The position numbers and the translations under genes were made by a program. Below, one piece after another: positions 1 through 64,000 of a stretch of 64,000 nucleotides of DNA. The first letter of the stretch is position 1; each line of letters starts with the position of its first letter. Below the pieces are notes generated by a model that was not told the origin of the DNA, made no database searches, and saw only the letters and a program-made list of their open reading frames with translations. Origin of the DNA: a virus (lineage: Duplodnaviria > Heunggongvirae > Uroviricota > Caudoviricetes); the IMG/VR virus record IMGVR_UViG_3300032053_000031. One strand, 5' to 3'.

Positions 1-264
1 GAGACGGGAACCTTCAAGTCGGCCAAGCATGACAAGGTGAAGGGAGCTCTCGTTGCACGACATGAGTTCGAAGTCTTTCAGGTTATACTATGGAAGCTAG
101 ATGGAAGATGTGCCCTCGACCGTATGCAGGAGATAGCATGTGCTGGATTAGATGGCACTCTCGACGAATTTATATTCGAGACCTATATCAACTTCCAGAA
201 GGCTCACAATAGATTTCATTACACTGTTGAAGTGTTCAGAGTAGTTTTGATACCAAAAGAATAA
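1..264 (+). CDS. hypothetical protein, 5'-truncated at window edge
   Basis: Open frame runs from nt 1 to the stop at 262-264; the internal Met at 37 is in the ORF track. Confidence 0.3.
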   Translation, partial: ETGTFKSAKHDKVKGALVARHEFEVFQVILWKLDGRCALDRMQEIACAGLDGTLDEFIFETYINFQKAHNRFHYTVEVFRVVLIPKE

Positions 265-265
265 C

Positions 266-418
266 ATGAAGCCAATCTTCAAGTGCCCACGATGCAAAGT
301 CAGTCTCGATAGAATGGCGCCCGAACTGACTACAATGGATCACGAAGGGGATAAAGAAGTAGGTTGTTATAACTGTGCCGCGAAGGTCTTTCTTGTAGTA
401 TGGGAGGAGAAGGAATGA
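266..418 (+). CDS. small zinc-ribbon protein (50 aa)
   Basis: Short ORF not in the track; translation MKPIFKCPRCKV...GCYNCAAK has two CxxC pairs. Confidence 0.3.
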   Translation: MKPIFKCPRCKVSLDRMAPELTTMDHEGDKEVGCYNCAAKVFLVVWEEKE

Positions 419-642
419 GTCTACATATAGGCGATTGGGTTAAGATTCATTGTCCTGATTGTGATAACCAAATGCATGTGGGACCAATAACCCATATATG
501 GGAAGATGGCTATGAGATATTTATGGGTGTCGAAGAAGGGCATGAAACCTTTGGCTCTCAATATGTTTTAGTCATAATGACTCCTGAAGAGATAAAGACA
601 GCAAAGTTCATTAACACTATTAAAGGGAGGTACGAAATCTAA
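415..642 (+). CDS. hypothetical Cys/His-rich protein
   Basis: GGAGG at 403-407 precedes ATG 415, which is internal to track ORF 400..642; HCPDCDNQMH motif. Confidence 0.4.
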   Translation: MSLHIGDWVKIHCPDCDNQMHVGPITHIWEDGYEIFMGVEEGHETFGSQYVLVIMTPEEIKTAKFINTIKGRYEI

Positions 643-836
643 TGAAGCGCATGAGCATGAGGGAGTCGCTCGTGATCGTCCTAACCGCTCTGAAGAAGGA
701 TGGAAAGACCTCCGGCGAAGCTTGGGACATTCTTAGCGGACTCTTTCATGAGAATCAACTATCATACAAAGAGACCGCAGAGCTCGTGGATACAGTCTTC
801 CATCCATCTCAGATGCCCCCGTATTCGAAGTCATGA
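642..836 (+). CDS. hypothetical protein
   Basis: ORF abuts the upstream stop and overlaps the next gene by 4 nt. Confidence 0.4.
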   Translation: MKRMSMRESLVIVLTALKKDGKTSGEAWDILSGLFHENQLSYKETAELVDTVFHPSQMPPYSKS

Positions 837-1108
837 ACGGGTTATGCTGTATCATTAATACAGATGTCGAGTGTAGAATCTGTAATGGAAAATTCTGTGA
901 GAACTGTTGGGTGGCAGATAAGGAGCATACCCTCGTCTTTACGGATCAGATATCTCCCTACAGATGTGGTAACGTAAGAGCCACTATGTCCTGCAATGTA
1001 GAAGGACCATACTGCATATTGAAACTCGACGACAATAATATCGGGCTTATCGAGGTCCCGAAGGGGACCTCACTCCGCGAGATCGGCAATAAGCAGAAAA
1101 GGAAATGA
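833..1108 (+). CDS. LCC-family small Cys-rich zinc-ribbon-like protein
   Basis: N-term MNGLCCIINTDVECRICNGKFCENCW; matches family pattern LCC-x7-9-CxxC-x4-CxxC. Confidence 0.65.
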   Translation: MNGLCCIINTDVECRICNGKFCENCWVADKEHTLVFTDQISPYRCGNVRATMSCNVEGPYCILKLDDNNIGLIEVPKGTSLREIGNKQKRK

Positions 1109-1359
1109 CTACACCCAATCAAAATCTTTGCTGTTCACTGAACGGCATTATGGTATGTATGTTCTGCGGACGTCGATACTGTGAGGATTGTTTGAGGGAA
1201 CTACATAAGCGAACGGACTATACACCCAAGCCAGAAGATTTCAATCATATTGTTTGCCTGTGTAATATTAGAGGAGCTAAGAGATGGATGGATCTCAACT
1301 CAAGACTTCTCACACCTAGCGGAATATATAGACCCGTTCTAAAGAAAAGGAAGAGATGA
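1105..1359 (+). CDS. LCC-family small Cys-rich protein
   Basis: N-term ...NQNLCCSLNGIMVCMFCGRRYCEDCL; 4-nt overlap with neighbours. Confidence 0.65.
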   Translation: MTTPNQNLCCSLNGIMVCMFCGRRYCEDCLRELHKRTDYTPKPEDFNHIVCLCNIRGAKRWMDLNSRLLTPSGIYRPVLKKRKR

Positions 1360-1595
1360 ACGCTTACAACCTTTGTTGTCGTATCCATACTCTTGTATAT
1401 TGTAATGTATGTAAGAATCTTCTTTGTGAGGAATGTCTTAATAAAACACATGTCAAAGATCGTCTTATGTATTGTTCGGTCCATTCTAAAGATATTAAAT
1501 GGAAGACTGGTGCACTCTATACGAGTGGCCACTACGAACTAATTCCCATTGAAGGAGAAGATCCCTCTTCACATTGGCGGACGACATATACATGA
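1356..1595 (+). CDS. LCC-family small Cys-rich protein
   Basis: MNAYNLCCRIHTLVYCNVCKNLLCEECL. Confidence 0.65.
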   Translation: MNAYNLCCRIHTLVYCNVCKNLLCEECLNKTHVKDRLMYCSVHSKDIKWKTGALYTSGHYELIPIEGEDPSSHWRTTYT

Positions 1596-1756
1596 AGCGA
1601 CTTCAACTACATAAGTTCAAGGTAAGAAAAGTAGTTATACAAGGTAAAGAGGAATCTGTCGTTGATGCTCAGTGCCTCAAGTGTGGTGTATACATCTATA
1701 CACATCAGGACGTAATAGATAATCTCTTCTGCAAGGGAAAGAGGAAAAAGAAATGA
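1574..1756 (+). CDS. hypothetical small basic protein
   Basis: Track ORF; CLKCG motif and a Lys-rich tail. Confidence 0.3.
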   Translation: MADDIYMKRLQLHKFKVRKVVIQGKEESVVDAQCLKCGVYIYTHQDVIDNLFCKGKRKKK

Positions 1757-1850
1757 CCTGTCCACGATGTAGATCCAAAGAATACTATCGAGGCCATTGC
1801 GAAGACTGCCACTTTAATGAACGTGATGAAGAGAAAGAGATAAGTAATAC

Positions 1851-2105
1851 TTGGTTCATATGACATTTAATCCAGGAGACTTTGTAGTAGTAGATAAATG
1901 TGTCTGTGAATCTTATGGATGTTATCCCACTGGTAAGGTGGGTATTTATAGAAGCATTCACAAGGACGGAGAGGTACAGGTTGACTATGGCAAACCGGGT
2001 ATATTTAATATCCGTGTAAGAAGTATCATAAGGTTGGCAACACAGGAAGAAAAGAATAAGGCTTTATTCTTCTATGCTACAACCGGATATTATAATGAAC
2101 ACTAG
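1851..2105 (+). CDS. hypothetical protein
   Basis: Track ORF with no recognisable motif. Confidence 0.4.
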   Translation: MVHMTFNPGDFVVVDKCVCESYGCYPTGKVGIYRSIHKDGEVQVDYGKPGIFNIRVRSIIRLATQEEKNKALFFYATTGYYNEH

Positions 2106-2307
2106 GCCATATGAAGGTGAGGAAGCCACATGTTAATCTCTTTCAGACACTTTCTCTTCGACCTTCTCTTCGAGGATATCATTGAGGAGAGGGACTGTAA
2201 TCTTACCGTCTGTGATAAGTCTATTCAAAAGATCCTTGCCGAGCATGAAGATAGACTAGCCGCTCTGCAGGATGAAGTAGAACAGCTTAAGAAGAGAGGG
2301 GGATAAC

Positions 2308-2838
2308 ATGTGCACAGAATGTCTAGCGGAAGGGATTAATACATTGGAAATGATAAAGAGACATGCAATGGTCCCCCTACCCAACCACCCAGGCGATCCG
2401 CCCGAGGTGCCGCACAACGAGCCTGAGCCGAAAGAAGACAGATGGATATACAAGATTGAGCAACGTCCCTCTCGTGATGAAGCGACCGTAATGATAAATG
2501 AATTGGTCGGGCAGAAATGGGAAGTAGTTGATATCCAAGGTTATGCTGGCTCCCCAGGCTATATACTAGTTGTCTTTAAGAAGAGAGCTTCCATCGTTGC
2601 GAAGGAGAAGGAAGAGGAATCTAAGCTTGACGCTCAGGAGAAAAGTCTTATCCAGCGGGAGAAGAGTTTGGTACTTACAGAGAAACTCCTTACGGAAAGA
2701 AATAAGACGCTCGAGGAAAAGGAACAGCGTCTCATTCTTCTAGAAGAGAAGCTTCGGAAGATTCATGCAGGAATGGTTAACGAAGGCGTTTATATATCTC
2801 CGGAGATGAAGGAGAAGATTGGTCCGTTAATGAAATAA
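2308..2838 (+). CDS. hypothetical protein with C-terminal coiled-coil (E/K-rich heptads)
   Basis: 176-aa ORF; GGGGATAA RBS-like sequence upstream; KEKEEESKLDAQEKSLIQREKSL repeats. Confidence 0.5.
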   Translation: MCTECLAEGINTLEMIKRHAMVPLPNHPGDPPEVPHNEPEPKEDRWIYKIEQRPSRDEATVMINELVGQKWEVVDIQGYAGSPGYILVVFKKRASIVAKEKEEESKLDAQEKSLIQREKSLVLTEKLLTERNKTLEEKEQRLILLEEKLRKIHAGMVNEGVYISPEMKEKIGPLMK

Positions 2839-2845
2839 TTTTGTC

Positions 2846-2932
2846 GGGTAGGAGGCCATACGGGAATTGGCGGCGGACTGTAAATCCGCTGGGCGAGAGC
2901 CCACGTGAGTTCGATTCTCACCCTACCCACCA
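2846..2932 (+). tRNA. tRNA-Tyr (anticodon GTA), long variable arm, CCA encoded
   Basis: Acceptor gggtagg/cctaccc; anticodon stem gcgga/tccgc with loop ctGTAaa; T-arm gtgag-ttcgatt-ctcac; ends a-cca. Confidence 0.85.
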
Positions 2933-2936
2933 ATTT

Positions 2937-3010
2937 AGGCCTGTGGTGTAATGGTAGCACAAGGGTCTTTGAAGCCCTTAGATAGAGTTCGAGTCTCTAC
3001 AGGCCTGCCA
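2937..3010 (+). tRNA. tRNA-Gln (anticodon TTG), CCA encoded
   Basis: Acceptor aggcctg/caggcct; anticodon stem agggt/gccct with loop ctTTGaa; T-arm tagag-ttcgagt-ctcta; 4 nt after tRNA-Tyr. Confidence 0.8.
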
Positions 3011-3012
3011 AT

Positions 3013-3222
3013 ATGACAATAGGATTTGGATATAGTGGTCCCGGTGATGGTCGGCCGTTTTGTGGAGACGAACATAAGGAACTCATCATTGAACAAGCTC
3101 TCCATCCTAAGTCTTACTATGAAACAATATGGGAGTGGTCGAAGCTAGCTAGTACAGAAGAGCAAGTCGCTTTGGTTATTAAACTCTTAGATGTAGATAA
3201 GATGACTAAGGAGAAACGCTAA
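3013..3222 (+). CDS. hypothetical protein
   Basis: Track ORF starting 2 nt after tRNA-Gln. Confidence 0.4.
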   Translation: MTIGFGYSGPGDGRPFCGDEHKELIIEQALHPKSYYETIWEWSKLASTEEQVALVIKLLDVDKMTKEKR

Positions 3223-3464
3223 TGATCGAGATCCTACAGTGTCCTCATGGTGGCGGCCCGCTCCATCTGTTGGTCGACCTCTGGTGGGTCTTCGTCATAT
3301 GTGTTCCAGGCTTAGGCTTATTTCTCACCAAGATGAAGATCAAAGTTCGTGACTGCTTCTGCTGTAAGGGTCACGACAAGAAGTGCTGCGATCACGAGTG
3401 TGAGAAGGTCGAGCCTAAGTGCAACTGCAATGGTGTGTGCAACCCTTGCAAGTGCAAGCATTAA
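3222..3464 (+). CDS. membrane-anchored metallothionein-like Cys-cluster protein
   Basis: Hydrophobic N-terminal helix, then CFCCKGHDKKCCDHECEKVEPKCNCNGVCNPCKCKH (15 Cys in 36 aa). Confidence 0.5.
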   Translation: MIEILQCPHGGGPLHLLVDLWWVFVICVPGLGLFLTKMKIKVRDCFCCKGHDKKCCDHECEKVEPKCNCNGVCNPCKCKH

Positions 3465-3629
3465 CGATTTGATGTGGGGTGTGTCGCGAGACACATTGCA
3501 AGACGGACTGGGCCATGAACTCCTTACGAAAACGGACCATCAATCCAAGTAGTAAGGAACTAGCGATAAGCCCATTGCGCTGGAGACATTGTTGGGGTGA
3601 TACCTGACATACTTCTCCTGCCCACATCT

Positions 3630-3704
3630 GCCCAGTTAGCTCAACGGTAGAGCACTCCCTTTACGTGGGATAGGTTGTAGGTTCAAATCCTACACTGGGC
3701 ACCA
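3630..3704 (+). tRNA. tRNA-Val (anticodon TAC), CCA encoded
   Basis: Acceptor gcccagt/actgggc; D-arm gctc-aacggta-gagc; anticodon loop ttTACgt; T-arm gtagg-ttcaaat-cctac; ends a-cca. Reading depends on the stem register; an Arg(ACG) reading is rejected. Confidence 0.7.
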
Positions 3705-3712
3705 ATTTAACT

Positions 3713-4141
3713 ATGAACTTCAACGAGATAGTCGATAGCCACCTAAGAAGGTACATAGGTGGACAAGTCTTCTTTACTAGCATAGACTCGTTCATAAAGA
3801 AGAATGTCCAGCTATTCATACCCTTAGTAGAGAAGGCGGAGAAGCTATTTCCCAATAATCCGTTAGTCTTATCGGGAGAGTTCGGCCGTAAGATAGGATT
3901 GGGAAGGAACAGAAACAGAATAATACTTCCTGGTGGCTTGCGTCATATGACAAAGTTCGACAGTATAAGACTCGATAGACCCTTTATATTCGTAGACGAT
4001 AGTTTCTTTTCGGGACGTACTCTAGACGCTATCGAAGTTATAACAGGACAAAGATGCCTTAAGTCCTTCGTCGTCTACAATGGTAATAGAGAGAAGAGAC
4101 CCAACGTACAAGCAATGTTCAGATACTACGACTGGAGATAA
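3713..4141 (+). CDS. phosphoribosyltransferase-domain-like protein
   Basis: FIFVDDSFFSGRTL resembles the PRTase PRPP-binding motif (hydrophobic run, DD, then x-S/T-G-x-T). Confidence 0.35.
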   Translation: MNFNEIVDSHLRRYIGGQVFFTSIDSFIKKNVQLFIPLVEKAEKLFPNNPLVLSGEFGRKIGLGRNRNRIILPGGLRHMTKFDSIRLDRPFIFVDDSFFSGRTLDAIEVITGQRCLKSFVVYNGNREKRPNVQAMFRYYDWR

Positions 4142-4142
4142 C

Positions 4143-4370
4143 ATGGAGAGTGTAGAACTAGTGGACCTTGGTTGGGTGATGGCTAGAGCTAGACGTAACC
4201 CTGAAGGAAGTATTCTATCTCTAGTATTAGTATCTCCCTCCGACGGCCAGGAGAATGGATTCGAACCAGCCCAGTCAGTATGTATATTTGGACATACCAA
4301 TGTCAAGAAGCTCTCTGACTTTCTCAACCAACTAATGCTTCTTAGCAACGTGAAAGGATCTGGGGCATGA
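4143..4370 (+). CDS. hypothetical protein
   Basis: ATG directly after the upstream stop; internal to track ORF 4080..4370. Confidence 0.35.
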   Translation: MESVELVDLGWVMARARRNPEGSILSLVLVSPSDGQENGFEPAQSVCIFGHTNVKKLSDFLNQLMLLSNVKGSGA

Positions 4371-4579
4371 GTCTCTGTTGTCAAATCAATCCTTATGTAG
4401 TCTGTTACGGATGCTTAGTACATATGTGTATGGACTGTCATCAAAAATATAGCAGGGATAATCAAGGAGGTAGACCATACCATCCTCTTTATAATATCTC
4501 AAGGTATGGAGCCGCTATCTACAAAGAGAAAAAGGGAATGAAATTTACGTACGGCATTAAAGATGGATGCATAGAATGA
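4367..4579 (+). CDS. LCC-family small Cys-rich protein
   Basis: MSLCCQINPYVVCYGCLVHMCMDCH. Confidence 0.65.
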   Translation: MSLCCQINPYVVCYGCLVHMCMDCHQKYSRDNQGGRPYHPLYNISRYGAAIYKEKKGMKFTYGIKDGCIE

Positions 4580-4773
4580 AACTCTGTTGCATGGTCAATC
4601 CTGTTGGACAGTGTAGCCATTGCAAAGGAAAGTTATGTTGGGATCATATAGTAGATAGTAATATGAGGCCTGATTGCCCTTATTGTAATTACAAGTGTAC
4701 TATATATTCTTATCCTTTACGAATTCGATCTGGATGGTATCCAGATAGACTAGAAGAAATAAATTGGTTTTAA
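4567..4773 (+). CDS. LCC-family small Cys-rich protein
   Basis: MHRMKLCCMVNPVGQCSHCKGKLCWDH. Confidence 0.65.
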   Translation: MHRMKLCCMVNPVGQCSHCKGKLCWDHIVDSNMRPDCPYCNYKCTIYSYPLRIRSGWYPDRLEEINWF

Positions 4774-4783
4774 TGGAGGTTAT

Positions 4784-5170
4784 ATGGAGTCCTGGATGTG
4801 GAAAGAAGTACTTAATGTAGAGCAAGACGGTTCTTGGGTTGAAATAACTTGTGGCGCCTTTTGTGTCGGATATGTCTATGACGCCGATGCAGACTACTCT
4901 CACTCCGAACATAGATTTTATATCAACCATGAAGGATATATTTACGTACACAGTAATGGTTGTTCCTGTTGGGATAAAGAAGATGCTATAGAAGAATGGA
5001 AAGATAAAGTAGTCTTTAAGACAAAGGAAGAGCTTGTTTCCTTTGTCAAGCACGGCGACTACAGCGGGTATACCATTCCGCAAGACATAGTAAAGAAGAT
5101 ATGTGAATGTCTTGTGGGTGTAGAACTTATTCAGGCTATGAAGCGGGTGGAGAATAGCACCATACACTAG
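4784..5170 (+). CDS. hypothetical protein
   Basis: 128-aa ORF; GGAGG upstream. Confidence 0.5.
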   Translation: MESWMWKEVLNVEQDGSWVEITCGAFCVGYVYDADADYSHSEHRFYINHEGYIYVHSNGCSCWDKEDAIEEWKDKVVFKTKEELVSFVKHGDYSGYTIPQDIVKKICECLVGVELIQAMKRVENSTIH

Positions 5171-5178
5171 GAGGACAA

Positions 5179-5322
5179 ATGAAAAAGGAACAGGAAGAAA
5201 TGATGACCGTTGAGTATCTCAAAGCGTATAACATCCTCGGATACTGTGGATCGCATCCCTGGGTGAACCTTATTGCCATCGCAGTCGTCATCGGACTGAT
5301 GGTAGTTCTAAATCTGATATGA
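5179..5322 (+). CDS. small membrane protein (47 aa)
   Basis: Short ORF not in the track; AGGAGG 8 nt upstream; hydrophobic C-terminus LIAIAVVIGLMVVL. Confidence 0.3.
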   Translation: MKKEQEEMMTVEYLKAYNILGYCGSHPWVNLIAIAVVIGLMVVLNLI

Positions 5323-5528
5323 ACATAATGAAGGATGTTTGTATGTGTGGCCACGCGCGATGGTGCCACATAGACAAAGAAGGAAAGTTCATTCCTTGCA
5401 CTGAATGCAAGAAATGTTCTAAGTTCATGTTCTCCTTTCTTAAACAGAGTCCGATCATTCGGGTAGAGACTCCAGAGAAAAAGGAAGACAAATCACAGCC
5501 TTGGTGCAATCTCGGTGGAACAGAATAA
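5319..5528 (+). CDS. small Cys/His-rich zinc-ribbon-like protein
   Basis: CMCGHARWCH...CTECKKC. Confidence 0.4.
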   Translation: MNIMKDVCMCGHARWCHIDKEGKFIPCTECKKCSKFMFSFLKQSPIIRVETPEKKEDKSQPWCNLGGTE

Positions 5529-5751
5529 CCTCTGCTGTCTTATACATCCATATACTAAATGTAAATTCTGTGGTATAGGATACTGCAGCAATTGTTATCT
5601 TATTGTATGGGGAGCATCTCCCATAAAGGATGACGCTGGTTATCCTATTGATCCTCATTCGAATAACATATGGGATAAAAGAATAATGCCCTGTACTGTT
5701 AGAACGACATATATTAATAAACTTAGTCACTGGTTTGGTCCTACAAAATGA
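5515..5751 (+). CDS. LCC-family small Cys-rich protein
   Basis: MEQNNLCCLIHPYTKCKFCGIGYCSNCY. Confidence 0.65.
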   Translation: MEQNNLCCLIHPYTKCKFCGIGYCSNCYLIVWGASPIKDDAGYPIDPHSNNIWDKRIMPCTVRTTYINKLSHWFGPTK

Positions 5752-7136
5752 TAATCTCTGGGTCGCCTCTTCACAAAGTAATCGTAGCCTTACGAGAAGC
5801 TGGTGGTCTGCCTTTAGTCGTAGGTGGTGCTGTTAGAGATACCATTCTCAACAAGTCTATAAAGGACTACGACATCGAGATTCATAAGCTGAATGCGGAA
5901 CAGATAGAAAGGATTCTATCTCAGTTTGGTTCCGTAGACAAAGTGGGAGCAGCTTTCGGAGTCTTCAAGATCGCGGGATGGGATGTCGACTTTAGTGTAC
6001 CTCGTAGGGATAACAAGATAGGGAAGGGTCATAAAGGATTTGATACTGAGTGTGACCCTTTCATGGGAATCGACGAAGCAGCTAAGCGACGTGATCTTAC
6101 TATCAATTCGATGGCATATGATCCCATCGACAATAAACTCTTTGACCCATTCGGTGGTAGAGCGGACCTGGAGAAGAAGGTCTTGAGAGCGACGGATCCT
6201 AAGTCGTTTCTTGAAGACCCTCTTCGAGCTCTCCGCGCAGCACAGTTCGCTGCAAGGTTTGAGATGTGGGCTGATGTAGAGCTCACCGAACTTTGTAAGG
6301 AAGCAGCCCTCTCCGAGCTTCCAGGGGAGAGGATCCTTCCGGAGTTTGAGAAACTTCTGGTGAAGGGAAAGACACCTTCCATTGGTCTTAAGTTTATGCG
6401 TCGTGCTAATCTGTTAAGGTTCTTTCCAGAACTAGAAGTTATGGTAGGTTGTGAACAGGAGTATGAGTGGCATCCCGAAGGGGATGTATGGGATCATACT
6501 CTCTTAGTAGTAGATGCCGCTAGAGGATTAACGGATGACTTTATCGTGATGATGTCTGCACTGTGTCACGATATGGGAAAGCCGTTAACAACGAAGTTCG
6601 AAGATGGAAGAATACGTTCTTTAGGACATGAGGATGCTGGAGTAGAACCAACAAAGAAGTTTCTGGAAAGACTTCGTGCTCCAATAGACTTTACCAAAGC
6701 GGTTACTTGTTTGGTGAAGTATCATCTATCACCTCATCACTTCTATACGAACGGTGCATCTTCGAAAGCAATTCGTAGACTCGCAAGACATCTCGCAGAG
6801 GCTAGTCTCACTCTGCGGGAGATAGAAATTCTAGCGAGGTCTGATCATTATGGAAGGCGTACACCTGATGCTTGGACAGGAGAGTATCCTGCGGGCGATT
6901 GGCTTCTGGAGAAGATGAAAACGTTAGATATAACTTCTGTTCAGAAGGCAAGTAACTGCGTAGTGCTAGGACGCCACGTTCTAAAGCGACCAGGATTCAA
7001 ACCGGGAAAAATTATAGGAGAGATCTTGAGAGCTTGCCAAGAATACGAAGACGAAACAGGAGAGAAAGATCCTGATAGGATACTAGATACAGTCCTCTCA
7101 AAATTCAACTTCCCTGACCATAGAAGCGAGATATGA
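5748..7136 (+). CDS. cca: tRNA nucleotidyltransferase (CCA-adding enzyme) with HD domain
   Basis: LVVGGAVRD head-domain motif of class II polyA polymerase/CCA enzymes; RDLTINS; C-terminal HD motif (ALCHDMGK); 462 aa. Confidence 0.85.
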   Translation: MIISGSPLHKVIVALREAGGLPLVVGGAVRDTILNKSIKDYDIEIHKLNAEQIERILSQFGSVDKVGAAFGVFKIAGWDVDFSVPRRDNKIGKGHKGFDTECDPFMGIDEAAKRRDLTINSMAYDPIDNKLFDPFGGRADLEKKVLRATDPKSFLEDPLRALRAAQFAARFEMWADVELTELCKEAALSELPGERILPEFEKLLVKGKTPSIGLKFMRRANLLRFFPELEVMVGCEQEYEWHPEGDVWDHTLLVVDAARGLTDDFIVMMSALCHDMGKPLTTKFEDGRIRSLGHEDAGVEPTKKFLERLRAPIDFTKAVTCLVKYHLSPHHFYTNGASSKAIRRLARHLAEASLTLREIEILARSDHYGRRTPDAWTGEYPAGDWLLEKMKTLDITSVQKASNCVVLGRHVLKRPGFKPGKIIGEILRACQEYEDETGEKDPDRILDTVLSKFNFPDHRSEI

Positions 7137-7417
7137 GACAGCTATGTTGTTTAGTTAAAGGAGAATGGTTAGATTACTTTTGTCCAAAATGTCCATATCA
7201 TAATAAGTTGTTTTGTGGAGAACATGCACTAGGTGATAAATCATTTAAGCGTTGTCCCGCCTGCCATCGTATAATGTATTCTTCTACCACTATACTAAAT
7301 AGAAAGTACCTTTCATGTGAGGGTAATGATTGCGAGCACTGTGAATTTAATGTACCAAAGTGTCTAAGGAAATGGAGAAATGAAACGAAAAAGACTTCCA
7401 AAGAAACTAAAGGTTAG
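7133..7417 (+). CDS. LCC-family small Cys-rich protein
   Basis: MRQLCCLVKGEWLDYFCPKCPYHNKLFCGEH. Confidence 0.6.
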   Translation: MRQLCCLVKGEWLDYFCPKCPYHNKLFCGEHALGDKSFKRCPACHRIMYSSTTILNRKYLSCEGNDCEHCEFNVPKCLRKWRNETKKTSKETKG

Positions 7418-7534
7418 ACGTAGTTGGGGTAACCTTAATCCGGCAACAAGAGTTATCCAATCCAAAAAGAACTACAGCCGAGCAGCGACGCGGAGACAAG
7501 CTCGTCTCGACGCGGAAAGAGACTTCCTAGATCT

Positions 7535-7717
7535 ATGAAACCGAAGCTATGTTGTATCGTTAATCGCAATATAGATCGGGAACGCAGCTGCACTCATTGC
7601 CATGTTAGTCTCTGTAAAGACTGTGGTCTTCGTCACGTAAAGAATAGTTGGATACATTGCGATGAATGTATAGTCAAGTGCAAAGCATCCCCTTGCTTAG
7701 GAAAGAGCACGTTATAA
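7535..7717 (+). CDS. LCC-family small Cys-rich protein
   Basis: MKPKLCCIVNRNIDRERSCTHCHVSLCKDCG; paralog of 7958..8143 along its full length (WIHC[DE]ECIV). Confidence 0.65.
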   Translation: MKPKLCCIVNRNIDRERSCTHCHVSLCKDCGLRHVKNSWIHCDECIVKCKASPCLGKSTL

Positions 7718-7721
7718 ATAT

Positions 7722-7961
7722 ATGTCCCATTATATTCTTAGGACCTATAAAGGTCCTACCAAATTATGTTGTCTAGTCAATTATAAAAGAATGTGTACTT
7801 CATGCGGTCTTCGTCAGTGTCGTGAGTGTGAACATGAAGAGTACACGCTGCACGATGGGACGGACTCATACCGCTTTATATGGGATGTAAGAACTAAGGA
7901 AACGAATACGACTCCAGAATACTATAGGGTATGTGACGGTGAATTAACCTTCTTAAAATGA
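7722..7961 (+). CDS. LCC-family small Cys-rich protein
   Basis: ...GPTKLCCLVNYKRMCTSCGLRQCRECEH. Confidence 0.6.
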   Translation: MSHYILRTYKGPTKLCCLVNYKRMCTSCGLRQCRECEHEEYTLHDGTDSYRFIWDVRTKETNTTPEYYRVCDGELTFLK

Positions 7962-8143
7962 AACAGAAACTGTGTTGTATATTAAACTGTAATGAGGGTA
8001 TAAGGTGTACCTGCGTTCATTGCAAATCAAAGTTGTGTTATGATTGTGGCAGTCAACATGCAAGGGATAACTGGATTCATTGTGAAGAATGTATTGTTAT
8101 ATGTAATACCAAAATTGTATGCTCAGGAATGTTACCAATCTAG
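7958..8143 (+). CDS. LCC-family small Cys-rich protein
   Basis: MKQKLCCILNCNEGIRCTCVHCKSKLCYDCG. Confidence 0.65.
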   Translation: MKQKLCCILNCNEGIRCTCVHCKSKLCYDCGSQHARDNWIHCEECIVICNTKIVCSGMLPI

Positions 8144-8154
8144 GTAGATAAACC

Positions 8155-8475
8155 ATGAAACTCTGTTGCCAGATACACCCGACCATATGGTGCTTTGATT
8201 GTTATAAAGTACTGTGCGGAGATTGTTCCTATCAACATAAGAGACATACTTTTAAGTATGGAGTAGCCTATATTGCTACTCATACTGGTAAGAGCCACCT
8301 CAAGAGGTGGGTTGCTTTCAATAAGATTCTAACCGATTTGCAGGTAGAAGACTATATAGATTTTGGATGGGTAGATACACATGGTGGCCCAGGGAAAGCT
8401 TTTAAGGATGTAGATCTATCTATCAAAAGGTCGAGGTCATGGACATTAGTATCTTACTTGGATAAGCAATGGTAA
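8155..8475 (+). CDS. LCC-family small Cys-rich protein
   Basis: MKLCCQIHPTIWCFDCYKVLCGDCS. Confidence 0.65.
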   Translation: MKLCCQIHPTIWCFDCYKVLCGDCSYQHKRHTFKYGVAYIATHTGKSHLKRWVAFNKILTDLQVEDYIDFGWVDTHGGPGKAFKDVDLSIKRSRSWTLVSYLDKQW

Positions 8476-8774
8476 TCAATACAGATCCCTCGGTAATGTG
8501 TGAATGCTATAAGTGTAAATCAAAAAGGAAGAAGACATCAACATCTAAGCTTTGCTGTATTGTAAATAGTGCATTCAGGTGTCCTAGATGTGCCAGAAGG
8601 TTCTGTATAGATTGTTTATACTCGGAACATACAATTCCTAATATAATTACAGGATGTTCTTTCGATGTAACTCTATATTTTTGTTGGAAATGTTTCCGTG
8701 AATATCAAGACACAACATCTGCTAGAGAGCTCTGCTTGCACGAAAGTCTACGAGCATTCCTCCACAACCCATGA
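8469..8774 (+). CDS. LCC-family small Cys-rich protein
   Basis: LCC motif at aa 27: ...TSKLCCIVNSAFRCPRCARRFCIDCL. True start uncertain. Confidence 0.55.
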   Translation: MVINTDPSVMCECYKCKSKRKKTSTSKLCCIVNSAFRCPRCARRFCIDCLYSEHTIPNIITGCSFDVTLYFCWKCFREYQDTTSARELCLHESLRAFLHNP

Positions 8775-9157
8775 AGAAAACAATTCTCCTAACAGGTTTG
8801 TTACTTCTAACGCCTTCAGAGTTAGGACATGCCTCGAGGATAAAATCTAGAATAGGATTAGCACATATCACTAATTACTCACATGAGGAGAGTAGTAGAC
8901 TAACCGCTTCAGGACATATTCTAAAGGATGAAGATAGCGGAAAGGTATGTGCTGTGGGAAGAGATTGGTGGAAGAAGATAATACATCCAAATGATATTCT
9001 CATTATAGGTAATGAAATTGTTTGTGTGGTGAAAGATACTATGGCACCACGTTTTACAAGACGAGTAGATGTATATCGCTCTAGCCGGCAGGAAGCTTTG
9101 ACATTAGGTATTACACAAAAAGACGTTATAATCATTGAGCAAATTGAACAACAATGA
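8771..9157 (+). CDS. secreted protein (signal-peptide-like N-terminus); possible 3D/DPBB-like domain
   Basis: MKKTILLTGLLLLTPSELGHA hydrophobic leader. The domain call is weak. Confidence 0.4.
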   Translation: MKKTILLTGLLLLTPSELGHASRIKSRIGLAHITNYSHEESSRLTASGHILKDEDSGKVCAVGRDWWKKIIHPNDILIIGNEIVCVVKDTMAPRFTRRVDVYRSSRQEALTLGITQKDVIIIEQIEQQ

Positions 9158-9405
9158 AACCTTGTCTGGCCTGTCTAATCAGGCCGAAACTCAAGTGTGT
9201 GAGATGTGGGAGACCCTGGTGTAAAGAATGTCTTAAGATTAGGACAGACAGCACTACAAACCCTCACACAGATGTAGAATGGGAATGTCTCCCATTAAAT
9301 AGGTGTTATGCTTCCATCCGAAGAGATGGTCACTTCTCTGGTAACTTACAGATTGAGATGATATCAGATAACGAAGCCTTTTTGAAGTGGGTACGATTAC
9401 TCTAG
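9154..9405 (+). CDS. LCC-family (CLxC variant) small Cys-rich protein
   Basis: MKPCLACLIRPKLKCVRCGRPWCKECL; close paralog of 42528 and 41368. Confidence 0.6.
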   Translation: MKPCLACLIRPKLKCVRCGRPWCKECLKIRTDSTTNPHTDVEWECLPLNRCYASIRRDGHFSGNLQIEMISDNEAFLKWVRLL

Positions 9406-9414
9406 GAGGCTAAA

Positions 9415-10503
9415 ATGTTCTTCTTAACAGTTCTGCTAATTCCAGTCTTCATCGCTCTCGGCGTTTACATATGCAGTGACAAGCGTATCACGTTCAAGGA
9501 GTTCCTCCTTCACATAGGAATTCAGATCGTGGTAGCGGCCATCAGTGGCGTCATCGTATACTATTCCAATACCTCAGACTATGAGATATGGAATGGAAGG
9601 ATCGCGGCGAAGTCTTCCCAGCACGTGAGCTGTGAACATAGCTACGATTGCTTCTGCTACAATAGCTGTTCGACGGATAGCAACGGGAATCAATCATGCC
9701 ATGAAGTGTGTCAGACCTGTTATGAACACACCTACGATATAGACTGGAACGCACGTACCACCAACGGAGAGTCAATCTATATCTCAAGGGTGGACAGACA
9801 AGGAACCACTGAGCCTCCGCGATGGACCTCTGTCAAAGTAGGAGAGCCTACAGCTGTCTCCCATCACTACGAGAACTATGTAGCAGCTGCTTCCGATTCC
9901 TTATTCAGGAAGGATGGGATAGATCCCAAGTATGCGAGCTCGCTTCTTCCTTATCCTGACTCTATCTACGATCTCTACAGGGTGGATCGCATCGTAGGAG
10001 CTAATACATTTTTAGACAAAGTCCTCTGGCAAAGAGATTTGGACGAACTCAATGCAGACCTTGGCGCAAAGAAACAATGCAACGTGATCCTTTCCTTCGT
10101 CAGGAATCAGCCTGAGGAATACTTCTATGCCCTAGAGAAGTTCTGGAAGAAGGGAAAGAAGAACGACATCGTTGTAGTCTTTGGTCTTGACCAGAAGAAC
10201 AATATTCAGTGGACCAATACGATGGCGTGGACCGATAAACAAATCTTCAAGGTCAAGTTACGTGACGACATCAAAGAGATAGGAGTAGTAGACCGCGAAG
10301 AGATATTCAAAGTCTTACGAAAGGACATAAGTGAATTCTTCGTTCGAAAGCCTATGTCTGATTTCGTCTATCTCCGAATGAGTATCACACCTACCTTCGG
10401 ACAGTGGCTCGTCACGATGATCATAGGTATACTTGTTGCCATAGGCTTAGCCTTCTTCCTGTACAACGAAGATCCCTTCGGAGATAGCTTTAGACAATAC
10501 TAA
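9415..10503 (+). CDS. membrane protein with N- and C-terminal TM helices and a Cys-rich central domain
   Basis: 362 aa; AGGAGG RBS; TM at aa 1-50 and 320-350; CEHSYDCFCYNSCSTDSNGNQSCHEVCQTCYEH. Confidence 0.55.
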   Translation: MFFLTVLLIPVFIALGVYICSDKRITFKEFLLHIGIQIVVAAISGVIVYYSNTSDYEIWNGRIAAKSSQHVSCEHSYDCFCYNSCSTDSNGNQSCHEVCQTCYEHTYDIDWNARTTNGESIYISRVDRQGTTEPPRWTSVKVGEPTAVSHHYENYVAAASDSLFRKDGIDPKYASSLLPYPDSIYDLYRVDRIVGANTFLDKVLWQRDLDELNADLGAKKQCNVILSFVRNQPEEYFYALEKFWKKGKKNDIVVVFGLDQKNNIQWTNTMAWTDKQIFKVKLRDDIKEIGVVDREEIFKVLRKDISEFFVRKPMSDFVYLRMSITPTFGQWLVTMIIGILVAIGLAFFLYNEDPFGDSFRQY

Positions 10504-10504
10504 G

Positions 10505-10741
10505 ATGACACAACAACTCTGTTGTCTGGTAAAAAGGACAGCCGTGTGTTGCAAATGTAGGAAAGCCTTTTGTCTTGAGTGTGCCCTTACAGAAAAAGTT
10601 TATGTCTGTTATAAGTGTGGTAAGGGATATTGCAATAGCTGTTGGATGAAAGATTCAACCACTGGACATGAAAGTTGTCCCGCGCAGGGGTTCTTGAGTG
10701 ATAGACATTCCTATTATATCATTATGGGAGGAGATGTATAA
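10505..10741 (+). CDS. LCC-family small Cys-rich protein
   Basis: MTQQLCCLVKRTAVCCKCRKAFCLECA. Confidence 0.65.
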   Translation: MTQQLCCLVKRTAVCCKCRKAFCLECALTEKVYVCYKCGKGYCNSCWMKDSTTGHESCPAQGFLSDRHSYYIIMGGDV

Positions 10742-10925
10742 CCTAGTGTCTTATCTGTATCGTTAACTCCTCTCAGAAGTGTCATGATTGTGATAGGAGG
10801 ATGTGTGAGGAACATACACTCATTCGTACAATATTTCGTACAAGCAAGTATGGTAATAGATATTGTATGTCTTGGACCCTATGCACGGCGTGTTCGCTGT
10901 TGTATCCTTCCAAAGAGATAAGAAA

Positions 10926-11159
10926 ATGAAATGTCTAATCTGTCTTATAAACCCAGCTCCCTGGGAAGGAAAGAAAAGAGCTGTCTGTGCCCAATGCAGA
11001 CTTACTATTTGCACAGAATGTTGTGGCAAGCTTCACATAAGAGTTCATCGTGAACGATCAATTAAACAATCTGTGGGATGGGTTCACGAAGATTGTCTCT
11101 CTGCTTTCGTAGGTAATTGTAAGTGGGAGCACTACAATAAAGGAGGCGTAAATGAATAA
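10926..11159 (+). CDS. LCC-family (CLxC variant, GW.HxEC subgroup) small Cys-rich protein
   Basis: MKCLICLINP...CAQCRLTICTECC...GWVHEDCL; start chosen at an internal Met of track ORF 10863..11159. Confidence 0.55.
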   Translation: MKCLICLINPAPWEGKKRAVCAQCRLTICTECCGKLHIRVHRERSIKQSVGWVHEDCLSAFVGNCKWEHYNKGGVNE

Positions 11160-11703
11160 GACGCTTGTCGGAGTCGGAGTCGTGACGGGAGTGCTGGGGG
11201 TGATCTTCCTCTTCAGCATCATCGGGGTCAACAACAACTGCATCACGCAGGAAGCCACCATCAAGGCTCAGTACGGTCAGAACCAGAACAACTACGACAA
11301 CATGTGGAAGAGGATCAAAGAGGTGGCGCAAGTCCCCTCGATGTACACGGAAGACCTGAAGAAGGTCTACGACAGCGCCATCAGCGGCCGCTACGGAGCG
11401 AACGGCTCGAAGGCGATGTTCAACTGGATCAAGGAGCACAATCCGAACTTCGACGGCACGCTGTACAAGCAGGTGCAGCAGGTGATCGAAAGCGGGAGGC
11501 TTTCCTTCGCGGACGATCAGAAGATCCTGCTGGACAAGAAGAGGGGCTACGAGACGTATCTAAATCAGTTCCCCACCAACGTCATCGGGAAAAATCTTTT
11601 AGGCTTCCCGAAGATTGAACTCGCAAAGTATGACATCGTCACCTCGGAAGAGACGACGACGGCGTTCGAGACGAAGAAGGTGGACGAGATCAAGCTGCGC
11701 TAA
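11152..11703 (+). CDS. LemA-family membrane protein
   Basis: N-terminal TM helix then AQYGQNQNNYDN...YLNQFPTNVIGKNLLGFP, a LemA-like signature; GGAGG RBS; in GC-rich island. Confidence 0.65.
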   Translation: MNKTLVGVGVVTGVLGVIFLFSIIGVNNNCITQEATIKAQYGQNQNNYDNMWKRIKEVAQVPSMYTEDLKKVYDSAISGRYGANGSKAMFNWIKEHNPNFDGTLYKQVQQVIESGRLSFADDQKILLDKKRGYETYLNQFPTNVIGKNLLGFPKIELAKYDIVTSEETTTAFETKKVDEIKLR

Positions 11704-11716
11704 GGAGGCACAACTG

Positions 11717-12307
11717 ATGGGCACGCTACTACTCGCCGCACTCCTCATCGCGATGGGGGTCATCGCGAAGACCAGCATAGCTATCACCGTAGCGGCCATA
11801 CTGGTAGTCGGTTCCTTAGGATTCTGGTTATTGCTTGCAATAGCCAGCATTGGCATCCTCGTCAGTCTCGAATACGATCATGAGGGAGAAGCCTTCATGT
11901 CGTTGCTGGTCATGCTGGCTGCTCTGCAACTCTTCAGCGGAGTGGACATCATCGGATTCTTCAGGAGCGATCTGAGAGTTCTCGCACTGCTGGCCATGCT
12001 ATACTTTGTGGTCGGCACGCTGTGGTCCTTCTTCAAATGGTTCCTGTTCGTGAAGGATCAGCGCAAGGCCTACGATGAGGATCTGGCGGAGTGGGACAAG
12101 ACAGGGGATAAGCGAAGCAAGCCAAAGCCGAATGTTCCCCAGGCCAAAGAGAACAAGAGCCGCATCACAGCCTGGATGTCCTTCTGGCCCTGGTCCTGCT
12201 TCTGGTTCCTCATCAACGACCCCATCAGGAGAGCCTTCCGAGCCATCTTCGATTACCTGCAAACGCGGTATCAGATGATCGCGGATAAGGCCTTCTCCGG
12301 AACCTAA
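11717..12307 (+). CDS. multi-pass membrane protein
   Basis: AAGGAGG RBS then ATG 11717, internal to track ORF 11615..12307; about 4 TM helices; GC-rich island. Confidence 0.55.
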   Translation: MGTLLLAALLIAMGVIAKTSIAITVAAILVVGSLGFWLLLAIASIGILVSLEYDHEGEAFMSLLVMLAALQLFSGVDIIGFFRSDLRVLALLAMLYFVVGTLWSFFKWFLFVKDQRKAYDEDLAEWDKTGDKRSKPKPNVPQAKENKSRITAWMSFWPWSCFWFLINDPIRRAFRAIFDYLQTRYQMIADKAFSGT

Positions 12308-12357
12308 CCGGCTAAGGAGATAGAAGGTTTTAACCCTTCATCTCTTTACAATTTCAT

Positions 12358-12570
12358 ATGAACACTTGTCTAGTTTGTAATATCAGACCAGCTTTGTTAT
12401 GCAAGGCTTGTGGGTGGAAAATGTGTATCATCTGTTCAGGAAAGCGAGAGAATTCTGCAATGGTTATACATAAGAAGGAATCTCCCAACTGTAAAGAAGG
12501 TCGTTACAGAGTAACAAAATATGGAACAATATGTGAAGATAACTGGCCTTCGTTTGAGGTGGTAGTATGA
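12358..12570 (+). CDS. LCC-family (CLxC variant) small Cys-rich protein
   Basis: MNTCLVCNIRPALLCKACGWKMCIICS. Confidence 0.55.
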   Translation: MNTCLVCNIRPALLCKACGWKMCIICSGKRENSAMVIHKKESPNCKEGRYRVTKYGTICEDNWPSFEVVV

Positions 12571-12764
12571 CTAAACTTTGTTGTCTCGTTAAGGCATTTG
12601 TGAAGTGTCTCTACTGCGGTAAGCGTTGGTGCTACGAATGCTACTTTGATAAACAGGAACATGCGCGCACCGAAGGATGTAAGGATTTACCAATAGTATG
12701 GCATCCTGATCTATTGATAGGTAATAGAAAGCGAAGACATATAATAGTCAAGGCAATAATATGA
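12567..12764 (+). CDS. LCC-family small Cys-rich protein
   Basis: MTKLCCLVKAFVKCLYCGKRWCYECY. Confidence 0.65.
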   Translation: MTKLCCLVKAFVKCLYCGKRWCYECYFDKQEHARTEGCKDLPIVWHPDLLIGNRKRRHIIVKAII

Positions 12765-13006
12765 ACTGTTCAATCTGCAAACTCCTAAGTGCCCTAGACA
12801 AAGTACAAGATGGGACGTGTGCCTATTGTAGTAAGGCGATCTGTGGAGAATGTAGAGTAAGAAATCATTTTCCAATTCCTAATTATCCTGACTCTACGGT
12901 AACGCAGGGATGGTTTCACGATGAGTGTATTCCCCAACGTCTATGGGGACCTCGGATTAGATGTCAACAGGCTAAGTGTCCTTGTCGAATAGGAATTCGT
13001 GGTTAA
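12761..13006 (+). CDS. divergent LCC-family-related Cys-rich protein (MNC.C / GW.HDEC subgroup)
   Basis: MNCSICKLL...CAYCSKAICGECRVRNH...GWFHDECIP; paralog of 30857..31084. Confidence 0.5.
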   Translation: MNCSICKLLSALDKVQDGTCAYCSKAICGECRVRNHFPIPNYPDSTVTQGWFHDECIPQRLWGPRIRCQQAKCPCRIGIRG

Positions 13007-13026
13007 TAGATTGAGGAGGTTATGCC

Positions 13027-13308
13027 GTGGAAAAGTTATGTTGTCTGGTTAATCCGTGCAATATTAATAACAAGCACAGTAAGAGATGTTCAGTATGTAC
13101 ATGCAAGTTATGTAAAGATTGTGTGGAGAACTTTCAGATGCCCACTTCAGATATAGACTTGTATAACGATGGAAGAATGTACCATTGTGAACAATGCTAT
13201 ACCGATGAGTTATGTGGGAGCACCATAAAGGTAGGATATAAGATGTGGATGACTGAGGACAAAGATATGGCTACCAGAATTGGTTCTTGGTATATAAATC
13301 AGGAATAA
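13027..13308 (+). CDS. LCC-family small Cys-rich protein
   Basis: MEKLCCLVNPCNINNKHSKRCSVCTCKLCKDCV. Confidence 0.65.
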   Translation: MEKLCCLVNPCNINNKHSKRCSVCTCKLCKDCVENFQMPTSDIDLYNDGRMYHCEQCYTDELCGSTIKVGYKMWMTEDKDMATRIGSWYINQE

Positions 13309-13320
13309 CAAAGGAAACAA

Positions 13321-13608
13321 ATGACTGCTAAGAAAGAACTATGTTGCATGATGCACAGCATCCCGAAGGCGAGATGTAACCAGTGCAGAGCAAAGGGATG
13401 TGAAGAACATCTTAAGTATTGTAGTGAATGTAGCAGGTACCTATGTACTAACTGTAATGACAAATGGAGCACTTGCGAGCAGTGTAACACATCCGATCTC
13501 TGTAAGAAGTGCACGAGAATCAATTCTGCGAGGCAGACAGTATGTCATACTTGCTTCGTAGAAGTAGAGTCGGGTGAAGATACTTGGATCGATTCCTCCT
13601 ATGAATAA
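13321..13608 (+). CDS. LCC-family small Cys-rich protein
   Basis: MTAKKELCCMMHSIPKARCNQCRAKGCEEHL. Confidence 0.6.
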   Translation: MTAKKELCCMMHSIPKARCNQCRAKGCEEHLKYCSECSRYLCTNCNDKWSTCEQCNTSDLCKKCTRINSARQTVCHTCFVEVESGEDTWIDSSYE

Positions 13609-13804
13609 ACTATGTTGCACCCTTAATACGTTCGCAATATGTCATACATGCAAAGGAAAGTTCTGTGTGGATCATTACATAGAGCAAGCATCTCCTATTC
13701 ATTCTAATAATCAAAGGTATAAAGATATCCTCCAGCAATATGCTAGGCTTAACACCGTAATTCCTAAATGTTTAACATGTAGAAAAGGAGATCCTCGTCT
13801 ATGA
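13601..13804 (+). CDS. LCC-family small Cys-rich protein
   Basis: MNKLCCTLNTFAICHTCKGKFCVDHY; internal Met of track ORF 13574..13804. Confidence 0.6.
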   Translation: MNKLCCTLNTFAICHTCKGKFCVDHYIEQASPIHSNNQRYKDILQQYARLNTVIPKCLTCRKGDPRL

Positions 13805-13992
13805 ATAATGGGGGGCCGGGCGAGAATCCCGCGTCCGACAATCTTATTTGCATGGTTAAAGGACATCGACCAGCTAGTAACTGGAGTTATAGTTCAGTAT
13901 GTTTACAATGTGGCTTAGATATATACTGGCAAAAACTTAGATGGAATGTCTACAAGAGGCAGCCATGTCGAAACCCAAACTGTGTTGTCTAG
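13801..13992 (+). CDS. divergent LCC-like (LIC) small Cys-rich protein
   Basis: ...DNLICMVKGHRPAS...CLQCG. Confidence 0.4.
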   Translation: MNNGGPGENPASDNLICMVKGHRPASNWSYSSVCLQCGLDIYWQKLRWNVYKRQPCRNPNCVV

Positions 13993-14153
13993 TTAATAAA
14001 CAGATGGAATGTGTCTACTGTAGTAGAGTCTTTTGTTCTTCATGTCGTCGTGAAATGATATTTAATGGTTGGGATAAATATACATGCCCCAGCCTCAAAG
14101 CTCAGCGGATATTAAAGAAACCAGTACACCGAATCAGATATCTATTCCTATGA
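13965..14153 (+). CDS. LCC-family small Cys-rich protein
   Basis: MSKPKLCCLVNKQMECVYCSRVFCSSCR. Confidence 0.6.
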   Translation: MSKPKLCCLVNKQMECVYCSRVFCSSCRREMIFNGWDKYTCPSLKAQRILKKPVHRIRYLFL

Positions 14154-14401
14154 ATGATCTTCCTGCCTTCCAAAAACGGCGACTGCGAAAGCACTGGCGT
14201 AAGATGGTAGAGACTAGAGGACGTAATAAACTTTGTTGTATCCTTAACATGTATGCCAAGTGTCGCTTTTGTGGGTTGAAGCAATGTGTAGATTGCGCTG
14301 GTAATAGAATTAATTGGGGTGAAAGAAATAACTTCGTCTGCTACCTATGTACTCAATTCATCAATAAGTCCATTACTCCGATCGACTGCGACAAACTATG
14401 A
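14150..14401 (+). CDS. LCC-family small Cys-rich protein
   Basis: MNDLPAFQKRRLRKHWRKMVETRGRNKLCCILNMYAKCRFCGLKQCVDCA; ATGA overlap with upstream stop. Start uncertain. Confidence 0.5.
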   Translation: MNDLPAFQKRRLRKHWRKMVETRGRNKLCCILNMYAKCRFCGLKQCVDCAGNRINWGERNNFVCYLCTQFINKSITPIDCDKL

Positions 14402-14604
14402 GCAAGTTCAAATCTAACCTCTGTTGTCTGTTGCATCCTTATTTGAGATGTAGGGTATGTGATGCTACGATATGTAGCACTTGCCAAACGATATTAGAGC
14501 AGTCAACAATATGGCCTTGTTCAACTTCTGATTTTCAACCAGGTGATTGTATATTCGAGGGAATAACAGATGCTAGAGGCCGACACTTTTGGGTATCCCC
14601 ATGA
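14398..14604 (+). CDS. LCC-family small Cys-rich protein
   Basis: MSKFKSNLCCLLHPYLRCRVCDATICSTCQ. Confidence 0.65.
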   Translation: MSKFKSNLCCLLHPYLRCRVCDATICSTCQTILEQSTIWPCSTSDFQPGDCIFEGITDARGRHFWVSP

Positions 14605-14819
14605 TCAATCTGTGTTGCACTCTCCACCCATACGTTGAATGTATATCATGCGGATGGAAGATATGTGAATATTGTAGGCGAAAGTGGTGGTCTGTTTCCA
14701 ATAGAGAACTTCATAGTTGGTATAAACCTCACTGCGGAGAAGCAAAGAATCTATATGGAAGTGTGGAAAGTGTTAATGGAAAGTGTCTAGACTGGCCTAG
14801 CTTTAGGTGGCACAAATGA
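14601..14819 (+). CDS. LCC-family small Cys-rich protein
   Basis: MINLCCTLHPYVECISCGWKICEYCR; ATGA overlap with upstream stop. Confidence 0.6.
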   Translation: MINLCCTLHPYVECISCGWKICEYCRRKWWSVSNRELHSWYKPHCGEAKNLYGSVESVNGKCLDWPSFRWHK

Positions 14820-15145
14820 AAATCACCTTCCTACTGATGTATAGTAAGCTATGGGACGAATATAATGTATCGTGTTATCATTATGGTACATGCAACGTCA
14901 TTAAGAGAAGAACACTTTCCTATAGACAGCTACGAAAACTTTGTGAAGTAAATGAAGCGGGAATATACTTTGCCCCGAAGCCGAAAAATCTCTTTCCGGT
15001 CTTACATGTGATGGCAATTAACTCGAAAGTGAAGGATCATACAGATGTATGTGGTCCTTGCCTGATGCGATTTCAAGCCAGTTCGGAAGAAGAAGGAGAG
15101 AAGCACGTAAGAAAATGGTACGAGGAGAAGCACTGGCAACCATGA
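14807..15145 (+). CDS. hypothetical protein
   Basis: 112-aa track ORF. Confidence 0.4.
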   Translation: MAQMKITFLLMYSKLWDEYNVSCYHYGTCNVIKRRTLSYRQLRKLCEVNEAGIYFAPKPKNLFPVLHVMAINSKVKDHTDVCGPCLMRFQASSEEEGEKHVRKWYEEKHWQP

Positions 15146-15309
15146 ACTACAAGAGGAAGAAGAGTCGTAAGAATGTAAGATGCAATATATGTACAGACGC
15201 TCGAATAGGTAATTCGAAGAAGGCTGAGGGAAGAAGCGCTAGGGTAGGAATGAGAGCATCTACCAAGAGCGAAAGGAAACGACAGTCCCAGAAAGACCTA
15301 TATGATTAA
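15142..15309 (+). CDS. small highly basic protein (Lys/Arg-rich)
   Basis: ATGA overlap with upstream stop; MNYKRKKSRKNVRCNICTDARIGNSKKAEGRSARVGMRAS... Confidence 0.35.
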   Translation: MNYKRKKSRKNVRCNICTDARIGNSKKAEGRSARVGMRASTKSERKRQSQKDLYD

Positions 15310-15664
15310 ACTGTTAATGATCATAGGTCTCATTAGTGTTATATCCTGTACCTATGCACTACTTAACTTAGCAGTAGGTGCCTTTATAGAAACGAAGTTT
15401 GGTTTCTTTCCTTGCCAGAATTTTCATTGCCCTTGTGGAAAAGTGCTTTCGTTGCAAACAGACCTACTGTTAGTACCCCATGAGATTATATGTATCTGGC
15501 ATATGAGGCACTGCTTGCCTTATATAATGAGTACGATGCATAGCTCATATGGTAAGTTAAATCCTTACCATCTTTCATGGGCTATAAAGGATAAGTTTCC
15601 TCCTAATAGACTTGATTGGCATATAGCTGAATCAGCAAAGAAATCGTACTGGAAGGTAATATGA
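15302..15664 (+). CDS. hypothetical membrane-associated protein
   Basis: 120-aa track ORF with hydrophobic N-terminus. Confidence 0.4.
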   Translation: MIKLLMIIGLISVISCTYALLNLAVGAFIETKFGFFPCQNFHCPCGKVLSLQTDLLLVPHEIICIWHMRHCLPYIMSTMHSSYGKLNPYHLSWAIKDKFPPNRLDWHIAESAKKSYWKVI

Positions 15665-15861
15665 GACCCGAAGCACCTCCTCCTTGTTGTATTCTGAATC
15701 CATATCGTAAGTGTAGAGCGTGTAGATGGGTATCATGCAGGAGTCATTGGTATGATATTGGGGATGAGGCTATTATGGATAAGTTTCATATACCCACTAT
15801 CGATGATGATACAGGCCAATGCTTCTGCGGATCTACAAAATGGGATATTCCCCTTCGATAA
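15661..15861 (+). CDS. LCC-family (PCC) small Cys-rich protein
   Basis: MRPEAPPPCCILNPYRKCRACRWVSCRSHW. Confidence 0.6.
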   Translation: MRPEAPPPCCILNPYRKCRACRWVSCRSHWYDIGDEAIMDKFHIPTIDDDTGQCFCGSTKWDIPLR

Positions 15862-15863
15862 TC

Positions 15864-16058
15864 ATGAATATTAACCTCTGTTGCATGATCAATGCTGTAG
15901 AGAGATGTCAGTTTCCTTATAGCTGCAACCGCGTATATTGTATAGACTGTCTCCAGAAGTTGAAGATAACCGGTCGGAGTAATTCACAAGGAGCAACCAG
16001 AGTTGAGTGTCTTTGTGGGAGAAACATATGGACATTACGCCTAAGTTGTGTTGCTTAG
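15864..16058 (+). CDS. LCC-family small Cys-rich protein
   Basis: MNINLCCMINAVERCQFPYSCNRVYCIDCL. Confidence 0.6.
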   Translation: MNINLCCMINAVERCQFPYSCNRVYCIDCLQKLKITGRSNSQGATRVECLCGRNIWTLRLSCVA

Positions 16059-16222
16059 TTAAACCTTTTCCAGCATGCTGCGGTAAGTTATGTAAGGTAT
16101 GTTGGATGGCTGAGATAACTAGTTCCGGGAAATGGAATGTATTACACTCTTGGGAAAAAGGAATAGAGTTTGTTTGTCCCATATGTAAGAAAGTCTCTTT
16201 CATAGAGGACTTAACTCCATGA
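16028..16222 (+). CDS. LCC-family small Cys-rich protein
   Basis: MDITPKLCCLVKPFPACCGKLCKVCW; overlaps the 3' end of the upstream gene in another frame. Confidence 0.5.
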   Translation: MDITPKLCCLVKPFPACCGKLCKVCWMAEITSSGKWNVLHSWEKGIEFVCPICKKVSFIEDLTP

Positions 16223-16428
16223 AAACAAAACTTTGTTGCATCGTTAATACATATGCCTTTTGTGTCTGTTGCAAAGAGCGATGGTGCTCTTCCTGTTGGT
16301 CTAAGGGAACATGGTCGCAGTGTCCCATACGCCACAGTTCTCTAAAAAGTCAAGGTAGACACTATACAGCTCCCTACATAGATTATATAGGAGCTGGCTG
16401 TGAAATTCATAGGCAATATATTATATGA
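16219..16428 (+). CDS. LCC-family small Cys-rich protein
   Basis: MKTKLCCIVNTYAFCVCCKERWCSSCW. Confidence 0.65.
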   Translation: MKTKLCCIVNTYAFCVCCKERWCSSCWSKGTWSQCPIRHSSLKSQGRHYTAPYIDYIGAGCEIHRQYII

Positions 16429-16643
16429 TTAAACTCTGCTGCGCGGTTAACACATTTGCTATCTGTACCATTTGTAATGCCATGTTCTGTGATGAGTGTT
16501 GGTTTTGTGATAGAACACATGATTCGGGGTATGCTTCACCTGGCGACGAATCAGAAGAAAGACGATGGTATTGTGCCGATAAAAAAGTAGCTTGGAGAAG
16601 AGGTGAAATAGAAGCACCCTATCATCTAGTAAGAGCAAAGTGA
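16425..16643 (+). CDS. LCC-family small Cys-rich protein
   Basis: MIKLCCAVNTFAICTICNAMFCDECW. Confidence 0.65.
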   Translation: MIKLCCAVNTFAICTICNAMFCDECWFCDRTHDSGYASPGDESEERRWYCADKKVAWRRGEIEAPYHLVRAK

Positions 16644-16652
16644 AGAAAGGAT

Positions 16653-16695
16653 CCAACCCCGCTTTTTTAAGATGGAAAAGGAGTATTATATTTAG
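16653..16695 (+). promoter_or_regulatory. conserved intergenic element (copy 1 of 3): CCCCGCTTTTTT...GGAAAAGGAGTATTATATTTAG
   Basis: Near-identical to 32461..32500 and 57211..57256; sits about 25 nt upstream of the next ATG. Reads as a terminator-like GC/T-run followed by a TATTATAT -10-like box. Confidence 0.5.
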
Positions 16696-16718
16696 CAGGC
16701 GAGCGAGCAATTAACTAC

Positions 16719-17135
16719 ATGACAATTGAAAAAGAACCGATTTGGCCTATGAGTGAAGAAGAACTTGTGCAATGGAAAAAGGAGCAAGCAGTTGCTTCCA
16801 AAGTCAAATCACAAGAAGTATCTATTCTCTCTGTGGCAGAAAAAGCAATGTATGAGAAAGAAAAAAAGACGTCCGCAGACACTTTTAAGGCTGAGATGAA
16901 AGCCTTACGTCATGAGCTCGCCCCTGTGAAGACCACAACAACTGCAGCGACAACCGAACAACCTCGACGGCAAAATCGGCTTGGACAGACTCATGAGATA
17001 GACATTCTAGTGAAAGAAGGAAAGAACGACCAAGAAATAGAAAAAATCCTTAGACAGAAGATACCAGCTTATCCCGCCGAAAAATGGCCCAAACTTATTA
17101 AACTTAGGAGGTATCACTTAAAGAATGACAAATGA
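16719..17135 (+). CDS. hypothetical protein
   Basis: 138-aa ORF downstream of the conserved element. Confidence 0.5.
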   Translation: MTIEKEPIWPMSEEELVQWKKEQAVASKVKSQEVSILSVAEKAMYEKEKKTSADTFKAEMKALRHELAPVKTTTTAATTEQPRRQNRLGQTHEIDILVKEGKNDQEIEKILRQKIPAYPAEKWPKLIKLRRYHLKNDK

Positions 17136-17223
17136 AGATATAGCATATATCGCCGGTATCATAGACGGTGACGGCTCAATAGTAGTCTACCGTGCAAGCT
17201 CGGAAGATCCTAAAGAGAGTTAG
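17125..17223 (+). pseudogene. LAGLIDADG homing-endonuclease remnant (32 codons, truncated)
   Basis: MTNEDIAYIAGIIDGDGSIVVYR matches the LAGLIDADG dodecapeptide; the ORF ends after 32 aa, and a +2 frame continues with IRNKTDQILICIKSS. Confidence 0.5.
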
Positions 17224-17348
17224 ACCTTTCATTAGAAATAAGACGGATCAGATTCTTATTTGTATTAAAAGTAGTCTCTCTAAAGAGGACTGGATTACTG
17301 TTAAAAGGCTACACCATTTGAGTAAGTAGTATCTCGGAGGCACCGCGA

Positions 17349-17603
17349 GTGACATCAAAGACACGTAAGCTTGTAACGTTGCTACTGAAGCAAGACAGCA
17401 AGCAGCGTATGGGTCTTCTTTCTTTCCTGCCACCTCAAGTCCTGAGCAGGTTAGGAAAAAGCCCCAAGCTCGTGAAGCAGATCCAGCAGGACTCGAAGTT
17501 GGCACTTCCTCTTCAAGTAGTCGAGGATAGCGCCCGGGAGTTCATCGCGCACCACCCTAAGAAGGCGGCGTCGCTGAAGATCGATCCCATCATGTACAAC
17601 TGA
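17349..17603 (+). CDS. hypothetical protein (GTG start) in GC-rich island
   Basis: GGAGG then GTG 17349; 84 aa; codon usage matches the GC-rich island. Confidence 0.4.
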   Translation: MTSKTRKLVTLLLKQDSKQRMGLLSFLPPQVLSRLGKSPKLVKQIQQDSKLALPLQVVEDSAREFIAHHPKKAASLKIDPIMYN

Positions 17604-17620
17604 CAGGAGGCACGTAAACC

Positions 17621-18682
17621 ATGAGACCCATGGAAGTGAAGGAGTTCTTGAAGGGATGCATCCTCAAGAACCTGAGGGTTCCCATCGTCATCAAGGGCGA
17701 AGCGGGAATCGGCAAGTCGCAGATCGTACAGCAGGCGGGCATCGATTGCGAACGCTTCGTCATCGATCTGCGCCTGGCTCAGATGGAACCGGGAGACCTT
17801 ATCGGTCTGCCGAGGACGGATCCGGAAAGCCGCCGAACGGTCTGGCTGGCTCCGGAGTGGTGGCCGACGAAAGAGAAGTACCCGAAGGGCTGCGTTGTCT
17901 TCCTCGACGAGCTCAACCGCGCACCGGTAGACGTGCGCCAGGCGATCTTCCAGGTTCTCACAGAGTGGAAGATGCACACGCACACGCTGCCAGATAACAC
18001 CTTCCTGATCGCCGCTATCAACCCTGAGGACGGCGGGAAGATGAACTACCAGGTCGAGCAATTCGACCCTGCCATGGTGAACCGCATGTGCTTCATCACC
18101 ATGGAGCCGGACACGCAGCAGTGGATCAACTGGGCCACGGAGAACGAGCTCGATGAGATGGTCATCAAGTTCATCGCGGTCCACAACGCCATGCTGCACG
18201 GCGCATGCGATACGGGACCGTTCCCGTCGCCGAGGACGTGGCACAAGCTGTCCGATCTGATGAAGGCTCAGGCGATCCCGTCGTTCGCTCAGAGCGAGGT
18301 CATCAGCGGACTCGTCGGCGAGAAGCCGGCGATCAGCTTCATCCGGTTCCTCGACAAGAACTACAAGAAGCCGGTCAGCGGCCGCGAGGTGCTGGACGAG
18401 TTCGTGAAGTACAAGGACAAGCTTGTCAAGCAGCGGAACGACGAGACATTCGCGACGATCACGGAGCTCGTCGGTCTCCTCGGCAACGGCGAGAAGCTGA
18501 AGAAGAACCAGCTGCAGAACGTCGTCGACTTCTCCCTGGCGATCAAGCAGGAAGAGAAGATGGCCTTCTTGAAGAAGCTGCCGAACCCCATCCTGAGCAA
18601 GCTCGGAAACGCTTCTCAGGAGCTGTGCAACGCGATCGCAGCCATCGCAACGGAGCTTGACAAGGAATTGCGAAAGAAGTAG
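17621..18682 (+). CDS. MoxR-like AAA+ ATPase
   Basis: Walker A GEAGIGKS; Walker B VVFLDELNRAP; sensor motifs; AGGAGG RBS; 353 aa. Confidence 0.85.
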   Translation: MRPMEVKEFLKGCILKNLRVPIVIKGEAGIGKSQIVQQAGIDCERFVIDLRLAQMEPGDLIGLPRTDPESRRTVWLAPEWWPTKEKYPKGCVVFLDELNRAPVDVRQAIFQVLTEWKMHTHTLPDNTFLIAAINPEDGGKMNYQVEQFDPAMVNRMCFITMEPDTQQWINWATENELDEMVIKFIAVHNAMLHGACDTGPFPSPRTWHKLSDLMKAQAIPSFAQSEVISGLVGEKPAISFIRFLDKNYKKPVSGREVLDEFVKYKDKLVKQRNDETFATITELVGLLGNGEKLKKNQLQNVVDFSLAIKQEEKMAFLKKLPNPILSKLGNASQELCNAIAAIATELDKELRKK

Positions 18683-18699
18683 TCAAAGCCGGCGATGAC

Positions 18700-18738
18700 A
18701 ATGCTGCCCACCCACCATAGAGGTGGGTGGGCAGCATT
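18700..18738 (+). terminator. perfect 17-bp inverted repeat (aatgctgcccacccacc-ataga-ggtgggtgggcagcatt) downstream of MoxR gene
   Basis: Seen directly in the sequence; GC-rich stem with no U-tract. Confidence 0.5.
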
Positions 18739-18947
18739 CGAGGAGGAGATGACAATGGAATTTCTAGAGTGGCGGTTTACAGAGCATTGGTTCTGGAGTA
18801 CCTTACTTACTCCCATGTTTTGTTTTGCCTGGGCTTGCTTCAAAGGATTATTCTGGCGGGGAGTGATTTCATTCATCTTGGCATTTTCAGTCACTGCGAA
18901 TTCAAATAGCTGACGGAAATGACATAGCGCCAATACGGGAGGGCCTA

Positions 18948-19145
18948 ATGCTTCTTGACCCGAAGACAAAGATGCGTATCGACCACATGACCTATGAGGA
19001 GCTTCTGCGCAAGTGGCGATTCGCTCCGGCCGGTGACATGATGTTTCAAGGCGAATCTGGTACATACTACTCTAAACGTATGGCAGAGCTGCGAGACCGA
19101 GAATCCAACCCTGCTGCTGTCTCCAAGACGGTAGGCTGGAAATGA
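18948..19145 (+). CDS. hypothetical protein
   Basis: 65-aa track ORF. Confidence 0.4.
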   Translation: MLLDPKTKMRIDHMTYEELLRKWRFAPAGDMMFQGESGTYYSKRMAELRDRESNPAAVSKTVGWK

Positions 19146-19146
19146 G

Positions 19147-19410
19147 ATGAATGAGAAACTTTGTTGTCTAGTCAAGTCACACGTGACATGCTATTACTGT
19201 CAAGAAATGTGGTGCGAGGAATGTTATAGCAAAGTTCTTCCTCCGTATTCCTGGAGAGAGGGGAGAGATGAAGAAAACATATGGAAAGGATCTTCTTGTC
19301 CTAAAGGAAACTTCCCAGGAAGGTGGGGAGGCCATTACACAATGGTGTTTGGAAAAGGTGTTTTAGAGCTGTCTAAGGTAGAGTCTTATAGGCGACGTGT
19401 TCTACCATGA
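19147..19410 (+). CDS. LCC-family small Cys-rich protein
   Basis: MNEKLCCLVKSHVTCYYCQEMWCEECY. Confidence 0.65.
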   Translation: MNEKLCCLVKSHVTCYYCQEMWCEECYSKVLPPYSWREGRDEENIWKGSSCPKGNFPGRWGGHYTMVFGKGVLELSKVESYRRRVLP

Positions 19411-19706
19411 TTACTCTTGAACAGCAACTCATCATAACACGTAATGTGGGAGATGTTGTTCGCACGTATGATGGTAACTATAATATCATTCTCGAGGTAC
19501 AACAATTTGTATATGTATTGAAAGTAATTGGTAAATGTCTTTGGGAAGGTAAATATATTTGGAATGACGTTCGAAAAGGCTATAATGTATCTAAGACCGA
19601 TATAAAACTTGTTTCATCGAAAGAAGCGTCATTAGCAAAGTATTTCGAAGCACTACGTCCCGGAAAATGGACTCGAAGAGACATAGAACTTGCTCAACTA
19701 GAATGA
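19407..19706 (+). CDS. hypothetical protein
   Basis: 99-aa track ORF; ATGA overlap. Confidence 0.45.
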   Translation: MITLEQQLIITRNVGDVVRTYDGNYNIILEVQQFVYVLKVIGKCLWEGKYIWNDVRKGYNVSKTDIKLVSSKEASLAKYFEALRPGKWTRRDIELAQLE

Positions 19707-19906
19707 AGAAACAACGATTATGTTGTGTAGTGAATACATTATTCAAGTGTAAAGGTTGTAAGGAATTTGTATGTAGGGAATGTTACTTAAAACAAATCTT
19801 TCCGAAAGATGTCAAACTCCAGGAAAAACTTCTAAGGATGGGCTTTCTAGAAAGTTTGGTTGGCGAGATAAATAATTATCGATGCGTGAACTGTTGCTCA
19901 GATTAA
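19703..19906 (+). CDS. LCC-family small Cys-rich protein
   Basis: MKKQRLCCVVNTLFKCKGCKEFVCRECY. Confidence 0.6.
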   Translation: MKKQRLCCVVNTLFKCKGCKEFVCRECYLKQIFPKDVKLQEKLLRMGFLESLVGEINNYRCVNCCSD

Positions 19907-19909
19907 TGT

Positions 19910-20206
19910 ATGAACGTAAAACAAAGAAAGTTATGTTGCATAGTCAATAAGTTCTATAGGTGTGTCTTTTGTAAGGAATACATTTGTATCACATGTAATA
20001 GCGGATCTAATAATCAAAGTGATAGATTCGCCTTTGAGTGTATTAACCCATCAGTCAAAAGAAGGGGAAGCTTCCATCCAAGTTGTGATAATCATTGGGT
20101 GATTCCATATGGAGCATTCAATAGCTACATAGAAGAGTTGCAAGGTTTAGACTTAGAAATCTACGAGGAGGTAGTAAAATGGGATGGGACCAATCGTACT
20201 CAGTAG
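19910..20206 (+). CDS. LCC-family small Cys-rich protein
   Basis: MNVKQRKLCCIVNKFYRCVFCKEYICITCN. Confidence 0.65.
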   Translation: MNVKQRKLCCIVNKFYRCVFCKEYICITCNSGSNNQSDRFAFECINPSVKRRGSFHPSCDNHWVIPYGAFNSYIEELQGLDLEIYEEVVKWDGTNRTQ

Positions 20207-20595
20207 AGGGAGTAGATTCTTTGCGTCTCCGGCTTTCAGACATAGATGTCAAAGAGCTTATCCAGAAAGCACTCGATGAGAAAGGAATCAAAGTGGTCTC
20301 CGAAGAGGAATTCTGGATCGACGAGTTCTATGACCAAAAGGGAAAGAAGATCGTCCTCTCAGACGGAAGAGTCTTCGAACACAAACTCGTCCGCAGCGAT
20401 CGGTGGGATGACGAAGGTCAGGACTACTACGAACTTCGTCCTCAGCAGGAAGAGGTACATACAAAGATAATCAACCACGAGATCGAATACTTCGACCCCA
20501 AAGTAGAAGAGGGGGTCATAGAAGATGTACCACAACTTCCTCCAGCGGCATTAGACCAACTGCGTAGAGAAGAACTTCCGCCAGAGCTTCTCTAG
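20179..20595 (+). CDS. hypothetical acidic protein
   Basis: 138 aa, E/D-rich. Confidence 0.45.
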   Translation: MGWDQSYSVEGVDSLRLRLSDIDVKELIQKALDEKGIKVVSEEEFWIDEFYDQKGKKIVLSDGRVFEHKLVRSDRWDDEGQDYYELRPQQEEVHTKIINHEIEYFDPKVEEGVIEDVPQLPPAALDQLRREELPPELL

Positions 20596-20600
20596 GAGGA

Positions 20601-20819
20601 GTGATGCTCAACTATATTCTCAAAATCATGGCAGCGTGTTTGGAAAATCTACCTTGCCGCTTCGGGCTCCATACCGGCAAGTGGAATGCTCCTACTAAGG
20701 AATCCTGGGCTAGATGGCTAGCTGGATCAAAGGTACCAGGAAGTGATCAAACTCGTCTGACTCAGTCCCGTACTTGTTCCCTTTGTGGCTTAGTACAGAA
20801 AAGATACATTGAGAATTAA
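20601..20819 (+). CDS. hypothetical protein
   Basis: Track ORF. Confidence 0.3.
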   Translation: MMLNYILKIMAACLENLPCRFGLHTGKWNAPTKESWARWLAGSKVPGSDQTRLTQSRTCSLCGLVQKRYIEN

Positions 20820-20834
20820 CTCTAGGAGGAGCAG

Positions 20835-21257
20835 ATGCCTTGTGAGGGAGATAAGGTCCTTGGACAGAACACCGAAGCTCAATGCTATCGGGTTGATGCT
20901 TGCATGGGATGCGACAAGTGCACCATCATGTGTCCCGGTTGTGAGAACTGCAACGTCGAGCCAGCGAAGCCTCGCGAGCTGGAAGTAGGCGACTACATCG
21001 TAGTTGCCTCGAGTCTGATCACCGATCCTAACTGGACGGAGAAGTGGACTCCGCTGATGGATATGGCTATCGGACGCGTCGGCTACATCGAGGAGATGCA
21101 GGTGCAGAAAGGCTATCGGGTTCGCTTCAAGACAACGAAGAACGACTCCCTTTCGGATCTTTGGTTCCCGAGAGGCTCACTGAAGCTGGCAATGCCCAAC
21201 GACAACTCGACCGACAAAATGATTAAGGAAGTGAAGAAGGGCAACGAAGCTATATAG
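20835..21257 (+). CDS. hypothetical protein with Cys-rich N-terminus
   Basis: GGAGG RBS; CYRVDACMGCDKCTIMCPGCENC. Confidence 0.45.
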   Translation: MPCEGDKVLGQNTEAQCYRVDACMGCDKCTIMCPGCENCNVEPAKPRELEVGDYIVVASSLITDPNWTEKWTPLMDMAIGRVGYIEEMQVQKGYRVRFKTTKNDSLSDLWFPRGSLKLAMPNDNSTDKMIKEVKKGNEAI

Positions 21258-21310
21258 ATTGTCGGAGGGGGATTGGAGAATTCCCACTCCCAACCAACGG
21301 AGGCACACAA

Positions 21311-21469
21311 ATGGCTATCTTGTACAAAGAGGTAGTTATCGAACTCGACCCTGGCGAAAAAGAAAGGATTGTAGTACTTCTTAAAGGGTCGCAAGCGAGT
21401 CCATACATCATCAATGTTAAGATGTCTATGGGCGGAAACGTTATCGTCGATAGCGAGGATGCTGACTAA
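21311..21469 (+). CDS. small hypothetical protein (52 aa)
   Basis: Short ORF not in the track; ACGGAGG RBS 7 nt upstream. Confidence 0.35.
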   Translation: MAILYKEVVIELDPGEKERIVVLLKGSQASPYIINVKMSMGGNVIVDSEDAD

Positions 21470-21484
21470 ACGGAGGCAAAAGCA

Positions 21485-22693
21485 ATGGCGGACATGGATA
21501 AGGTCCAGAAGGCGATCATCAGCCTGTTGAACGGAGAAGGTGTGTTCTATGCCTCTCTGATCATGCAGATGAGAAGAATTCATGCCCCTGACTTACCTAA
21601 GGGTGCCCTGATGGGAGTATCAGTAGAGAACGGACGTATCGTCCTTCACGTCGATCCCCCAAGGCTCGAGGAGCATTCCATCGAGTCGGTTGCAAGAATC
21701 TTGGAGCACGAGTGTCTCCACTTGGTTCTCGAACACTTAACGAGGAAAGAAAGTAAGCATCACCTCGTCTGGAACTACGCGACTGACCTCGCGGCGAACA
21801 GTCTGATCAACGGGATGGACGTAGGACTCATTCCTGGAAAGGCTCCTTTCGCTGACTTCCCAGCGAAAAAGACTTCCGAGTTCTACTACGCGAAGTTGAA
21901 AGATAAGTTCGAAATGCATACGATCACCGTCAACGCCGATGGGTCCGTAACCATCAAGGACGATAAGACGGGAAAAGAAATCACGGTGCATCCTTCCGGA
22001 GACCACAGCGGCTGGAAGGAACTCGATGCGGGGAAGGACTCTCTGACGAGGGAAGTCATCAAACAGGCGGTGGCGGAAGCTTACTCCCATGCGAAGCAGC
22101 AGGGCAGATTCCCTGGAGGCTTGCAGGAGATCATCGAGGAGCTTCTCGGGAAGGAGAAGTTCAACTGGAAGAGGGTGCTGAAGCAGTACATCGGCAACGC
22201 GGTGAAGGCGGACAGCAAGTACTCCTGGAAGAGGGAGAGCAAGAGGTTCGGAGACACCCAGAAGGGGAAGGTCCGGAACAGAACCATCGATCTGGCGATA
22301 GCCATCGACACCTCAGGTTCCATCTCCACGGAAGAGTTTCAGGAGTTCATCACCGAGATCAAAGGGATCATGTCGTCGTACAAGACGAGCGTGAACGTCA
22401 TCGAGTGTGACGCCGAAGTGCAGAAGGTGTATTCGCTGAAGAAGCATGCGAAGGTCGATACGAAGTTCAAGGGACGTGGAGGTACGGACTTCAGGCCGGT
22501 CTTCAAGTGGTTCGAAGACAAAAAGAAGTTCCCGGGACTGCTGGTCTTCTTCACAGATGGAGAAGGAGCGTTTCCTGAAAAGGAACCCGCGAAGATGAAG
22601 ACACTCTGGGTGATCACATCCCGAAGCTACGTCGACAAGGTACCCTTTGGGAAACTATTAAAGATCCCCAAGGATAAGGGGAATAACGACTAA
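21485..22693 (+). CDS. VWA-domain protein with N-terminal HExxH putative metallopeptidase domain (partner of MoxR ATPase)
   Basis: HECLH (HExxH); MIDAS DxSxS motif in DLAIAIDTSGSIS; FTDGEG; ACGGAGG RBS; 402 aa. Confidence 0.7.
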   Translation: MADMDKVQKAIISLLNGEGVFYASLIMQMRRIHAPDLPKGALMGVSVENGRIVLHVDPPRLEEHSIESVARILEHECLHLVLEHLTRKESKHHLVWNYATDLAANSLINGMDVGLIPGKAPFADFPAKKTSEFYYAKLKDKFEMHTITVNADGSVTIKDDKTGKEITVHPSGDHSGWKELDAGKDSLTREVIKQAVAEAYSHAKQQGRFPGGLQEIIEELLGKEKFNWKRVLKQYIGNAVKADSKYSWKRESKRFGDTQKGKVRNRTIDLAIAIDTSGSISTEEFQEFITEIKGIMSSYKTSVNVIECDAEVQKVYSLKKHAKVDTKFKGRGGTDFRPVFKWFEDKKKFPGLLVFFTDGEGAFPEKEPAKMKTLWVITSRSYVDKVPFGKLLKIPKDKGNND

Positions 22694-22875
22694 TGGAAAT
22701 AGTTTTAGTCACAAACGGAAACATCGTAAAGACTTGGAAGGTGACCTCCGATAAGGAATCGGAGTATATCCTTTCAACGCCAGAGGGCCAACAGAAGCTT
22801 ATAGAAGAGATAAAGAATTCAGCCTTCTGGACAGAGAAAGCAGAAGAGAAGATCAGGGGAATGAAGTGGATATAA
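22693..22875 (+). CDS. hypothetical protein
   Basis: Track ORF. Confidence 0.35.
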   Translation: MEIVLVTNGNIVKTWKVTSDKESEYILSTPEGQQKLIEEIKNSAFWTEKAEEKIRGMKWI

Positions 22876-23123
22876 TTGGACCTCCTTCAAGGTTTGATGG
22901 AACTAAACTTTGTTGGTGGTGTAAATACTTCTACTACGACCAGGGAAGTCAAGGTTATTCAGACATGACTCCAGGGTGGGAAGGACGCTTCGAGTGCACT
23001 AAGGATCATTGGAAAATGAACTTAGTGGACACTTCAGAAGAATCGTTTAGAAACAATATCCACCACGCCGTAGACTGTTCTGACTTCGAATCAGTACTAC
23101 TTCAAAAGACACTAGGAGGCTGA
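22866..23123 (+). CDS. hypothetical protein (weak LCC-like KLCWWC)
   Basis: Track ORF; GTKLCWWCKYFYY. Confidence 0.3.
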   Translation: MDIIGPPSRFDGTKLCWWCKYFYYDQGSQGYSDMTPGWEGRFECTKDHWKMNLVDTSEESFRNNIHHAVDCSDFESVLLQKTLGG

Positions 23124-23124
23124 C

Positions 23125-23274
23125 ATGGCAAGAGAAATAAGCCAGAAGGAGTGGATCGCGGAGCTGAAAGATCGGAAGGCAAAGGGAACCCTCCACGAAG
23201 TGGGCTTCTCGGAGAAGGATGCCAACATCCTCATTCCGTATCTCGAGGAACTGGAACAGGGAGGAAAGAAGTGA
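23125..23274 (+). CDS. small hypothetical protein (49 aa)
   Basis: Short ORF not in the track; AGGAGG 8 nt upstream of ATG 23125. Confidence 0.3.
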   Translation: MAREISQKEWIAELKDRKAKGTLHEVGFSEKDANILIPYLEELEQGGKK

Positions 23275-23612
23275 TCGCGACAGCGGAACTCACCAAGACG
23301 GACTTAGCGCAGAAGATCCAGGACGGCTGGGTTCAGAAGAACTTCGAGCTCGCGAAGCTGGCAGAGTACGCCTATGGACTTCCTGCGGAGAAGGCCTTCG
23401 TCTTCGCCCGAGTATGTCCGAAGCCCTTACTGGAGGACATCATGAAAGGGCAACGAGGAAATGGCTTCTGCGACAAGGTTCTGAACTTCACGGACTCCTT
23501 GGATAAGGATCCGTTGAAGTCGACAACTCAAGTCATCGACGTCGAGAAGAGGTATCTGTTAACTTGCACTCGACTGATCGTGCTGGCGGAAGGAAGGACG
23601 GTAGAGGAATAA
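23271..23612 (+). CDS. hypothetical protein (GTG start)
   Basis: GGGAGGAAAG then GTG 23271; in-frame 3' part of track ORF 23151..23612. Confidence 0.35.
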   Translation: MIATAELTKTDLAQKIQDGWVQKNFELAKLAEYAYGLPAEKAFVFARVCPKPLLEDIMKGQRGNGFCDKVLNFTDSLDKDPLKSTTQVIDVEKRYLLTCTRLIVLAEGRTVEE

Positions 23613-23649
23613 ACTTACAGCCTACCATTAGAATAGATGGTAGGCCGAT

Positions 23650-23955
23650 TTGTGTATCATCCGAAGAGGTAATATGAATCATAAGCAAGTATTTACAGAA
23701 TTAGATGAGGCTCTTAAGAAGTTTGGTACCTATAACTATTATGACAAGGGAGTTGATGAAGTATTTGATGCGTCCGAAATTGAAGAGTTCATAAGAACTT
23801 TCCCCTCAGGAACGGAAGCCGGAAAGTGGATGAAAGGATTAGCGTCACATGAGCATGGTCAACACCTTATAGATCATCTCGCGAGCTGCCTCGATAATGT
23901 GGCTGACGATAAGTGGTTTGAAGAAATGGTGGAAGAATCCGGAGCAGACTACTAA
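23650..23955 (+). CDS. hypothetical protein
   Basis: Track ORF. Confidence 0.45.
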   Translation: MCIIRRGNMNHKQVFTELDEALKKFGTYNYYDKGVDEVFDASEIEEFIRTFPSGTEAGKWMKGLASHEHGQHLIDHLASCLDNVADDKWFEEMVEESGADY

Positions 23956-23966
23956 GGAGGAACTAA

Positions 23967-24308
23967 ATGAGCACCGTCCTACTCATCGCGGCAGGTTCGT
24001 TCATATCTTTGATAGCCATGGGTTTAATAGTGGGCCTCGCCATCGTTTCTTTGGGTAAGGCGTTCATAATCAGAACAACCGAGACCCTCAACAACCGTGC
24101 TGAGGAGGAAGGTAAGAAGATAGCCGTCGAGCAGGCCGCTCTCTTCTCGGAGAAGGTGGTTGTACTAGAACAGTTCGCTCAGCTGAAGAAGACTCAGGAC
24201 CAAATTGAGAAGCAGCTCGACACCATCGAGTTGCTAAAGTCGAGGATGTTGGATCCCGAATGGGCTTCTCAGTTTGAAAAGGGTCGCGATCAGGCTAAGT
24301 GGAACTAG
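23967..24308 (+). CDS. membrane-anchored coiled-coil protein
   Basis: AAGGAGG RBS; N-terminal TM helix. Confidence 0.45.
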   Translation: MSTVLLIAAGSFISLIAMGLIVGLAIVSLGKAFIIRTTETLNNRAEEEGKKIAVEQAALFSEKVVVLEQFAQLKKTQDQIEKQLDTIELLKSRMLDPEWASQFEKGRDQAKWN

Positions 24309-24309
24309 C

Positions 24310-24528
24310 GTGGAAACTCGTCACCCTTGTTGTGTAGCACAGCCTCTTCACATCTGTAGTCTCTGTAAGCAACCTTCTGAATGTCAGGAGCACTTCCAGA
24401 AGAAGCTGAAGAAGCGTAAAGGTAGTCACTGGTATACTACCATAGGCGATAGAGGTCCTCAACAGGTACCTCTATGTAATCAGTGCTACAACAAATGGCT
24501 TGATGCTCTATTGAGGAATAGAATATAA
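24310..24528 (+). CDS. LCC-family (PCC variant) small Cys-rich protein
   Basis: GTG start directly after the upstream stop; ...HPCCVAQPLHICSLCKQPSECQEHF. Confidence 0.45.
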   Translation: METRHPCCVAQPLHICSLCKQPSECQEHFQKKLKKRKGSHWYTTIGDRGPQQVPLCNQCYNKWLDALLRNRI

Positions 24529-24585
24529 TTTATCCGCGAGGTAGCCGCCCTCCTGAAGTGCCTCCACGGCTACCTCGCCTAATTT

Positions 24586-24828
24586 ATGAAATGTCTAATA
24601 TGCTACGTGAAAGCAACACACTCATGCGTTATATGCGGCCGAAAGAAATGTGCCGAGTGTCGTAAGAAGGAAAAGATAGCCTGGTGGAATCCTACGTTAT
24701 GTTTTAAGATCCATGAAGATAAAGAACACTTCGAATACTGGGCACAAGAATATCCCGGCTACGCCACGGAAGAAAAGGAGTTAAAGTGGAAAAAGGTTCA
24801 ACAGCCGTCATCGAAAAACCCGGCGTGA
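24586..24828 (+). CDS. LCC-family (CLxC variant) small Cys-rich protein
   Basis: MKCLICYVKATHSCVICGRKKCAECR. Confidence 0.55.
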   Translation: MKCLICYVKATHSCVICGRKKCAECRKKEKIAWWNPTLCFKIHEDKEHFEYWAQEYPGYATEEKELKWKKVQQPSSKNPA

Positions 24829-25079
24829 CAGATGGCACGAAGAAGGATAGCTTCTTCGGCTGGCGTACTGTTCTTTTTAATTGCAACTGTCACAGCTTCG
24901 ATCAAGTCGAATGGCAACTGATCAAGGCTATCCGTTGCTCCCCTGAGAAGGCACATCAGTACGCCTTGGCAGTTCATACCAAAGGAAAGGTTGAGGTATA
25001 TGAGGGGTACAAAGAGAAAGCGGAGGCGATCGCCGATGTCCTTGGAACAATCGGTCTCAGAGTCACAGTCTCTCAGTAA
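24786..25079 (+). CDS. clpS: ClpS-like ATP-dependent Clp protease adaptor (GTG start)
   Basis: AAGGAG then GTG 24786; sequence fits the ClpS consensus up to 5-residue windows (...FDQVEWQLIKAIRCSPEKAHQYALAVHTKGKVEVYEGYKEKAE...); about 97 aa. Confidence 0.55.
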   Translation: MEKGSTAVIEKPGVTDGTKKDSFFGWRTVLFNCNCHSFDQVEWQLIKAIRCSPEKAHQYALAVHTKGKVEVYEGYKEKAEAIADVLGTIGLRVTVSQ

Positions 25080-25251
25080 CCTCTGCTGTATAGTACATCC
25101 TTACGTACAATGTGCGTTCTGCGAAAAGAAGTTATGTCGACCCTGTCTGAACAAAAGGGACATACAAGTTTGTGCGGATGGGAAGGCCACACCATGCACT
25201 TCAAGAAAGCACTGGATCATGAGTGATGGTCATTGGATGTCGAGAGGATAA
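25036..25251 (+). CDS. LCC-family small Cys-rich protein
   Basis: ...SNLCCIVHPYVQCAFCEKKLCRPCL. The start lies inside the clpS 3' end in another frame and is uncertain. Confidence 0.45.
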   Translation: MSLEQSVSESQSLSNLCCIVHPYVQCAFCEKKLCRPCLNKRDIQVCADGKATPCTSRKHWIMSDGHWMSRG

Positions 25252-25479
25252 TTATGTGACACTAAAACACTCGGGTAGACGAGTATAGTATAGAAATTAT
25301 ATACCTGAGAACCCGAGCAGGAAGTACACTTAATGTTTGCTACATATATAGTAGGTTAAAAGTATGTAAATGGGTAGAATATCGCCTGGTCAATGAATTA
25401 TGTAGGGCTTACCTACGTACTAAGTCGTCAGTGGTAATCGTAGGAGGTGCCTCTGAATCCTAAGGAGGTTAACTTTAAC

Positions 25480-25668
25480 ATGACTAAACTGTGCTGCATC
25501 ATAAGGCCATTCATCCACTGTTGCGATTGTCGAGCACCTATGTGTAAGGAACACTTCTTCATTAAAAGAAGTCCCGCAAGATATAGATGCTTGCAATGCT
25601 TTCGCAGGCAGATCAAGCCGCATCGTACCGGTAAGTATAACAAAAACCTTAACTGGTTGGAGGGGTAA
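25480..25668 (+). CDS. LCC-family small Cys-rich protein
   Basis: AAGGAGG RBS; MTKLCCIIRPFIHCCDCRAPMCKEHF. Confidence 0.65.
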   Translation: MTKLCCIIRPFIHCCDCRAPMCKEHFFIKRSPARYRCLQCFRRQIKPHRTGKYNKNLNWLEG

Positions 25669-25868
25669 GATGCCGCAGATGATAAGAGGTCCCTAAAGAA
25701 ACATTACCCAGACAGACGAGTTTATACTACGGAATAATATTCATCGGGTTAGTTTAACCTATAATTATATTATTCCAGCTAAAGGTTATAAAGGGTATAA
25801 GAGTCTGGGATACCCTTTCTTTAGTTCTTTAGATGTTATTAGTCATGGGATACTACAGGAGGACGAAC

Positions 25869-26111
25869 ATGGCTAAGCTCTGTTGCACCATCAACACGCG
25901 TATAGAAAAGTGTAACTACTGCGGAGAGCCCGTATGTGAAACCTGTTGGCTTAGTGGTTTCCATTGGATCGCTCCCATAGAGAAGAAGACGCTGGACATA
26001 TGGGGTACGCCTCATGTGTTCGAAATCATCGGAGCGAGAAAGGAAATACCTGACTGCTGCAACCCTTGGAAGGTAAAGTTATCCAAACTGCATGGGAAGA
26101 TAGATGAATAA
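25869..26111 (+). CDS. LCC-family small Cys-rich protein
   Basis: AGGAGG RBS; MAKLCCTINTRIEKCNYCGEPVCETCW. Confidence 0.65.
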   Translation: MAKLCCTINTRIEKCNYCGEPVCETCWLSGFHWIAPIEKKTLDIWGTPHVFEIIGARKEIPDCCNPWKVKLSKLHGKIDE

Positions 26112-26427
26112 TTGTCTGTGTTGTATAATCAACCCTCAGAAGGTTAAATGTGAGTTATGTGGAAGACACCTTTGTGCTACCTGTCAAAAGAAGGCAAGAA
26201 GGTTGTATAACTTCAAGCTCGACGAGGCAAGAAGACTTCTTCGGAAGAGTGGAAGAGGTTTTTATTCCGATCCAGTAGTAGGAGGGATATCAATAAAGGC
26301 TTCACGATATACTCTGGAAGTAAAAAAACTTGCAGATCCTAATCCAAGGATAGCAACGTATAGACTTTTCTTTAAGGCTCCGTATGTATGTGCTACATGT
26401 TGTAGAGAGAGGAAGGGTCATGTCTAA
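26104..26427 (+). CDS. LCC-family (CLCC) small Cys-rich protein
   Basis: MNNCLCCIINPQKVKCELCGRHLCATCQ. Confidence 0.6.
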   Translation: MNNCLCCIINPQKVKCELCGRHLCATCQKKARRLYNFKLDEARRLLRKSGRGFYSDPVVGGISIKASRYTLEVKKLADPNPRIATYRLFFKAPYVCATCCRERKGHV

Positions 26428-26544
26428 TTATGAAAAATACGTGATGGACTGTGACTTCGAAGGAGTAAGTCCAACAGTTATTGGTTTTATTCAAACGGAA
26501 CTTCTAATACTGTGGAACAAAATAACTAGGTCATCGGATGATAG

Positions 26545-26805
26545 ATGATTCATATGAATCTGTGTTGCTATGTCAAATCATATAAGAAGTGTCCCTTCTG
26601 CGATACGCGACTGTGTCAGGAACATACCGCAGAAGAAACCATCTACTACAATAAATGGCATGGAGATAAAGTGGATATAAGAGGTGGATGGATATATATG
26701 TGTTGGGCTTGTTGGGCAGCAGCTGATGAATACGGCAAGAGGAACGATCAAACTATATATGAAGCTGTCGAAGGTTTTGGCCTTTATAATGGTAACCTAT
26801 GTTAA
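26545..26805 (+). CDS. LCC-family small Cys-rich protein
   Basis: MIHMNLCCYVKSYKKCPFCDTRLCQEH. Confidence 0.6.
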   Translation: MIHMNLCCYVKSYKKCPFCDTRLCQEHTAEETIYYNKWHGDKVDIRGGWIYMCWACWAAADEYGKRNDQTIYEAVEGFGLYNGNLC

Positions 26806-26847
26806 GTACTTTATTCTGAGGATCGTTTCATTTGTCGGAGGAATCTA

Positions 26848-28227
26848 ATGAAAAGGTATCAACTTCAATATTTACGATTGGGCTTCGCAAATAACTCGTC
26901 GTCGTCCCATTCAGTCATCATTGTCGATCCGAAGTACAAAGGGATAGATAATGGACCCGATTCCGACAACTATGGATGGGAACATTTTCTTTGTGCGACA
27001 AAAGAAGCAAAGAAGGACTACGTAAAGGCTCAGATCAAAGCGGCATTTGAAGAGCCGCTTGCTTCTTTAATCTGCGGTCAGATATTTAATGAACCTCTTT
27101 CGGAAAAGGGTATTGATCATCAATCTATATGGAATCTTCCCATAGGTAGAGACGGGGCAAGAAATATAGAATACTTCAAGGAGATGGTCAAACAAATTCT
27201 AGAAGATGACAACATCGCTATAGAAGGTGGAAATGATAATGGTGATGACGACATCGTCTACGGGAAGAGACGAATGGATAAAGCACCTCATGGCACTTGC
27301 GTCCGAAAAGAAAAGAATGGAGTCTGGACCTTCTTTAGCAAAGTAGATGGAACTAAAGTTAGGTTGTCTCCCGAATTCCAGGGGCTTGAGAAGAATAGAA
27401 AAGCCGACACTCCTGAATTAGTGGATGTAAAAATAACAGACTACTGCAACGCAGGATGTAGCTTCTGTTATCAAAATTCTAGTCCGAAAGGAAAACATGC
27501 GGACTACAATGATTTCGTTCGTTTGATGGAGACTCTAGATAAGTTAAACGTCTTCGAGGTTGTTCTTGGAGGAGGAGAACCTACATCTCATCCAAGATTC
27601 GCGGATATGTTAAAAGTTGCACACGATCATAATATGGTCCCGAACTTCACGACCAGAACAACTGACTGGGTACAGGATGAGAAGATTCGGAAATCAGTCA
27701 CCGATTATGTCGGAAGTATAGCATTATCGTGTAATAACTTTACTGACCTCCTACCTAAGCTACAGCTGGTAGAAAAGGTAATGGGAAAGGAAGATAGATA
27801 TAATCTGGCCTATAAGATCATTCCTCAATTTATAGTGGGAATAACTCCCATAGAACAGATCGCGGGATGCATGAAGGAATTAACCAAACGAGCCAGAGAA
27901 GATGAGCTCGGTTATCATCGATCACTTTCTTTGGTAGGCTTTAAACCTGCGGGGAGAGCGAAGGATATAAAACCTCTTCCTGTGGGTAATGTAGAAGAGG
28001 CTCTCGACAAAGTAGTGTATCGCATGTCAGTTGATACCGCTCTCCTGAAGCAATGTCCGGAACTAAAAGCGGGAAGGGATTTAGAGATAGAAACAAAAGA
28101 AGGACTCAATTCGTTGTACATTGATCTCGTGGAGAAGACAATGTGTGAATCAAGTTATACTGGTAAGGCAGTACCGGTTAACGTCGACGACCATGAGGCA
28201 ATCAACAAGTACTTCGAATCGTTGTAA
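26848..28227 (+). CDS. radical SAM domain protein (459 aa)
   Basis: CNAGCSFC is the CxxxCxxC radical SAM cluster motif; GGGEPT; CGGAGG RBS. Substrate unknown. Confidence 0.65.
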   Translation: MKRYQLQYLRLGFANNSSSSHSVIIVDPKYKGIDNGPDSDNYGWEHFLCATKEAKKDYVKAQIKAAFEEPLASLICGQIFNEPLSEKGIDHQSIWNLPIGRDGARNIEYFKEMVKQILEDDNIAIEGGNDNGDDDIVYGKRRMDKAPHGTCVRKEKNGVWTFFSKVDGTKVRLSPEFQGLEKNRKADTPELVDVKITDYCNAGCSFCYQNSSPKGKHADYNDFVRLMETLDKLNVFEVVLGGGEPTSHPRFADMLKVAHDHNMVPNFTTRTTDWVQDEKIRKSVTDYVGSIALSCNNFTDLLPKLQLVEKVMGKEDRYNLAYKIIPQFIVGITPIEQIAGCMKELTKRAREDELGYHRSLSLVGFKPAGRAKDIKPLPVGNVEEALDKVVYRMSVDTALLKQCPELKAGRDLEIETKEGLNSLYIDLVEKTMCESSYTGKAVPVNVDDHEAINKYFESL

Positions 28228-28557
28228 CTCAGCAGTTCCGTAAGTCCTGTGGATAGTGTGCTGGGCAAGGTAACCATAACCTGTGGATGGCTTAGGTAGC
28301 CTCCCACGCTCCGTTCAAGAAATGGGATCTCCTAACGGACCCGAACATCAATAACGTTAGAGCCTGAAAGGAGATTTGGCACACACAGCTTGGTAGGGAC
28401 AGAGGATGGGTTAAGGAGGAACATCTACTACTTTAACTACTTGGAGCTACGAGATAAGATTATATTAAATCAAACTACGAAGGTTACTGGAGGCTATACA
28501 GAGTAGGGCTGAACAACTCCAAGACAGTCCAAAATGTATAGTCTCCAGTCAATTTCA

Positions 28558-28806
28558 ATGAAAAATAATCTATGTTGTTCACTTAACCCTTATTGCTATT
28601 GTACAATTTGTAATATACGATTCTGTATGAAGTGTTTTATTAAGTCGAAACATATCAGAATTATTTCGGGTACTTCAGAAGAGGAATTTCCTTTGTGTGA
28701 CTGGGGAAAATGTAAGGAACATAATTTACAATGGGATCCTGACAGACCTGGAGCAGCGGGCACAATGTACTTTATTATTCCAGAAAGGAGTAAGCATGTC
28801 AACTAG
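28558..28806 (+). CDS. LCC-family small Cys-rich protein
   Basis: MKNNLCCSLNPYCYCTICNIRFCMKCF. Confidence 0.6.
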   Translation: MKNNLCCSLNPYCYCTICNIRFCMKCFIKSKHIRIISGTSEEEFPLCDWGKCKEHNLQWDPDRPGAAGTMYFIIPERSKHVN

Positions 28807-29026
28807 ATGTTTAGTTTGTCTTATTCATCCTAAGAGGGCTGGTTTTGTTAATTCTCAATGTGCTAAGTGCAATGAGCCTCTTTGTGAAGACTGCTCCCGT
28901 CTTAACCACATCATACCTATATCTAACAATTATGATAACACATTAAATTGGAATCATTATCATAAGGAATGCTTTCCGCAAGAGTATGAAAGTCAACGAT
29001 CTGGAAAGTTAGGGAGGACAATATGA
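28796..29026 (+). CDS. LCC-family (CLxC variant, GW.HxEC subgroup) small Cys-rich protein
   Basis: AAAGGAG RBS; MSTRCLVCLIHPKRAGFVNSQCAKCNEPLCEDCS...NWNHYHKECFP. Confidence 0.55.
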   Translation: MSTRCLVCLIHPKRAGFVNSQCAKCNEPLCEDCSRLNHIIPISNNYDNTLNWNHYHKECFPQEYESQRSGKLGRTI

Positions 29027-29250
29027 GTAAGTGGTCAAAGAAGTGGTACAAGAATGAGGAAGAGAAGCTTGCCGCGGAGAAGACGGAAAAGTCTAATAGG
29101 ACTCCTGGCAAGCAGAACCGCAACACGAGCTTCATGAACACCAAGAGAGAACTGAAAGAAGCTCTTCAGAGAAGGGAAGTAAGGATGCAGAAGCATCTCG
29201 AACTCATGTCGAAGCAGCCGAAGAATGAGAAGAAGGAGGCTGCGGCATGA
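29023..29250 (+). CDS. hypothetical basic/coiled-coil protein
   Basis: Track ORF; K/E-rich. Confidence 0.4.
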   Translation: MSKWSKKWYKNEEEKLAAEKTEKSNRTPGKQNRNTSFMNTKRELKEALQRREVRMQKHLELMSKQPKNEKKEAAA

Positions 29251-29360
29251 TCGCTGACATAGTAGTATTGTGTCTGTTAGCGTTGATCTTCCGTAAGGCC
29301 ATCATTAAGGCTGCAGCATACGTAATAGGTCAAATCAAACAAACAGGCAAAGACCTGTAA
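29247..29360 (+). CDS. small hydrophobic peptide (37 aa)
   Basis: Short ORF not in the track; ATGA overlap with upstream stop; MIADIVVLCLLALIF... Confidence 0.3.
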   Translation: MIADIVVLCLLALIFRKAIIKAAAYVIGQIKQTGKDL

Positions 29361-29374
29361 AAGGAGATGAACGA

Positions 29375-30256
29375 ATGGCGACGAATGACGAACTGACCTT
29401 CGCGAAGAAGGTACTGAAGGCGATCGTGGGAGGCATCCTACTGATCACTTTCTTCACGTGCTGGGTGACCATCCAGCAAGGTGAGGTAGGAGTAGTGTTT
29501 AACAAGTATCACGGCGGCGTATCTCCCGTGATCCTGAATCAGGGATGGCACCTCCGGATTCCTCTCGTACAGAGGATCACAGCGTATCCAGTGGCACTCC
29601 GAACGTATTCGAAGATAGGTCAGGGCGAAGGAACCAATACAGAGAATGGTCTAGTGACATTACCTACGACGGGCGGCCAGCATATCGACCAGCAGATGTC
29701 GATCACGTATCACGTGCAGCCTGATAAGGCAGCGATGGTGTTCGATAGGTTCAAGGGCGCAGACATCGAGACCATCGAAGAGGACTTCATCCGAAGGAAT
29801 GTCCAAGGCGTTGCTACGTCGGTAACGGGTACGTATGACCTGATGGAAGTCCTTGGACCGAAGAAGAATGAGATCCAGGAGAAGATACTGCAAGGCGTGA
29901 AGGAGCGGCTGGAGCCATTTGGTTTTGTTGTTGACCAAGTGAATTTAGGATACGCCAAACCTCCAGAAACGATCGAGGTGGCGCTACAGACGAAGATGAA
30001 GGCCGAACAAGAAGCAGATCAAGCTAAGTATAAACTTATCGAACAAGAGACCTTAGCAAAAGCTAAGATAGCTGCAGCAGAAGGTGAAGCCAAAGCGAAC
30101 TCGTTAGTTCGCCAGCAACTGTCTCCTGAGTTCTTACAGTTCAAGTCGTTACAGGTACGTGAAGCCGCTATCGCGAAATGGGATGGACAATTGCCGACGC
30201 AATTTGTTCCGGGCTCGGCAATTCCGTTCATCAACCTCAACAACACGAAGGAATAA
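29375..30256 (+). CDS. SPFH/band-7 (prohibitin/HflK-like) membrane protein
   Basis: AAGGAG RBS; N-terminal TM; EVGVVFNKYHGG...GWHLRIPLVQRI band-7 core; C-terminal coiled-coil. Confidence 0.7.
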   Translation: MATNDELTFAKKVLKAIVGGILLITFFTCWVTIQQGEVGVVFNKYHGGVSPVILNQGWHLRIPLVQRITAYPVALRTYSKIGQGEGTNTENGLVTLPTTGGQHIDQQMSITYHVQPDKAAMVFDRFKGADIETIEEDFIRRNVQGVATSVTGTYDLMEVLGPKKNEIQEKILQGVKERLEPFGFVVDQVNLGYAKPPETIEVALQTKMKAEQEADQAKYKLIEQETLAKAKIAAAEGEAKANSLVRQQLSPEFLQFKSLQVREAAIAKWDGQLPTQFVPGSAIPFINLNNTKE

Positions 30257-30303
30257 TCAAAGTCGACAGAGAAGGTTCTACTCCTTCTCTGTCGCACAAT
30301 TTT

Positions 30304-30510
30304 ATGGCAAAGGGCAAACTATGCTGTCTCGTAAATACATTCGTTGAATGTCCTCGTTGTCACAAGAAGCAGTGTCCCCAATGTCACTTTGGAGATAGAT
30401 TATGGACACAGTTAAGTAAGATGCCTTCTTCTGTGATGAAAGAATGGCTTGATCCCCTAGAAGGCAATATACACCACCTAGCATGTGATGAGTGTCGGAA
30501 GATTAAATGA
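30304..30510 (+). CDS. LCC-family small Cys-rich protein
   Basis: MAKGKLCCLVNTFVECPRCHKKQCPQCH. Confidence 0.6.
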   Translation: MAKGKLCCLVNTFVECPRCHKKQCPQCHFGDRLWTQLSKMPSSVMKEWLDPLEGNIHHLACDECRKIK

Positions 30511-30860
30511 ATACACTTCTACTACTCATAATCTATATAGTACTGTATGTGTTGAGTATAGCAACAATAAGATATGGATGGTGCCCTTTCGACAAGGTTG
30601 GCCGCCTCACAGACTGTGCTTGTGGCTTTCCTTATAGTTTTACAGAAGGCTGGTGTAATGTAGAGAAGTGTGATAAATGCCACTTGAAATTCTTATGTGA
30701 GCTTCCCAAATGGACACATCCTATTCTGGATAAGCTAGGGGCCGCTATAATATTATCACTACTCCCGCTTATTGTTACCCTCTTCATATGTGTAGCCCTT
30801 TATGTAAAATGGCATAAGAAGAGATGTCTGGTGAATATACTTAGCAGGGTTAAAGCATGA
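30507..30860 (+). CDS. membrane protein with Cys-rich loop
   Basis: N- and C-terminal TM helices; CPFDKVGRLTDCACGFPYSFTEGWCNVEKCDKCH. Confidence 0.45.
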   Translation: MNTLLLLIIYIVLYVLSIATIRYGWCPFDKVGRLTDCACGFPYSFTEGWCNVEKCDKCHLKFLCELPKWTHPILDKLGAAIILSLLPLIVTLFICVALYVKWHKKRCLVNILSRVKA

Positions 30861-31084
30861 ACTGTCGAATGTGTAATTTCTTTGAGAACGTAGGAAGGGA
30901 ACTTTATAAGTGTGCCAAGTGTTGGAAGCAGATATGTGATGACTGCCGGAAGAAGAACCATCTAGTTGCATACCAAGAAGACATTAGAATACCTTCTTTA
31001 GGGTGGTATCATGATGAGTGTCTTCCTTCAGAACCTTATCCTAGATGTGATAGCAATTCTACATGTGATTGCCAAATTAGTTAA
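30857..31084 (+). CDS. divergent LCC-family-related Cys-rich protein (MNC.C / GW.HDEC subgroup)
   Basis: MNCRMCNFF...CAKCWKQICDDCRKKNH...GWYHDECLP; paralog of 12761..13006. Confidence 0.5.
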   Translation: MNCRMCNFFENVGRELYKCAKCWKQICDDCRKKNHLVAYQEDIRIPSLGWYHDECLPSEPYPRCDSNSTCDCQIS

Positions 31085-31085
31085 T

Positions 31086-31156
31086 GCCGGCGTAGCTCAA
31101 TGGTAGAGCAGCGGTTTTGTAAACCGCCTACGGGGGTTCGATTCCTCTCGCCGGCT
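31086..31156 (+). tRNA. tRNA-Thr (anticodon TGT), CCA not encoded
   Basis: Acceptor gccggcg/cgccggc; D-arm gctc-aatggta-gagc; anticodon stem gcggt/accgc with loop ttTGTaa; T-loop ttcgatt. Confidence 0.7.
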
Positions 31157-31164
31157 AACAATTT

Positions 31165-31377
31165 ATGAAGACAAAGTTATGTTGCATTGTTAATCCTTAT
31201 TTTAAGTGTACTGACTGTGAGTGGAGGCTGTGTTACACCTGCTTTATGATTCAACCATCGCATGGAGAGACATATATTGAAGAATGTAATGCCTACAAAA
31301 GTAGTGCTATGTGGATACACTTCAAGGAATGTAGAGACTGTTTCCTTAAAAATAGAAGAAGTGTAGCAGTAGCTTAA
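31165..31377 (+). CDS. LCC-family small Cys-rich protein
   Basis: MKTKLCCIVNPYFKCTDCEWRLCYTCF. Confidence 0.65.
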   Translation: MKTKLCCIVNPYFKCTDCEWRLCYTCFMIQPSHGETYIEECNAYKSSAMWIHFKECRDCFLKNRRSVAVA

Positions 31378-31381
31378 CTGT

Positions 31382-31609
31382 ATGTATCATAACGACAACC
31401 ATCCATTATGTTGTTTGATTCACGGAGATAAACATGACAGATGTGGATTCTGTCATCTTCCTGCTTGTAGCTGGCAATGTAAGGATCACTTTGTGACATT
31501 AAAGAATGGGAGGGTTCTCTGTCGCAAGCGTCCGGAAGAAAATCTCTTAGCCATAGAACAATTAAGAGAAGGAGCTGTTCCTGAAGAACTACTACAACCA
31601 AGTCAATGA
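31382..31609 (+). CDS. LCC-family small Cys-rich protein
   Basis: MYHNDNHPLCCLIHGDKHDRCGFCHLPACSWQC. Confidence 0.6.
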   Translation: MYHNDNHPLCCLIHGDKHDRCGFCHLPACSWQCKDHFVTLKNGRVLCRKRPEENLLAIEQLREGAVPEELLQPSQ

Positions 31610-31899
31610 AACAATTTAAGAAAGGCGATTGGGTATTTCACATTAAATGTAAATGTGACTTTGAAGGAGTATTAGGTCAAGTGATATTTGATGATGCAGT
31701 TCGGTGTCGAGCCGCTGCCGTTGATGGTCAAGACTATGTCATCGTCAAGTTCTTTTCTAAGAGGCTGCATGGGTTAGGCTACTGTAAGGAATCGCCAATT
31801 CTTACAGGGGAACTGCGTCATGCGACACTCAAAGAAGTAAAAGATAGTGTACTGCCTATAGCAGTACACGGAGAATACAGAATCAAAGGGAGGAACTAA
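31606..31899 (+). CDS. hypothetical protein
   Basis: Track ORF; ATGA overlap. Confidence 0.4.
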   Translation: MKQFKKGDWVFHIKCKCDFEGVLGQVIFDDAVRCRAAAVDGQDYVIVKFFSKRLHGLGYCKESPILTGELRHATLKEVKDSVLPIAVHGEYRIKGRN

Positions 31900-31900
31900 A

Positions 31901-32200
31901 ATGAGCAATGTACCAAGTCTCCAAGAACTGAAGAAGAAGTTCTCGAGAGTCATAGTAAAGCATCTTCGCCAAGAGAAACCCGAAGAGACGTGCGTCGTGC
32001 TGATCAAAGATCGAGCCGTATACGTCGGACGATCTCGTTGTTCGAAAGGGGATCAGTTCTGCAAGAAGAGGGGTCGAATAATCGCCATCGGCCGAGCTTG
32101 GAGGATGTATGAACTCGGCGGCGCCGATCTCCTCGGCAGTCAGCAGGAAGAGGAGTTCAAGACTCAGGTGGGAGAGATCCTCAACGGGAGAATGACCTAA
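31901..32200 (+). CDS. hypothetical protein
   Basis: Track ORF; GGAGG upstream. Confidence 0.45.
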   Translation: MSNVPSLQELKKKFSRVIVKHLRQEKPEETCVVLIKDRAVYVGRSRCSKGDQFCKKRGRIIAIGRAWRMYELGGADLLGSQQEEEFKTQVGEILNGRMT

Positions 32201-32457
32201 TGGCCGCTCACAAAGCAGACATCCAAGGATGGCTCGAAAGGGGGAAGAAGGAAGGTGCCACACACGTCATTGTAGTATGTGATACCTTCGACTGGGATGA
32301 CTATCCGGTATCAGTCATGCCTGGAGAGAACGCAAAGGAAAAGGCAGTTGAATACAGTGGAAAAAACATGCAACAGGTTATGGAGGTCTACTCCTTAACG
32401 GGCAAGTATTCCATTGAGAGTCAGCTGGATGAGAGGAGAGCTCATCACTACGACTAG
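32200..32457 (+). CDS. hypothetical protein
   Basis: Track ORF; 1-nt overlap. Confidence 0.45.
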   Translation: MAAHKADIQGWLERGKKEGATHVIVVCDTFDWDDYPVSVMPGENAKEKAVEYSGKNMQQVMEVYSLTGKYSIESQLDERRAHHYD

Positions 32458-32460
32458 ACT

Positions 32461-32500
32461 CCACCCCGCTTTTTTGTTGGGGAAAAGGAGTATTATATTA
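32461..32500 (+). promoter_or_regulatory. conserved intergenic element (copy 2 of 3)
   Basis: ccaccccgcttttttgttggggaaaaggagtattatatta; 19-nt core identical to copy 1. Confidence 0.5.
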
Positions 32501-32514
32501 AGGGAGGGAGTCTA

Positions 32515-32790
32515 ATGAATACCAAAGCGTTCACATTAATTGAATTAATGATAGTCGTGGCTATAGTAGGCATACTCTTAGCTATTGCCGCTCCTAAGAT
32601 AGCTCAGGTTGTTCACTGTGGCGGCTCCAAGAAGAAAAGCCTCGAGTGTTCAGAGTTCATGAGGAAGCAGGGAATGGAAAATAATTCTCAGTCTCAGCCT
32701 GTGAAACAAACGACAAACAACACCAACTGCGAACAGCTTGACGAGCTGATCGTGAAGTGCAGTGGACATGTATACAAGCGCCTCGACTAA
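32515..32790 (+). CDS. type IV pilin-like protein (prepilin-type N-terminus)
   Basis: MNTKAFTLIELMIVVAIVGILLAIAAPK matches the class III signal/N-methylation motif (FTLIE with E+5); GGGAGGGAG RBS. Confidence 0.55.
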   Translation: MNTKAFTLIELMIVVAIVGILLAIAAPKIAQVVHCGGSKKKSLECSEFMRKQGMENNSQSQPVKQTTNNTNCEQLDELIVKCSGHVYKRLD

Positions 32791-32975
32791 TGAAAAAGAA
32801 GTGGTGTCCAAATCTTTGCTGCCGGGTAAAACCTGTCATAGGCTGTTATGAATGCGACCGCTTCGTCTGTGAAGATTGTTACAGGAAATACTTCGGAGGA
32901 TGCTTCTTCTCCAAAATAGACGGTCACGATAGTCATTCTCTATGGTATGGAGAAGACTGGTACTCCTCCGAATGA
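32790..32975 (+). CDS. LCC-family small Cys-rich protein (MKKKW subgroup)
   Basis: MKKKWCPNLCCRVKPVIGCYECDRFVCEDCY; start overlaps the upstream stop by 1 nt. Confidence 0.55.
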   Translation: MKKKWCPNLCCRVKPVIGCYECDRFVCEDCYRKYFGGCFFSKIDGHDSHSLWYGEDWYSSE

Positions 32976-33220
32976 AAAAGAAGTGGGACCCTTGGCAGTG
33001 TATGGCGTTGGGGCACAAGTGGAGGAACTCTCGTTCCTACTGCTTTAGATGTAAAGCCCCTGCTCCAAGCACTCATATATCAACCGACAGATATGAATGG
33101 ATAAAAAAGAAACATCTCTGTTGTGAGATAAACAATATAGGTAAGTATTATGATAGACCTATCTGCGGAGACTGCTTAAAGAAACTTCGCCTCTCAGGTT
33201 CACCTAGAATACAACCATGA
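32972..33220 (+). CDS. LCC-family-related protein with internal LCC module (MKKKW subgroup)
   Basis: MKKKWDPWQC...CFRCKAP...KKKHLCCEINNIGKYYDRPICGDCL; its 5' end duplicates that of the upstream gene. Confidence 0.5.
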   Translation: MKKKWDPWQCMALGHKWRNSRSYCFRCKAPAPSTHISTDRYEWIKKKHLCCEINNIGKYYDRPICGDCLKKLRLSGSPRIQP

Positions 33221-33378
33221 AAGAAGAACTAAAAATAGATTGGAAAAAGATATTCAGAGGATACTTTTCATGGAAGTTTGTTGAGGAGTTTGCTCTACGG
33301 AAAGGAATAGGTTACTCTTTCTGGACCGCACTGAAGCATGCACTAGATGCTACCCTCGTTAGTCAACGGGATAACTAA
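33217..33378 (+). CDS. small hypothetical protein (53 aa)
   Basis: Short ORF not in the track; ATGA overlap; ends at the start of the radical SAM gene. Confidence 0.3.
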   Translation: MKEELKIDWKKIFRGYFSWKFVEEFALRKGIGYSFWTALKHALDATLVSQRDN

Positions 33379-34221
33379 ATGAAAATACAGACTATGTCGA
33401 TCGTGGTAGGGACCGAAGCTTGTAATGCCAAGTGCCCCTTCTGTGTAAGTAAGATGACCGGCAAGTATGATCTTCCCATTCCCACGTTTAAGAACTTCGA
33501 TAAGGCTTGTCAGTTCGCAAAGGATAGTGGAGTGTCAACTGTGCTACTCACAGGGAAAGGGGAACCTACTTTATATCCTTCACACATCACAACCTATCTG
33601 CACAGTCTCGAGAGGTATAAGTTTCCCTTCGTTGAACTGCAAACCAACGGGATCATATTAAACGATGGACTTCCTACGACCCTTTGGAATCAACTAGGGT
33701 TATCATTAATATGTCTATCCCTAGTTCACTATGAACAGAAAAAGAATAAAGCCATCTACGGAAAGTCTTACGACTTAGCTGAGAAGATAAAATGGTTACA
33801 CTCTCAGGGATTCTCCGTAAGAATGTGTATTATGATGCTTAAAGATTACGTTGACAACATGGAGGAAGTCTGGAAGATGATAGACTTCTGTAAGACAAAT
33901 GAAGTAGAGCAACTAACCATCCGCGCCGTAGAACAGCCTGCTGTATCTGCAGATAAGACCATCAGTGACTGGGTGACAGCGAATAGTCCTGATCGTGCCG
34001 AGATGGAACGTGTAGAGTTGACTCTTCATGATAAGGGTTCTCTACTAATGGAACTCCCTCATAGCGCAAAGGTCTTTGACGTAGAAGGTCAGAACGTTTG
34101 TTTTAGTACGTGTCTTACAATACGTCCTCAAGAGGGAACGGATAATATACGACAAATTATTTACTACCCCGACGGCCACATACGCTATGACTGGCGCTAC
34201 AAGGGAGCGATTCTTCTATGA
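33379..34221 (+). CDS. radical SAM domain protein (280 aa; activase/QueE-like architecture)
   Basis: N-terminal CNAKCPFC (CxxxCxxC) and GKGEPTLYP (GGEP-like) motifs. Confidence 0.65.
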   Translation: MKIQTMSIVVGTEACNAKCPFCVSKMTGKYDLPIPTFKNFDKACQFAKDSGVSTVLLTGKGEPTLYPSHITTYLHSLERYKFPFVELQTNGIILNDGLPTTLWNQLGLSLICLSLVHYEQKKNKAIYGKSYDLAEKIKWLHSQGFSVRMCIMMLKDYVDNMEEVWKMIDFCKTNEVEQLTIRAVEQPAVSADKTISDWVTANSPDRAEMERVELTLHDKGSLLMELPHSAKVFDVEGQNVCFSTCLTIRPQEGTDNIRQIIYYPDGHIRYDWRYKGAILL

Positions 34222-34394
34222 ACATTGATGAAAATGATAAGGAGACTGTCAAGCGTCTCAGAGAGTTTGTACAGGCGTTTGATGACATGGCCTTCTCATT
34301 TTTAGTATCGAGCGGAGGTCATCTTGATTCCGTCAAGCAGAGAGGATATGATAAAGCATTAGCGGCCCGTGTGAAAATAAACGACATAACATAG
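34218..34394 (+). CDS. small hypothetical protein (58 aa)
   Basis: Short ORF not in the track; ATGA overlap with the radical SAM stop. Confidence 0.35.
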   Translation: MNIDENDKETVKRLREFVQAFDDMAFSFLVSSGGHLDSVKQRGYDKALAARVKINDIT

Positions 34395-34396
34395 AT

Positions 34397-34597
34397 ATGA
34401 ATGTGATATCTCAAAGACTTTGTTGCTCCTTAAGAGGGGATATGTTATGTCTGAAGTGTTGGAGACGCTATTGTCTCTCCTGTATGGAACAGCTTCATCA
34501 TTCATCTCATTGTGAGGACAGTCACATAGTCTGTTATTGTGGCGCAACGGGAAAGCAAAGATGGCGAAATATTAAATGGAACGAAGTCTACCCCTAA
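34397..34597 (+). CDS. LCC-family small Cys-rich protein
   Basis: MNVISQRLCCSLRGDMLCLKCWRRYCLSCM. Confidence 0.6.
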   Translation: MNVISQRLCCSLRGDMLCLKCWRRYCLSCMEQLHHSSHCEDSHIVCYCGATGKQRWRNIKWNEVYP

Positions 34598-34791
34598 TGA
34601 AATTACATCGTCTACTTTGTAAGGCACTAGGCCACGAAAGATTTTATACTCCTGGGTTTGGTTTTAATCTTAAGTGTCTCCGGTGTAGTCAATCTCTTTG
34701 TAGAGACTGCGGATGTAATACAAGACCAGGCCAAGGAAGTGCTAGATGTAAATCCTGTTGGAATGATCGCCGAGCAGAGAAATGTCTGTGA
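34576..34791 (+). CDS. divergent LCC-family-related Cys-rich protein
   Basis: ...LLCKALGHERFYTPGFGFNLKCLRCSQSLCRDCG. Confidence 0.4.
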   Translation: MERSLPLMKLHRLLCKALGHERFYTPGFGFNLKCLRCSQSLCRDCGCNTRPGQGSARCKSCWNDRRAEKCL

Positions 34792-34982
34792 ACCTCATCA
34801 ATCAATCTAATGTACGAGCTCTTCTCCGTAATCTTCAAAAGAGAACGAGCCAAGAGTTCTTAGAACAACTCAATAGCGAAGTTGCTAGAATGGTGAAGAG
34901 GGCTTCGCGTAACGCAACGAAGAAACACAAACGGTCTCATCATACCGTTAAAGCGGAAGACCTTAGATGGGAGTGGGCGTAA
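34782..34982 (+). CDS. hypothetical basic protein
   Basis: Track ORF. Confidence 0.35.
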   Translation: MSVNLINQSNVRALLRNLQKRTSQEFLEQLNSEVARMVKRASRNATKKHKRSHHTVKAEDLRWEWA

Positions 34983-35099
34983 CATGTCTTACACAGATAA
35001 GTCTCTTCCTTTTGTACGTAGCCATTTAATAGTCACTCTTAAGAGAATAGTTCTCTTAAAGAGAGGACGGATGTGTCCTGAATGTAAACAACCGGAGAT

Positions 35100-35345
35100 A
35101 TGGTCATGACGACTCTCAAAGAACAAATCAGGAAAGTCATTATAGATATTATCTCTAAAAGACAGCGACTATGTTGCACAATTCATCCAGAGCATGTTTG
35201 TAACAAATGTAACTATACACTGTGCAATTTATGTTGTAGTGCCTTACGGGGAATAGATTCTGCTAATGAAGGAAAAAACTTGGTATATGACGACCATCTT
35301 TTGCACACCCCCAACTGTAAGGGACAGGTGAGGTCTAAGATATGA
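35100..35345 (+). CDS. LCC-family small Cys-rich protein
   Basis: ...KRQRLCCTIHPEHVCNKCNYTLCNLCC. Confidence 0.6.
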   Translation: MVMTTLKEQIRKVIIDIISKRQRLCCTIHPEHVCNKCNYTLCNLCCSALRGIDSANEGKNLVYDDHLLHTPNCKGQVRSKI

Positions 35346-35599
35346 TCATCGAATCCAGAGGAGATGGTACCGATCTTTGTTGTATGATACATCCTTTTGG
35401 GATATGTGTTAAGTGTAAACTCACTGTCTGTTTAGAACACTGGGGTGATGAAGTACGCAGAGAGCAAGGTCTGCTATCATTATCAATGTCTACCTTAAAC
35501 AGAGAAATAGGTATAGCTATTTGTCCTGAATGCAGTGTTGGTATGTGTCAGCTGGAATATTCAAAAGATTTCATCCCAAAGGACTTTAAAGTTAAATAA
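35342..35599 (+). CDS. LCC-family small Cys-rich protein (GDGTDLCC subgroup)
   Basis: MIIESRGDGTDLCCMIHPFGICVKCKLTVCLEHW; shares an identical 36-nt stretch with 40488. Confidence 0.65.
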   Translation: MIIESRGDGTDLCCMIHPFGICVKCKLTVCLEHWGDEVRREQGLLSLSMSTLNREIGIAICPECSVGMCQLEYSKDFIPKDFKVK

Positions 35600-35600
35600 C

Positions 35601-36719
35601 ATGCAAAACTTAAACGCTTACTTTATCGATCATATGTTCTGGGACTTCCCTAAGCTTCTTGAAGCTCATGCGGAAAGGAATCTGGTTAAGCTAAAGCAGT
35701 CCAAAAGGTTCCCTCATCTGTCTATACTTCATTATTCCGATGAGATAATCTACAGCAGAGCTACATGGACTCCCTTTGCGAAGGCGTGTCGAGGCGTTAT
35801 AATCGATCGGAAGAACAAGAAGATTCTAGCTAAGCCATTCTCTAAGTTCTTTAATTTAGGGGAAAAGGAAGCCCCTTCTATAAAGGATTTGGAAAAAAAG
35901 TCCGGATACACGGTTACCGAAAAGTTAGACGGCTCCATGATCATAGCCTACTATGATGAAGAAACCAATAAGTTTTATATGTCCACGAAGGGAGATCTTG
36001 ACTCTGAGCATGGTCAGTATGCAACGCCGTTGTTTCCTCCGCAGTTAATGGATAAGAAATTAATAACTTCTCATACTCTGATGTTCGAACTGATATGTAA
36101 AAAGTATCAGATCGTTATTCCTTATGATAAGAAAGGCTATGAAGAGGGGCTTTATCTTATTGGCATAAGAGAAAATACATCTGAGAAGTTATTCTCTCCC
36201 AAGGAAGTACAGGCCTTTGCGAAAGAATTTGGTCTGCGAACGTATAAGACGTACGACTATCCTACTCTCGATTCTATAGTCGAAGGAGTAAAGACTCTCC
36301 CCTTTACCGAAGAGGGCTTCGTTGTCAGATTCGATGGCGACGAGACTATGGTAAAGATAAAGTCACCTGAATATTTACGAGTACACAGGTTCGTTTCTAA
36401 TCTTACATCTCGCAACCTTTTAGATATCGTTATCGAAGGCGAAGAGAAAAATGTACTAGACAATCTATATCTAGTACCTGAAGAGTACCGTGAAGATGTT
36501 AGGAACGCTATAGAAGGCTATGTCAAGGATGCTTACATCTTTAGAAAAGAGTGTTACGACCTCTTTGCCAAAGCCCCTAAGGGGAGCAGAAAAGAATATG
36601 CTCTTTGGGTAGCTCATTCAACTCCTACGGACTATAAAAAGTTTTTGTTCAACATCTTTGATAACGAACCGATAGAACTAAAGGACATCTACATTCACTT
36701 CAGAAAGACAAAGCGATGA
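35601..36719 (+). CDS. ATP-dependent RNA/DNA ligase-family nucleotidyltransferase (Rnl2-like)
   Basis: Motif I KLDGS (KxDG); motif IV-like EGFVVR; motif V VKIKS; 372 aa; start is an internal Met of track ORF 35535..36719. Confidence 0.55.
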   Translation: MQNLNAYFIDHMFWDFPKLLEAHAERNLVKLKQSKRFPHLSILHYSDEIIYSRATWTPFAKACRGVIIDRKNKKILAKPFSKFFNLGEKEAPSIKDLEKKSGYTVTEKLDGSMIIAYYDEETNKFYMSTKGDLDSEHGQYATPLFPPQLMDKKLITSHTLMFELICKKYQIVIPYDKKGYEEGLYLIGIRENTSEKLFSPKEVQAFAKEFGLRTYKTYDYPTLDSIVEGVKTLPFTEEGFVVRFDGDETMVKIKSPEYLRVHRFVSNLTSRNLLDIVIEGEEKNVLDNLYLVPEEYREDVRNAIEGYVKDAYIFRKECYDLFAKAPKGSRKEYALWVAHSTPTDYKKFLFNIFDNEPIELKDIYIHFRKTKR

Positions 36720-37000
36720 ACAAGTGGAAAGATGATGGAACGGACTTATGTTGTCTTATGAGTCCGATACGTGTATGTTTAAATTGTGGAAGGAGATTTT
36801 GTAATATTCATTGGTGGGATCCACATAGAGAGAAGGAAGGACTACATACAATACCTCAACTAACAAAAGACTATTTTAGTCATAATAGTAACGACGTATT
36901 TAAGAATGATAACTACAGCTACTCCGTTATATGTCCAAATTGTCACTACCATGGAGATTCTTCCTTCTCTAAGAGGTTCAAATACGTTACGGAAAACTAA
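36716..37000 (+). CDS. LCC-family small Cys-rich protein (GDGTDLCC subgroup)
   Basis: MNKWKDDGTDLCCLMSPIRVCLNCGRRFCNIHW. Confidence 0.65.
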   Translation: MNKWKDDGTDLCCLMSPIRVCLNCGRRFCNIHWWDPHREKEGLHTIPQLTKDYFSHNSNDVFKNDNYSYSVICPNCHYHGDSSFSKRFKYVTEN

Positions 37001-37311
37001 TGAAAAACAACCTCTGCTGCCAAGTAAATCCTAAGAAGAAGTGTTTGTTCTGCAAAAAGATGGTCTGCGAAGAGCATGAGTTCTGTACAGACAAATGCAG
37101 CGCTTCCTACAATGAACGAGTAAGGGTTCGTGTTTCATATAGAAAGTGGAAGAGAATGTGTGAACTTCTTCAGAAAGGAATATCACCCAAAATAGTGCTT
37201 AGGTTGATACACTCCCAACTGGATAACGCACGTGCCTTTAAGTCTCAAAGAAATTCAGATTGGTCTCTAGAGAGTCTGGATTTAGTCTGTGAAGATCTCG
37301 GAGTGAAATAA
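37000..37311 (+). CDS. LCC-family small Cys-rich protein
   Basis: MKNNLCCQVNPKKKCLFCKKMVCEEHE. Confidence 0.65.
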   Translation: MKNNLCCQVNPKKKCLFCKKMVCEEHEFCTDKCSASYNERVRVRVSYRKWKRMCELLQKGISPKIVLRLIHSQLDNARAFKSQRNSDWSLESLDLVCEDLGVK

Positions 37312-37844
37312 TGAGTATAACACCTGAACAAATTAAGTTCGCAGAGTGTAATTACTTCGGGAAGAGAAACGTTGAGGAACTCTCTGCAGAGAGGGAATGT
37401 ATTAAAAGAAGTGAGCGCGTCATCAAAAGGTCATTGAAGAAACAAAAAATGTGTGAAACAAATATCGAAGAGATGAGTCGTCCAGAGTTCGTCGCAGAGA
37501 CGAAGAAAAAGATCGAGACTGTACTCGATGAAGCTGTTAAGATGGGTATTAAGATCCATGGTAAGAAAGATTTCTTTGGAGATAAGAGCATCTGGAATAT
37601 TGGAAATATAATGCTAGCTACCTATAATAAGGGCGAAGTTAATATACCTTTAGAAGGGGATTTGTTAGTCTCTAAGAAAGGAGAGGTAGCTCTTATTTTC
37701 ATAAAGGAAAGGAAAGAAGGGGGATACTACTACTATCGTCGTAGTGCACGTTCTGCAGGAGACTTTGTCATCTTTAGTTTTAACTATGCCAAAAAGCTTT
37801 CTGTTAGGAATAATGTTCTTCGATATCTAATGAAGAGGGATTAA
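37311..37844 (+). CDS. hypothetical protein
   Basis: 177-aa track ORF. Confidence 0.45.
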   Translation: MSITPEQIKFAECNYFGKRNVEELSAERECIKRSERVIKRSLKKQKMCETNIEEMSRPEFVAETKKKIETVLDEAVKMGIKIHGKKDFFGDKSIWNIGNIMLATYNKGEVNIPLEGDLLVSKKGEVALIFIKERKEGGYYYYRRSARSAGDFVIFSFNYAKKLSVRNNVLRYLMKRD

Positions 37845-38330
37845 ATGGAAAAGGCGATAGACGTAGTTATTTCTTCCGCTGTTCAGAATAATGAATATCT
37901 TCTTAAACGTAATAAGGAACAACTTATCTATTTAGAAAGTAGAGTTATCAGGATCAACAAGAGGATAGAGGGATGTAAGAAACATATAGAGGCCTTGGAG
38001 AAGCCGGAACTAACTTCCCTTCTTAAGGAGAGGGCTAAGAGGGTCTTTGATAAGGCTGCTAAAGAAGGTATAGAGTTAAAGGAGAAGATAGGATCTTCTC
38101 ATTTGTTTGATGGTACATATAAGAAAGACAACGTTAGTGTACAACTTCATTGTAACTTAAATGTAGACTGTGAAGATGGAATAGTTTCTTTAAGTTGTAC
38201 AGCGGTACTTCCTATTTCCAAGGAAAGATATTACCGACAACATAAAGAGGTATTTCGTATAACCGCTGGGAAGAACTTTATCTTTAAGAATCAAGTTCTT
38301 CAGTTTCTACTTGAAAGTGCAAGGACATGA
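37845..38330 (+). CDS. hypothetical coiled-coil protein
   Basis: 161-aa track ORF. Confidence 0.45.
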   Translation: MEKAIDVVISSAVQNNEYLLKRNKEQLIYLESRVIRINKRIEGCKKHIEALEKPELTSLLKERAKRVFDKAAKEGIELKEKIGSSHLFDGTYKKDNVSVQLHCNLNVDCEDGIVSLSCTAVLPISKERYYRQHKEVFRITAGKNFIFKNQVLQFLLESART

Positions 38331-38515
38331 CAAAATTAGAAATGACAATATTACTAGACAAGATTCTTAAAGAGAAACGACTCTGCTGTCTAGTAAAAGC
38401 CTATCTGAAATGTACTGGATGCAATGCAGTCATTTGTGAGGAATGTAATAAACCTGTCGTATATGTTCAAGGAAAATGTAACCCAGAACTGTGGCATGAT
38501 TGGAGGATGGTATGA
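38327..38515 (+). CDS. LCC-family small Cys-rich protein (LKEKRLCC subgroup)
   Basis: ...[30 protein letters not shown]. Confidence 0.6.
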   Translation: MTKLEMTILLDKILKEKRLCCLVKAYLKCTGCNAVICEECNKPVVYVQGKCNPELWHDWRMV

Positions 38516-38769
38516 TTTGCAATTGCAAGTACTGCAAAGTAGCCTCAGGTGTTCGTAGATATGATGTGAACAAAGAGTACGCGCACGAAGTAGCGCGCAT
38601 CCATCAATTTCGTTCAAAGTCTAAAGACGACGGACACTTCCGGCAATTGCTGATAACAAGAGCTGGAAGGTGCTCAGAGCCGAAGCTTCGTCGGTTTATT
38701 GGAGCTCTTGAGGATATGGGTCTTCCCGAAGTTTCGGGTTTTGTTAGAATGATAATGTTAAACAAATGA
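38500..38769 (+). CDS. hypothetical protein
   Basis: Track ORF; CNCKYCK. Confidence 0.4.
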   Translation: MEDGMICNCKYCKVASGVRRYDVNKEYAHEVARIHQFRSKSKDDGHFRQLLITRAGRCSEPKLRRFIGALEDMGLPEVSGFVRMIMLNK

Positions 38770-39005
38770 ATAATCTATGTTGTCTTGTGCATCCATTTGT
38801 TTGGTGTTACAAATGTCAGATGATACTCTGCTGGGAATGTTGGAGTAGAATCTACGGCGATATATTCAGGTCCAGTGATGATAATTGTGAACCCTCAATA
38901 CCTGGAGATATGCCAAGTGGCTATTGGTTTCATTCTAACTTTAGTCCCAATTGTTGGTTAAAGGGTAATGATATTGATGTGAATGAAAGTGGGAGAACTA
39001 AATGA
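38766..39005 (+). CDS. LCC-family small Cys-rich protein
   Basis: MNNLCCLVHPFVWCYKCQMILCWECW. Confidence 0.65.
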   Translation: MNNLCCLVHPFVWCYKCQMILCWECWSRIYGDIFRSSDDNCEPSIPGDMPSGYWFHSNFSPNCWLKGNDIDVNESGRTK

Positions 39006-40108
39006 CAATGTCAAACTGGCCCGTACTATATAAGCAAACAAGCACTGGAAAAGTACAACAGTGGAAGGTTTCCGTTGAAGAGAGTGTGGTCTTCACTGAA
39101 TATGGACTAGTAGATGGTAAACTTCAAACGACAGTTGATAGAGTTAAAGAAGGAAAGAACCTTGGAAGATCTAATGAGACCACTCCGGATTCTCAAGCTC
39201 TTCTTCAAGCTCAGCAGTGCTTCGACGGCAAGCTGAAAGAGGGCTACGTTGAGAATAAAGACGTAGCTGCGACGACAAAGAATACGCTTGATGCGATCGA
39301 GCCCATGTTAGCTCATCCCATTGAGAAGAAAGAAAAGTATGTAACCTATCCGGCTCTTGGCCAGCCGAAGTTAGATGGTCTTCGGTGTATCGCCATAATG
39401 AAGAATGGAAAGGTTCGATTATTCTCTAGGACGCAGAAGGAATATAAGACTCTTCCTCACATCATTGCTGAGATAGAGAAGTTGTTCGGAGGACATAAGA
39501 ATTTAATTCTCGACGGAGAACTATACAATCACAGTCTGAAGAAAGACTTTAACAAGATCACTTCTCTCATTAAAAGAGATGAGGTACATCCATCTCATAA
39601 AGATATTCAGTATCACATCTACGACGTAGTCGCTAAGGGTTCATATCCCGTAAGAACAAATCCACTTCAAGTCCTTTCCGGAGACTTCTGTAAGAAAGTC
39701 GAAACGGTCCTCATTGAGTCGAGGGTGGAGTTGGAAAAGTATCAAGCTCTGTGCGTCGAGAAAGGTTATGAAGGGTGTATGTACCGCCGCATGGACGCAG
39801 AGTATGAGCACAAGAGGAGCTCTGGACTTTTAAAGGTAAAGTCATTCGTTGACGCAGAGTTCAAAATAGTTGACATGGAGGAGGGTTGTGGTAAGCTGAT
39901 GGGTAAGGTTGGAGCTTTCTACTGTGAAATAGGTGGACAGCGATTTAAGGCGAAACCAGCCTGTACCGAAGAACAATCCCAGGACTATTGGATTCGCAAG
40001 ACTGATTGTATTGGTAAAATGGCTACTATCAAATATCAGAATCTAACTCCGGCAGGAATTCCTCGTTTTCCTATATTAAAGACTATAATAGATTATGATT
40101 ACAGATAA
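39002..40108 (+). CDS. ATP-dependent DNA ligase
   Basis: Motif I KLDGLR (KxDGxR); motif III ILDGELY; motif V LLKVK; 368 aa. Confidence 0.7.
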   Translation: MTMSNWPVLYKQTSTGKVQQWKVSVEESVVFTEYGLVDGKLQTTVDRVKEGKNLGRSNETTPDSQALLQAQQCFDGKLKEGYVENKDVAATTKNTLDAIEPMLAHPIEKKEKYVTYPALGQPKLDGLRCIAIMKNGKVRLFSRTQKEYKTLPHIIAEIEKLFGGHKNLILDGELYNHSLKKDFNKITSLIKRDEVHPSHKDIQYHIYDVVAKGSYPVRTNPLQVLSGDFCKKVETVLIESRVELEKYQALCVEKGYEGCMYRRMDAEYEHKRSSGLLKVKSFVDAEFKIVDMEEGCGKLMGKVGAFYCEIGGQRFKAKPACTEEQSQDYWIRKTDCIGKMATIKYQNLTPAGIPRFPILKTIIDYDYR

Positions 40109-40128
40109 ATACCGCCTCGGGTGCGACC

Positions 40129-40491
40129 ATGAATCAGTCACAGAACTTTAAAGAAACTATCTGTAAAGCCGTAGGACACAATCCTATTTCGGGACATCCC
40201 GGAATATGTGACAGATGTTTTAAAGTAGATGAGATACAAATAATTAAGGCTATAGCAGAATTTAGTAAGATAGATCTTCTTATAACAAAAGATTCTAGAC
40301 TAAAAGATCTGAAAGTAGATGGCATTGATTTTTTGGAAATTGTAATGGCTCTTGAGGAGTCATTAGACATTGAGATACCTGATGAAGCTTTTGGCATAGT
40401 CTTAGATGGAGACGTTGTTCCTGATTTGTCTGTTCAGGACATAGCTAATAGACTTAATAATCTAGTGGATAGCTGGAGGATATCCCAATGA
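40129..40491 (+). CDS. hypothetical protein (TICKxVGH motif)
   Basis: ETICKAVGHNPISGHPGICDRC; motif shared with 60162. Confidence 0.4.
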   Translation: MNQSQNFKETICKAVGHNPISGHPGICDRCFKVDEIQIIKAIAEFSKIDLLITKDSRLKDLKVDGIDFLEIVMALEESLDIEIPDEAFGIVLDGDVVPDLSVQDIANRLNNLVDSWRISQ

Positions 40492-40757
40492 AAGGAGATG
40501 GTACCGATCTTTGTTGTATGATACATCCCATTCGAAAGTGTATCTATTGTGGAATAGGCCATTGTAATGATCATTGGTGGGACTGTTGCCGAACTAGTCA
40601 AGGACTAAACATTCTACCGGGTCATGGAAGTAATTGTATTAAATGTGGGAAAGCTACTCCTTATAAAGCAATCAGTAGTGGTCTCACCTACAGTGTAGTA
40701 CATTCTCTTGTATGTCAGCAGCGGCAAGCGCAAGGATGGATCACAAATGACCAGTGA
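40488..40757 (+). CDS. LCC-family small Cys-rich protein (GDGTDLCC subgroup)
   Basis: MKGDGTDLCCMIHPIRKCIYCGIGHCNDHW. Confidence 0.65.
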   Translation: MKGDGTDLCCMIHPIRKCIYCGIGHCNDHWWDCCRTSQGLNILPGHGSNCIKCGKATPYKAISSGLTYSVVHSLVCQQRQAQGWITNDQ

Positions 40758-41253
40758 TGAAGCGGCGTCTTTAAGAAAGTGGGATAAGATAAAGTATATA
40801 GGACCTATCTACAAGAAGAATGGTGACTACCGCCACGCCTATACTACCGTTAAAAGAAGAGTAGTTCATGTAGCTAGACCTCCCTATATGCAAGCAGCAG
40901 CTCCAGAATTATCTAATATGTTACGCTTATGGATTGATATAAGTCCCCTCTATCTTGAAAGTATGTGGTTCAATCCTAAGGATTGGGAATTAGTAGAAAG
41001 ATGGGCTGTATCTAAAGATGTAGCATATGCCCGCAAGTATGTACCAAGAGCCATTAAGGGCTTAGTAAAAGCAGTCAAGGCACAACAAGAATCTTATAAA
41101 GGAAGGATCGACGAGTGGCTTAATAAGATATCTCTTCATGAGAAGATGCAAATACTTACAGGGCTTACTGCTGAGGAACGAAGAATATTTGATTTCATGT
41201 ACAGTGATGTAGAGGGGATGTTAAAAGAAAATGAAACTAACCAAGGAGAATAA
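40747..41253 (+). CDS. hypothetical protein
   Basis: Internal Met of track ORF 40708..41253. Confidence 0.4.
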   Translation: MTSDEAASLRKWDKIKYIGPIYKKNGDYRHAYTTVKRRVVHVARPPYMQAAAPELSNMLRLWIDISPLYLESMWFNPKDWELVERWAVSKDVAYARKYVPRAIKGLVKAVKAQQESYKGRIDEWLNKISLHEKMQILTGLTAEERRIFDFMYSDVEGMLKENETNQGE

Positions 41254-41367
41254 AATGTGGTACTTAGTTACTTTTGTAGCAGGGATGATAGCCGGAGGTG
41301 CAGTAATCTTCTTACGCGGTAAGATCATGAAGTCGGCCGCAGACGCTCTTAACAAAGCATCGGACAA

Positions 41368-41589
41368 ATGAAAAAGTGTCTGTCCTGTCTCGTGAAGCCT
41401 CATGTCACATGCTCTATATGTACAGAGAGATGGTGTAGACACTGTTGGGATCACGAAGGGGCCCCTCGACACTTTCCGGATGATCTCTGGGCCATCAACA
41501 TCTTGGACAGGAGTATTCACGGGGCAGTCGAATGGAAAGGAACAAACCCGTACATATTAGTTTTAAGGGAAGGAGATACGAAACGCTAG
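41368..41589 (+). CDS. LCC-family (CLxC variant) small Cys-rich protein
   Basis: MKKCLSCLVKPHVTCSICTERWCRHCW. Confidence 0.6.
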   Translation: MKKCLSCLVKPHVTCSICTERWCRHCWDHEGAPRHFPDDLWAINILDRSIHGAVEWKGTNPYILVLREGDTKR

Positions 41590-41665
41590 ACAACGAAGAC
41601 AATCCTAGGTCGTCTTCTAGAGCTAATGGTCCCCGTAAGGGCGTATCTTCTCCCCTTCTAATCTT

Positions 41666-41854
41666 ATGAATGAAAGAACACTACTTGCTAGAGTCTTAAA
41701 GGAAAAAAGACTGTGCTGCTACCTTCATCCTAAAGTAAGATGCACTGCATGTAATGTAATGCTCTGTGATGATTGTGATAAAGAAACAGGGCCAGAAGTA
41801 GGTTTTTGTAATGGAATTATTAAGCATCATTGGTCTTATTCTATGGAACTATAG
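41666..41854 (+). CDS. LCC-family small Cys-rich protein (LKEKRLCC subgroup)
   Basis: ...[30 protein letters not shown]. Confidence 0.6.
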
Positions 41855-41862
41855 GAGGCGAA

Positions 41863-42471
41863 ATGGGTGTATTCATACCGCAGGTAATCGAGAAGTCAAA
41901 TCAGTCTTCGGTAATCGGTTATGATATTTATTCCCGATTACTTAAGGACCGTATCATCTTCGTAGGAGGTTATGAAGGAGAGATAGCGACGGACTCAGCT
42001 AATAGCTTAATCGCTCAGCTTCTCTATTTAGATGCAGAGGATTCTGGTAGGGATATCAACCTCTACATTAATAGTCCAGGAGGTATGGTAACCGCTGGTC
42101 TTGCGGTATATGATACCATGCAGTACATCAAGTCGCCTATTACAACCATCTGCATGGGCATGGCGATGTCGTTCGGCGCGGTTCTTCTTGCTGCGGGAAC
42201 AAAGGGAAAGAGGTTCGCTCTTCCTCAGTCACGCATCATGATCCACCAGCCCTTAATCTATGGCGGCGGGATTTCTGGACAGGCTACAGAAATCGAGATC
42301 GAAGCGAACGAGATGAAGAAGACCAAGCAAATTCTCAATGGAATCATTGCTAAGCATACTGGACAGACTCCGGAGAAGGTAGAACATGACATGGAGAGAA
42401 ACTATTACATGTCTGCGGAAGAAGCCAAGGCATACGGCATCATTGACATAGTCTTAACGACACGGAAATAA
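41863..42471 (+). CDS. clpP: ClpP ATP-dependent protease proteolytic subunit
   Basis: GGAGG RBS then ATG 41863; catalytic Ser in [14 protein letters not shown]; catalytic His in MIHQP; overall ClpP fold signature. Confidence 0.85.
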
Positions 42472-42527
42472 GTATCAGGGAGGTTAGCTCAACATAGGTT
42501 CTATCCCTATACCTCCCATACAATTTT

Positions 42528-42743
42528 ATGAAAGAGTGTCTAGCCTGTCTCATACATCCTATTGTCAAATGTAACGTCTGCGGGGAAAGATGGTGTGAAA
42601 AATGTTGGTACTCACGGAAATATCAAGATCATTTTCCAGGAGAAGATTCAAGTAAAGGAATGCATGGCCTAATGAAATGGGGCAAATCAGAGGAAGATGT
42701 TCTCACGGTAGAATTATTCGAAGAAATAAGGAAGGAAAAATAG
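42528..42743 (+). CDS. LCC-family (CLxC variant) small Cys-rich protein
   Basis: MKECLACLIHPIVKCNVCGERWCEKCW. Confidence 0.6.
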   Translation: MKECLACLIHPIVKCNVCGERWCEKCWYSRKYQDHFPGEDSSKGMHGLMKWGKSEEDVLTVELFEEIRKEK

Positions 42744-42744
42744 T

Positions 42745-43755
42745 ATGGCGACCTTCAAAGCTGAAGTAGTAAAAGTAGAAGTAACTAATCATCCGAATGC
42801 AGATCGCCTTGACTTAATCAAGGTAAAGGGCTGGCAGTGTGTCAGTCAGAAGGGTCAGTTCAAGACGGGCGATTTAGCAGTCTATCTACCTATCGATTCA
42901 GTATTACCCGAAGCATTAGTAAAGGCTCTCGGCATTGAAAAGATGTATCACAAGAAGCTTCGTACCATTAAGCTTCGTGGATCCATCTCTCAGGGGATAG
43001 TCGCCAAGTTAGACATCAATCCTTCATATCCTACAATGTACGAGGGCGGTGTCACTGAGGGTATTGACTTCACTCAAGATCTAGGTATCACTAAATGGGA
43101 AGAGCCCATCCCCGTGCAAATGAGGGGAAAGGTTAGGCAGACTGATCCTAACTTTATTCGTTATACGGACATTGAGAACTACAAGAACTACCCCAATTCT
43201 TATTCAGAAGGTATAATGGTAGTCGCAACGGAAAAGATACATGGAACTAACTTCCGAGTAGCTAACATAGATGGAGTGATCCATGTAGGTAGCCATCGGA
43301 TGGATCTCTGCGAGGAAGAAAACAATCTCTATTGGAGAGCTGCAGAAATTCTAAAGGCCAAAGAGAAGCTTCTTCCTGGAGAGCAAGTCTTTGCGGAGGT
43401 ATATGGTTCTGGTGTTCAAGATTTGAACTACGGATTAAAGAGTGGACAGATAAATGTTGCTATCTTTGATATTTGGAAGGACTCAAAGTTCTTAGACTAC
43501 ACTGACTACATACAATATCTTCTAGCTAAAGGCTGGCAAGATCTAGCGACACCTGTTGTCTACATGGGAGAATGGAATTTAGATCTTCCCAAGATGTCGG
43601 ATGGTCAATCAATTCTTTGTCCTGATCAAATTCGGGAAGGAATTGTTATTCGTCCAATGCAAGAAGCATGGAGTCCTTATTTAAACGGGAGACTTATTAT
43701 TAAATGTGTAAGTGACACTTACCTTTTAAGAAAAGAAGGAACAGAGAGGCACTAA
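42745..43755 (+). CDS. RNA ligase-family protein with N-terminal tRNA-binding-like OB domain (Rnl5/DraRnl-like)
   Basis: N-terminal OB-fold signature VVKVEVTNHPNADRLDLIKV...GDLAVYLP; nucleotidyltransferase motif I-like EKIHGTN (Kx[DHN]G). Confidence 0.5.
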   Translation: MATFKAEVVKVEVTNHPNADRLDLIKVKGWQCVSQKGQFKTGDLAVYLPIDSVLPEALVKALGIEKMYHKKLRTIKLRGSISQGIVAKLDINPSYPTMYEGGVTEGIDFTQDLGITKWEEPIPVQMRGKVRQTDPNFIRYTDIENYKNYPNSYSEGIMVVATEKIHGTNFRVANIDGVIHVGSHRMDLCEEENNLYWRAAEILKAKEKLLPGEQVFAEVYGSGVQDLNYGLKSGQINVAIFDIWKDSKFLDYTDYIQYLLAKGWQDLATPVVYMGEWNLDLPKMSDGQSILCPDQIREGIVIRPMQEAWSPYLNGRLIIKCVSDTYLLRKEGTERH

Positions 43756-43756
43756 A

Positions 43757-44731
43757 ATGTCCATGGAAGAATTTGGAAAAGATCTTGCTGGCAAAGAGGA
43801 GAACACCAAAGCTGCAGCTGCTACTCCTACTCCACCCCTTTTGGCTACAGTAGTTAATGATGGCCTTCAACAGTGGACTGCACACGGGGATTGTTATAAG
43901 GCAGTTGGTAAAACACAAGCTAAACTTCCAGCAGGTAGCTACTTACTGGGTGAGAATAATCAGGGGGAGATACTCTTCACTCGCAGAGAGATTGTGGTAG
44001 ATGAATTACTGGAATTTCCTGATTCAGTTAGCGCGGCTATACTTCAAGAGATTGATGACTTCTGGGCGAAAGGTTCTCTCTTCAAGGAGTATAAGTTCCT
44101 TCACCGCCGAGGTTATTTATTGTATGGTCCCGCTGGTGGAGGTAAAACTTGTATAGTACAATCTGTTATTCATAGAATTATATCTGCTGGAGATATAGTT
44201 TTATCAGGACAAATCCCCTGGCTTCTAACAAGAGCTTTAGTGGTTCTTCGAACAGTCGAGCCTCGTAGACGTGTCGTCTGCGTCTATGAAGACATAGATG
44301 CTATTCTAAAAGAGAGAGGAGAAGAAAGTCTCTTAGCCGTCTTGGATGGCGAAAATCAGATCGACAAAGTATTAAATATTGCTACGACAAACTATCCGGA
44401 ACGTTTGGATAAAAGGCTTGTAGCCCGTCCTCGTAGATTTGATAGGGTAATTAAAATAGGTATGCCGGGAGCTGCTGTAAGGGAATTATATCTCAAAAAG
44501 AAGCTAGGTATTGGTAACCCTGAATTAGACAAATGGGTAACTCATACAGAAGGATTTTCCTTTGCATCACTAGCTGAGTTAGTTATCAGCGTCAAGTGTT
44601 TAGGAAATGACTTTAGTCAAGTGGTTAAGATCCTCTCTGAGATGCAAACAAAGAAAGTATCTAGCGGAGAGTTTGATGCAATACCTGTAGGGGGATTCAA
44701 AGCTAATGGGGAAAAAATCCTTAGCAACTAA
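43757..44731 (+). CDS. AAA+ ATPase
   Basis: Walker A GPAGGGKT; Walker B VCVYEDIDA; 324 aa. Confidence 0.7.
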   Translation: MSMEEFGKDLAGKEENTKAAAATPTPPLLATVVNDGLQQWTAHGDCYKAVGKTQAKLPAGSYLLGENNQGEILFTRREIVVDELLEFPDSVSAAILQEIDDFWAKGSLFKEYKFLHRRGYLLYGPAGGGKTCIVQSVIHRIISAGDIVLSGQIPWLLTRALVVLRTVEPRRRVVCVYEDIDAILKERGEESLLAVLDGENQIDKVLNIATTNYPERLDKRLVARPRRFDRVIKIGMPGAAVRELYLKKKLGIGNPELDKWVTHTEGFSFASLAELVISVKCLGNDFSQVVKILSEMQTKKVSSGEFDAIPVGGFKANGEKILSN

Positions 44732-44969
44732 TTTATGTTGTCTCATACATGGAGACTCTTTAGATGGATTCTGCCCTCGATGTCCCAACTACGGAAAGAT
44801 ATTTTGTGAGGATCATAGCGACAGCTTCTGTCCGATATGTAAAGCATTACTCTATTCACGAGGGGCTAATCTGCGAGATATAGCATGTCAGACGACTCCT
44901 ACTATAAAAGATTGTAAGAATTGTGCAGTATGGAAACGTATTAAAAATGAAACTAAAAAACAACTGTAG
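44706..44969 (+). CDS. LCC-family small Cys-rich protein
   Basis: ...LATNLCCLIHGDSLDGFCPRCPNYGKIFCEDH. Confidence 0.6.
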   Translation: MGKKSLATNLCCLIHGDSLDGFCPRCPNYGKIFCEDHSDSFCPICKALLYSRGANLRDIACQTTPTIKDCKNCAVWKRIKNETKKQL

Positions 44970-45171
44970 ATATGCTACGTGTGAAAACGTTCCGAGATGT
45001 AGAAGAAAGAATCCGGACTATTGTCCTTATGACGGACATAGTGAAGATATAAGAGATGGGTGCAACCCATTCAAAGAGTATGAGTGGGAAGATCACTGCT
45101 GGATCTGCGACGAACACTATAGACTTTTAGAATTTATTCGTAACCATGTGAATGATGAAAAGGTAATATGA
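44923..45171 (+). CDS. hypothetical Cys-rich protein
   Basis: Track ORF. Confidence 0.35.
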   Translation: MQYGNVLKMKLKNNCRYATCENVPRCRRKNPDYCPYDGHSEDIRDGCNPFKEYEWEDHCWICDEHYRLLEFIRNHVNDEKVI

Positions 45172-45380
45172 AAGATAATCTATGCTGTATGGTTCATAGA
45201 GCCGTGAGATGTACTTTTTGTGGTGCATCTTATTGCAACATGTGTTATGGCAAAACATTCGGAATGGACTACAGACAAAGACCTCCTTGTCAGAAACGCC
45301 CTCTAGGTGAAGAGGATATGGTTAACTTCACAGGACATTGGTTTCAATTCTATCGGGGAGCCTTAATCACCACAAAATGA
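45168..45380 (+). CDS. LCC-family small Cys-rich protein
   Basis: MKDNLCCMVHRAVRCTFCGASYCNMCY. Confidence 0.65.
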   Translation: MKDNLCCMVHRAVRCTFCGASYCNMCYGKTFGMDYRQRPPCQKRPLGEEDMVNFTGHWFQFYRGALITTK

Positions 45381-45628
45381 AAAGATTTCCTACGGGAAGG
45401 ATGTATGGTAGCTCTCGCGTTGAAGTGTTACATCCTGATCTTTGCTGTATAGTAAATCCATTCGTCAGATGTATCTATTGTCGTAATGTAGTATGTGAAG
45501 AATGTCTCGCTAAATGTTGGCCTCCCCGAACTGTTGGAATGTGTTGTGTCTGGTCCTCAAAGAAAACTCCGGGGTTAGCAGATAGAGAGGGTTGTATTGT
45601 TTGTTCATGGGAGTTTCTATATCAATGA
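45377..45628 (+). CDS. LCC-family small Cys-rich protein
   Basis: ...HPDLCCIVNPFVRCIYCRNVVCEECL; ATGA overlap. Confidence 0.6.
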   Translation: MKRFPTGRMYGSSRVEVLHPDLCCIVNPFVRCIYCRNVVCEECLAKCWPPRTVGMCCVWSSKKTPGLADREGCIVCSWEFLYQ

Positions 45629-45885
45629 AAATAACTTTCACAGAAAAGGAAATAGCCTTTCTTCATGACGTTCTTCATGGATATATGTCCCGAGATGAAT
45701 TTGAGGGTCATTGGAAAGCTCTCCAATTCAAATTTGATAGACTCGCTGAGAAATATGTCTTAGGAGGCAAAGATGGAACTCACCCTAAAGGATGCTCGTG
45801 CGGCAGCGCTGAAGAGAGTTGCTCGACTAAAGAAGTTAAAAAAGAAGGATCAGGAACAGATACGTCTAGCAGCATACTCCCTTAA
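45625..45885 (+). CDS. hypothetical protein
   Basis: Internal Met of track ORF 45592..45885; ATGA overlap. Confidence 0.4.
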   Translation: MKITFTEKEIAFLHDVLHGYMSRDEFEGHWKALQFKFDRLAEKYVLGGKDGTHPKGCSCGSAEESCSTKEVKKEGSGTDTSSSILP

Positions 45886-45949
45886 GTGGCTTGAAGACTT
45901 AGATGAAGCCACCTATCATAGTATCTTAGAAGAGACCCTCTAACCATTT

Positions 45950-46282
45950 ATGCGAAACAATTGTTTAGTATGTGCAATAAATCCTCGTGTTAGATGTTTA
46001 ACTTGCAATGCAGGTCTCTGCACAGAGTGTAGAGATAAAGAATTGCTATCTCCTGGACAAAGGCGTAAACGCGCTGGAGGGGATGAATACTCTCAATGTC
46101 CAATGTGTAAGACGTGGGGAGGTTGGATTGATCCAGAATACAACGCAAGAGAGAAACTTCCCTCATATGGTATACACACCTGTGATTGTGGTATTACAAT
46201 GGTAATAACTTTTGCAGGTGAACAACCTTGTCTATGTAATAAACTATTTAAAGGGGAATATACCCATGCCCGTCAAAGGTGA
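45950..46282 (+). CDS. LCC-family (CLxC variant) small Cys-rich protein
   Basis: MRNNCLVCAINPRVRCLTCNAGLCTECR. Confidence 0.55.
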   Translation: MRNNCLVCAINPRVRCLTCNAGLCTECRDKELLSPGQRRKRAGGDEYSQCPMCKTWGGWIDPEYNAREKLPSYGIHTCDCGITMVITFAGEQPCLCNKLFKGEYTHARQR

Positions 46283-47447
46283 GTTAAAAGGAAATGGCGT
46301 TCCGGTTAAACTTTGGACTGAACTTGCTTCGGTAGAGTCTGAAGCGTTAACCCAGTTAAAGAATGTATCAGGACTACCCTTCGTAATGAATCACGTTGCG
46401 GTCATGCCCGATTGTCATGTGGGAAAAGGAGCTACAGTTGGCTCGGTTATTGCTACCCAGGGAGCAGTCATTCCTTCAGCGGTCGGAGTAGATATAGGTT
46501 GTGGAATGTCGGCTGTTAAGCTAAAAGGGATTACGGTTAGTAGTCTTGGAGACTTAGCTGTCCTTCGCCATTCGATTGAGAGATCAGTTCCTACTGGCTT
46601 TAGCGGTAATAGTCGTGTGGGTAAGGATGTTAAGGGTTGGGAAGGTTGGGATGAATTCTCAAAGCTTCATCCTGACATTCAGAAGGAAATGAGTGACGCT
46701 CAGACTAAACTTGGTTCTCTGGGTGGAGGCAATCACTTTATTGAAATCTGTAAGGACCCTACTGATAATGTATGGGTTATGTTACATTCCGGTTCTCGTA
46801 ACATAGGATTGAAGATTGCTAACATCTATATCAAGAAGGCGAAAGAATTAATGTCACAGATGTATATTCAACTTCCCGATAGAGAATTAGCATATTTGCC
46901 TGCAACTGATATTTCGTATAGTAATTATCTCCGGGATCTTAACTGGGCTCAGTCTTATGCATTCAAGAATAGAGAACTGATGCGTGAAAGGATCTTGAAA
47001 GATATCTTCTTCGCCGTTGGAAAAGAGCCCTTCGACTTAGAGATGGAAGTAAACTGTCATCATAACTTTGCCGCAATGGAGCATCATTATGGACAGAATG
47101 TCCTTATCACTCGTAAGGGCGCAATTCGGGCTCGCGTTGGTGAGTTGGGTATTATTCCTGGGTCTATGGGTACTAAATCGTTCATCGTGCGTGGTCTGGG
47201 CAATCCCTTGTCTTTTGAGTCTAGCTCACATGGTGCTGGCCGGAGAATGTCTAGATCGGCAGCAAAGAGGACTTTCACGGAAGAAGATATCGCGAAACAA
47301 TTAGCTGGTATCGAGTGTCGTAAGGACAAAGGTATCATCGATGAACTTCCTGGAGCTTACAAAGATGTGGATGTAGTAATGGCTAACCAGAACGATCTGG
47401 TAGAAGTAGTAACGGAACTGAAGCAGATCATGTGTATCAAGGGATAA
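46266..47447 (+). CDS. rtcB: RtcB RNA-splicing/repair ligase
   Basis: Metal-site motifs PDCHVGKG, GGGNHFIEI, HNFAA, SSSHGAGRR (C-terminal His); start is an internal Met of track ORF 46212..47447; 393 aa. Confidence 0.9.
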   Translation: MPVKGELKGNGVPVKLWTELASVESEALTQLKNVSGLPFVMNHVAVMPDCHVGKGATVGSVIATQGAVIPSAVGVDIGCGMSAVKLKGITVSSLGDLAVLRHSIERSVPTGFSGNSRVGKDVKGWEGWDEFSKLHPDIQKEMSDAQTKLGSLGGGNHFIEICKDPTDNVWVMLHSGSRNIGLKIANIYIKKAKELMSQMYIQLPDRELAYLPATDISYSNYLRDLNWAQSYAFKNRELMRERILKDIFFAVGKEPFDLEMEVNCHHNFAAMEHHYGQNVLITRKGAIRARVGELGIIPGSMGTKSFIVRGLGNPLSFESSSHGAGRRMSRSAAKRTFTEEDIAKQLAGIECRKDKGIIDELPGAYKDVDVVMANQNDLVEVVTELKQIMCIKG

Positions 47448-47449
47448 AG

Positions 47450-48007
47450 ATGAGTATTGAAACCACCTTAACTTTATTTCCTGAGATACTGAAGAGGCTG
47501 TGGAAAGAATCGCCTCTGCGTCAGGGGCAGGTTTTAAAACTACATCCAGGACAGGCCTCTATCATAGATATACCTTCTCCAGTTTCATATCATGGAATTT
47601 CAAATTCTGACCGGAGACATGTTGAATCCTACGAAATATCTGCACAGGTACACTCTCATTATCTTTTCAAAAGAGAGGAGATAGTAGATATATTAGTGGA
47701 AAAACTAATAAAGGCCGAGAAGGATTACTTCTATAAAATACTGTTCGGAAGTAATGAAATACTTTTTGTTCCCGATAAAAAAGTCCAACAAACTAAAGCC
47801 CTTTTTGAGGGACTCAGAAGGGATGTAGCAGTAATTCCCGAGTCCTATAAAGACTGTGCGGCACCATTATATCCAAAGACAATTTGTCTCGTAAGAAATG
47901 ACTATGAATTAATGGTCACAGGAAATATAGTAGTACTATGGGAAGTCGTTGGTATTGCTATTCAACATTCAGAATGGCATCGAAATATTCCTTTTGTTGT
48001 AAAATGA
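47450..48007 (+). CDS. hypothetical protein
   Basis: Internal Met of track ORF 47432..48007, just after the rtcB stop. Confidence 0.45.
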   Translation: MSIETTLTLFPEILKRLWKESPLRQGQVLKLHPGQASIIDIPSPVSYHGISNSDRRHVESYEISAQVHSHYLFKREEIVDILVEKLIKAEKDYFYKILFGSNEILFVPDKKVQQTKALFEGLRRDVAVIPESYKDCAAPLYPKTICLVRNDYELMVTGNIVVLWEVVGIAIQHSEWHRNIPFVVK

Positions 48008-48228
48008 AAAACAAACTCTGCTGTATCGTAAAAACGAGAAAGTATTGTGACAACTGTAGATTGCTTCTTTGCGAAGAGCACGGCAAAAACATATCATGGA
48101 GCTGTCCTAATTGTTCAAAGAAGACAATGCTCTACTATCTTCCAAAGGACGGATGGTATCCTGGTAGTAATAGTTATTCCAGAGAATTTAAACCCCACCT
48201 CGCAGTGCAGAGCTTTAGCTTATGTTAG
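48004..48228 (+). CDS. LCC-family small Cys-rich protein
   Basis: MKNKLCCIVKTRKYCDNCRLLLCEEHG; ATGA overlap. Confidence 0.6.
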   Translation: MKNKLCCIVKTRKYCDNCRLLLCEEHGKNISWSCPNCSKKTMLYYLPKDGWYPGSNSYSREFKPHLAVQSFSLC

Positions 48229-48254
48229 ATATCATCTCATATTAGAGGATCCTT

Positions 48255-48770
48255 ATGACTAAAGAAGAATTTCTCGGATTACAGCAACATGACCGAATCA
48301 AGTTCACCGGGAAGGTTGCTCCTAAAAATAGATATACCGCAGAGATAATTACGATAGGTAAGACCTATACCATAACAAACGTAATAGATTATTCATCTTC
48401 TAGATGGGGTGACTATAAAGGAATATCAGTTTCCTTTTATGGAAAAGGTTCTTATCCTGTAGAGAATCCTGATGACTGGGAAGTGGTTGCTCATAGACAT
48501 GATAGAGTTGTGGCTGTCACTTCCAACAAGAGAGCTATCTCCAATTCCAGAATCACCTTAGCTAAGTGTAAAACAGCTTTAAATGAGAGTATTACACGTA
48601 GTCGTAGTAATTTCGATTACTATCTCAATAGAGCTAACTTATCAAGCAAGCTAGAGTTTCTTCGTAATCTTAGTCCAGCGGAGAAGCGATTAGCTGAATT
48701 CCTCTTTGAGTTTAAAGACGTAGATACATTCTTATGTTCATGGGAGAAAGGAAAAGATGCATCAGAGTAA
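48255..48770 (+). CDS. hypothetical protein
   Basis: 171-aa track ORF. Confidence 0.45.
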   Translation: MTKEEFLGLQQHDRIKFTGKVAPKNRYTAEIITIGKTYTITNVIDYSSSRWGDYKGISVSFYGKGSYPVENPDDWEVVAHRHDRVVAVTSNKRAISNSRITLAKCKTALNESITRSRSNFDYYLNRANLSSKLEFLRNLSPAEKRLAEFLFEFKDVDTFLCSWEKGKDASE

Positions 48771-48797
48771 GACGGGATAGGAGTTTAAGGAGGGTAC

Positions 48798-49610
48798 ATG
48801 CAGAGATCAAGATTTTTCATTACAGCGTTTCGTCTTCAAAGGAATCCCTCATTCTATAAGACTGTCGCAATGATGAGGTCCCTGAATAAGGACCAAGGGG
48901 TATTAATTCCCCCAAAGGAAGAAGGTTGGATATCATCTAATTGGTCTTCCCTTTCTGTGGGTAATGCTTTAATGTGTCTGCACTATCTTAATAGGGGGTT
49001 TACCTGGTCACACAATTCTACCGCAGCAAGGAAGATATTCGATGCCCTTCTACTGGAAGATTCAGATCAGATAATGCATGCTTTAGGTAGTAGCTTAGTC
49101 GAAGAAAATTCTCTTACTACCTATATAGAACAGAAGCTCCCTAAGTATCTTAAGGAAAATCCTGAAGACGCGAAGAAGGGATATTGGAAACCGCGAGATG
49201 AGGGTAGAGTAAGACATCTCACACGTAACGAATCTCTTAAGACATATCAGTTTGAAATGATTTGGAATCTAATTCCAGTACGGGATAGAATAAGGCGTCT
49301 TGATGAGTTAGCTAATTTTCCTTTGATGAAAACACCCGATTATATACTCAAAGGTTTATTTGAGTGTATTTGGTGTGACGCAGACTCTTCTAAGGAAGAG
49401 GATCGTTATTATGGTTATGGTCGTTCTGAAATGCCTATCATAAATGAAGTTATTAGGCGGGGCATGATAAAGAAAATAGATGTACCTGTAGTGATACCTT
49501 CTCAACCGAAACCCGTGACAGCTAAAACTCCTTTAGTAGCTTTGGTCTCCAAAGCGGAAGTAAAGACAATAAAAACAGGAGCGAGAGAGATAATTAGGAT
49601 CACCATATGA
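48798..49610 (+). CDS. hypothetical protein
   Basis: 270-aa track ORF; AGGAGGG RBS. Confidence 0.45.
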   Translation: MQRSRFFITAFRLQRNPSFYKTVAMMRSLNKDQGVLIPPKEEGWISSNWSSLSVGNALMCLHYLNRGFTWSHNSTAARKIFDALLLEDSDQIMHALGSSLVEENSLTTYIEQKLPKYLKENPEDAKKGYWKPRDEGRVRHLTRNESLKTYQFEMIWNLIPVRDRIRRLDELANFPLMKTPDYILKGLFECIWCDADSSKEEDRYYGYGRSEMPIINEVIRRGMIKKIDVPVVIPSQPKPVTAKTPLVALVSKAEVKTIKTGAREIIRITI

Positions 49611-49843
49611 AAACCAAAAAGAAGAGGCGGCTCCGAGTAGTGAACGACGGCGACACGATCGAACTGACCGTCCGGCGTACATCTAATGGTATAGTGGCAA
49701 ATCTTCCTAGGAAGATTCTACGCTATATGCATCTGGGCGCTGGAGATAAGGTTTATGTGACTGCGCGCGATGGAACACTAGCAGTACGCCCTAGTATGTC
49801 TTTGGAAGAAGAAATCAATAACTACGTTTCCCATAAGAGGTAA
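49607..49843 (+). CDS. AbrB/MazE (SpoVT-AbrB) fold DNA-binding protein-like
   Basis: IELTVRRTSNGIVANLPRKILRYMHLGAGDKVYV resembles swapped-hairpin AbrB/MazE domains. Confidence 0.4.
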   Translation: MKTKKKRRLRVVNDGDTIELTVRRTSNGIVANLPRKILRYMHLGAGDKVYVTARDGTLAVRPSMSLEEEINNYVSHKR

Positions 49844-49846
49844 TTC

Positions 49847-50707
49847 ATGAAAGTCCCTTCCATAGGTGCTGATCCGGAATTCTCCTTTAAGAGTAAAGGT
49901 GGGAGAATGATTCATGCGGATTCTATTATCCAACGAAACACTGGTCATGAATATTTCGGGACTGATGGATGCAGTGCGATAGCTGAGATAAGACCTCTTC
50001 CAGCTAAAGAGCCTAGACAGCTAGTGGATAATATCCGAAGTGTTCTTCAGGTAGGTCTGTCTGACTATCCTGCGCTTAGGGATGTTTACTGGAAGGCGGG
50101 AAGCTGCACGGGCAATGAATATGCCCTAGGTGGACATATTCATTTCGGAACACGTGGACTAAATGTAAAAGGCATCGCCCCTGTTGTGAAGCATCTCGAT
50201 ACTTACGTAGCTCAGATCATATCTCTTCTGGAAGATGAAAACGAGAGTAGCAATCGCAGATATGGCGATTATGGTGGTTTGAACGATTATCGTACAAACG
50301 ATCATGGATTTGAATGGCGCACTCCTTCAAGTTGGTTAACATCCCCGCGTGTTGCAGAAGGAGTCTTATGTCTCAGCCATGCATGCGTCGTCGATTCCAT
50401 AAATGGTAGGATGAAGAGACTTCCAGAAAGATTAAGTCTTCCTTACGACGACGACTGGAATGAAATAGTAAGGGAAGACCAGAAAAGAAAGGTTCCTGGT
50501 CTGAAGAAGGCTATTAAGAAGTTTAGACTATACAAGAAGTATCAGGAGCCTATTGAGTTCATCTTCAAACTCATTAATGAAAATAAGACGTGGTTCCCAA
50601 AAGGTGACATGAAAGAAGCTTGGGGATTAGTTCCTAAGAAAGAACATCGCCTCGATAGACTCCAGATAGTAAATGTAAAGGCAATCTGGGATGGAGTATC
50701 CAAATGA
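49847..50707 (+). CDS. hypothetical protein; possible amidoligase (GCS2-like) family
   Basis: N-terminal IGADPEFSF loosely resembles the GxExEF motif of phage amidoligases; this is a weak call. Confidence 0.25.
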   Translation: MKVPSIGADPEFSFKSKGGRMIHADSIIQRNTGHEYFGTDGCSAIAEIRPLPAKEPRQLVDNIRSVLQVGLSDYPALRDVYWKAGSCTGNEYALGGHIHFGTRGLNVKGIAPVVKHLDTYVAQIISLLEDENESSNRRYGDYGGLNDYRTNDHGFEWRTPSSWLTSPRVAEGVLCLSHACVVDSINGRMKRLPERLSLPYDDDWNEIVREDQKRKVPGLKKAIKKFRLYKKYQEPIEFIFKLINENKTWFPKGDMKEAWGLVPKKEHRLDRLQIVNVKAIWDGVSK

Positions 50708-51258
50708 TATCCTTTAAGATGAAAGACTATAACATATGTAAGATTGCAGAGGGTGCTGACTTCCTGAATCAGTATGAAACTCAGAACTACGAAATTGTAG
50801 GGCTGAAATTAGAAGGGCGCCCTCACATAAGAATAGTAATACCTGCTGATGGCCATGTCAAGACGAATAAGGTAACTCAATTATTCAATAACAATAAGAT
50901 AAACCCGAAGGGATATGTATGTGAAATTGTTAAGAATGATGACCTTAAAAACAAAATAGTCATTTGCTTGAGAAAGGATGTAAGGGAAGATGTCAGGGTA
51001 GCAAAGAAGTTAATTCAAACCATTATATTCTTAATGGAAGGTAGACTCTATATCCCCAAAGGGTTTAAATTAAACTTAGGGTCCAAGATAAAGCCTTACA
51101 AGAAGAAGAAGTTAGTAGTAAAGAAGTTATTATCTCTTGAACTCCAACTGCCAGATAACATTCCAGTGAGGCCAGAAGTGAGTCTAACTCTGGCGGATGC
51201 TCTTCGGGTTAATGAGTTCGTCTGCGACGATCGAGATGGATCCCGTCGGATCCGCTAA
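50704..51258 (+). CDS. hypothetical protein
   Basis: 184-aa track ORF. Confidence 0.4.
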   Translation: MISFKMKDYNICKIAEGADFLNQYETQNYEIVGLKLEGRPHIRIVIPADGHVKTNKVTQLFNNNKINPKGYVCEIVKNDDLKNKIVICLRKDVREDVRVAKKLIQTIIFLMEGRLYIPKGFKLNLGSKIKPYKKKKLVVKKLLSLELQLPDNIPVRPEVSLTLADALRVNEFVCDDRDGSRRIR

Positions 51259-51269
51259 GGAGACACTAC

Positions 51270-52070
51270 ATGTGTAGGTTAATAGCATTACCGCCTGGAA
51301 CAACTAAGAAAGAAGCTCTTGAAGTCGTTAAAGATTTCTACATAGGCAACGATGATGGTACAGGAAGTGTCTATGCAAAGGATGGTCAGTTTGTCGTTAA
51401 TAAGTGGCCACTGAGCTTCAAAGAAGTAATCAAGAAAAGGCTGCCTCTTGTTGATCATATGCCTTATGAAGGATGGACTTTGATTCACGTGAGAGCGGCA
51501 TCCCACGGAAAGAATAATTACGAAAATACTCATCCGATCGTTCGTGGGAAGTGGGCTGTGTGTCATAATGGAATCTTCCATGAACATGCTCCTGTTAGGG
51601 CTGCTCTTAATTTAGTAACAGAGTTCAAGGGGCAAACTGATACAGAAGTGGCTGCTGCACTCTGGCAGCTTGCGGGGCCCAAAGTCTTTATGAAGACCGT
51701 GTCAACTTCAGGAGTCTTTCTCTTCTTGAAGAATAATGGACAGCTGCATGTTGTTTGTACAAGCGGAGATCTTCTCTTTAAGGCAAGGGAAAATAGTTTC
51801 ACGTTCGCTTCGGAATTTCCTCTTGATTATAAGAAGACAACCCGAGTGGATGAAGGTTATTTCAAGATGAGTAAAAAGGGTAAGGTTTTAAAGTCCTTCT
51901 TTGAGAAGAGCAAAACCTATTCTTACAGCTCTGCTAAGAGGAGTATTCAATCTTATTCTAAGTCCTTCAAGTCTTACTATTCTAAGAATTGGGACTCAGA
52001 AGATGAATGTAGCGATGACTCCTGGTACTATGAGGACGGCTTCCTAAAGAGGAAGGGAACTCACAAATGA
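51270..52070 (+). CDS. class II glutamine amidotransferase-like Ntn hydrolase
   Basis: Cys at position 2 (MCRLIALPPG), typical of the N-terminal Cys nucleophile in GAT-II/YafJ-like proteins. Confidence 0.45.
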   Translation: MCRLIALPPGTTKKEALEVVKDFYIGNDDGTGSVYAKDGQFVVNKWPLSFKEVIKKRLPLVDHMPYEGWTLIHVRAASHGKNNYENTHPIVRGKWAVCHNGIFHEHAPVRAALNLVTEFKGQTDTEVAAALWQLAGPKVFMKTVSTSGVFLFLKNNGQLHVVCTSGDLLFKARENSFTFASEFPLDYKKTTRVDEGYFKMSKKGKVLKSFFEKSKTYSYSSAKRSIQSYSKSFKSYYSKNWDSEDECSDDSWYYEDGFLKRKGTHK

Positions 52071-52240
52071 AACCTTGTCCCTTCTGCGGTTCTAAGAAGC
52101 TAAGAGCTAGTCACGATGAAGAGTATTTCTTCATTGAATGTATTAAGTGTGGAGCTCAAGGCCCAAGTACCTTAGCGTTTGGTGAAGAAGATCCGCGAGC
52201 ACAAAAGAAGTGGAATGAAAGAGAGGGAGGAGTAACATGA
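52067..52240 (+). CDS. Lar-family restriction-alleviation zinc-ribbon protein (57 aa)
   Basis: Short ORF not in the track; MKPCPFCGS...IECIKCGAQGPS...KKWNER matches the Lar family pattern (KPCPFCG ... CGAxGP ... WNxR). Confidence 0.65.
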   Translation: MKPCPFCGSKKLRASHDEEYFFIECIKCGAQGPSTLAFGEEDPRAQKKWNEREGGVT

Positions 52241-52824
52241 ACGTAAGCGATGTCCTTAAACAGGCTTCTTCAAGTAAAAAGAGAGCCACAGCTACGGACA
52301 TGGTAGAGATTCCAGTTCCTCCAGAACTGTTAATCAAGCACGCCATGAAGTATGAAGCACATAAGTCAGCGAAGGCTGATCTCGCACTGTCTGAAGAGGA
52401 GTTGCTTAACGAAGTGAAGCCTCGGTACATCGAGGCTGTTAAGAAGAATTACGTTAACTCCGCGAGACTTCGAGCAGGGGATGTAGAAGCTACTGTCTCT
52501 TGGAAAGATGCATATAAGAAAATTCCAATTGAAAAGAGAGCCGATATTGAAAATATCGTAGGGGATAAGTATCATGACTTCTTTCAAGAGATCAATGATA
52601 TTCATGTGAAGTCAGATATTGCGGCAGATCCAAAAGCATTAGAAGAGCTGATCGAGGCAATCGGTCCTGACAACTTCTCAAAGTACTTCGATGTCGAACA
52701 AGTAATCAAACCTACTTCTCGGTTCACACAAGAGAGATATAGGTCGTTAACTGAAGAAGTAAATCAGGATCTTCAGACTGTAGGAGTACAGCAACACTCA
52801 CCAGCCATCCGCGTAAAGAGTTAA
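52237..52824 (+). CDS. hypothetical protein
   Basis: 195-aa track ORF; GGGAGG RBS. Confidence 0.45.
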   Translation: MNVSDVLKQASSSKKRATATDMVEIPVPPELLIKHAMKYEAHKSAKADLALSEEELLNEVKPRYIEAVKKNYVNSARLRAGDVEATVSWKDAYKKIPIEKRADIENIVGDKYHDFFQEINDIHVKSDIAADPKALEELIEAIGPDNFSKYFDVEQVIKPTSRFTQERYRSLTEEVNQDLQTVGVQQHSPAIRVKS

Positions 52825-52825
52825 G

Positions 52826-52978
52826 ATGAAAATTGTAATTACCGCTACCATAAATAAAGAAGTACATCCTTCTCGAATGAAAGAATTAGCAAGTCATTTG
52901 AGTCAAGCGGTAGAGACAGCTGGAGAAACGATAACGCTCAATGCTGTAGTTTCAACGAAGACTCATATAAAGCACTGA
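52826..52978 (+). CDS. small hypothetical protein (50 aa)
   Basis: Short ORF not in the track; immediately follows the upstream stop. Confidence 0.3.
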   Translation: MKIVITATINKEVHPSRMKELASHLSQAVETAGETITLNAVVSTKTHIKH

Positions 52979-52979
52979 G

Positions 52980-53354
52980 CTATAGAGGTAGCGGCAGCGG
53001 CTGATTGAGTTGCTGACCGCTACCTCTCTTGTAGCTTCGTATGCGGTGACAATTTGAACAAACAAGGTCACACTTCTTAGTCTCTTTAAGAATAGTTCTC
53101 TTGGTTCTCTTGGAGAGTTCAGTAGGATTGAACTTCTTGGCTTTGCCATTTCTATGGTCGAAGTCCATTACATAATAAGGATAGCTCATACCACAATCCA
53201 TACAAGGTTTATCTTTAAGGGACCGATAAAAGCGTTTGTGATTCTCAATACGAATCTTACGACGTTTTGCCGACTTACGATATGGTATATGTTCTTTCAT
53301 ATCTTTGTAATCAAACCATAATAAAGGTCCTTGGGGGGTTCGTGGAGAACCCAC
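52980..53354 (-). CDS. HNH endonuclease (free-standing, opposite strand)
   Basis: CMDCGMSYPYYVMDFDHRNGKAKKFNPTELSKR...CSNCH HNH/zinc-finger motif; one of only two minus-strand genes. Confidence 0.7.
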   Translation of the reverse strand: MGSPRTPQGPLLWFDYKDMKEHIPYRKSAKRRKIRIENHKRFYRSLKDKPCMDCGMSYPYYVMDFDHRNGKAKKFNPTELSKRTKRTILKETKKCDLVCSNCHRIRSYKRGSGQQLNQPLPLPL

Positions 53355-53374
53355 ACTCCGACCAATGGAGAGTT

Positions 53375-53524
53375 ATGAAAATGGTCGCCAGCCTAATTAA
53401 ATCAGTTGCCTTCTATTTGTTAATCATTCTAATAGTTATTGTAGCGGCGACGTTGTGGGTCGCTGGTATAATAGTACAACTCTTTGCGAAGGTCTTGAGG
53501 AGAATAAATGACAAAAGTAAATGA
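53375..53524 (+). CDS. small hydrophobic membrane protein (49 aa)
   Basis: GGAGAG then ATG 53375, internal to track ORF 53267..53524; LLIILIVIVAATLWVAGIIV TM helix. Confidence 0.35.
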   Translation: MKMVASLIKSVAFYLLIILIVIVAATLWVAGIIVQLFAKVLRRINDKSK

Positions 53525-53756
53525 TATGAGTGTTGTTATATGGCATGAATGTACTGAGGAAGGGTACGACAAAGAGCTCCTAGCTAAGATAGATGTCATA
53601 AAAGGGAAGTCTCATGACAAAAAGAAAAAGAATCCACGTAACTCTTAGATGTACGTTTTGTAATAAGTATGCGACTAGAAGAGAAATCATTGCCGGTTCT
53701 ATAGGAACCAAAGTTCCTCTGTGTGAGAATCATTGGAATTCCATATAGGAGAATAA

Positions 53757-54425
53757 ATGAAGATTGTAGCGATTGCTGATATCCATTGTCAGTTTGACAA
53801 GATAACAATTCCTCCCTGCGACTTATTAATAAATGCAGGAGATCTTACGTGGGAGGGAACATTACAACAGATCGCCCAATTTAATTATTGGGCTGGTACC
53901 TTACAGCATGTTAAACATTTTGTAACAATCGCAGGCAATCATGACTTCTTATTTCAGGATCAACCTAGTCTAGCTAGGAGCTTAATAACTAATTGTGACT
54001 ACATTGAGGACCAGACTATCATAGTAAATGGAATCAAGATATATGGAGCACCGTGGACTCCTAGGTTCCACGACTGGGCATTTAATGCAGATAGAGGTGA
54101 AGTAATTAAGAAACATTGGGATAAAATTCCTGAGGGGATAGATATACTCTTAACACATGGTCCTGCATATGGATACGGCGACAAAGTAATTCGTGGAAGT
54201 GGTGAACGTTGGGAAGATGGAGAAGACTTCGCTATCGGAGTAGAATATCTAGGATGTAAGGATCTGTATGATGCGCTCGTAAGAGTAAAGCCTAAGTATC
54301 ATATCTTTGGGCATATACACCAAGGTTTCGGCATCTGGAGAAATGACTTCACAACATTCATCAATGCTTCCGTATGTACTAAGGAATATAATCCTATCAA
54401 CCCTCCGATAATGTTTGAAATATGA
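53757..54425 (+). CDS. calcineurin-like metallophosphoesterase
   Basis: Motifs DIHCQ (D-x-H), GDLTWEG (GD), GNHD, GHIH; AGGAG RBS. Confidence 0.8.
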   Translation: MKIVAIADIHCQFDKITIPPCDLLINAGDLTWEGTLQQIAQFNYWAGTLQHVKHFVTIAGNHDFLFQDQPSLARSLITNCDYIEDQTIIVNGIKIYGAPWTPRFHDWAFNADRGEVIKKHWDKIPEGIDILLTHGPAYGYGDKVIRGSGERWEDGEDFAIGVEYLGCKDLYDALVRVKPKYHIFGHIHQGFGIWRNDFTTFINASVCTKEYNPINPPIMFEI

Positions 54426-54655
54426 AACTCTGTTGCTTAGTTAAAGGGTCCTGTCTTTGTTATCACTGTGGTTGGAAAATATGCGAGGAGTGTTACTCTC
54501 AAATGTTCAAGCAGAGTAAACGTTCTTATTCTAGATTAGTATTTGTCTTGGACGATAGTCATTTTGAATATAGTTATAAGTGTAAAGAGAGATATGAACT
54601 TCAAAGTAAAAGCGCTGCAAGAAGGAAAGACAATAGTTTCAAGAGAACCAGGTAA
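54422..54655 (+). CDS. LCC-family small Cys-rich protein
   Basis: MKLCCLVKGSCLCYHCGWKICEECY. Confidence 0.65.
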   Translation: MKLCCLVKGSCLCYHCGWKICEECYSQMFKQSKRSYSRLVFVLDDSHFEYSYKCKERYELQSKSAARRKDNSFKRTR

Positions 54656-54887
54656 CTCAATGACTCCGGTTCTCAAGTCACGACAACCTGTACGAATAGC
54701 TCCAGCCACTTGGGATCAAGTAGATGTGGGTGATATAGTCTACTGTAAGGTTGGTGGATATTATTACACCCATATTGTTAAAGCTAAAGGCTTGAGAGGT
54801 TGTCAAATAGGTAATAATCATGGGCATATTAACGGATGGACTAAATATGTCTATGGTAAAGTAATTGAAATACTTCCTAACATATGA
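54594..54887 (+). CDS. S24/S26-like peptidase domain protein (tentative)
   Basis: EPGNSMTPVL...VDVGDIVYCKV resembles the LexA/signal-peptidase Ser motif. The start overlaps the upstream LCC gene, so the boundaries are uncertain. Confidence 0.3.
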   Translation: MNFKVKALQEGKTIVSREPGNSMTPVLKSRQPVRIAPATWDQVDVGDIVYCKVGGYYYTHIVKAKGLRGCQIGNNHGHINGWTKYVYGKVIEILPNI

Positions 54888-55066
54888 AGAAACATAGAGA
54901 TAAGATTCCTTTTTGTTGTATGGTTAAGGGAGATGTACCTTGTGTATACTGTGGTTTTAAAATATGTAAAGGTTGTCGAGAGGAAGATAATAGTGAACAT
55001 TACTGGGGAGGTATGTGTAGACTTCGACCAGAGGAAGATCTTAAACGACAGCTAGATCAGATATGA
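54884..55066 (+). CDS. LCC-family (FCC) small Cys-rich protein
   Basis: ...KIPFCCMVKGDVPCVYCGFKICKGCR. Confidence 0.55.
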   Translation: MKKHRDKIPFCCMVKGDVPCVYCGFKICKGCREEDNSEHYWGGMCRLRPEEDLKRQLDQI

Positions 55067-55371
55067 AACAAAAACTTTGTTGTCAAATTCATAAAGACTT
55101 GATTTGCTGTACATGTGGATTAGTGATATGTGAAGATTGTTACAACTTGTGTGGACCCGCTACTACCAATAAAGCAGCTTTCCATCTGGAGATTCGATCT
55201 CAGGAGAGATGGTGTCCTCAATGCCTGGAAAAAAGAAAATTAACAGTCAACTGGTTGGATTACAATTACTGTAAGGGATGTTGGACAGGTAAGATATTCG
55301 GGTGTTTTAAATTCCCATTAAAAGACAAAGATCGGCCTAAGTGGGCCAAGAAGAAAAAAACATGGAAGTAA
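55063..55371 (+). CDS. LCC-family small Cys-rich protein
   Basis: MKQKLCCQIHKDLICCTCGLVICEDCY. Confidence 0.65.
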   Translation: MKQKLCCQIHKDLICCTCGLVICEDCYNLCGPATTNKAAFHLEIRSQERWCPQCLEKRKLTVNWLDYNYCKGCWTGKIFGCFKFPLKDKDRPKWAKKKKTWK

Positions 55372-55943
55372 TTGATTCTAATTTCTGTTATCCTCCAAAG
55401 CCTTTATATGTACCACCCAGTTCATCTATATTTGATGAATTAGATTCTAACGAAGAGTGGGTGGCTGAAGTAAAAAAGAATGGTTGGCGCTGTATGATTA
55501 GGGTAACAGTTAACGGAGATATAATTTTATGGACAAGAAGAAAGACAGTGGAGAGAAGTCCATTACCGAATCTTCGCATCGAATTGAAAAAGTTATCACT
55601 GCCACAGGATACTATTTTAGATGGAGAACTTCTTGAACATCGAGGGATGACAAAAGAAACGATTATGATATGGGGGATGTTTCGTTGGGCTGGCAAATGG
55701 ACTAACACCATTCCTTATAAAGAAATTCGCGAACGGATTGAAAAGATTGTTCCAGAAAACAACCCTTATATTATAAAGCCCAAATTCTGTTTCACAGGAA
55801 AGAAGAAGTTCTACTATGATGTCTTAAAAGAAAGTGAAGAGAATGAAGGTATTGTGATAAAGAAATTAGCTGCACCGGTTCCTTTTTCTTGGAATGATTC
55901 TGAGAAGATACGCACATGGATCAAAATTAAAGAGAATATGTAA
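55362..55943 (+). CDS. minimal ligase-like nucleotidyltransferase (adenylyltransferase domain only, about 193 aa)
   Basis: Motif I KKNGWR (Kx[DN]GxR); motif III ILDGELL; motif IV EGIVIK; motif V WIKIK. No OB domain. Confidence 0.5.
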   Translation: MEVIDSNFCYPPKPLYVPPSSSIFDELDSNEEWVAEVKKNGWRCMIRVTVNGDIILWTRRKTVERSPLPNLRIELKKLSLPQDTILDGELLEHRGMTKETIMIWGMFRWAGKWTNTIPYKEIRERIEKIVPENNPYIIKPKFCFTGKKKFYYDVLKESEENEGIVIKKLAAPVPFSWNDSEKIRTWIKIKENM

Positions 55944-56034
55944 TGTTATAGACCGGGTAATTTAAGATGGGCAACAGCTAAAGAACAGGCACATAATCGA
56001 CGTAGGAGAGTTAAACCGTCAATATAGGTGAAAC

Positions 56035-56268
56035 ATGAAACAGATGAGTCCTGAGATGGCACAAATAGTACAAGCGTTCGCAACGGCTGATTTTCGTTTC
56101 GAGATTCTTATTGCAGCCATAATCGAAACACTTCTGGAAAAGAAGGATGTAGCTGGTCAACCCTTCCTTACGCGGGAAGAGCTTGATAAGAAAGCCGAGG
56201 AGATTAAGAATAAGCTTCTCGAAGAGGCGCGCAAGCAGTCAAACATTATTATTCCTGGTCAACCATAA
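56035..56268 (+). CDS. hypothetical protein
   Basis: Track ORF. Confidence 0.4.
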   Translation: MKQMSPEMAQIVQAFATADFRFEILIAAIIETLLEKKDVAGQPFLTREELDKKAEEIKNKLLEEARKQSNIIIPGQP

Positions 56269-56368
56269 TGACCAAAAGGAAAAAGAAGGAGAAGGTAAAA
56301 CCAAAGTTGCTAGTGGAACAAAAATTCCACCCCATTGAATGGATGAAAAGAATACTTGGTAAATTCTA

Positions 56369-56776
56369 ATGACAAATATATTTGTCTATGGAACATTACG
56401 AAAGGGAGGTCCTTTACACAGATACTTTGAAGACAAGGAGATATCTCCTATTGGTATGTTTCATACTCATCCCATATATACATTATACGACTGCGGGTGT
56501 CCATGTCTAGCGGAGGGTGGTACTACTAGTGTAGTCGGAGAGATATATAAGACGGACTTAGAAGATGTAATGGATGTTCATTCAATGGAGCTATATGCGG
56601 GCTATAAGTTTAAACCCGTTGCGCTTGCAGACTTCGAAGAGCTTACCTATGCATACTTTCAAAGTCCAAAAGAATATGGATTAACTCCAATAGTAATAGA
56701 AAGCGGCGACTATATAGCATATAGATATGAAGATAAAGATAGAGAAGCATACAAAGAACGACCTGATAACGGATAA
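56369..56776 (+). CDS. gamma-glutamyl cyclotransferase (AIG2/GGCT)-like protein
   Basis: N-terminal IFVYGTLRKGGPLHRYF matches the GGCT-fold YGTL motif. Confidence 0.45.
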   Translation: MTNIFVYGTLRKGGPLHRYFEDKEISPIGMFHTHPIYTLYDCGCPCLAEGGTTSVVGEIYKTDLEDVMDVHSMELYAGYKFKPVALADFEELTYAYFQSPKEYGLTPIVIESGDYIAYRYEDKDREAYKERPDNG

Positions 56777-57002
56777 AGACTTATTTCAGGTTGGAGCTCC
56801 CTATCAAATTATCTCTGGCGAAGACACAGGTAAAATCTTTACATTATCTAAGATCTACTGGGATGAAAAGGATAAGGCCTATATCTTAGACTTTGAGGGA
56901 GAACATCTTGTGAATGCTAACTTCGCCGATTCCTTTATCAAAAAAGAAAGCGAAGCGAACCTAATAAGCTGTCCACATTGTAAGAAATGGATTTGCAGAT
57001 GA
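56727..57002 (+). CDS. hypothetical protein
   Basis: Track ORF; C-terminal CPHCKKWIC. Confidence 0.35.
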   Translation: MKIKIEKHTKNDLITDKDLFQVGAPYQIISGEDTGKIFTLSKIYWDEKDKAYILDFEGEHLVNANFADSFIKKESEANLISCPHCKKWICR

Positions 57003-57211
57003 ATCGAAAGCTCTGTTGTTTAGTAGCTGCTTACTGTATTTGTCCAGCTTGTAGATTTAGAATGTGTTATCCCTGCTTTGAAACTCATGTAAATGGCGGC
57101 GCTGAAAAGTGGGGTGAAATAAATAACAATGGGCTGTCACGAATGGCTATGATTTGTCCCGAGTGTGAAGTTCCTGTAGCGTGGCTTCAATCGGATTATG
57201 ATCGATTCTAG
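56987..57211 (+). CDS. LCC-family small Cys-rich protein
   Basis: MDLQMNRKLCCLVAAYCICPACRFRMCYPCF. Confidence 0.65.
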   Translation: MDLQMNRKLCCLVAAYCICPACRFRMCYPCFETHVNGGAEKWGEINNNGLSRMAMICPECEVPVAWLQSDYDRF

Positions 57212-57256
57212 ACCCCACCTCGCTTTTTAAAGATGGAAAAGGAGTATTTAATTTAG
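57211..57256 (+). promoter_or_regulatory. conserved intergenic element (copy 3 of 3)
   Basis: gaccccacctcgctttttaaagatggaaaaggagtatttaatttag; shares ttttaa(a)gatggaaaaggagtat with copy 1. Confidence 0.5.
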
Positions 57257-57265
57257 GGAGAAAAT

Positions 57266-57529
57266 ATGATAAGAGACATAACTTCCAGCGTTTCTATAGA
57301 AGAAGCTTTCGATGAATTTGGTCAGATGTTAGATCAACGCCTGGCAGAAAAAGGTGAGGGTCTCTTTGTATCTGCCCATGAATCTTTAGGCGTTGTCGAA
57401 GAAGAACATATTGAACTTATAGAAGCAGTCAAGGAAAATAATGAAGACAAGATAGCAAAGGAACTGCTAGACGTAGCCATTGCAGCTTTTTGGGGATACG
57501 TTTCAATAAAGAACAAACCACACGACTAG
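57266..57529 (+). CDS. MazG-like nucleotide pyrophosphohydrolase domain protein (tentative)
   Basis: EExxE-type acidic motifs (VVEEEHIELIEAVKE) in a small helical protein; AGGGAG RBS. Confidence 0.35.
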   Translation: MIRDITSSVSIEEAFDEFGQMLDQRLAEKGEGLFVSAHESLGVVEEEHIELIEAVKENNEDKIAKELLDVAIAAFWGYVSIKNKPHD

Positions 57530-57550
57530 AAAATCAAACAGGAGAAATAA

Positions 57551-57703
57551 ATGAAGTTACTGACAGACAGGAGTGTACGTACCATTCGTAATCGTTACGA
57601 CAGAGGAAATGTAACGCAATACCAGTTAGCGGATACTTATAAGGTGTCTCAGGCGCATATCAGCAGGATCGTGAATTACGAGCGGCGCGCTAACGTTAAC
57701 TAA
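57551..57703 (+). CDS. small HTH DNA-binding protein (50 aa)
   Basis: Short ORF not in the track; GGAGAAATAA RBS; QYQLADTYKVSQAHISRIVN resembles a helix-turn-helix. Confidence 0.35.
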   Translation: MKLLTDRSVRTIRNRYDRGNVTQYQLADTYKVSQAHISRIVNYERRANVN

Positions 57704-57713
57704 GGAGAAAGTA

Positions 57714-58166
57714 ATGTCGAAGACGACAAGGCATTTCGTTGCGTGGAATCCTACAACGCAGAACCAATTCGTAAGGGACTTCGACTCTTTTAAGAATAGG
57801 GAGATTACACTTACTACTCTTAAGGGGAAGTATGGCAATCACACGAAGGCTGCATTCTACACGAAGTATAGTAGGGTTACTCGTGGCGTTATCACCACTA
57901 CTGGTAGGTGTGAGTTTAAGTCTAATACTACTACAGTAGTCGAAACCACCACAAGGAAGATCCCTAACTTCCTGAAGGGTGTTGCCACGAGGCTCGCGAA
58001 CACGAGGAAGTTCAATACCATCGAGCTGCAAAACATCTTATTGGGCAGCGCAACGTTTGATAAGAAGACGTTAACATCTCTTGCGAATGCTGTCAATACG
58101 CGAGGAATGATTAACGTGAAGCTGGCTATCGATGGCGGTCGTATCGTAGCGCAGGGTCTCAATTAA
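57714..58166 (+). CDS. hypothetical Thr-rich protein, possibly abundant or structural
   Basis: AAGGAG RBS; 150 aa; followed by a perfect 18-bp hairpin. Confidence 0.45.
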   Translation: MSKTTRHFVAWNPTTQNQFVRDFDSFKNREITLTTLKGKYGNHTKAAFYTKYSRVTRGVITTTGRCEFKSNTTTVVETTTRKIPNFLKGVATRLANTRKFNTIELQNILLGSATFDKKTLTSLANAVNTRGMINVKLAIDGGRIVAQGLN

Positions 58167-58173
58167 GCCTGCA

Positions 58174-58212
58174 AGTAGATAGCCTCCGAGGTTACCTCGG
58201 AGGCTATCTACT
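58174..58212 (+). terminator. perfect 18-bp inverted repeat (agtagatagcctccgagg-tta-cctcggaggctatctact)
   Basis: Seen directly in the sequence; no U-tract follows. Confidence 0.5.
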
Positions 58213-58274
58213 GTAGAGGTAAGAATTTGAAAAAGTCGGTGTAAGATATCTACTCAAGCATAAAGGGGAAAGAA

Positions 58275-58829
58275 ATGGCGACATTAACTATAGTAGAAGC
58301 ATTAAAGTTAAAGAAGAGGCTCAACAAGAAGTTAGAAGATCTACGGGAGAAGATCGGTGAGTACTGCGCTCATTACGACAATGAGAAGCCTGTATACGGC
58401 TCGGAGGAGAAGCAGAAGGCGACGGTGGATGGGTGGGTTCAAGCCCACCATGACATTGTAAAGAAGATTGAGGATGTCTCTATCGCTATCCAGAAGACCA
58501 ATCTGGTTACCGAAGTGGAGATTCATCTGGGTGGCATCCCTGTGAAGAAGACCATCTCACAGTGGATTATCCGTCGGCAAGCTCTTGCTCAGCAGGAAGC
58601 AGCTTGCTATAGTGTCCTTACCGATCGGAAGCTACGGGACAAGGAGATCATGGCTTCTGATGGAAAGACAAAGCAAACAATTCGCGTAGTGAGATATTAT
58701 GACCCCACTGAGAAGGACCTTAAGCTCGATACGTACAAGAACGAGCCCAGTATGATCGATTCGAAGTTAGAGGTTGTGAATGCTACGACCCAACTCGTGG
58801 AGGATGTAAACATCCCTCTCGATCTGTAA
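58275..58829 (+). CDS. hypothetical protein
   Basis: 184-aa track ORF; GGGGAAAG RBS-like. Confidence 0.45.
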   Translation: MATLTIVEALKLKKRLNKKLEDLREKIGEYCAHYDNEKPVYGSEEKQKATVDGWVQAHHDIVKKIEDVSIAIQKTNLVTEVEIHLGGIPVKKTISQWIIRRQALAQQEAACYSVLTDRKLRDKEIMASDGKTKQTIRVVRYYDPTEKDLKLDTYKNEPSMIDSKLEVVNATTQLVEDVNIPLDL

Positions 58830-59185
58830 TTTAGGAGATATAATCGCTACGCAGAGAGCGAAAACTGGTAAAGTGAGACTCTACCTATAGAGTATATAGG
58901 AAATACCATTAAAGGTAAATTGACTCAGGTTAGTCATCTAATGATGATTCGCCTCAAGGCTAAAGTTTTAAGGCATTAAGTGTTAAGCTTTTAAGACTAA
59001 AGACCAAAGAGTCAAGGTTAATCCTAGTGGTAGCACACTAGAAAATCCTGTTCCGAGTTATGTTTTCTCATTTCTCATCCAGACCTCAGCAGGCTTCCTT
59101 TTCGGGAGCGATTATCTCTTAAACTTGTCTCGGGTGTACTTTAGCAACTTCGTTACAAGACAAAATGAAATCTTCCTGAGATAAG

Positions 59186-59578
59186 ATGAATAAACAAGAC
59201 GAAGAAATCGCGAAGGCTCTCAAAGTAAGACCTTACATCTTAGCTGTAGACGTAGACGGTTGTCTAGCTGAGAAAATTGAATGGCAAGGCTTTGAAGTAA
59301 TAGGTAAGCCTATCCCTTCGGTAGTCGAATACGTCCGTGAGGCTAAAGCTCGTGGATGTTATATTACTATTAACACCTGCAGAGTTACTACATTACATAA
59401 TAAAATTAGTCCAGAGTCCTTAGATGCTCTGCGTAAGTGGCTTAAGGATAATGATGTTCCTTACGATGAAATCTGGGCGGCCGCCGGAAAGCCTTATGCA
59501 AATGAATACGTAGACGACCGTGCATTGAATCCATTCTGTTCTGAATGTCAGAAGAAAAAGTTCACCTTCACTACTTAA
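59186..59578 (+). CDS. HAD-superfamily phosphatase-like small protein
   Basis: ILAVDVDGCL carries the DxDG motif I of HAD phosphatases, as in polynucleotide 3'-phosphatases; 130 aa. Confidence 0.4.
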   Translation: MNKQDEEIAKALKVRPYILAVDVDGCLAEKIEWQGFEVIGKPIPSVVEYVREAKARGCYITINTCRVTTLHNKISPESLDALRKWLKDNDVPYDEIWAAAGKPYANEYVDDRALNPFCSECQKKKFTFTT

Positions 59579-59593
59579 CAGGCAAGGATTTAT

Positions 59594-60190
59594 ATGACTG
59601 AGACATTCTTTACATCAGATACACATTACTATCATAAAAATATTATTAAGTATTGTAAACGACCATTTCAGGACGTAGCTGAAATGAATCAAGTAATGGT
59701 TGATCGTTGGAATAGTCGCGTGAATGAAAACGATACAGTTTTTCATCTTGGCGATTTTGGTTTCGTTCATAAAGGTGAAGGATCCAATATCCTTCAAATG
59801 CTTAAAGGAAAGAAGATTCTTATCCTCGGTAGCCACGATAGGAAAGCTTCTTATATGTCTGAAATGGGATTTGATGAGGTCTATACCCAATTCGATTGGA
59901 AAGGATGGTTACTTCATCATGTACCCATCAAAGTAAAACAACCTCTTCTTTGTGGACACGTCCACGAGAAGTGGTGCCGCCTCGGCAAGTTTATAATCAA
60001 CGTTGGCGTTGACCAATGGAATTTCACACCTCAAACAATAGACGAATTAATTAAAGCGCCTGAAGAATCATTTGAAATACATTGCCCGAATTGTAATGCT
60101 ATTATCCGACGTATGGAAGATAACCGCGAACATTGGTCCGGGAGATGCCTTCACGCTTTAAATGAACAGCTTACTAAAGACGATATGTAA
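59594..60190 (+). CDS. calcineurin-like metallophosphoesterase
   Basis: Motifs TSDTHYYH, GDFGF, GSHD, GHVHE. Confidence 0.75.
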   Translation: MTETFFTSDTHYYHKNIIKYCKRPFQDVAEMNQVMVDRWNSRVNENDTVFHLGDFGFVHKGEGSNILQMLKGKKILILGSHDRKASYMSEMGFDEVYTQFDWKGWLLHHVPIKVKQPLLCGHVHEKWCRLGKFIINVGVDQWNFTPQTIDELIKAPEESFEIHCPNCNAIIRRMEDNREHWSGRCLHALNEQLTKDDM

Positions 60191-60602
60191 GATTGTTGGT
60201 CATCAACCCGACAATGACGGTAAGCTCGGAAAGTGTGGACTAGGTCGTATTCCTCTATATTGTGAAAGATGCAAAGAGTCTATCTACAATAGAAGATGGC
60301 GCATCCTATTCCATATTACTCTAAATGGTATACATTTCATGTTACTGTTTATGACTAGTACACCAAAGAGACAATTCCTAATGGGAATTGATCACACAGA
60401 CGCCGACGCCTATCTAAATGTAGATCTTCCTCCTCTAAGCCTACAGCTAATGTTAAATTGGTATTGGATTAAACATGCTGTATTAATGCCAAAATCTAAT
60501 ATATCTTTAGATATTCTGAGAGAATTTTATACAGAGGATCATACATTAATTCGTCCGCACATTTGGTCAAGAAGCTACAACTGGGAGAAAAAGAATGTTT
60601 AA
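60162..60602 (+). CDS. hypothetical protein (TICKxVGH motif)
   Basis: KTICKIVGHQPDNDGKLGKCGLG...CERC; overlaps the 3' end of the upstream gene. Confidence 0.35.
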   Translation: MNSLLKTICKIVGHQPDNDGKLGKCGLGRIPLYCERCKESIYNRRWRILFHITLNGIHFMLLFMTSTPKRQFLMGIDHTDADAYLNVDLPPLSLQLMLNWYWIKHAVLMPKSNISLDILREFYTEDHTLIRPHIWSRSYNWEKKNV

Positions 60603-60993
60603 AGAAGGTGATTGGATAATTCATAATAGAGAGATTGCGCAGGTGGTACATGTAGATGGTGAACGGATAACAGAACTGACATCGGGAATGTTTTCTACAT
60701 CCGGTCATGATCTGGATTGTCGTCCTCTAACGCCAACGAACAAAGTAATAATGGAAGGTATTAATTATTACTTTGACAAGATGGATAAACTTCCAGGATC
60801 GAGAACTCTTAACTGGCCTGACATTAATAGATACTTCGAAGAGTTAATTATTAATGCTATAGATGATATACATAGCGGATCCGCGAAGAATGCGGAGAAA
60901 CAATACACTCAAGCGGGAAGATTCTATAATGAAGTTAAGGAAAAGTTAGATAATCTTAACACAAAAATAGATGGTGTTCGTCTTGTTAGATAA
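60595..60993 (+). CDS. hypothetical protein
   Basis: 132-aa track ORF. Confidence 0.45.
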   Translation: MFKEGDWIIHNREIAQVVHVDGERITELTSGMFSTSGHDLDCRPLTPTNKVIMEGINYYFDKMDKLPGSRTLNWPDINRYFEELIINAIDDIHSGSAKNAEKQYTQAGRFYNEVKEKLDNLNTKIDGVRLVR

Positions 60994-60997
60994 TAAT

Positions 60998-61204
60998 ATG
61001 AACTGCATCAAGTGTAAGAAAGCTATCCCTGAAGCAAGGATACAAGCACTCCCTGAAACAAAGACATGTGTTCAATGTTCAAATGTTCAGCCTTATAGAG
61101 CTATTATTTCTGGTTCCTACAAGCATAAGATGACCGAAACTCATATTATAAAATCAGACGATCCTATCTTAGATTACTACGAGGAACAATGGCAAGGAAG
61201 GTAA
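60998..61204 (+). CDS. DksA/TraR-family C4 zinc-finger protein
   Basis: CIKCKKAIPEARIQALPETKTCVQC matches the TraR/DksA C4 finger (CxxC-x17-CxxC around the IP.aRl..lP motif). Confidence 0.5.
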   Translation: MNCIKCKKAIPEARIQALPETKTCVQCSNVQPYRAIISGSYKHKMTETHIIKSDDPILDYYEEQWQGR

Positions 61205-61452
61205 GGAGAAAGAAAATGGAAACGATGCTGGTTAGAATGGAGAGGGACTTTAAAGTCCCTGGTACTAATGAAATTCTTTTAGAGGGGACAGTTGGTTCCG
61301 TTGTAGATGGTAAGATAGTTTTCTATGCAGCTCAGGTAATTAATTTACCTAACGGCGAACTTCCTGTCTATTCTTTTAATCTATTCAACAAGGCAATGTA
61401 TAGCCCCGTCGATCCTCCAGAGCCTCATATTAGAGAGGCGGGATGGATGTAA
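61189..61452 (+). CDS. hypothetical protein
   Basis: Track ORF. Confidence 0.4.
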   Translation: MARKVRRKKMETMLVRMERDFKVPGTNEILLEGTVGSVVDGKIVFYAAQVINLPNGELPVYSFNLFNKAMYSPVDPPEPHIREAGWM

Positions 61453-61658
61453 TGGAAGAAAAAATTGTTACAGACTTCTTCGGTACACCTATCGGTAGAA
61501 TGGTAAAGAGTGGTGAACGTTGGGAAGTAAGTGACTTTACTGGAAGACCTTTGGGGAGTGCTGATGAGAATGGTACAAGAGATTACTTCGGTGTTCCTAT
61601 TGCACAAGGAAGTCATCCTGAGTTGTTATTTGACCCTGAGTATAACTCAAACTTATGA
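61443..61658 (+). CDS. hypothetical protein with internal duplicated segment
   Basis: DFFGTPIGRMVKSGERWEVSDFTGRPLGSADENGTRDYFGVPIAQG contains [DF]F.G.P[IL]G-type repeats. Confidence 0.4.
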   Translation: MDVMEEKIVTDFFGTPIGRMVKSGERWEVSDFTGRPLGSADENGTRDYFGVPIAQGSHPELLFDPEYNSNL

Positions 61659-61915
61659 ATGATATAAAACCCGATCTTCGGTCTATTTCAGATAAGGAAA
61701 GACATAAGAAGATGCGAAAGAGATCTGGTGATGTAACTTCAAGGTCTAAATTAGTGTCGTTTCTCTATATACTAATGAGAGATCATCTACCTGCGGGAGA
61801 GGTTGAAGATATTATGCTTCACGATGTCGATGTACTTCCCAAGGACGAAAATTGTAGTTATACAAATGGTTGGCTGGCTAGGTATGCAGAGGACCTAGCA
61901 AAGAGATTAAAATGA
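61655..61915 (+). CDS. hypothetical protein
   Basis: Track ORF. Confidence 0.4.
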   Translation: MNDIKPDLRSISDKERHKKMRKRSGDVTSRSKLVSFLYILMRDHLPAGEVEDIMLHDVDVLPKDENCSYTNGWLARYAEDLAKRLK

Positions 61916-62151
61916 ACAAGCTTCAATCAGAGTATGCACACGCACAATGGCGGGCTCACGAACGTTATGGTATAACTCTGACTAAGGAACTTCATAACAC
62001 CCTCAGAGGTAAGATAAAGAGACAAGCAGCTAAGTTTCTTTATAGACGCACGTTACGCGTTACTATCTGGGAGGTGGAACACGAAGGAGAAACGTATAAA
62101 GTAGCCTACGACAAAATAAGACATTGTATTATTACGTTTCTCCCGAAATAG
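61912..62151 (+). CDS. hypothetical protein
   Basis: Track ORF. Confidence 0.4.
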   Translation: MNKLQSEYAHAQWRAHERYGITLTKELHNTLRGKIKRQAAKFLYRRTLRVTIWEVEHEGETYKVAYDKIRHCIITFLPK

Positions 62152-62330
62152 GAGGGAATATGCTTCTTTGGGGACTTAAAGACGAAAAAGGAAGATTAGT
62201 AAGTAAGGAAGGGGTACCTATGCTTTTTAAGACAAAAGTGTGGGCAAACAAATACTATATGTCTTGCATACCTCAGGGCATTGAATGTAAGATGGTTAGG
62301 GTAGTGGTAGAAGAGCTAGTAGGAGGATAA
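62124..62330 (+). CDS. hypothetical protein
   Basis: Track ORF. Confidence 0.35.
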   Translation: MYYYVSPEIGGNMLLWGLKDEKGRLVSKEGVPMLFKTKVWANKYYMSCIPQGIECKMVRVVVEELVGG

Positions 62331-62332
62331 TT

Positions 62333-63091
62333 ATGTCTAGGGACGATTTAGGTTGTCGTATGAAAGAGCAGTATGAGGATAGAACTCGCTTCTTTGTCCC
62401 TCGTAGGACCTGGACTATCGTTCGTGTAGATGGTAAAGCTTTTCATACCTTAACTAGAAACTGTGCTCGGCCATATGACGAAAAGCTTATGGATGTGATG
62501 AGGGACACAGCTATCGAGATGGTAAAGGAAATGCAGGGAGCTAACCTTGCATATGTTCAGTCCGATGAGATATCCATTCTTCTAACCGACTTTGCAAAAG
62601 AGACTACATCTGCGTGGTTTGATGGTAACATACAGAAGATATCATCTGTCTCTGCATCTATGGCTACTGCTTTTTTTAATGAAAAAGCCGGCGATGAGAG
62701 TGAAGCATTATTTGATGACGTAGCCTTCTTTGATGGAAGATGTTTCACAATTCCAGACCCTATCGAAGTAGAAAACTATTTTATCTGGCGACAGGTAGAT
62801 GCTACGAGAAACAGTATTCAAATGGCTGCTCAAGCTATCTTTAGTCATAAGGAACTTCTTAATAAAAATAATGCAGACATGCAGGAAATGTTATTCCAAA
62901 AAGGAATTAACTGGAATGACTATTCCTCCAGGTGTAAGAGGGGTCAAGTTATTGTAAAAGTTCCTTGCATCATAACTACTCCTCAGGGCTTACAAGCGGA
63001 TGGTACAAGATGGGACACTCCAGAAACGCCTATCTTCACACAGGATAGAGACTTTCTCAGAAAGCATATACCAGTACAAGCGTCATGGTAA
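62333..63091 (+). CDS. Thg1-like protein (tRNA-His guanylyltransferase family; 3'-5' polymerase / tRNA 5'-end repair)
   Basis: VRVDGKAFH, YVQSDEISILL and FIWRQVDATRNS correspond to conserved Thg1/TLP blocks (VRxDGxxFH, QSDExS, SWRQxD); 252 aa. Confidence 0.7.
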   Translation: MSRDDLGCRMKEQYEDRTRFFVPRRTWTIVRVDGKAFHTLTRNCARPYDEKLMDVMRDTAIEMVKEMQGANLAYVQSDEISILLTDFAKETTSAWFDGNIQKISSVSASMATAFFNEKAGDESEALFDDVAFFDGRCFTIPDPIEVENYFIWRQVDATRNSIQMAAQAIFSHKELLNKNNADMQEMLFQKGINWNDYSSRCKRGQVIVKVPCIITTPQGLQADGTRWDTPETPIFTQDRDFLRKHIPVQASW

Positions 63092-63094
63092 TTT

Positions 63095-63415
63095 ATGAAA
63101 ATGCTGGAATATCTTCCGTGGATGTGTATGGGTCTTCTCTCATTTACTGGAGGAGAATATTTTAGTAAACTTTATCAATTAAATCCACAACGGGATACAG
63201 CATTAGCCGCAATACTTATATACAGCTGCGGAGTTTACTTCTGGCTAAGAATGCTATATATTGTAGGAAGTTTAACTATAGCGGGAACAATATGGGGTGT
63301 GCTTACGTCTCTAATTACAATAATAATGGGTGTATTGATTTTTGGTGAACAATTAACCTGTGTTCAATGGATTGGAGTCATACTGGCATTTACATCATCA
63401 TTACTACTATTATAA
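63095..63415 (+). CDS. small multi-pass membrane protein (3-4 TM)
   Basis: 106 aa, highly hydrophobic. Confidence 0.45.
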   Translation: MKMLEYLPWMCMGLLSFTGGEYFSKLYQLNPQRDTALAAILIYSCGVYFWLRMLYIVGSLTIAGTIWGVLTSLITIIMGVLIFGEQLTCVQWIGVILAFTSSLLLL

Positions 63416-63517
63416 TTTGGTGACAATATGAAAGAAAGAGAAATGGCTGAAAAAAATTGACACCAATATTAAGTTGATTCAACGACGTATGACTTCGTTG
63501 TTGATGGCAAATGGATA

Positions 63518-63964
63518 TTAAAGAAGTTTTCTTAATTCGTCAGGATAATTGTCAATGACAAACTTAAGCAGGTCTTCTACGCGCTGGCCGTATGGATGAG
63601 AAGATGTCCAGAGTTCTAAGTTGTCAATTCGGTTGTCGTCACGAATACCGTTCTTATGATGAACAGTCTCGTTAGGTTTAAGGTGGCGACCAAGATGCTT
63701 TTCCATAACAATGATATGTTCTGGTACATTAAAACTTCCACCGGTTGCTTTGGGATGAGAATATTGACCACTAAGAATAATATATCCATGAATACTTTTA
63801 GTGCGACCTTTTTTTGTAGGAGGGGCCGAAGGTACCTCGTCGCTTAGGACACTTGCTACAGCATATGGTAGCTTCTTTCCTTGCAGAGTAGAAAACTTGT
63901 CCGCAAGCAATACACAGACCACTATATTTAGAAGGATACCAGTAGTGAATGCCCTTGGCCGCAA
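63518..63964 (-). CDS. HNH endonuclease (free-standing, opposite strand); N-terminus likely continues in another frame (63798..63989)
   Basis: HHKNGIRDDNRIDNLELW HNH motif. The overlapping minus-strand ORF 63798..63989 has a zinc-finger-like CIACG...CCSKC segment, suggesting a frameshifted single gene. Confidence 0.65.
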   Translation of the reverse strand: MRPRAFTTGILLNIVVCVLLADKFSTLQGKKLPYAVASVLSDEVPSAPPTKKGRTKSIHGYIILSGQYSHPKATGGSFNVPEHIIVMEKHLGRHLKPNETVHHKNGIRDDNRIDNLELWTSSHPYGQRVEDLLKFVIDNYPDELRKLL

Positions 63965-64000
63965 ACTTTAACATTTGTTCTTCTGTCATAAAATATTATA

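Follow-up and report, generated by a model that had tools for sequence, protein, structure and literature searches.

Genes 35342 and 40488 of a phage belong to the same family of small cysteine-rich genes, lie on the same strand with the latter 5.1 kb downstream of the former, and have 36 consecutive nucleotides in common. This raises the question how such a perfect identity arose. In a preliminary description of the locus it was taken to point to ongoing duplication and to gene conversion or cassette-like recombination among family members, with the conserved 5′ segment as a possible recombination substrate. Below, the window denotes the whole stretch of 64,000 nucleotides that was analysed.

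The LCC family

Approximately 62 small Cys-rich LCC genes are present in the window, representing roughly a quarter of its plus-strand ORFs of at least 35 aa. All of them are complete plus-strand ORFs with start codons, and they are often translationally coupled. The encoded proteins are 54–172 aa long, and every source contig examined is phage-like. The region around the LCC genes is RNA-repair-rich and belongs to an uncultivated clade of large phages. At the protein level, LCC is conserved across the whole family and GDGTDLCC across the subgroup to which genes 35342 and 40488 belong.

The ligand spacing, [CC or CxxC]-x7-C-x2-C-x4-C-x2-[C/H], is compatible with that of cross-brace/treble-clef zinc fingers (B-box, ZZ, AN1, HIT, FYVE), and weak profile matches to such domains were obtained. 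In Pfam, zf-B_box scored best (20.6 bits vs. a gathering cutoff of 24.1), while others, including ZZ and AN1, reached 10–16 bits vs. approximately 27; weak PDB profile matches were to FYVE, HIT1 and HERC2-ZZ domains. However, all of these matches are below curated thresholds, and the LCC proteins fall in no Pfam or PHROG family. An AlphaFold2 model (mean pLDDT 58, confident only for residues ~11–30) gave no Foldseek match with E ≤ 0.001. Searched against 1.84 billion cluster representatives, the family profile picks up only 280, and a literature search returned nothing on the family or on comparable phage events.

A block of 36 identical nucleotides within two ancient paralogs

The features concerned are the following:

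35342..35599, plus strand: gene 35342, LCC family, GDGTDLCC subgroup, 85 aa
35359..35394, plus strand: copy A of the 36-nt block, codons 6 (partial) to 18 (partial) of gene 35342, encoding (R)GDGTDLCCMIHP; probable donor
36716..37000, plus strand: gene 36716, third member of the GDGTDLCC subgroup, 94 aa
40488..40757, plus strand: gene 40488, LCC family, GDGTDLCC subgroup, 89 aa
40493..40528, plus strand: copy B of the 36-nt block, codons 2 (partial) to 14 (partial) of gene 40488; maximal conversion tract

In an exact search of the 64 kb window, the block, AGGAGATGGTACCGATCTTTGTTGTATGATACATCC, was found exactly twice, both times on the plus strand, whereas 100 shuffles gave 0 matches. These remain the only copies when the 10 kb beyond the window are included (approximately 74 kb of a genome of at least 117 kb). 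The identity described earlier is thus real and its second copy was placed correctly, but the first copy had been put one nucleotide too far upstream, at 35358–35393. The block had also been said to cover the RBS and the start region. Both copies are instead wholly intragenic, as in-frame coding sequence for (R/K)GDGTDLCCMIHP, and each of the two genes starts at an ATGA overlap with the stop of its upstream gene.

The block is the strongest direct repeat in the window (self-BLAST, 71.9 bits, E 1e-12) and extends beyond the approximately 12 nt needed to encode the motif. The runners-up are a 28-nt intergenic motif and then matches of at most 21 nt. When BLAST is restricted to the coding sequences of the LCC family, the E-value of the block is 3e-15, and among the 1,891 family gene pairs, physically non-overlapping pairs otherwise share at most about 19–21 nt. 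Identity between the two genes is 36/36 in the block, including all synonymous positions, vs. 43–44% in approximately 90 nt of ungapped flank. Copy B is framed on either side by a mismatch to gene 35342 (40492 and 40529), beyond which the flanks are unalignable at the DNA level. In 100,000 permutations of the alignment columns, no run of at least 36 occurred (P < 1e-5).

Outside the block, each gene has other affinities. Among six GDGTDLCC-subgroup proteins compared, the part of 35342 after the LCC motif matches best with a protein of a distant phage (L008). For 40488 outside the block, the best match is another distant phage protein (L007b), followed by 36716, with 35342 only in third place. 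These separate, closer counterparts in distant phages, together with the approximately 44% DNA identity outside the block, indicate that 35342 and 40488 are ancient paralogs, and the affinities after the motif imply that tract and flanks give different trees.

Strain variation at gene 40488

Two further segments define the event:

40502..40524, plus strand: minimal conversion tract, set by five L005-variable sites (40502, 40505, 40520, 40521 and 40524)
45435..45481, plus strand: LCC-coding segment of gene 45377 (45377–45628), with a 24/25 nt match to the L005 allele of 40488

Assembled contigs show two alleles at 40488. Strain contig L005 is 97.5% identical to the window over 609 nt, with 14 substitutions, five of which are located in the block (binomial P 9e-4). 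Each of these five sites (allele differences T/C, C/T, G/A, A/G and C/A) has the state of gene 35342 in the window. As a result, L005 encodes LCC-IVN-P where the window encodes LCC-MIH-P, two of the changes being synonymous. The M-I-H residues are kept neither in the L005 allele nor in the counterparts from related phages. The 35342-like allele is carried by the window, by L002, a strain that is 1.4% diverged elsewhere, and by L003, from a JGI sample; all are metagenome assemblies of the same phage population as L005. Four assemblies made independently from ENA and JGI samples, with two strain backgrounds among them, contain the block, so it is not an assembly artefact.

The L005 allele resembles yet another family member, gene 45377. 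The similarity covers 48 columns (89.6% identity, E 5e-10) and consists of 24/25 matching nucleotides, a 10-nt stretch with a +1/-1 frame offset and 12/12 matching nucleotides (TGTATCTATTGT). Because this similarity continues past the patch at its 3′ end, the allele of the window can be read as a chimera of 35342-like and 45377-like sequence, and gene 45377 looks like an older exchange partner of 40488.

Strain differences cluster elsewhere too, e.g., at 39910–39979, in the single-copy DNA ligase gene, and at 41383–41570, so that SNP clustering alone could reflect inter-strain recombination. It is the match to a paralog, rather than the clustering, that argues for an ectopic donor. For a dense cluster of L002 SNPs in gene 41368, paralogs 42528 and 9154 were considered as donors, but they match at only a few of the sites, which does not make a clean conversion; that cluster more likely stems from inter-strain mosaicism or fast evolution.

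Probable short-patch gene conversion between 35342 and 40488

The 36-nt identity is very probably the product of short-patch, non-crossover interlocus (ectopic) gene conversion between these two ancient LCC paralogs. A tract of 23–36 nt from the LCC-coding segment of 35342 would have replaced the homologous segment of 40488, turning IVN into MIH directly behind the invariant Cys-Cys and changing two sites synonymously. The coexistence of both alleles in metagenome assemblies of one phage population indicates that the conversion is recent. Before it, the two genes would have been identical at 31/36 positions of the block, with a longest perfect match of 14 nt (GATCTTTGTTGTAT). RecA-type recombination usually needs more perfect homology than this, and 14 nt in the motif-coding segment appears to have been enough to seed the exchange. 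The exchange may have come about by template switching, or by a short single strand annealing at a replication fork or break. The window yielded no identifiable recombinase; immediately past its 3′ end there is a RuvB-like gene. Recombination between the two direct repeats could give a deletion chimera with the N-terminus of 35342 and the C-terminus of 40488, and no such protein is present in the protein collection.

The transfer is somewhat likely to have run from 35342 to 40488. Continuity of the L005 allele with 45377-like sequence favours the L005 state as the ancestral one. Conversely, the L005 allele could be derived, through conversion from 45377, in which case the 36-nt identity would stem from an earlier conversion. 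Neither an outgroup at a useful distance nor a strain variant of 35342, which would polarise the direction directly, turned up. INPHARED megablast of 33000–45000 gave no match, and IMG/VR yielded no relative via the DNA ligase or MoxR-like ATPase proteins or via two degenerate DGTDLCC patterns. The protein collection yielded only the query proteins themselves and the L005 variant, and its 90% clusters of 35342 and neighbouring genes had no variant members. If conversion did proceed from 35342, the unconverted allele would hold an older, partly decayed stretch of approximately 47 nt in common with gene 45377. This stretch makes it probable that the motif-coding segment of 40488 has taken part in two or more sequence exchanges.

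Similarity among other family members

Other likenesses within the family had been reported as well, at these positions:

7535..8143, plus strand: genes 7535–7717 and 7958–8143, the closest family pair, an old near-tandem duplication
32789..32804 vs. 32971–32986, plus strand: 16-nt match TATGAAAAAGAAGTGG at the starts of genes 32790 and 32972
41368..42743, plus strand: genes 41368–41589 and 42528–42743, which together with 9154–9405 belong to the 'MKxCLxCL' variant subgroup

Genes 7535 and 7958 are indeed similar along their whole length, yet at only 48% protein and 59% DNA identity. The supposedly shared 5′ ends of 32790 and 32972 come down to 16 nt in an A-rich start, which is at chance level (E 0.82). 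The whole-length similarity ascribed to 9154, 42528 and 41368 is mostly confined to the N-terminal CLxC zinc-finger part (22–26 identical residues), and the tails are unalignable. With 48% protein identity in the closest pair, a median of 27%, and separate counterparts of the subgroup members in distant phages, ongoing duplication finds no support. Gene conversion among family members does hold up, since the patch is an extreme outlier, diverges on both sides and is polymorphic, with an alternative allele that resembles another paralog. The proposed recombination substrate is retained in part: the conversion sits in the LCC-coding segment, but not at the RBS or start.

Alternative explanations

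An assembly artefact, or a recent duplication with very fast divergence elsewhere, is hardly credible. Nothing beyond the identity itself speaks for either. The flanks are 43–44% identical, 35342 and 40488 have separate counterparts in distant phages, the block recurs in the four assemblies, and an assembler running at k=141 would not create a 36-nt patch in otherwise unique sequence. It is also highly improbable that a conserved protein motif and codon bias produced the block by chance, without sequence transfer. GDGTDLCC and LCC are conserved in the subgroup and the family, respectively, and matches of 15–21 nt do occur at the 'MKxxLCC' starts of other family members. However, with protein identity taken as given, the chance probability of identical codons for the 11 identical residues is approximately 9e-5, M-I-H is not conserved, and no other non-overlapping pair among the 1,891 exceeds about 21 nt. 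Gene 36716 encodes DGTDLCC by other synonymous codons (GGA ACG GAC TTA), which demonstrates that the protein motif does not force nucleotide identity; in a related phage, the two GDGTDLCC paralogs likewise differ in synonymous codons, with 18 nt in common at one mismatch. The same codon differences count against selection on a functional nucleotide element, i.e., a regulatory RNA structure, an sRNA or antisense target, a protein-binding site or a translation signal, which is very unlikely. The sharp ends on both sides, the AGGAG at the start of the block and its GGTACC and GATC palindromes would suit such an element. On the other hand, the internal 'aggag..atg' is out of frame and would open an ORF of only 7 codons, neither the block nor either of the two 96-nt contexts folds better as RNA than shuffles do (z +0.6 to +1.05), the block has just its two copies in the window and the 10 kb beyond, and L005 has five changes in it, two of them synonymous. 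Such free variation at synonymous sites, as already seen, refutes the element. The 36-mer with the five variable sites left open is absent from GTDB genomes, so there is no spacer-like or host match.

Cassette-type diversification, whether programmed or selected, is unlikely. In this model, recombination at the conserved 5′ segment would reassort N- and C-terminal modules or entire cassettes among the ~62 paralogs. Both exchange signals fall within the same short LCC-coding stretch of a single gene, each with a different partner gene, the exchanged residues adjoin the invariant Cys-Cys at a plausible specificity position, and the family is very large. Yet only 1 gene (40488) of ~62 gives a signal. 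There are no crossover chimeras, as identity ends on both sides of the patch at once. All members are complete coding-strand ORFs, with no separate expression locus and silent donors, and close strain contigs have no indels or presence/absence differences. Self-BLAST of the window revealed no other long direct repeats between genes that could act as flanking repeats, template/variable pairs or inverted sites, and the inverted repeats in the window are terminator-like hairpins. The substitutions are not adenine-specific as in DGRs, and no reverse transcriptase was found among the annotated large ORFs examined. In addition, the GDGTDLCC-subgroup genes still have recognisable counterparts in related phages, and so does at least one further family member, gene 25480 (53% identity). 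The cassette-like recombination of the preliminary description is therefore not upheld.

Implications

The 36-nt patch is a real but ordinary evolutionary event by a known mechanism, not a cassette-shuffling system. It offers a clean, population-polymorphic case of very short-tract ectopic conversion between highly diverged phage paralogs, in which a single event can alter residues adjoining the zinc ligands in one step. It also means that trees and orthology calls for the LCC family can be distorted at the motif. The undescribed small zinc-finger family of ~62 copies is a more unusual feature than the patch.

A broader reading, that the LCC-coding segment is a hot spot of short-patch exchange, swapping the residues next to Cys-Cys (a putative specificity loop) among more than 60 paralogs, has a low probability. 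The two partner signals at 40488 (35342 and 45377) and the MIH/IVN polymorphism are compatible with it but do not establish it. If true, host-targeting or anti-defence proteins would thereby be diversified within the population, making it a phage counterpart of segmental conversion in antigenic variation.

Comparison with known systems

Short-patch conversion at 40488 resembles interlocus gene conversion in bacterial, yeast and animal multigene families, as detected with GENECONV-type tests, in its non-reciprocal identity patch with sharp boundaries, its different trees for tract and flanks, and its polymorphic acceptor locus. It differs in that the tract is very short (23–36 nt), the flanks are only approximately 44% identical and the prior perfect match was 14 nt. 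Such flanking divergence normally suppresses gene conversion. The setting differs as well, i.e., an uncultivated large phage in which 1 gene of ~62 is the acceptor.

In the tail-fibre adhesin genes of T-even phages, conserved 'His-box' motifs reportedly act as exchange points. When phages co-infect, crossovers at such motifs exchange entire domains between them, and the host range changes. Both cases have in common that short conserved coding motifs in phage genes are the place of exchange between diverged homologues, but the present exchange concerns a patch inside the motif itself, copied from one paralog to another in a single genome, and domain swaps were not observed. Neisseria pilE/pilS and Borrelia vlsE combine one expression site with numerous silent cassettes that lack promoters, conserved repeats on the flanks and a high rate of switching. 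The LCC family shares with these systems the copying of short segments from paralogous donors into a target gene and the resulting population polymorphism, whereas the expression site, silent cassettes, flanking repeats and high switching are features of pilE/pilS and vlsE that it does not have.

The identical block and its coding context

The + strand of the window has exactly two copies of AGGAGATGGTACCGATCTTTGTTGTATGATACATCC, at 35359–35394 and 40493–40528, and shuffled controls yielded zero matches to it. In a BLAST comparison of the window with itself, this pair is the top direct repeat (71.9 bits, E 1e-12), followed by a hairpin palindrome, a 28-nt intergenic motif and matches of at most 21 nt. 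The 36-nt identity noticed in the preliminary description is therefore real, but its first copy had been placed one base off. The copies lie in two genes of the LCC family of small Cys-rich, zinc-finger-like proteins, named after their start coordinates.

Genes carrying the block
35342–35599, + strand: gene 35342, 85 aa, block at codons 6–18
40488–40757, + strand: gene 40488, 89 aa, block at codons 2–14

The start of each gene overlaps the stop codon of the upstream gene (ATGA). Both copies are located wholly within coding sequence, with (R/K)GDGTDLCCMIHP as in-frame product. An RBS and start codon had been proposed within the block, but the 'aggag...atg' concerned is not in frame, and the ORF starting there would have 7 codons only.

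The two genes share 43–44% identity in approximately 90 nt of ungapped flank around the block. Runs of at least 36 were obtained in 0 of 100,000 column permutations, with an analytic estimate of about 1e-11, and apart from the block the longest common run in non-overlapping pairs is about 19–21 nt (1,891 family pairs). Given the same residues at 11 whole codons, identical codons would be chosen with a probability of about 9e-5. Gene 36716, the third member of the GDGTDLCC subgroup to which both genes belong, encodes DGTDLCC by other codons (GAT GGA ACG GAC TTA TGT TGT), so the peptide does not force the DNA sequence. The 36-nt observation is real and highly non-random.

Besides the block, an intergenic motif, CCCCGCTTTTT and GGAAAAGGAGTATTATATT separated by 7–10 nt, is found upstream of genes in three copies (two exact 19-mers and one with two mismatches; 0.01 expected). 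Its appearance is that of a phage promoter or of a junction between terminator and promoter. Directly 3′ of one copy lies a gene for a 91-aa protein with the N-terminal methylation motif of type IV pilins and pseudopilins, FTLIELMIVVAIVGILLAIAAP (Pfam N_methyl). Two GC-rich, near-perfect palindromes of 39 nt each resemble terminator-like stem-loops, albeit without a clear T-run.

Other repeats and an associated gene
16655–16692: intergenic motif
32462–32499: intergenic motif
57216–57253: intergenic motif
32515–32790: pilin-motif gene
18700–18738: palindrome, directly 3′ of the gene ending at 18682
58174–58212: palindrome, directly 3′ of the gene ending at 58166

The LCC family and the phage that carries it

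The strict motif CC-x(4-14)-C-x2-C-x(2-8)-C-x2-[C/H] is present in 52 window ORFs, and an HMM built from these gives 64 matches on the + strand and 0 on the − strand. Leaving aside two doubtful matches, the family counts approximately 62 members, including a subgroup starting with MKxCLxCL. They span 833–57211 (+), e.g., 31165–31377, 38766–39005 and 16219–16428, and these genes of an undescribed family (60–110 aa) make up roughly one quarter of the + strand ORFs of at least 35 aa. Invariant are the L and second Cys of LCC, C-x2-C, C, and then C or H, a spacing of putative ligands that resembles that of cross-brace zinc fingers. Matches to Pfam B-box, ZZ and AN1 are all under threshold, PDB FYVE, HIT and ZZ domains match only weakly, and PHROG holds no family for these proteins. 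An AlphaFold model is confident at residues about 11–30 only, and a fold search with it gave no match. Among 1.84 billion cluster representatives, no more than 280 proteins reached E ≤ 0.001 with the LCC profile, and their lengths are 54–172 aa. Some metagenome representatives (P0008, P0010, P0013) have two LCC domains within a single protein of 130–156 aa, which may be fusions of neighbouring family genes.

The LCC paralogs are old. The closest pair, 7535/7958, shares 48% protein and 59% DNA identity, the family median is 27%, and best-matching paralogs are mostly distant along the genome (median 11 kb). The ongoing duplication suggested earlier is not supported, as no sign of a recent one was found; the whole-length similarity of 7535 and 7958 is true, but it is that of old relatives. 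Genes 9154, 41368 and 42528 have the CLxC zinc-finger part in common and are not similar along their whole length, while the common 5′ ends of 32790 and 32972 amount to 16 nt at A-rich starts (E 0.82), which is at chance level.

The window is near-identical to a 117,657-bp ENA metagenome contig, with shorter matching contigs in other ENA and JGI samples; nothing similar was found in INPHARED and IMG/VR, and the closest deposited phage proteins have less than 31% identity. The genes of the window point to a large phage. It has four tRNAs, essentially all genes are on one strand, and further genes encode a DNA ligase, ClpP, a MoxR-like ATPase with a VWA protein, radical SAM enzymes and a phiEco32-type ligase. 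There is also a rich RNA-repair set, consisting of a CCA/poly(A) polymerase with HD domain, T4 Rnl1-type and PHA02142-type RNA ligases, RtcB and Thg1. Together with the tRNAs, it suggests a defence against host anticodon nucleases.

RNA-repair and tRNA set
5748–7136: RNA repair
35601–36719: RNA repair
42745–43755: RNA repair
46266–47447: RNA repair
62333–63091: RNA repair
2846–3704: tRNAs
31086–31156: tRNA

A degenerate DGTDLCC scan of JGI metagenomes retrieved related phage contigs of 210 kb, 18.9 kb and 3 kb, with GDGTDLCC-subgroup genes amid many other LCC genes; dozens of LCC genes are present on Ga0209208_10000012 (210 kb) and Ga0116231_10007980. In the 210-kb contig, four collinear short matches between 1818–2748 and 6109–7036 of L009, each approximately 4,290 nt apart, suggest a diverged duplication of a VWA/metallopeptidase region.

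Polymorphism of the block among strains

L005, a 609-nt strain contig from another ENA sample, is 97.5% identical to window 40433–41042. Five of its 14 substitutions fall inside the block (40502, 40505, 40520, 40521 and 40524; binomial P 9e-4), changing LCC-MIH-P of the window to LCC-IVN-P, and two of these five are synonymous. At all five sites, the window equals gene 35342. The window allele is also carried by strain contigs L003 (JGI) and L002, the latter differing from the window at 46 SNPs elsewhere in 3.2 kb, which shows that the patch is real, does not hinge on a single assembly and varies within the population. The SNPs of L002 are clustered elsewhere too, e.g., at 39910–39979 in the single-copy DNA ligase, so clustering alone could come from inter-strain recombination. 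It is the perfect match to a paralog, and not the clustering, that requires an ectopic donor.

L002 is 98.6% identical overall. Of its SNPs, 15 fall within those 70 nt of ligase sequence, 20 lie in a 190-nt part of gene 41368 (41383–41570) and none occur at 40195–41079. Many clustered SNPs are non-synonymous, and the pattern points to mosaicism through recombination between strains or to very rapid evolution of LCC gene 41368; paralog donors do not explain the cluster in this gene. In the 40488 allele of L005 (56–295), codon 80 has become a stop (window 40725, C to T) and a 1-nt deletion comes after it, giving 79 aa vs 89 aa in the window. The protein may not need its C-terminal tail.

A third paralog, gene 45377, is matched by the L005 allele at 24 of 25 nt (E 8e-6 against the window), or over 48 gapped columns at 89.6% identity (E 5e-10 with BLAST limited to family coding sequences), surpassed by only one other relationship within the family. 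This 45377-like stretch continues beyond the patch on its 3′ side into TGTATCTATTGT, a sequence retained by both 40488 alleles; the window allele is therefore chimeric, 35342-like at its 5′ side and 45377-like at its 3′ side. This is a hint that the segment had taken part in an exchange before. At 45460–45481 and 40529–40551, both genes have ATTCG and then TGTATCTATTGT, with the intervening 10 nt frame-offset by +1/−1 (F-V-R vs I-R-K), which looks like a compensated frameshift within a putative old shared tract.

Origin of the identity

A conserved nucleotide element would keep the two copies identical without any exchange. It is ruled out by the L005 variant, by two subgroup paralogs in a related phage that differ synonymously and have no more than 18 nt in common, one of them mismatched, and by RNA folding, in which neither the block nor its contexts do better than shuffles. 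Descent points to ancient paralogy. In the part following LCC, gene 35342 scores best with a protein of a distant related phage (L008, 104 vs 81 for 40488), and gene 40488 with the distant-phage protein L007b (128), followed by 36716 (110), with 35342 third. The split between 35342 and 40488 consequently predates that of those phage lineages, across which RNA ligases are only 53% identical. Tract and flanks follow different trees.

Short-patch interlocus gene conversion between ancient paralogs is the best explanation of the identity, and we hold it to be very probable. Gene conversion had been named in the preliminary description, and the patch and the strain polymorphism support it; the cassette-like recombination named beside it is not supported, as no cassette gain or loss and no crossover chimeras were seen among the strains. 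As divergence returns at 40492 and 40529, the patch is of the non-crossover type. A third copy of the block is absent from the approximately 74 kb examined and from GTDB genomes. In the simplest history, an older exchange between 40488 and 45377 would have been followed by a recent conversion of 23–36 nt from 35342 to 40488 in the window lineage. The reverse direction would need three events; no variant of 35342 or usefully distant outgroup was found to fix it, and transfer from 35342 to 40488 is modestly favoured.

Before the event, the blocks were identical at 31 of 36 positions with a longest perfect match of 14 nt, a small length by the standards of RecA-type strand exchange. A more plausible route would be template switching, or the annealing of a short single-stranded piece, at a fork or break. 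No recombinase was recognised in the window, and a RuvB-like gene lies directly downstream of it, at L010 16318–17208. Interest would be greater only if the LCC segment proves to be a recurrent exchange hot spot at read level; as it stands, the mechanism is of a known kind and its interest accordingly modest.

Follow-up and report, generated by a model that had tools for sequence, protein, structure and literature searches.

Here we report that a novel metagenomic phage with a genome of ~118 kb carries, within the window (the whole stretch of DNA analysed, 64,000 nucleotides), a gene whose predicted product is a Thg1-like protein (TLP), a member of the Thg1/TLP superfamily of 3'-5' polymerases. 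Judged by its sequence, the protein is of the bacterial repair type and not of the eukaryotic tRNA-His-specific type, and it is apparently catalytically intact. Its probable role, as part of a phage RNA-repair kit, would be to refill 5'-truncated tRNAs by templated 3'-5' addition; the same genome also encodes RNA ligases and end-restoring nucleotidyltransferases.

The reading frame and the three sequence blocks on which the original prediction was built are all present, and the features of the gene are as follows:

62333..63091, + strand: Thg1-like protein (TLP) gene, 252 aa, ATG to TAA (open reading frame and translation)
62321..62326, + strand: Shine-Dalgarno sequence AGGAGG, 6 nt 5' of the TLP ATG (from the sequence)
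62420..62446, + strand: VRVDGKAFH, aa 30-38, holding R31, D33 and H38
62552..62581, + strand: YVQSDEISIL, aa 74-83, holding S77, D78 and E79
62780..62815, + strand: FIWRQVDATRNS, aa 150-161, holding R153 (BtTLP R147), D156 and N160
62945..63016, + strand: predicted C-terminal beta-hairpin, aa 205-228 (DSSP on the AF2 model)

The stop codon of the preceding ORF (62328-62330) falls between the Shine-Dalgarno sequence and the TLP start codon, which suggests that the TLP is translationally coupled to the upstream ORF in a packed gene array. This tight packing, together with a GC content that matches the genome (41.1% in the gene, 42.5% in the genome), argues for a resident, expressed gene.

The proposed Thg1-like identity is borne out by Pfam Thg1, PHROG 4717, the Bacillus thuringiensis TLP (BtTLP) and the fold, which all agree. 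With a gathering score of 29.2, Pfam Thg1 (PF04446) matched at 103.7 bits (E=9.1e-30) over positions 5-130 of its 130-position profile, while Thg1C stopped just short of its cutoff for the C-terminal part of the protein (23.4 bits against 26.3). Alignments to BtTLP in both sequence and structure nonetheless reach through residue 246 of the phage protein, and PDB 4kgk_A (BtTLP) aligns to residues 4-246 with E=8.6e-59. The phage family PHROG 4717, named 'tRNA-His guanylyltransferase', matches at E=5.1e-81, and no NCBIfam model matched the protein. The label 'tRNA-His guanylyltransferase' is the one given to TLPs in nearly all database annotations.

A residue map places the putative metal carboxylates D33, D78 and E79 at BtTLP D30, D75 and E76 (human D29, D76 and E77), H38 at BtTLP H35, and the NTP contacts R31, S77, K102, R136, R153, R19 and E15 at BtTLP R28, S74, K99, R131, R147, R16 and E12; in BtTLP, R16' and K99' come from the partner subunit (PMC3701042). 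By this correspondence R31 would contact the phosphates of the incoming NTP, D33 would be the first metal carboxylate and H38 would contact the 3'-OH of the activating NTP, while in the second block S77 would make the base contact to the activating NTP and D78 and E79 would be the second and third carboxylates. The positions of R31, D33 and H38 are invariant in 121/121 close homologs, as are S77 and D78, and E79 is kept in 120 of the 121. The catalytic acidic and triphosphate-binding residues, which the original prediction had singled out as the place where a Thg1 assignment might break down, align to BtTLP. All residues named for that enzyme (PMC3701042) are kept with the sole exception of a conservative Lys-to-Arg change, K43 to R46, and nearly all of them are invariant over the 121 close homologs and in a 48-sequence alignment. 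K43 is the lysine that positions ATP for adenylylation in BtTLP (PMC3701042). Of the 121 homologs, 85 have Arg and 34 have Lys at the R46 position, and it is conceivable that Arg in place of the ATP-positioning Lys identifies a clade in which GTP is used for activation.

The predicted structure is consistent with this picture. The AF2 monomer model (pLDDT 90.4, pTM 0.87) has Thg1/TLP proteins as all of its 32 best PDB fold matches (best E=2.4e-27), Thg1/TLP structures match it at E≤3.3e-13 with query-normalised TM scores of 0.64-0.81, and the structural alignment to 4kgm_A covers 246 columns with a TM of 0.89 (normalised to 4kgm_A). The strands of the C-terminal hairpin, as assigned by DSSP on the model, run from 205 to 215 and from 221 to 228 with pLDDT of ~90 or more. 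In the model this hairpin appears to take the position of the flexible hairpin with which the Methanosarcina acetivorans TLP (MaTLP) contacts the tRNA elbow (residues 198-215, including R215; PMC4820378), and R225 is the candidate counterpart of R215.

BtTLP (PDB 4KGK/4KGM; PMC3701042, PMC3061083) is a full-length homolog, 40-45% identical in structural alignment, and serves as the reference for templated repair of tRNA 5' ends. The two proteins have in common the metal carboxylates, the NTP-contact residues and a TLP-type Met at the position of yeast N161 (M164 in the phage protein, just past FIWRQVDATRNS, and M158 in BtTLP). The phage TLP differs in a slightly longer loop before the third motif, in a C-terminal hairpin ~5 residues longer and in having R46, the majority state of its clade (85/121), where BtTLP has K43; it is encoded by a phage and known from sequence and a model, whereas BtTLP is encoded by a bacterium. 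MaTLP (PDB 5AXK-5AXN; PMC4820378) has the same fold as the phage TLP (E ~1e-14, TM 0.68-0.74) but belongs to the archaeal clade and is only 27-29% identical. It carries out templated repair with anticodon-independent binding, its beta-hairpin measuring acceptor-stem length (PMC4820378), and BtTLP and MaTLP are the only TLPs known to favour 5'-truncated tRNAs kinetically, irrespective of tRNA identity (PMC3061083).

At 20-24% identity to the phage TLP, eukaryotic Thg1 (human 3OTB, Candida 3WBZ, yeast 5XOX) has the palm and fingers fold, the three carboxylates and WRQ.D in common with it. G-1 addition by eukaryotic Thg1 is non-templated and specific to tRNA-His, whose anticodon the enzyme reads with HINNLYN, where the phage TLP has DATRNSIQM. 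The block FIWRQVDATRNS is the TLP form of that region. We assign the phage protein to the repair type because its score is 202 bits with BtTLP but only 49-63 bits with chains of eukaryotic Thg1 and archaeal TLP, because it lacks the eukaryote-specific HINNLYN and reads WRQVDATRNSIQM, and because M164 stands in place of the yeast N161 Asn.

That the gene is phage-encoded, as had been predicted, is supported by strong matches of the genome to phage-only PHROG families, by its HNH endonucleases and tRNAs, and by the location of the closest TLP relatives on viral contigs. A megablast of 9 kb against a phage collection returned no nucleotide-level match, and the window shares at most four genes with any of 115 retrieved TLP loci. 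The phage RNA-repair toolkit includes RNA ligases, RtcB, the CCA-adding enzyme and RlaP (Iyer et al. 2021), and the following genes were considered here:

5748..7136, + strand: CCA-adding tRNA nucleotidyltransferase with HD domain, 3'-end repair (Pfam PolyA_pol, PolyA_pol_RNAbd, HD)
35601..36719, + strand: Rnl1 (T4 RnlA-like) RNA ligase (Pfam RNA_lig_T4_1, 95.9 bits)
42745..43755, + strand: DraRnl/DRB0094-type ATP-dependent RNA ligase (Pfam PHA02142 OB domain and RNA_ligase)
46266..47447, + strand: RtcB RNA ligase (Pfam RtcB, 405 bits)
59186-59578, near the TLP: HAD protein (generic or sub-threshold matches)
59594-60190, near the TLP: phosphoesterase (generic or sub-threshold matches)
11687-12622 of the downstream locus sequence L001, past the window end: RlaP nucleotidyltransferase

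With NCBIfam, the DraRnl-type ligase scored 196 bits on TIGR02306 against a cutoff of 151, the Rnl1 ligase remained under the cutoff of TIGR02308, and the CCA-adding enzyme scored 201 bits on 'multifunctional CCA addition/repair protein', under the equivalog cutoff. The HAD protein and the phosphoesterase were dropped as candidate RNA end-healing enzymes, with HAD_PNKP at E=0.016, PdeM at 24.8 bits against a cutoff of 150, and PHROG 'polynucleotide kinase' at E=7e-7 against E=7.6e-22 for a 'phosphoheptose isomerase' family.

The gene had been described as lying next to other tRNA repair genes. This is right in that they share its genome and that RlaP, which adds 1-2 nucleotides to damaged RNA 3' ends (bioRxiv 10.64898/2025.12.29.696909), starts 928 bp downstream of the TLP; two genes intervene, one for a membrane protein and, on the opposite strand, an HNH gene. 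It is too strong for the repair genes inside the window, as the CCA-adding enzyme, both ATP-dependent RNA ligases and RtcB lie 15-55 kb upstream; RtcB is the nearest of them, 14.9 kb away and not in one operon with the TLP. The tRNAs in the 73 kb examined are Tyr, Gln, Val, Thr and one with a CUA anticodon. We considered and rejected tRNA 5'-editing as in amoebal mitochondria: the acceptor stems of these five readable phage tRNAs are all 7/7 paired, and therefore no editing is needed.

We retrieved 115 TLP loci and counted neighbours within 10 kb on either side of the TLP in 80 viral ones. An RNA ligase, RlaP or CCA gene is found in 17/80, often within 1.5 kb of the TLP, and tRNA genes in 22/80. 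Recurrent neighbours of the TLP elsewhere are RNA ligase, RlaP, Macro and tRNA genes. A DraRnl-type ligase adjoins the TLP in seven viral loci (11-1400 nt) and in five MAG loci (112-207 nt), and one retrieved locus, L085, has an Rnl1-Macro-TLP run plus RtcB and a DraRnl-type ligase.

Based on these observations, the reading that we consider probable is templated refilling of tRNA 5' ends, and its mechanism can be drawn from the close homolog BtTLP and from MaTLP. The palm-domain TLP would bind a tRNA lacking one or a few nucleotides on the 5' strand of the acceptor stem and would activate its 5'-monophosphate with ATP or GTP at the two-metal site D33/D78/E79, with S77 and R46 assisting. An NTP that pairs with the opposite 3'-strand nucleotide would be positioned via R31, R136, K102' and R19', and its 3'-OH would attack the activated 5' end, leaving a fresh 5'-triphosphate from which addition could continue up to full stem length, which the C-terminal beta-hairpin may gauge on the tRNA elbow. 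The TLP would thus be the 5'-end arm of a kit that includes RtcB, Rnl1, the DraRnl-type ligase, the CCA-adding enzyme and RlaP, and that may keep host and phage tRNAs usable under host nuclease attack during infection. Both the enzymatic activity and the tRNA substrate are what we infer for this protein, and several observations weigh against the repair-kit role: the in-window repair genes are 15-55 kb away and not operonic with the TLP, 63/80 viral TLP loci have no detectable repair gene within 10 kb, and no P-loop polynucleotide kinase was found in 73 kb, the only Walker A motifs there belonging to AAA+ ATPases. Such a kinase is the strongest reported bacterial partner of TLPs (PMC2904730).

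A protein of this family might instead be dedicated to tRNA-His, adding or restoring G-1 opposite C73 on phage or host tRNA-His and so enabling its charging by histidyl-tRNA synthetase. On C73-tRNA-His, BtTLP matches yeast Thg1 in the efficiency of G-1 addition (kcat/KM 5500 M-1 s-1), and it complements a thg1 deletion in yeast (PMC3061083). MaTLP can bind tRNA-His in a second mode, which depends on the anticodon (PMC4820378). In the phage protein, however, the anticodon-reading HINNLYN motif is missing, and BtTLP itself prefers truncated tRNAs whatever their identity (PMC3061083). No tRNA-His was found in the 73 kb examined of the ~118-kb genome. Although 8/80 viral loci have a tRNA-His gene no more than 10 kb from the TLP, we reject an enrichment, as 8 of the 22 tRNA-bearing loci is about the chance level for clusters averaging 7.5 tRNAs. 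The tRNA-His genes in these loci mostly encode G-1 opposite C73, and therefore RNase P processing should suffice. We regard a dedicated tRNA-His role as unlikely. An action on RNA other than tRNA, such as the extension or repair of phage transcripts or small RNAs at their 5' ends, or 5'-side gap filling before sealing by the DraRnl-type ligase, would fit the short distances between this ligase and the TLP in the seven viral and five MAG loci. What bacterial TLPs act on physiologically has yet to be identified (PMC3061083), and non-tRNA roles are described for at least one Dictyostelium TLP (PMC5041481). Yet tRNA acceptor stems are the target of every biochemically tested bacterial or archaeal TLP, the predicted elbow-binding hairpin is kept in the phage protein, and tRNA genes often neighbour viral TLPs; we consider a non-tRNA substrate improbable.

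Thg1 palm domains share an evolutionary origin with GGDEF and CRISPR polymerases (PMC2904730), and mCpol systems are active in phage-host conflict, so that a palm-domain nucleotide cyclase or signalling enzyme (kin of GGDEF, Cas10 or the minimal CRISPR polymerase) might be misread as Thg1. Family, sequence and fold searches effectively refute this and leave it a negligible probability: Pfam GGDEF has no match in the protein, GGDEF, Cas10 and cyclase structures give E>0.01 and TM of at most 0.3 against the far stronger Thg1/TLP matches, and identity to a characterised TLP is 40-45% over the full length. It is also very unlikely that the gene is a decaying or inactive passenger of bacterial origin, functionless in the phage. 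Horizontal transfer is plausible because Bacteroidota and Armatimonadota MAGs hold equally similar TLPs (50-58% identity), but the ORF is intact with a strong Shine-Dalgarno sequence, the predicted catalytic residues are all conserved, the base composition is that of the genome, and four assembled contigs, from at least two ENA analyses, carry the identical protein.

The refilling of truncated tRNAs, which we prefer to these alternatives, raises the question of how such tRNAs would arise. We know of no host nuclease that trims tRNA 5' ends, and the damage that the TLP would repair is therefore hypothetical. A possible but rather doubtful extension is that phage TLPs are a counter-defence against immunity nucleases of the host that attack the acceptor stem of tRNA by trimming or cleaving its 5' strand, a role that we infer tentatively. 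Such nucleases would form a still undiscovered class, and neighbourhoods of TLP, DraRnl-type ligase, RlaP and Macro would represent a dedicated acceptor-stem repair module in which refilling of the 5' side would fall to the TLP, restoration of the 3' side to RlaP and the CCA-adding enzyme, and sealing to the ligase.

The belief that such genes are uncommon in phages is correct numerically, as TLP homologs occur in 162/50,697 GenBank phage records (0.3%), at 43-48% identity and with no isolate phage TLP above 48% identity to the one described here. It does not hold in the sense of novelty: phage TLPs have long been known, are routinely annotated and have their own PHROG family. Carriers of PHROG 4717 include Bacillus phage Bc431v3 (gp143), vB_BmeM-Goe8, the Xanthomonas jumbo phages XacN1 and Xoo-sp13, and Pseudomonas phage 201phi2-1, which are large tRNA-carrying phages, as here. 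Phage TLP genes were noted as unusual in papers of 2010 and 2013, and in 2021 jumbo-phage TLPs were placed among RNA-end-restoring nucleotidyltransferases, with an extension of repair to 5' ends proposed (PMC7824862). We found no experimentally studied phage TLP in the searchable literature. The gene is an ordinary addition to a known phage family, because TLP genes have already been annotated in more than 100 phage genomes.

With the general idea of phage 5'-end tRNA repair already published, the finding will be a small surprise for specialists. What it adds is a further well-preserved reverse (3'-5') polymerase from a phage, one whose set of RNA-repair genes is unusually complete. A phage with enzymes for anticodon-loop, 3'-end and 5'-end tRNA repair would be a good system for the question of what damage TLPs act on, and for asking whether hosts attack the 5' ends of tRNAs.

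The ORF at 62333-63091 (+) encodes a Thg1-like protein (TLP), a member of the 3'-5' polymerase family, as was originally predicted from its motifs. Read from the sequence, it runs from an ATG at 62333 to a TAA ending at 63091 (252 codons), and the three motifs on which the assignment was based lie at residues 30-38, 74-83 and 150-161. An AGGAGG ribosome-binding site sits 6 bases 5' of the start and overlaps the end of the preceding gene, while the next gene follows the stop after 3 bases, placing the ORF within a tightly packed co-directional array. The Pfam Thg1 catalytic-domain profile scores 103.7 bits (gathering score 29.2; E=9.1e-30), Thg1C, the profile for the C-terminal part, stays slightly under its own threshold (23.4 vs 26.3 bits), and PHROG 4717 ("tRNA-His guanylyltransferase") matches end to end (E=5.1e-81).

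The best relative among solved structures is the Bacillus thuringiensis protein BtTLP (4KGK/4KGM; E=8.6e-59, residues 4-246), with eukaryotic Thg1 chains and the Methanosarcina acetivorans protein MaTLP matching more weakly (E=1e-12 to 1e-16). An AlphaFold2 model built from 48 homologs (mean pLDDT 90.4, pTM 0.87) was compared with the PDB by Foldseek; the top 32 matches were all Thg1/TLP structures, led by BtTLP (TM 0.89 normalised to target). The GGDEF, Cas10 and cyclase palm proteins, the one serious alternative family, appeared only at E>0.01 with TM <=0.3, which excludes them. Functional residues were taken from the BtTLP structure paper (PMC3701042), whose numbering was confirmed against the 4kgk chain before mapping, and from a 2019 review (PMC6471195).

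Functional residues of BtTLP and their counterparts in the phage TLP
Metal carboxylates: D30/D75/E76 in BtTLP; D33/D78/E79 in the phage TLP
Alpha-phosphate of the incoming NTP: R28; R31
3'-OH of the activating NTP: H35; H38
Base of the activating NTP: S74; S77
Gamma-phosphate: R131, with R16' and K99' of the partner subunit; R136, R19, K102
Salt-bridge residues: E12, R147; E15, R153

The catalytic acidic and triphosphate-binding residues thus align with those of BtTLP, and nearly all mapped positions are invariant across the 121 closest homologs. The sole mapped difference is R46, which replaces K43 of BtTLP, the lysine that positions ATP for adenylylation (PMC3701042); Arg is the commoner residue here in this clade (85 Arg vs 34 Lys among the 121), and, judged from sequence, a changed balance between ATP and GTP in the activation step is a possible consequence. 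The activation-step Asn of yeast and human Thg1 is Met, as in BtTLP, and the eukaryote-specific anticodon-reading motif HINNLYN is replaced by DATRNSIQM. Together with the residue mapping, these features identify the protein as a bacterial-type TLP and not a Thg1 dedicated to tRNA-His.

The phage origin of the window is well supported by strong matches of several ORFs to phage families (phrog_2087, E=3e-104; phrog_1297; phrog_1314), by HNH endonucleases and scattered tRNAs, by genes that are almost all short and co-directional, and by the contigs carrying the closest TLP relatives (55-62% identity), some of them phage-like (up to 170 kb) and others from IMG/VR (up to 441 kb). At the nucleotide level, a megablast of 9 kb found nothing similar to the window in 50,697 phage records. 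Four metagenomic contigs from two or more ENA analyses encode an identical TLP, and in the longest of them (117,657 bp; ERZ27247916) no virion genes were seen over the 73 kb read, which comprise the window and the DNA past its end (locus L001). Three phage tRNAs (Tyr, Gln and Val; entry coordinates 2846-3704 and 31086-31156 in the window) have an encoded CCA end. The tRNA-Thr and a tRNA with a CUA anticodon do not, and so need a CCA-adding enzyme, for example the one that this phage encodes. The latter, an amber suppressor labelled tRNA-Pyl by ARAGORN, lies beyond the window at L001 20336-20406 (+), has a perfect acceptor stem and may point to TAG read-through or recoding.

The TLP was also described as lying next to other tRNA repair genes. 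They do share its genome, but those in the window are 15-55 kb away, so that "next to" is too strong and the adjacency is loose; the closest repair-type gene, encoding RlaP, lies outside the window, on the downstream side, with its start 928 bp past the TLP stop.

RNA-repair genes of the phage and the genes between TLP and RlaP
5748-7136: CCA-adding enzyme with HD domain
35601-36719: Rnl1-type RNA ligase
42745-43755: DraRnl/DRB0094-type RNA ligase (NCBIfam equivalog, 196 bits vs cutoff 151)
46266-47447: RtcB
63095-63415 (+): EamA/DMT half-transporter-like membrane protein, 106 aa (29.9 bits, cutoff 28.2)
63518-63964 (-): HNH endonuclease (PHROG 20891, E=2.2e-25)
L001 11687-12622, equivalent to ~64019-64954 (+), past the window end: RlaP nucleotidyltransferase (PF10127, 69.6 bits, cutoff 23)

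Enzymes of the RlaP type extend damaged RNA 3' ends by one or two nucleotides (bioRxiv 10.64898/2025.12.29.696909). The TLP and EamA-like pair, with the second gene starting 3 nt past the TLP stop, recurs on a second contig (L002), and the opposite-strand HNH gene between this pair and RlaP probably inserted as a homing endonuclease, separating a TLP and an RlaP that were once neighbours. For two phosphoesterases 2-3 kb upstream of the TLP, one HAD-type and one calcineurin-type, only generic matches were obtained, and no P-loop polynucleotide kinase was found in the 73 kb. Elsewhere, an AAA ATPase gene (43757-44731, +) begins 2 nt past the DraRnl-type ligase gene and is a possible ligase partner, and a 193-aa ORF (55362-55943, +), in which only the N-terminal part of the adenylation domain of ATP-dependent ligases is recognised (36.5 bits), may represent a second ligase that is truncated or has diverged.

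Interspersed among the repair genes are copies of a small Cys-rich protein family (60-110 aa; for example 8155-8475, 16219-16428 and 31165-31377) to which 56 of the 167 ATG-ORFs with 50 or more codons belong, between 833 and 57211 (+). Members share an N-terminal motif of approximately LCC[ILVM][VI][NHK]-x5-6-C-x2-C-x4-C-x2-[CH], and one has a weak Pfam zf-B_box match (20.6 bits vs cutoff 24.1); a paralog expansion forming a third of the genes over 57 kb is striking. What looks like a system for peptide or amidoligase modification is encoded at 49847-52070 and 56369-56776 (+), with a phiEco32-type COOH-NH2 ligase (166 bits), a class-II glutamine amidotransferase and a gamma-glutamyl cyclotransferase-like protein. 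A MoxR-like AAA+ ATPase forms a pair with a DUF2201 protein that has VWA and metallopeptidase domains (17621-18682 and 21485-22693, +); both match phage families strongly (PHROG 1297 and 1314), and the PHROG label "HNH endonuclease" on the latter looks wrong. ClpP protease (255.9 bits), an SPFH/Band-7 protein and two radical SAM enzymes (41863-42471, 29375-30256, 26848-28227 and 33379-34221, +) are an unusual auxiliary load for a ~118-kb phage, and the type IV pilin-like N-terminus (FTLIELMIVVAIVGILLAIAAP) of a 91-aa ORF (32515-32790, +) may hint at a Gram-negative host.

We surveyed 80 IMG/VR TLP loci, 10 kb on each side. Searches with the proteins of this phage detected an RNA ligase, RlaP or CCA gene in 17 loci, and tRNA genes were present in 22; a DraRnl-type ligase lay 11-1400 nt from the TLP in seven, and RlaP 0.6-1.5 kb away in four. 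Among metagenome-assembled genomes (MAGs), five contigs carry the DraRnl-type ligase 112-207 nt past the TLP, and RtcB lies within ~5 kb in 6 of 35 loci. A 240-kb Sphingobacteriales MAG contig (L085, CAUQTA010000009.1) has a cluster within 11 kb (4215-15094) in the order DraRnl-type ligase, MBL-fold hydrolase, ATP-grasp, Rnl1, Macro, TLP, RtcB and ADP-ribosylglycohydrolase, with a TLP 58% identical to that of the phage and six tRNAs within the 20-kb locus. Either an RNA-repair island of the chromosome or a mis-binned phage could account for this cluster. Three further MAG loci, L103, L104 and L109 (labelled Hydrocarboniphaga, Flavobacterium and Bacteroidetes), share one layout: the DraRnl-type ligase ~115 nt past the TLP, RtcB 4-5 kb upstream and an identical tRNA-His ~2.3 kb downstream. 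As these bins are assigned to different phyla, the shared layout suggests a single mis-binned mobile element or phage. The surveyed neighbourhoods reproduce the Thg1/RNA-ligase/Macro association reported in 2010 (PMC2904730).

As a dimer, MaTLP engages the acceptor stem and elbow irrespective of the anticodon, and it stops at a full-length stem, gauging the length with a flexible beta-hairpin (PMC4820378). A hairpin that may play this part is predicted at residues 205-228 of our model, and by analogy with these homologs the phage TLP would be expected to activate a 5'-monophosphate with ATP or GTP at the D33/D78 two-metal site, to allow attack by the 3'-OH of a Watson-Crick-selected NTP, and to repeat the addition from the new 5'-triphosphate until the stem is restored. 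Among the ALTERNATIVES considered, a role specific to tRNA-His is what annotations give by default, but there is no tRNA-His within the window or L001 and no tRNA-His enrichment near the 80 viral TLPs, where tRNA-His genes mostly encode G-1 opposite C73 already. Mitochondrial-style 5'-editing finds no support, as the acceptor stem is perfect in each of the five phage tRNAs that could be read, and a decaying passenger gene is disfavoured by the GC content of the TLP gene (41.1% vs 42.5% for the genome) and by its intact active site.

The gene is uncommon in phages, as had been surmised: when 50,697 phage records were searched by tblastn, 162 (0.3%) contained a homolog, the majority being Bacillus, Prevotella, Caulobacter and Mycobacterium phages, and most of these genes are annotated already; the family as a whole is very large (at least 8000 candidates, all at E <=1e-10). 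A Thg1 homolog was pointed out in Pseudomonas phage 201phi2-1 in 2010 (PMC2904730), that of Bacillus phage Bc431v3 was termed "highly unusual" in 2013, and in 2021 Thg1 homologs, RlaP and CCA-adding enzyme were described as RNA-end-restoring nucleotidyltransferases "sporadically present" in jumbo phages (PMC7824862). Given these reports and routine annotation, the phage TLP gene and its interpretation are already established; our literature search found no experimental study of any phage TLP. The original prediction is thus confirmed as an observation and supported in its interpretation, with small novelty and a function that is predicted. We consider rather unlikely the speculation that phage TLPs are a response to a host nuclease, as yet undiscovered, that attacks tRNA 5' ends. 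Although most viral loci are without such a neighbour, the recurring ligase, RlaP and Macro neighbours support an RNA-repair role for this TLP clade.
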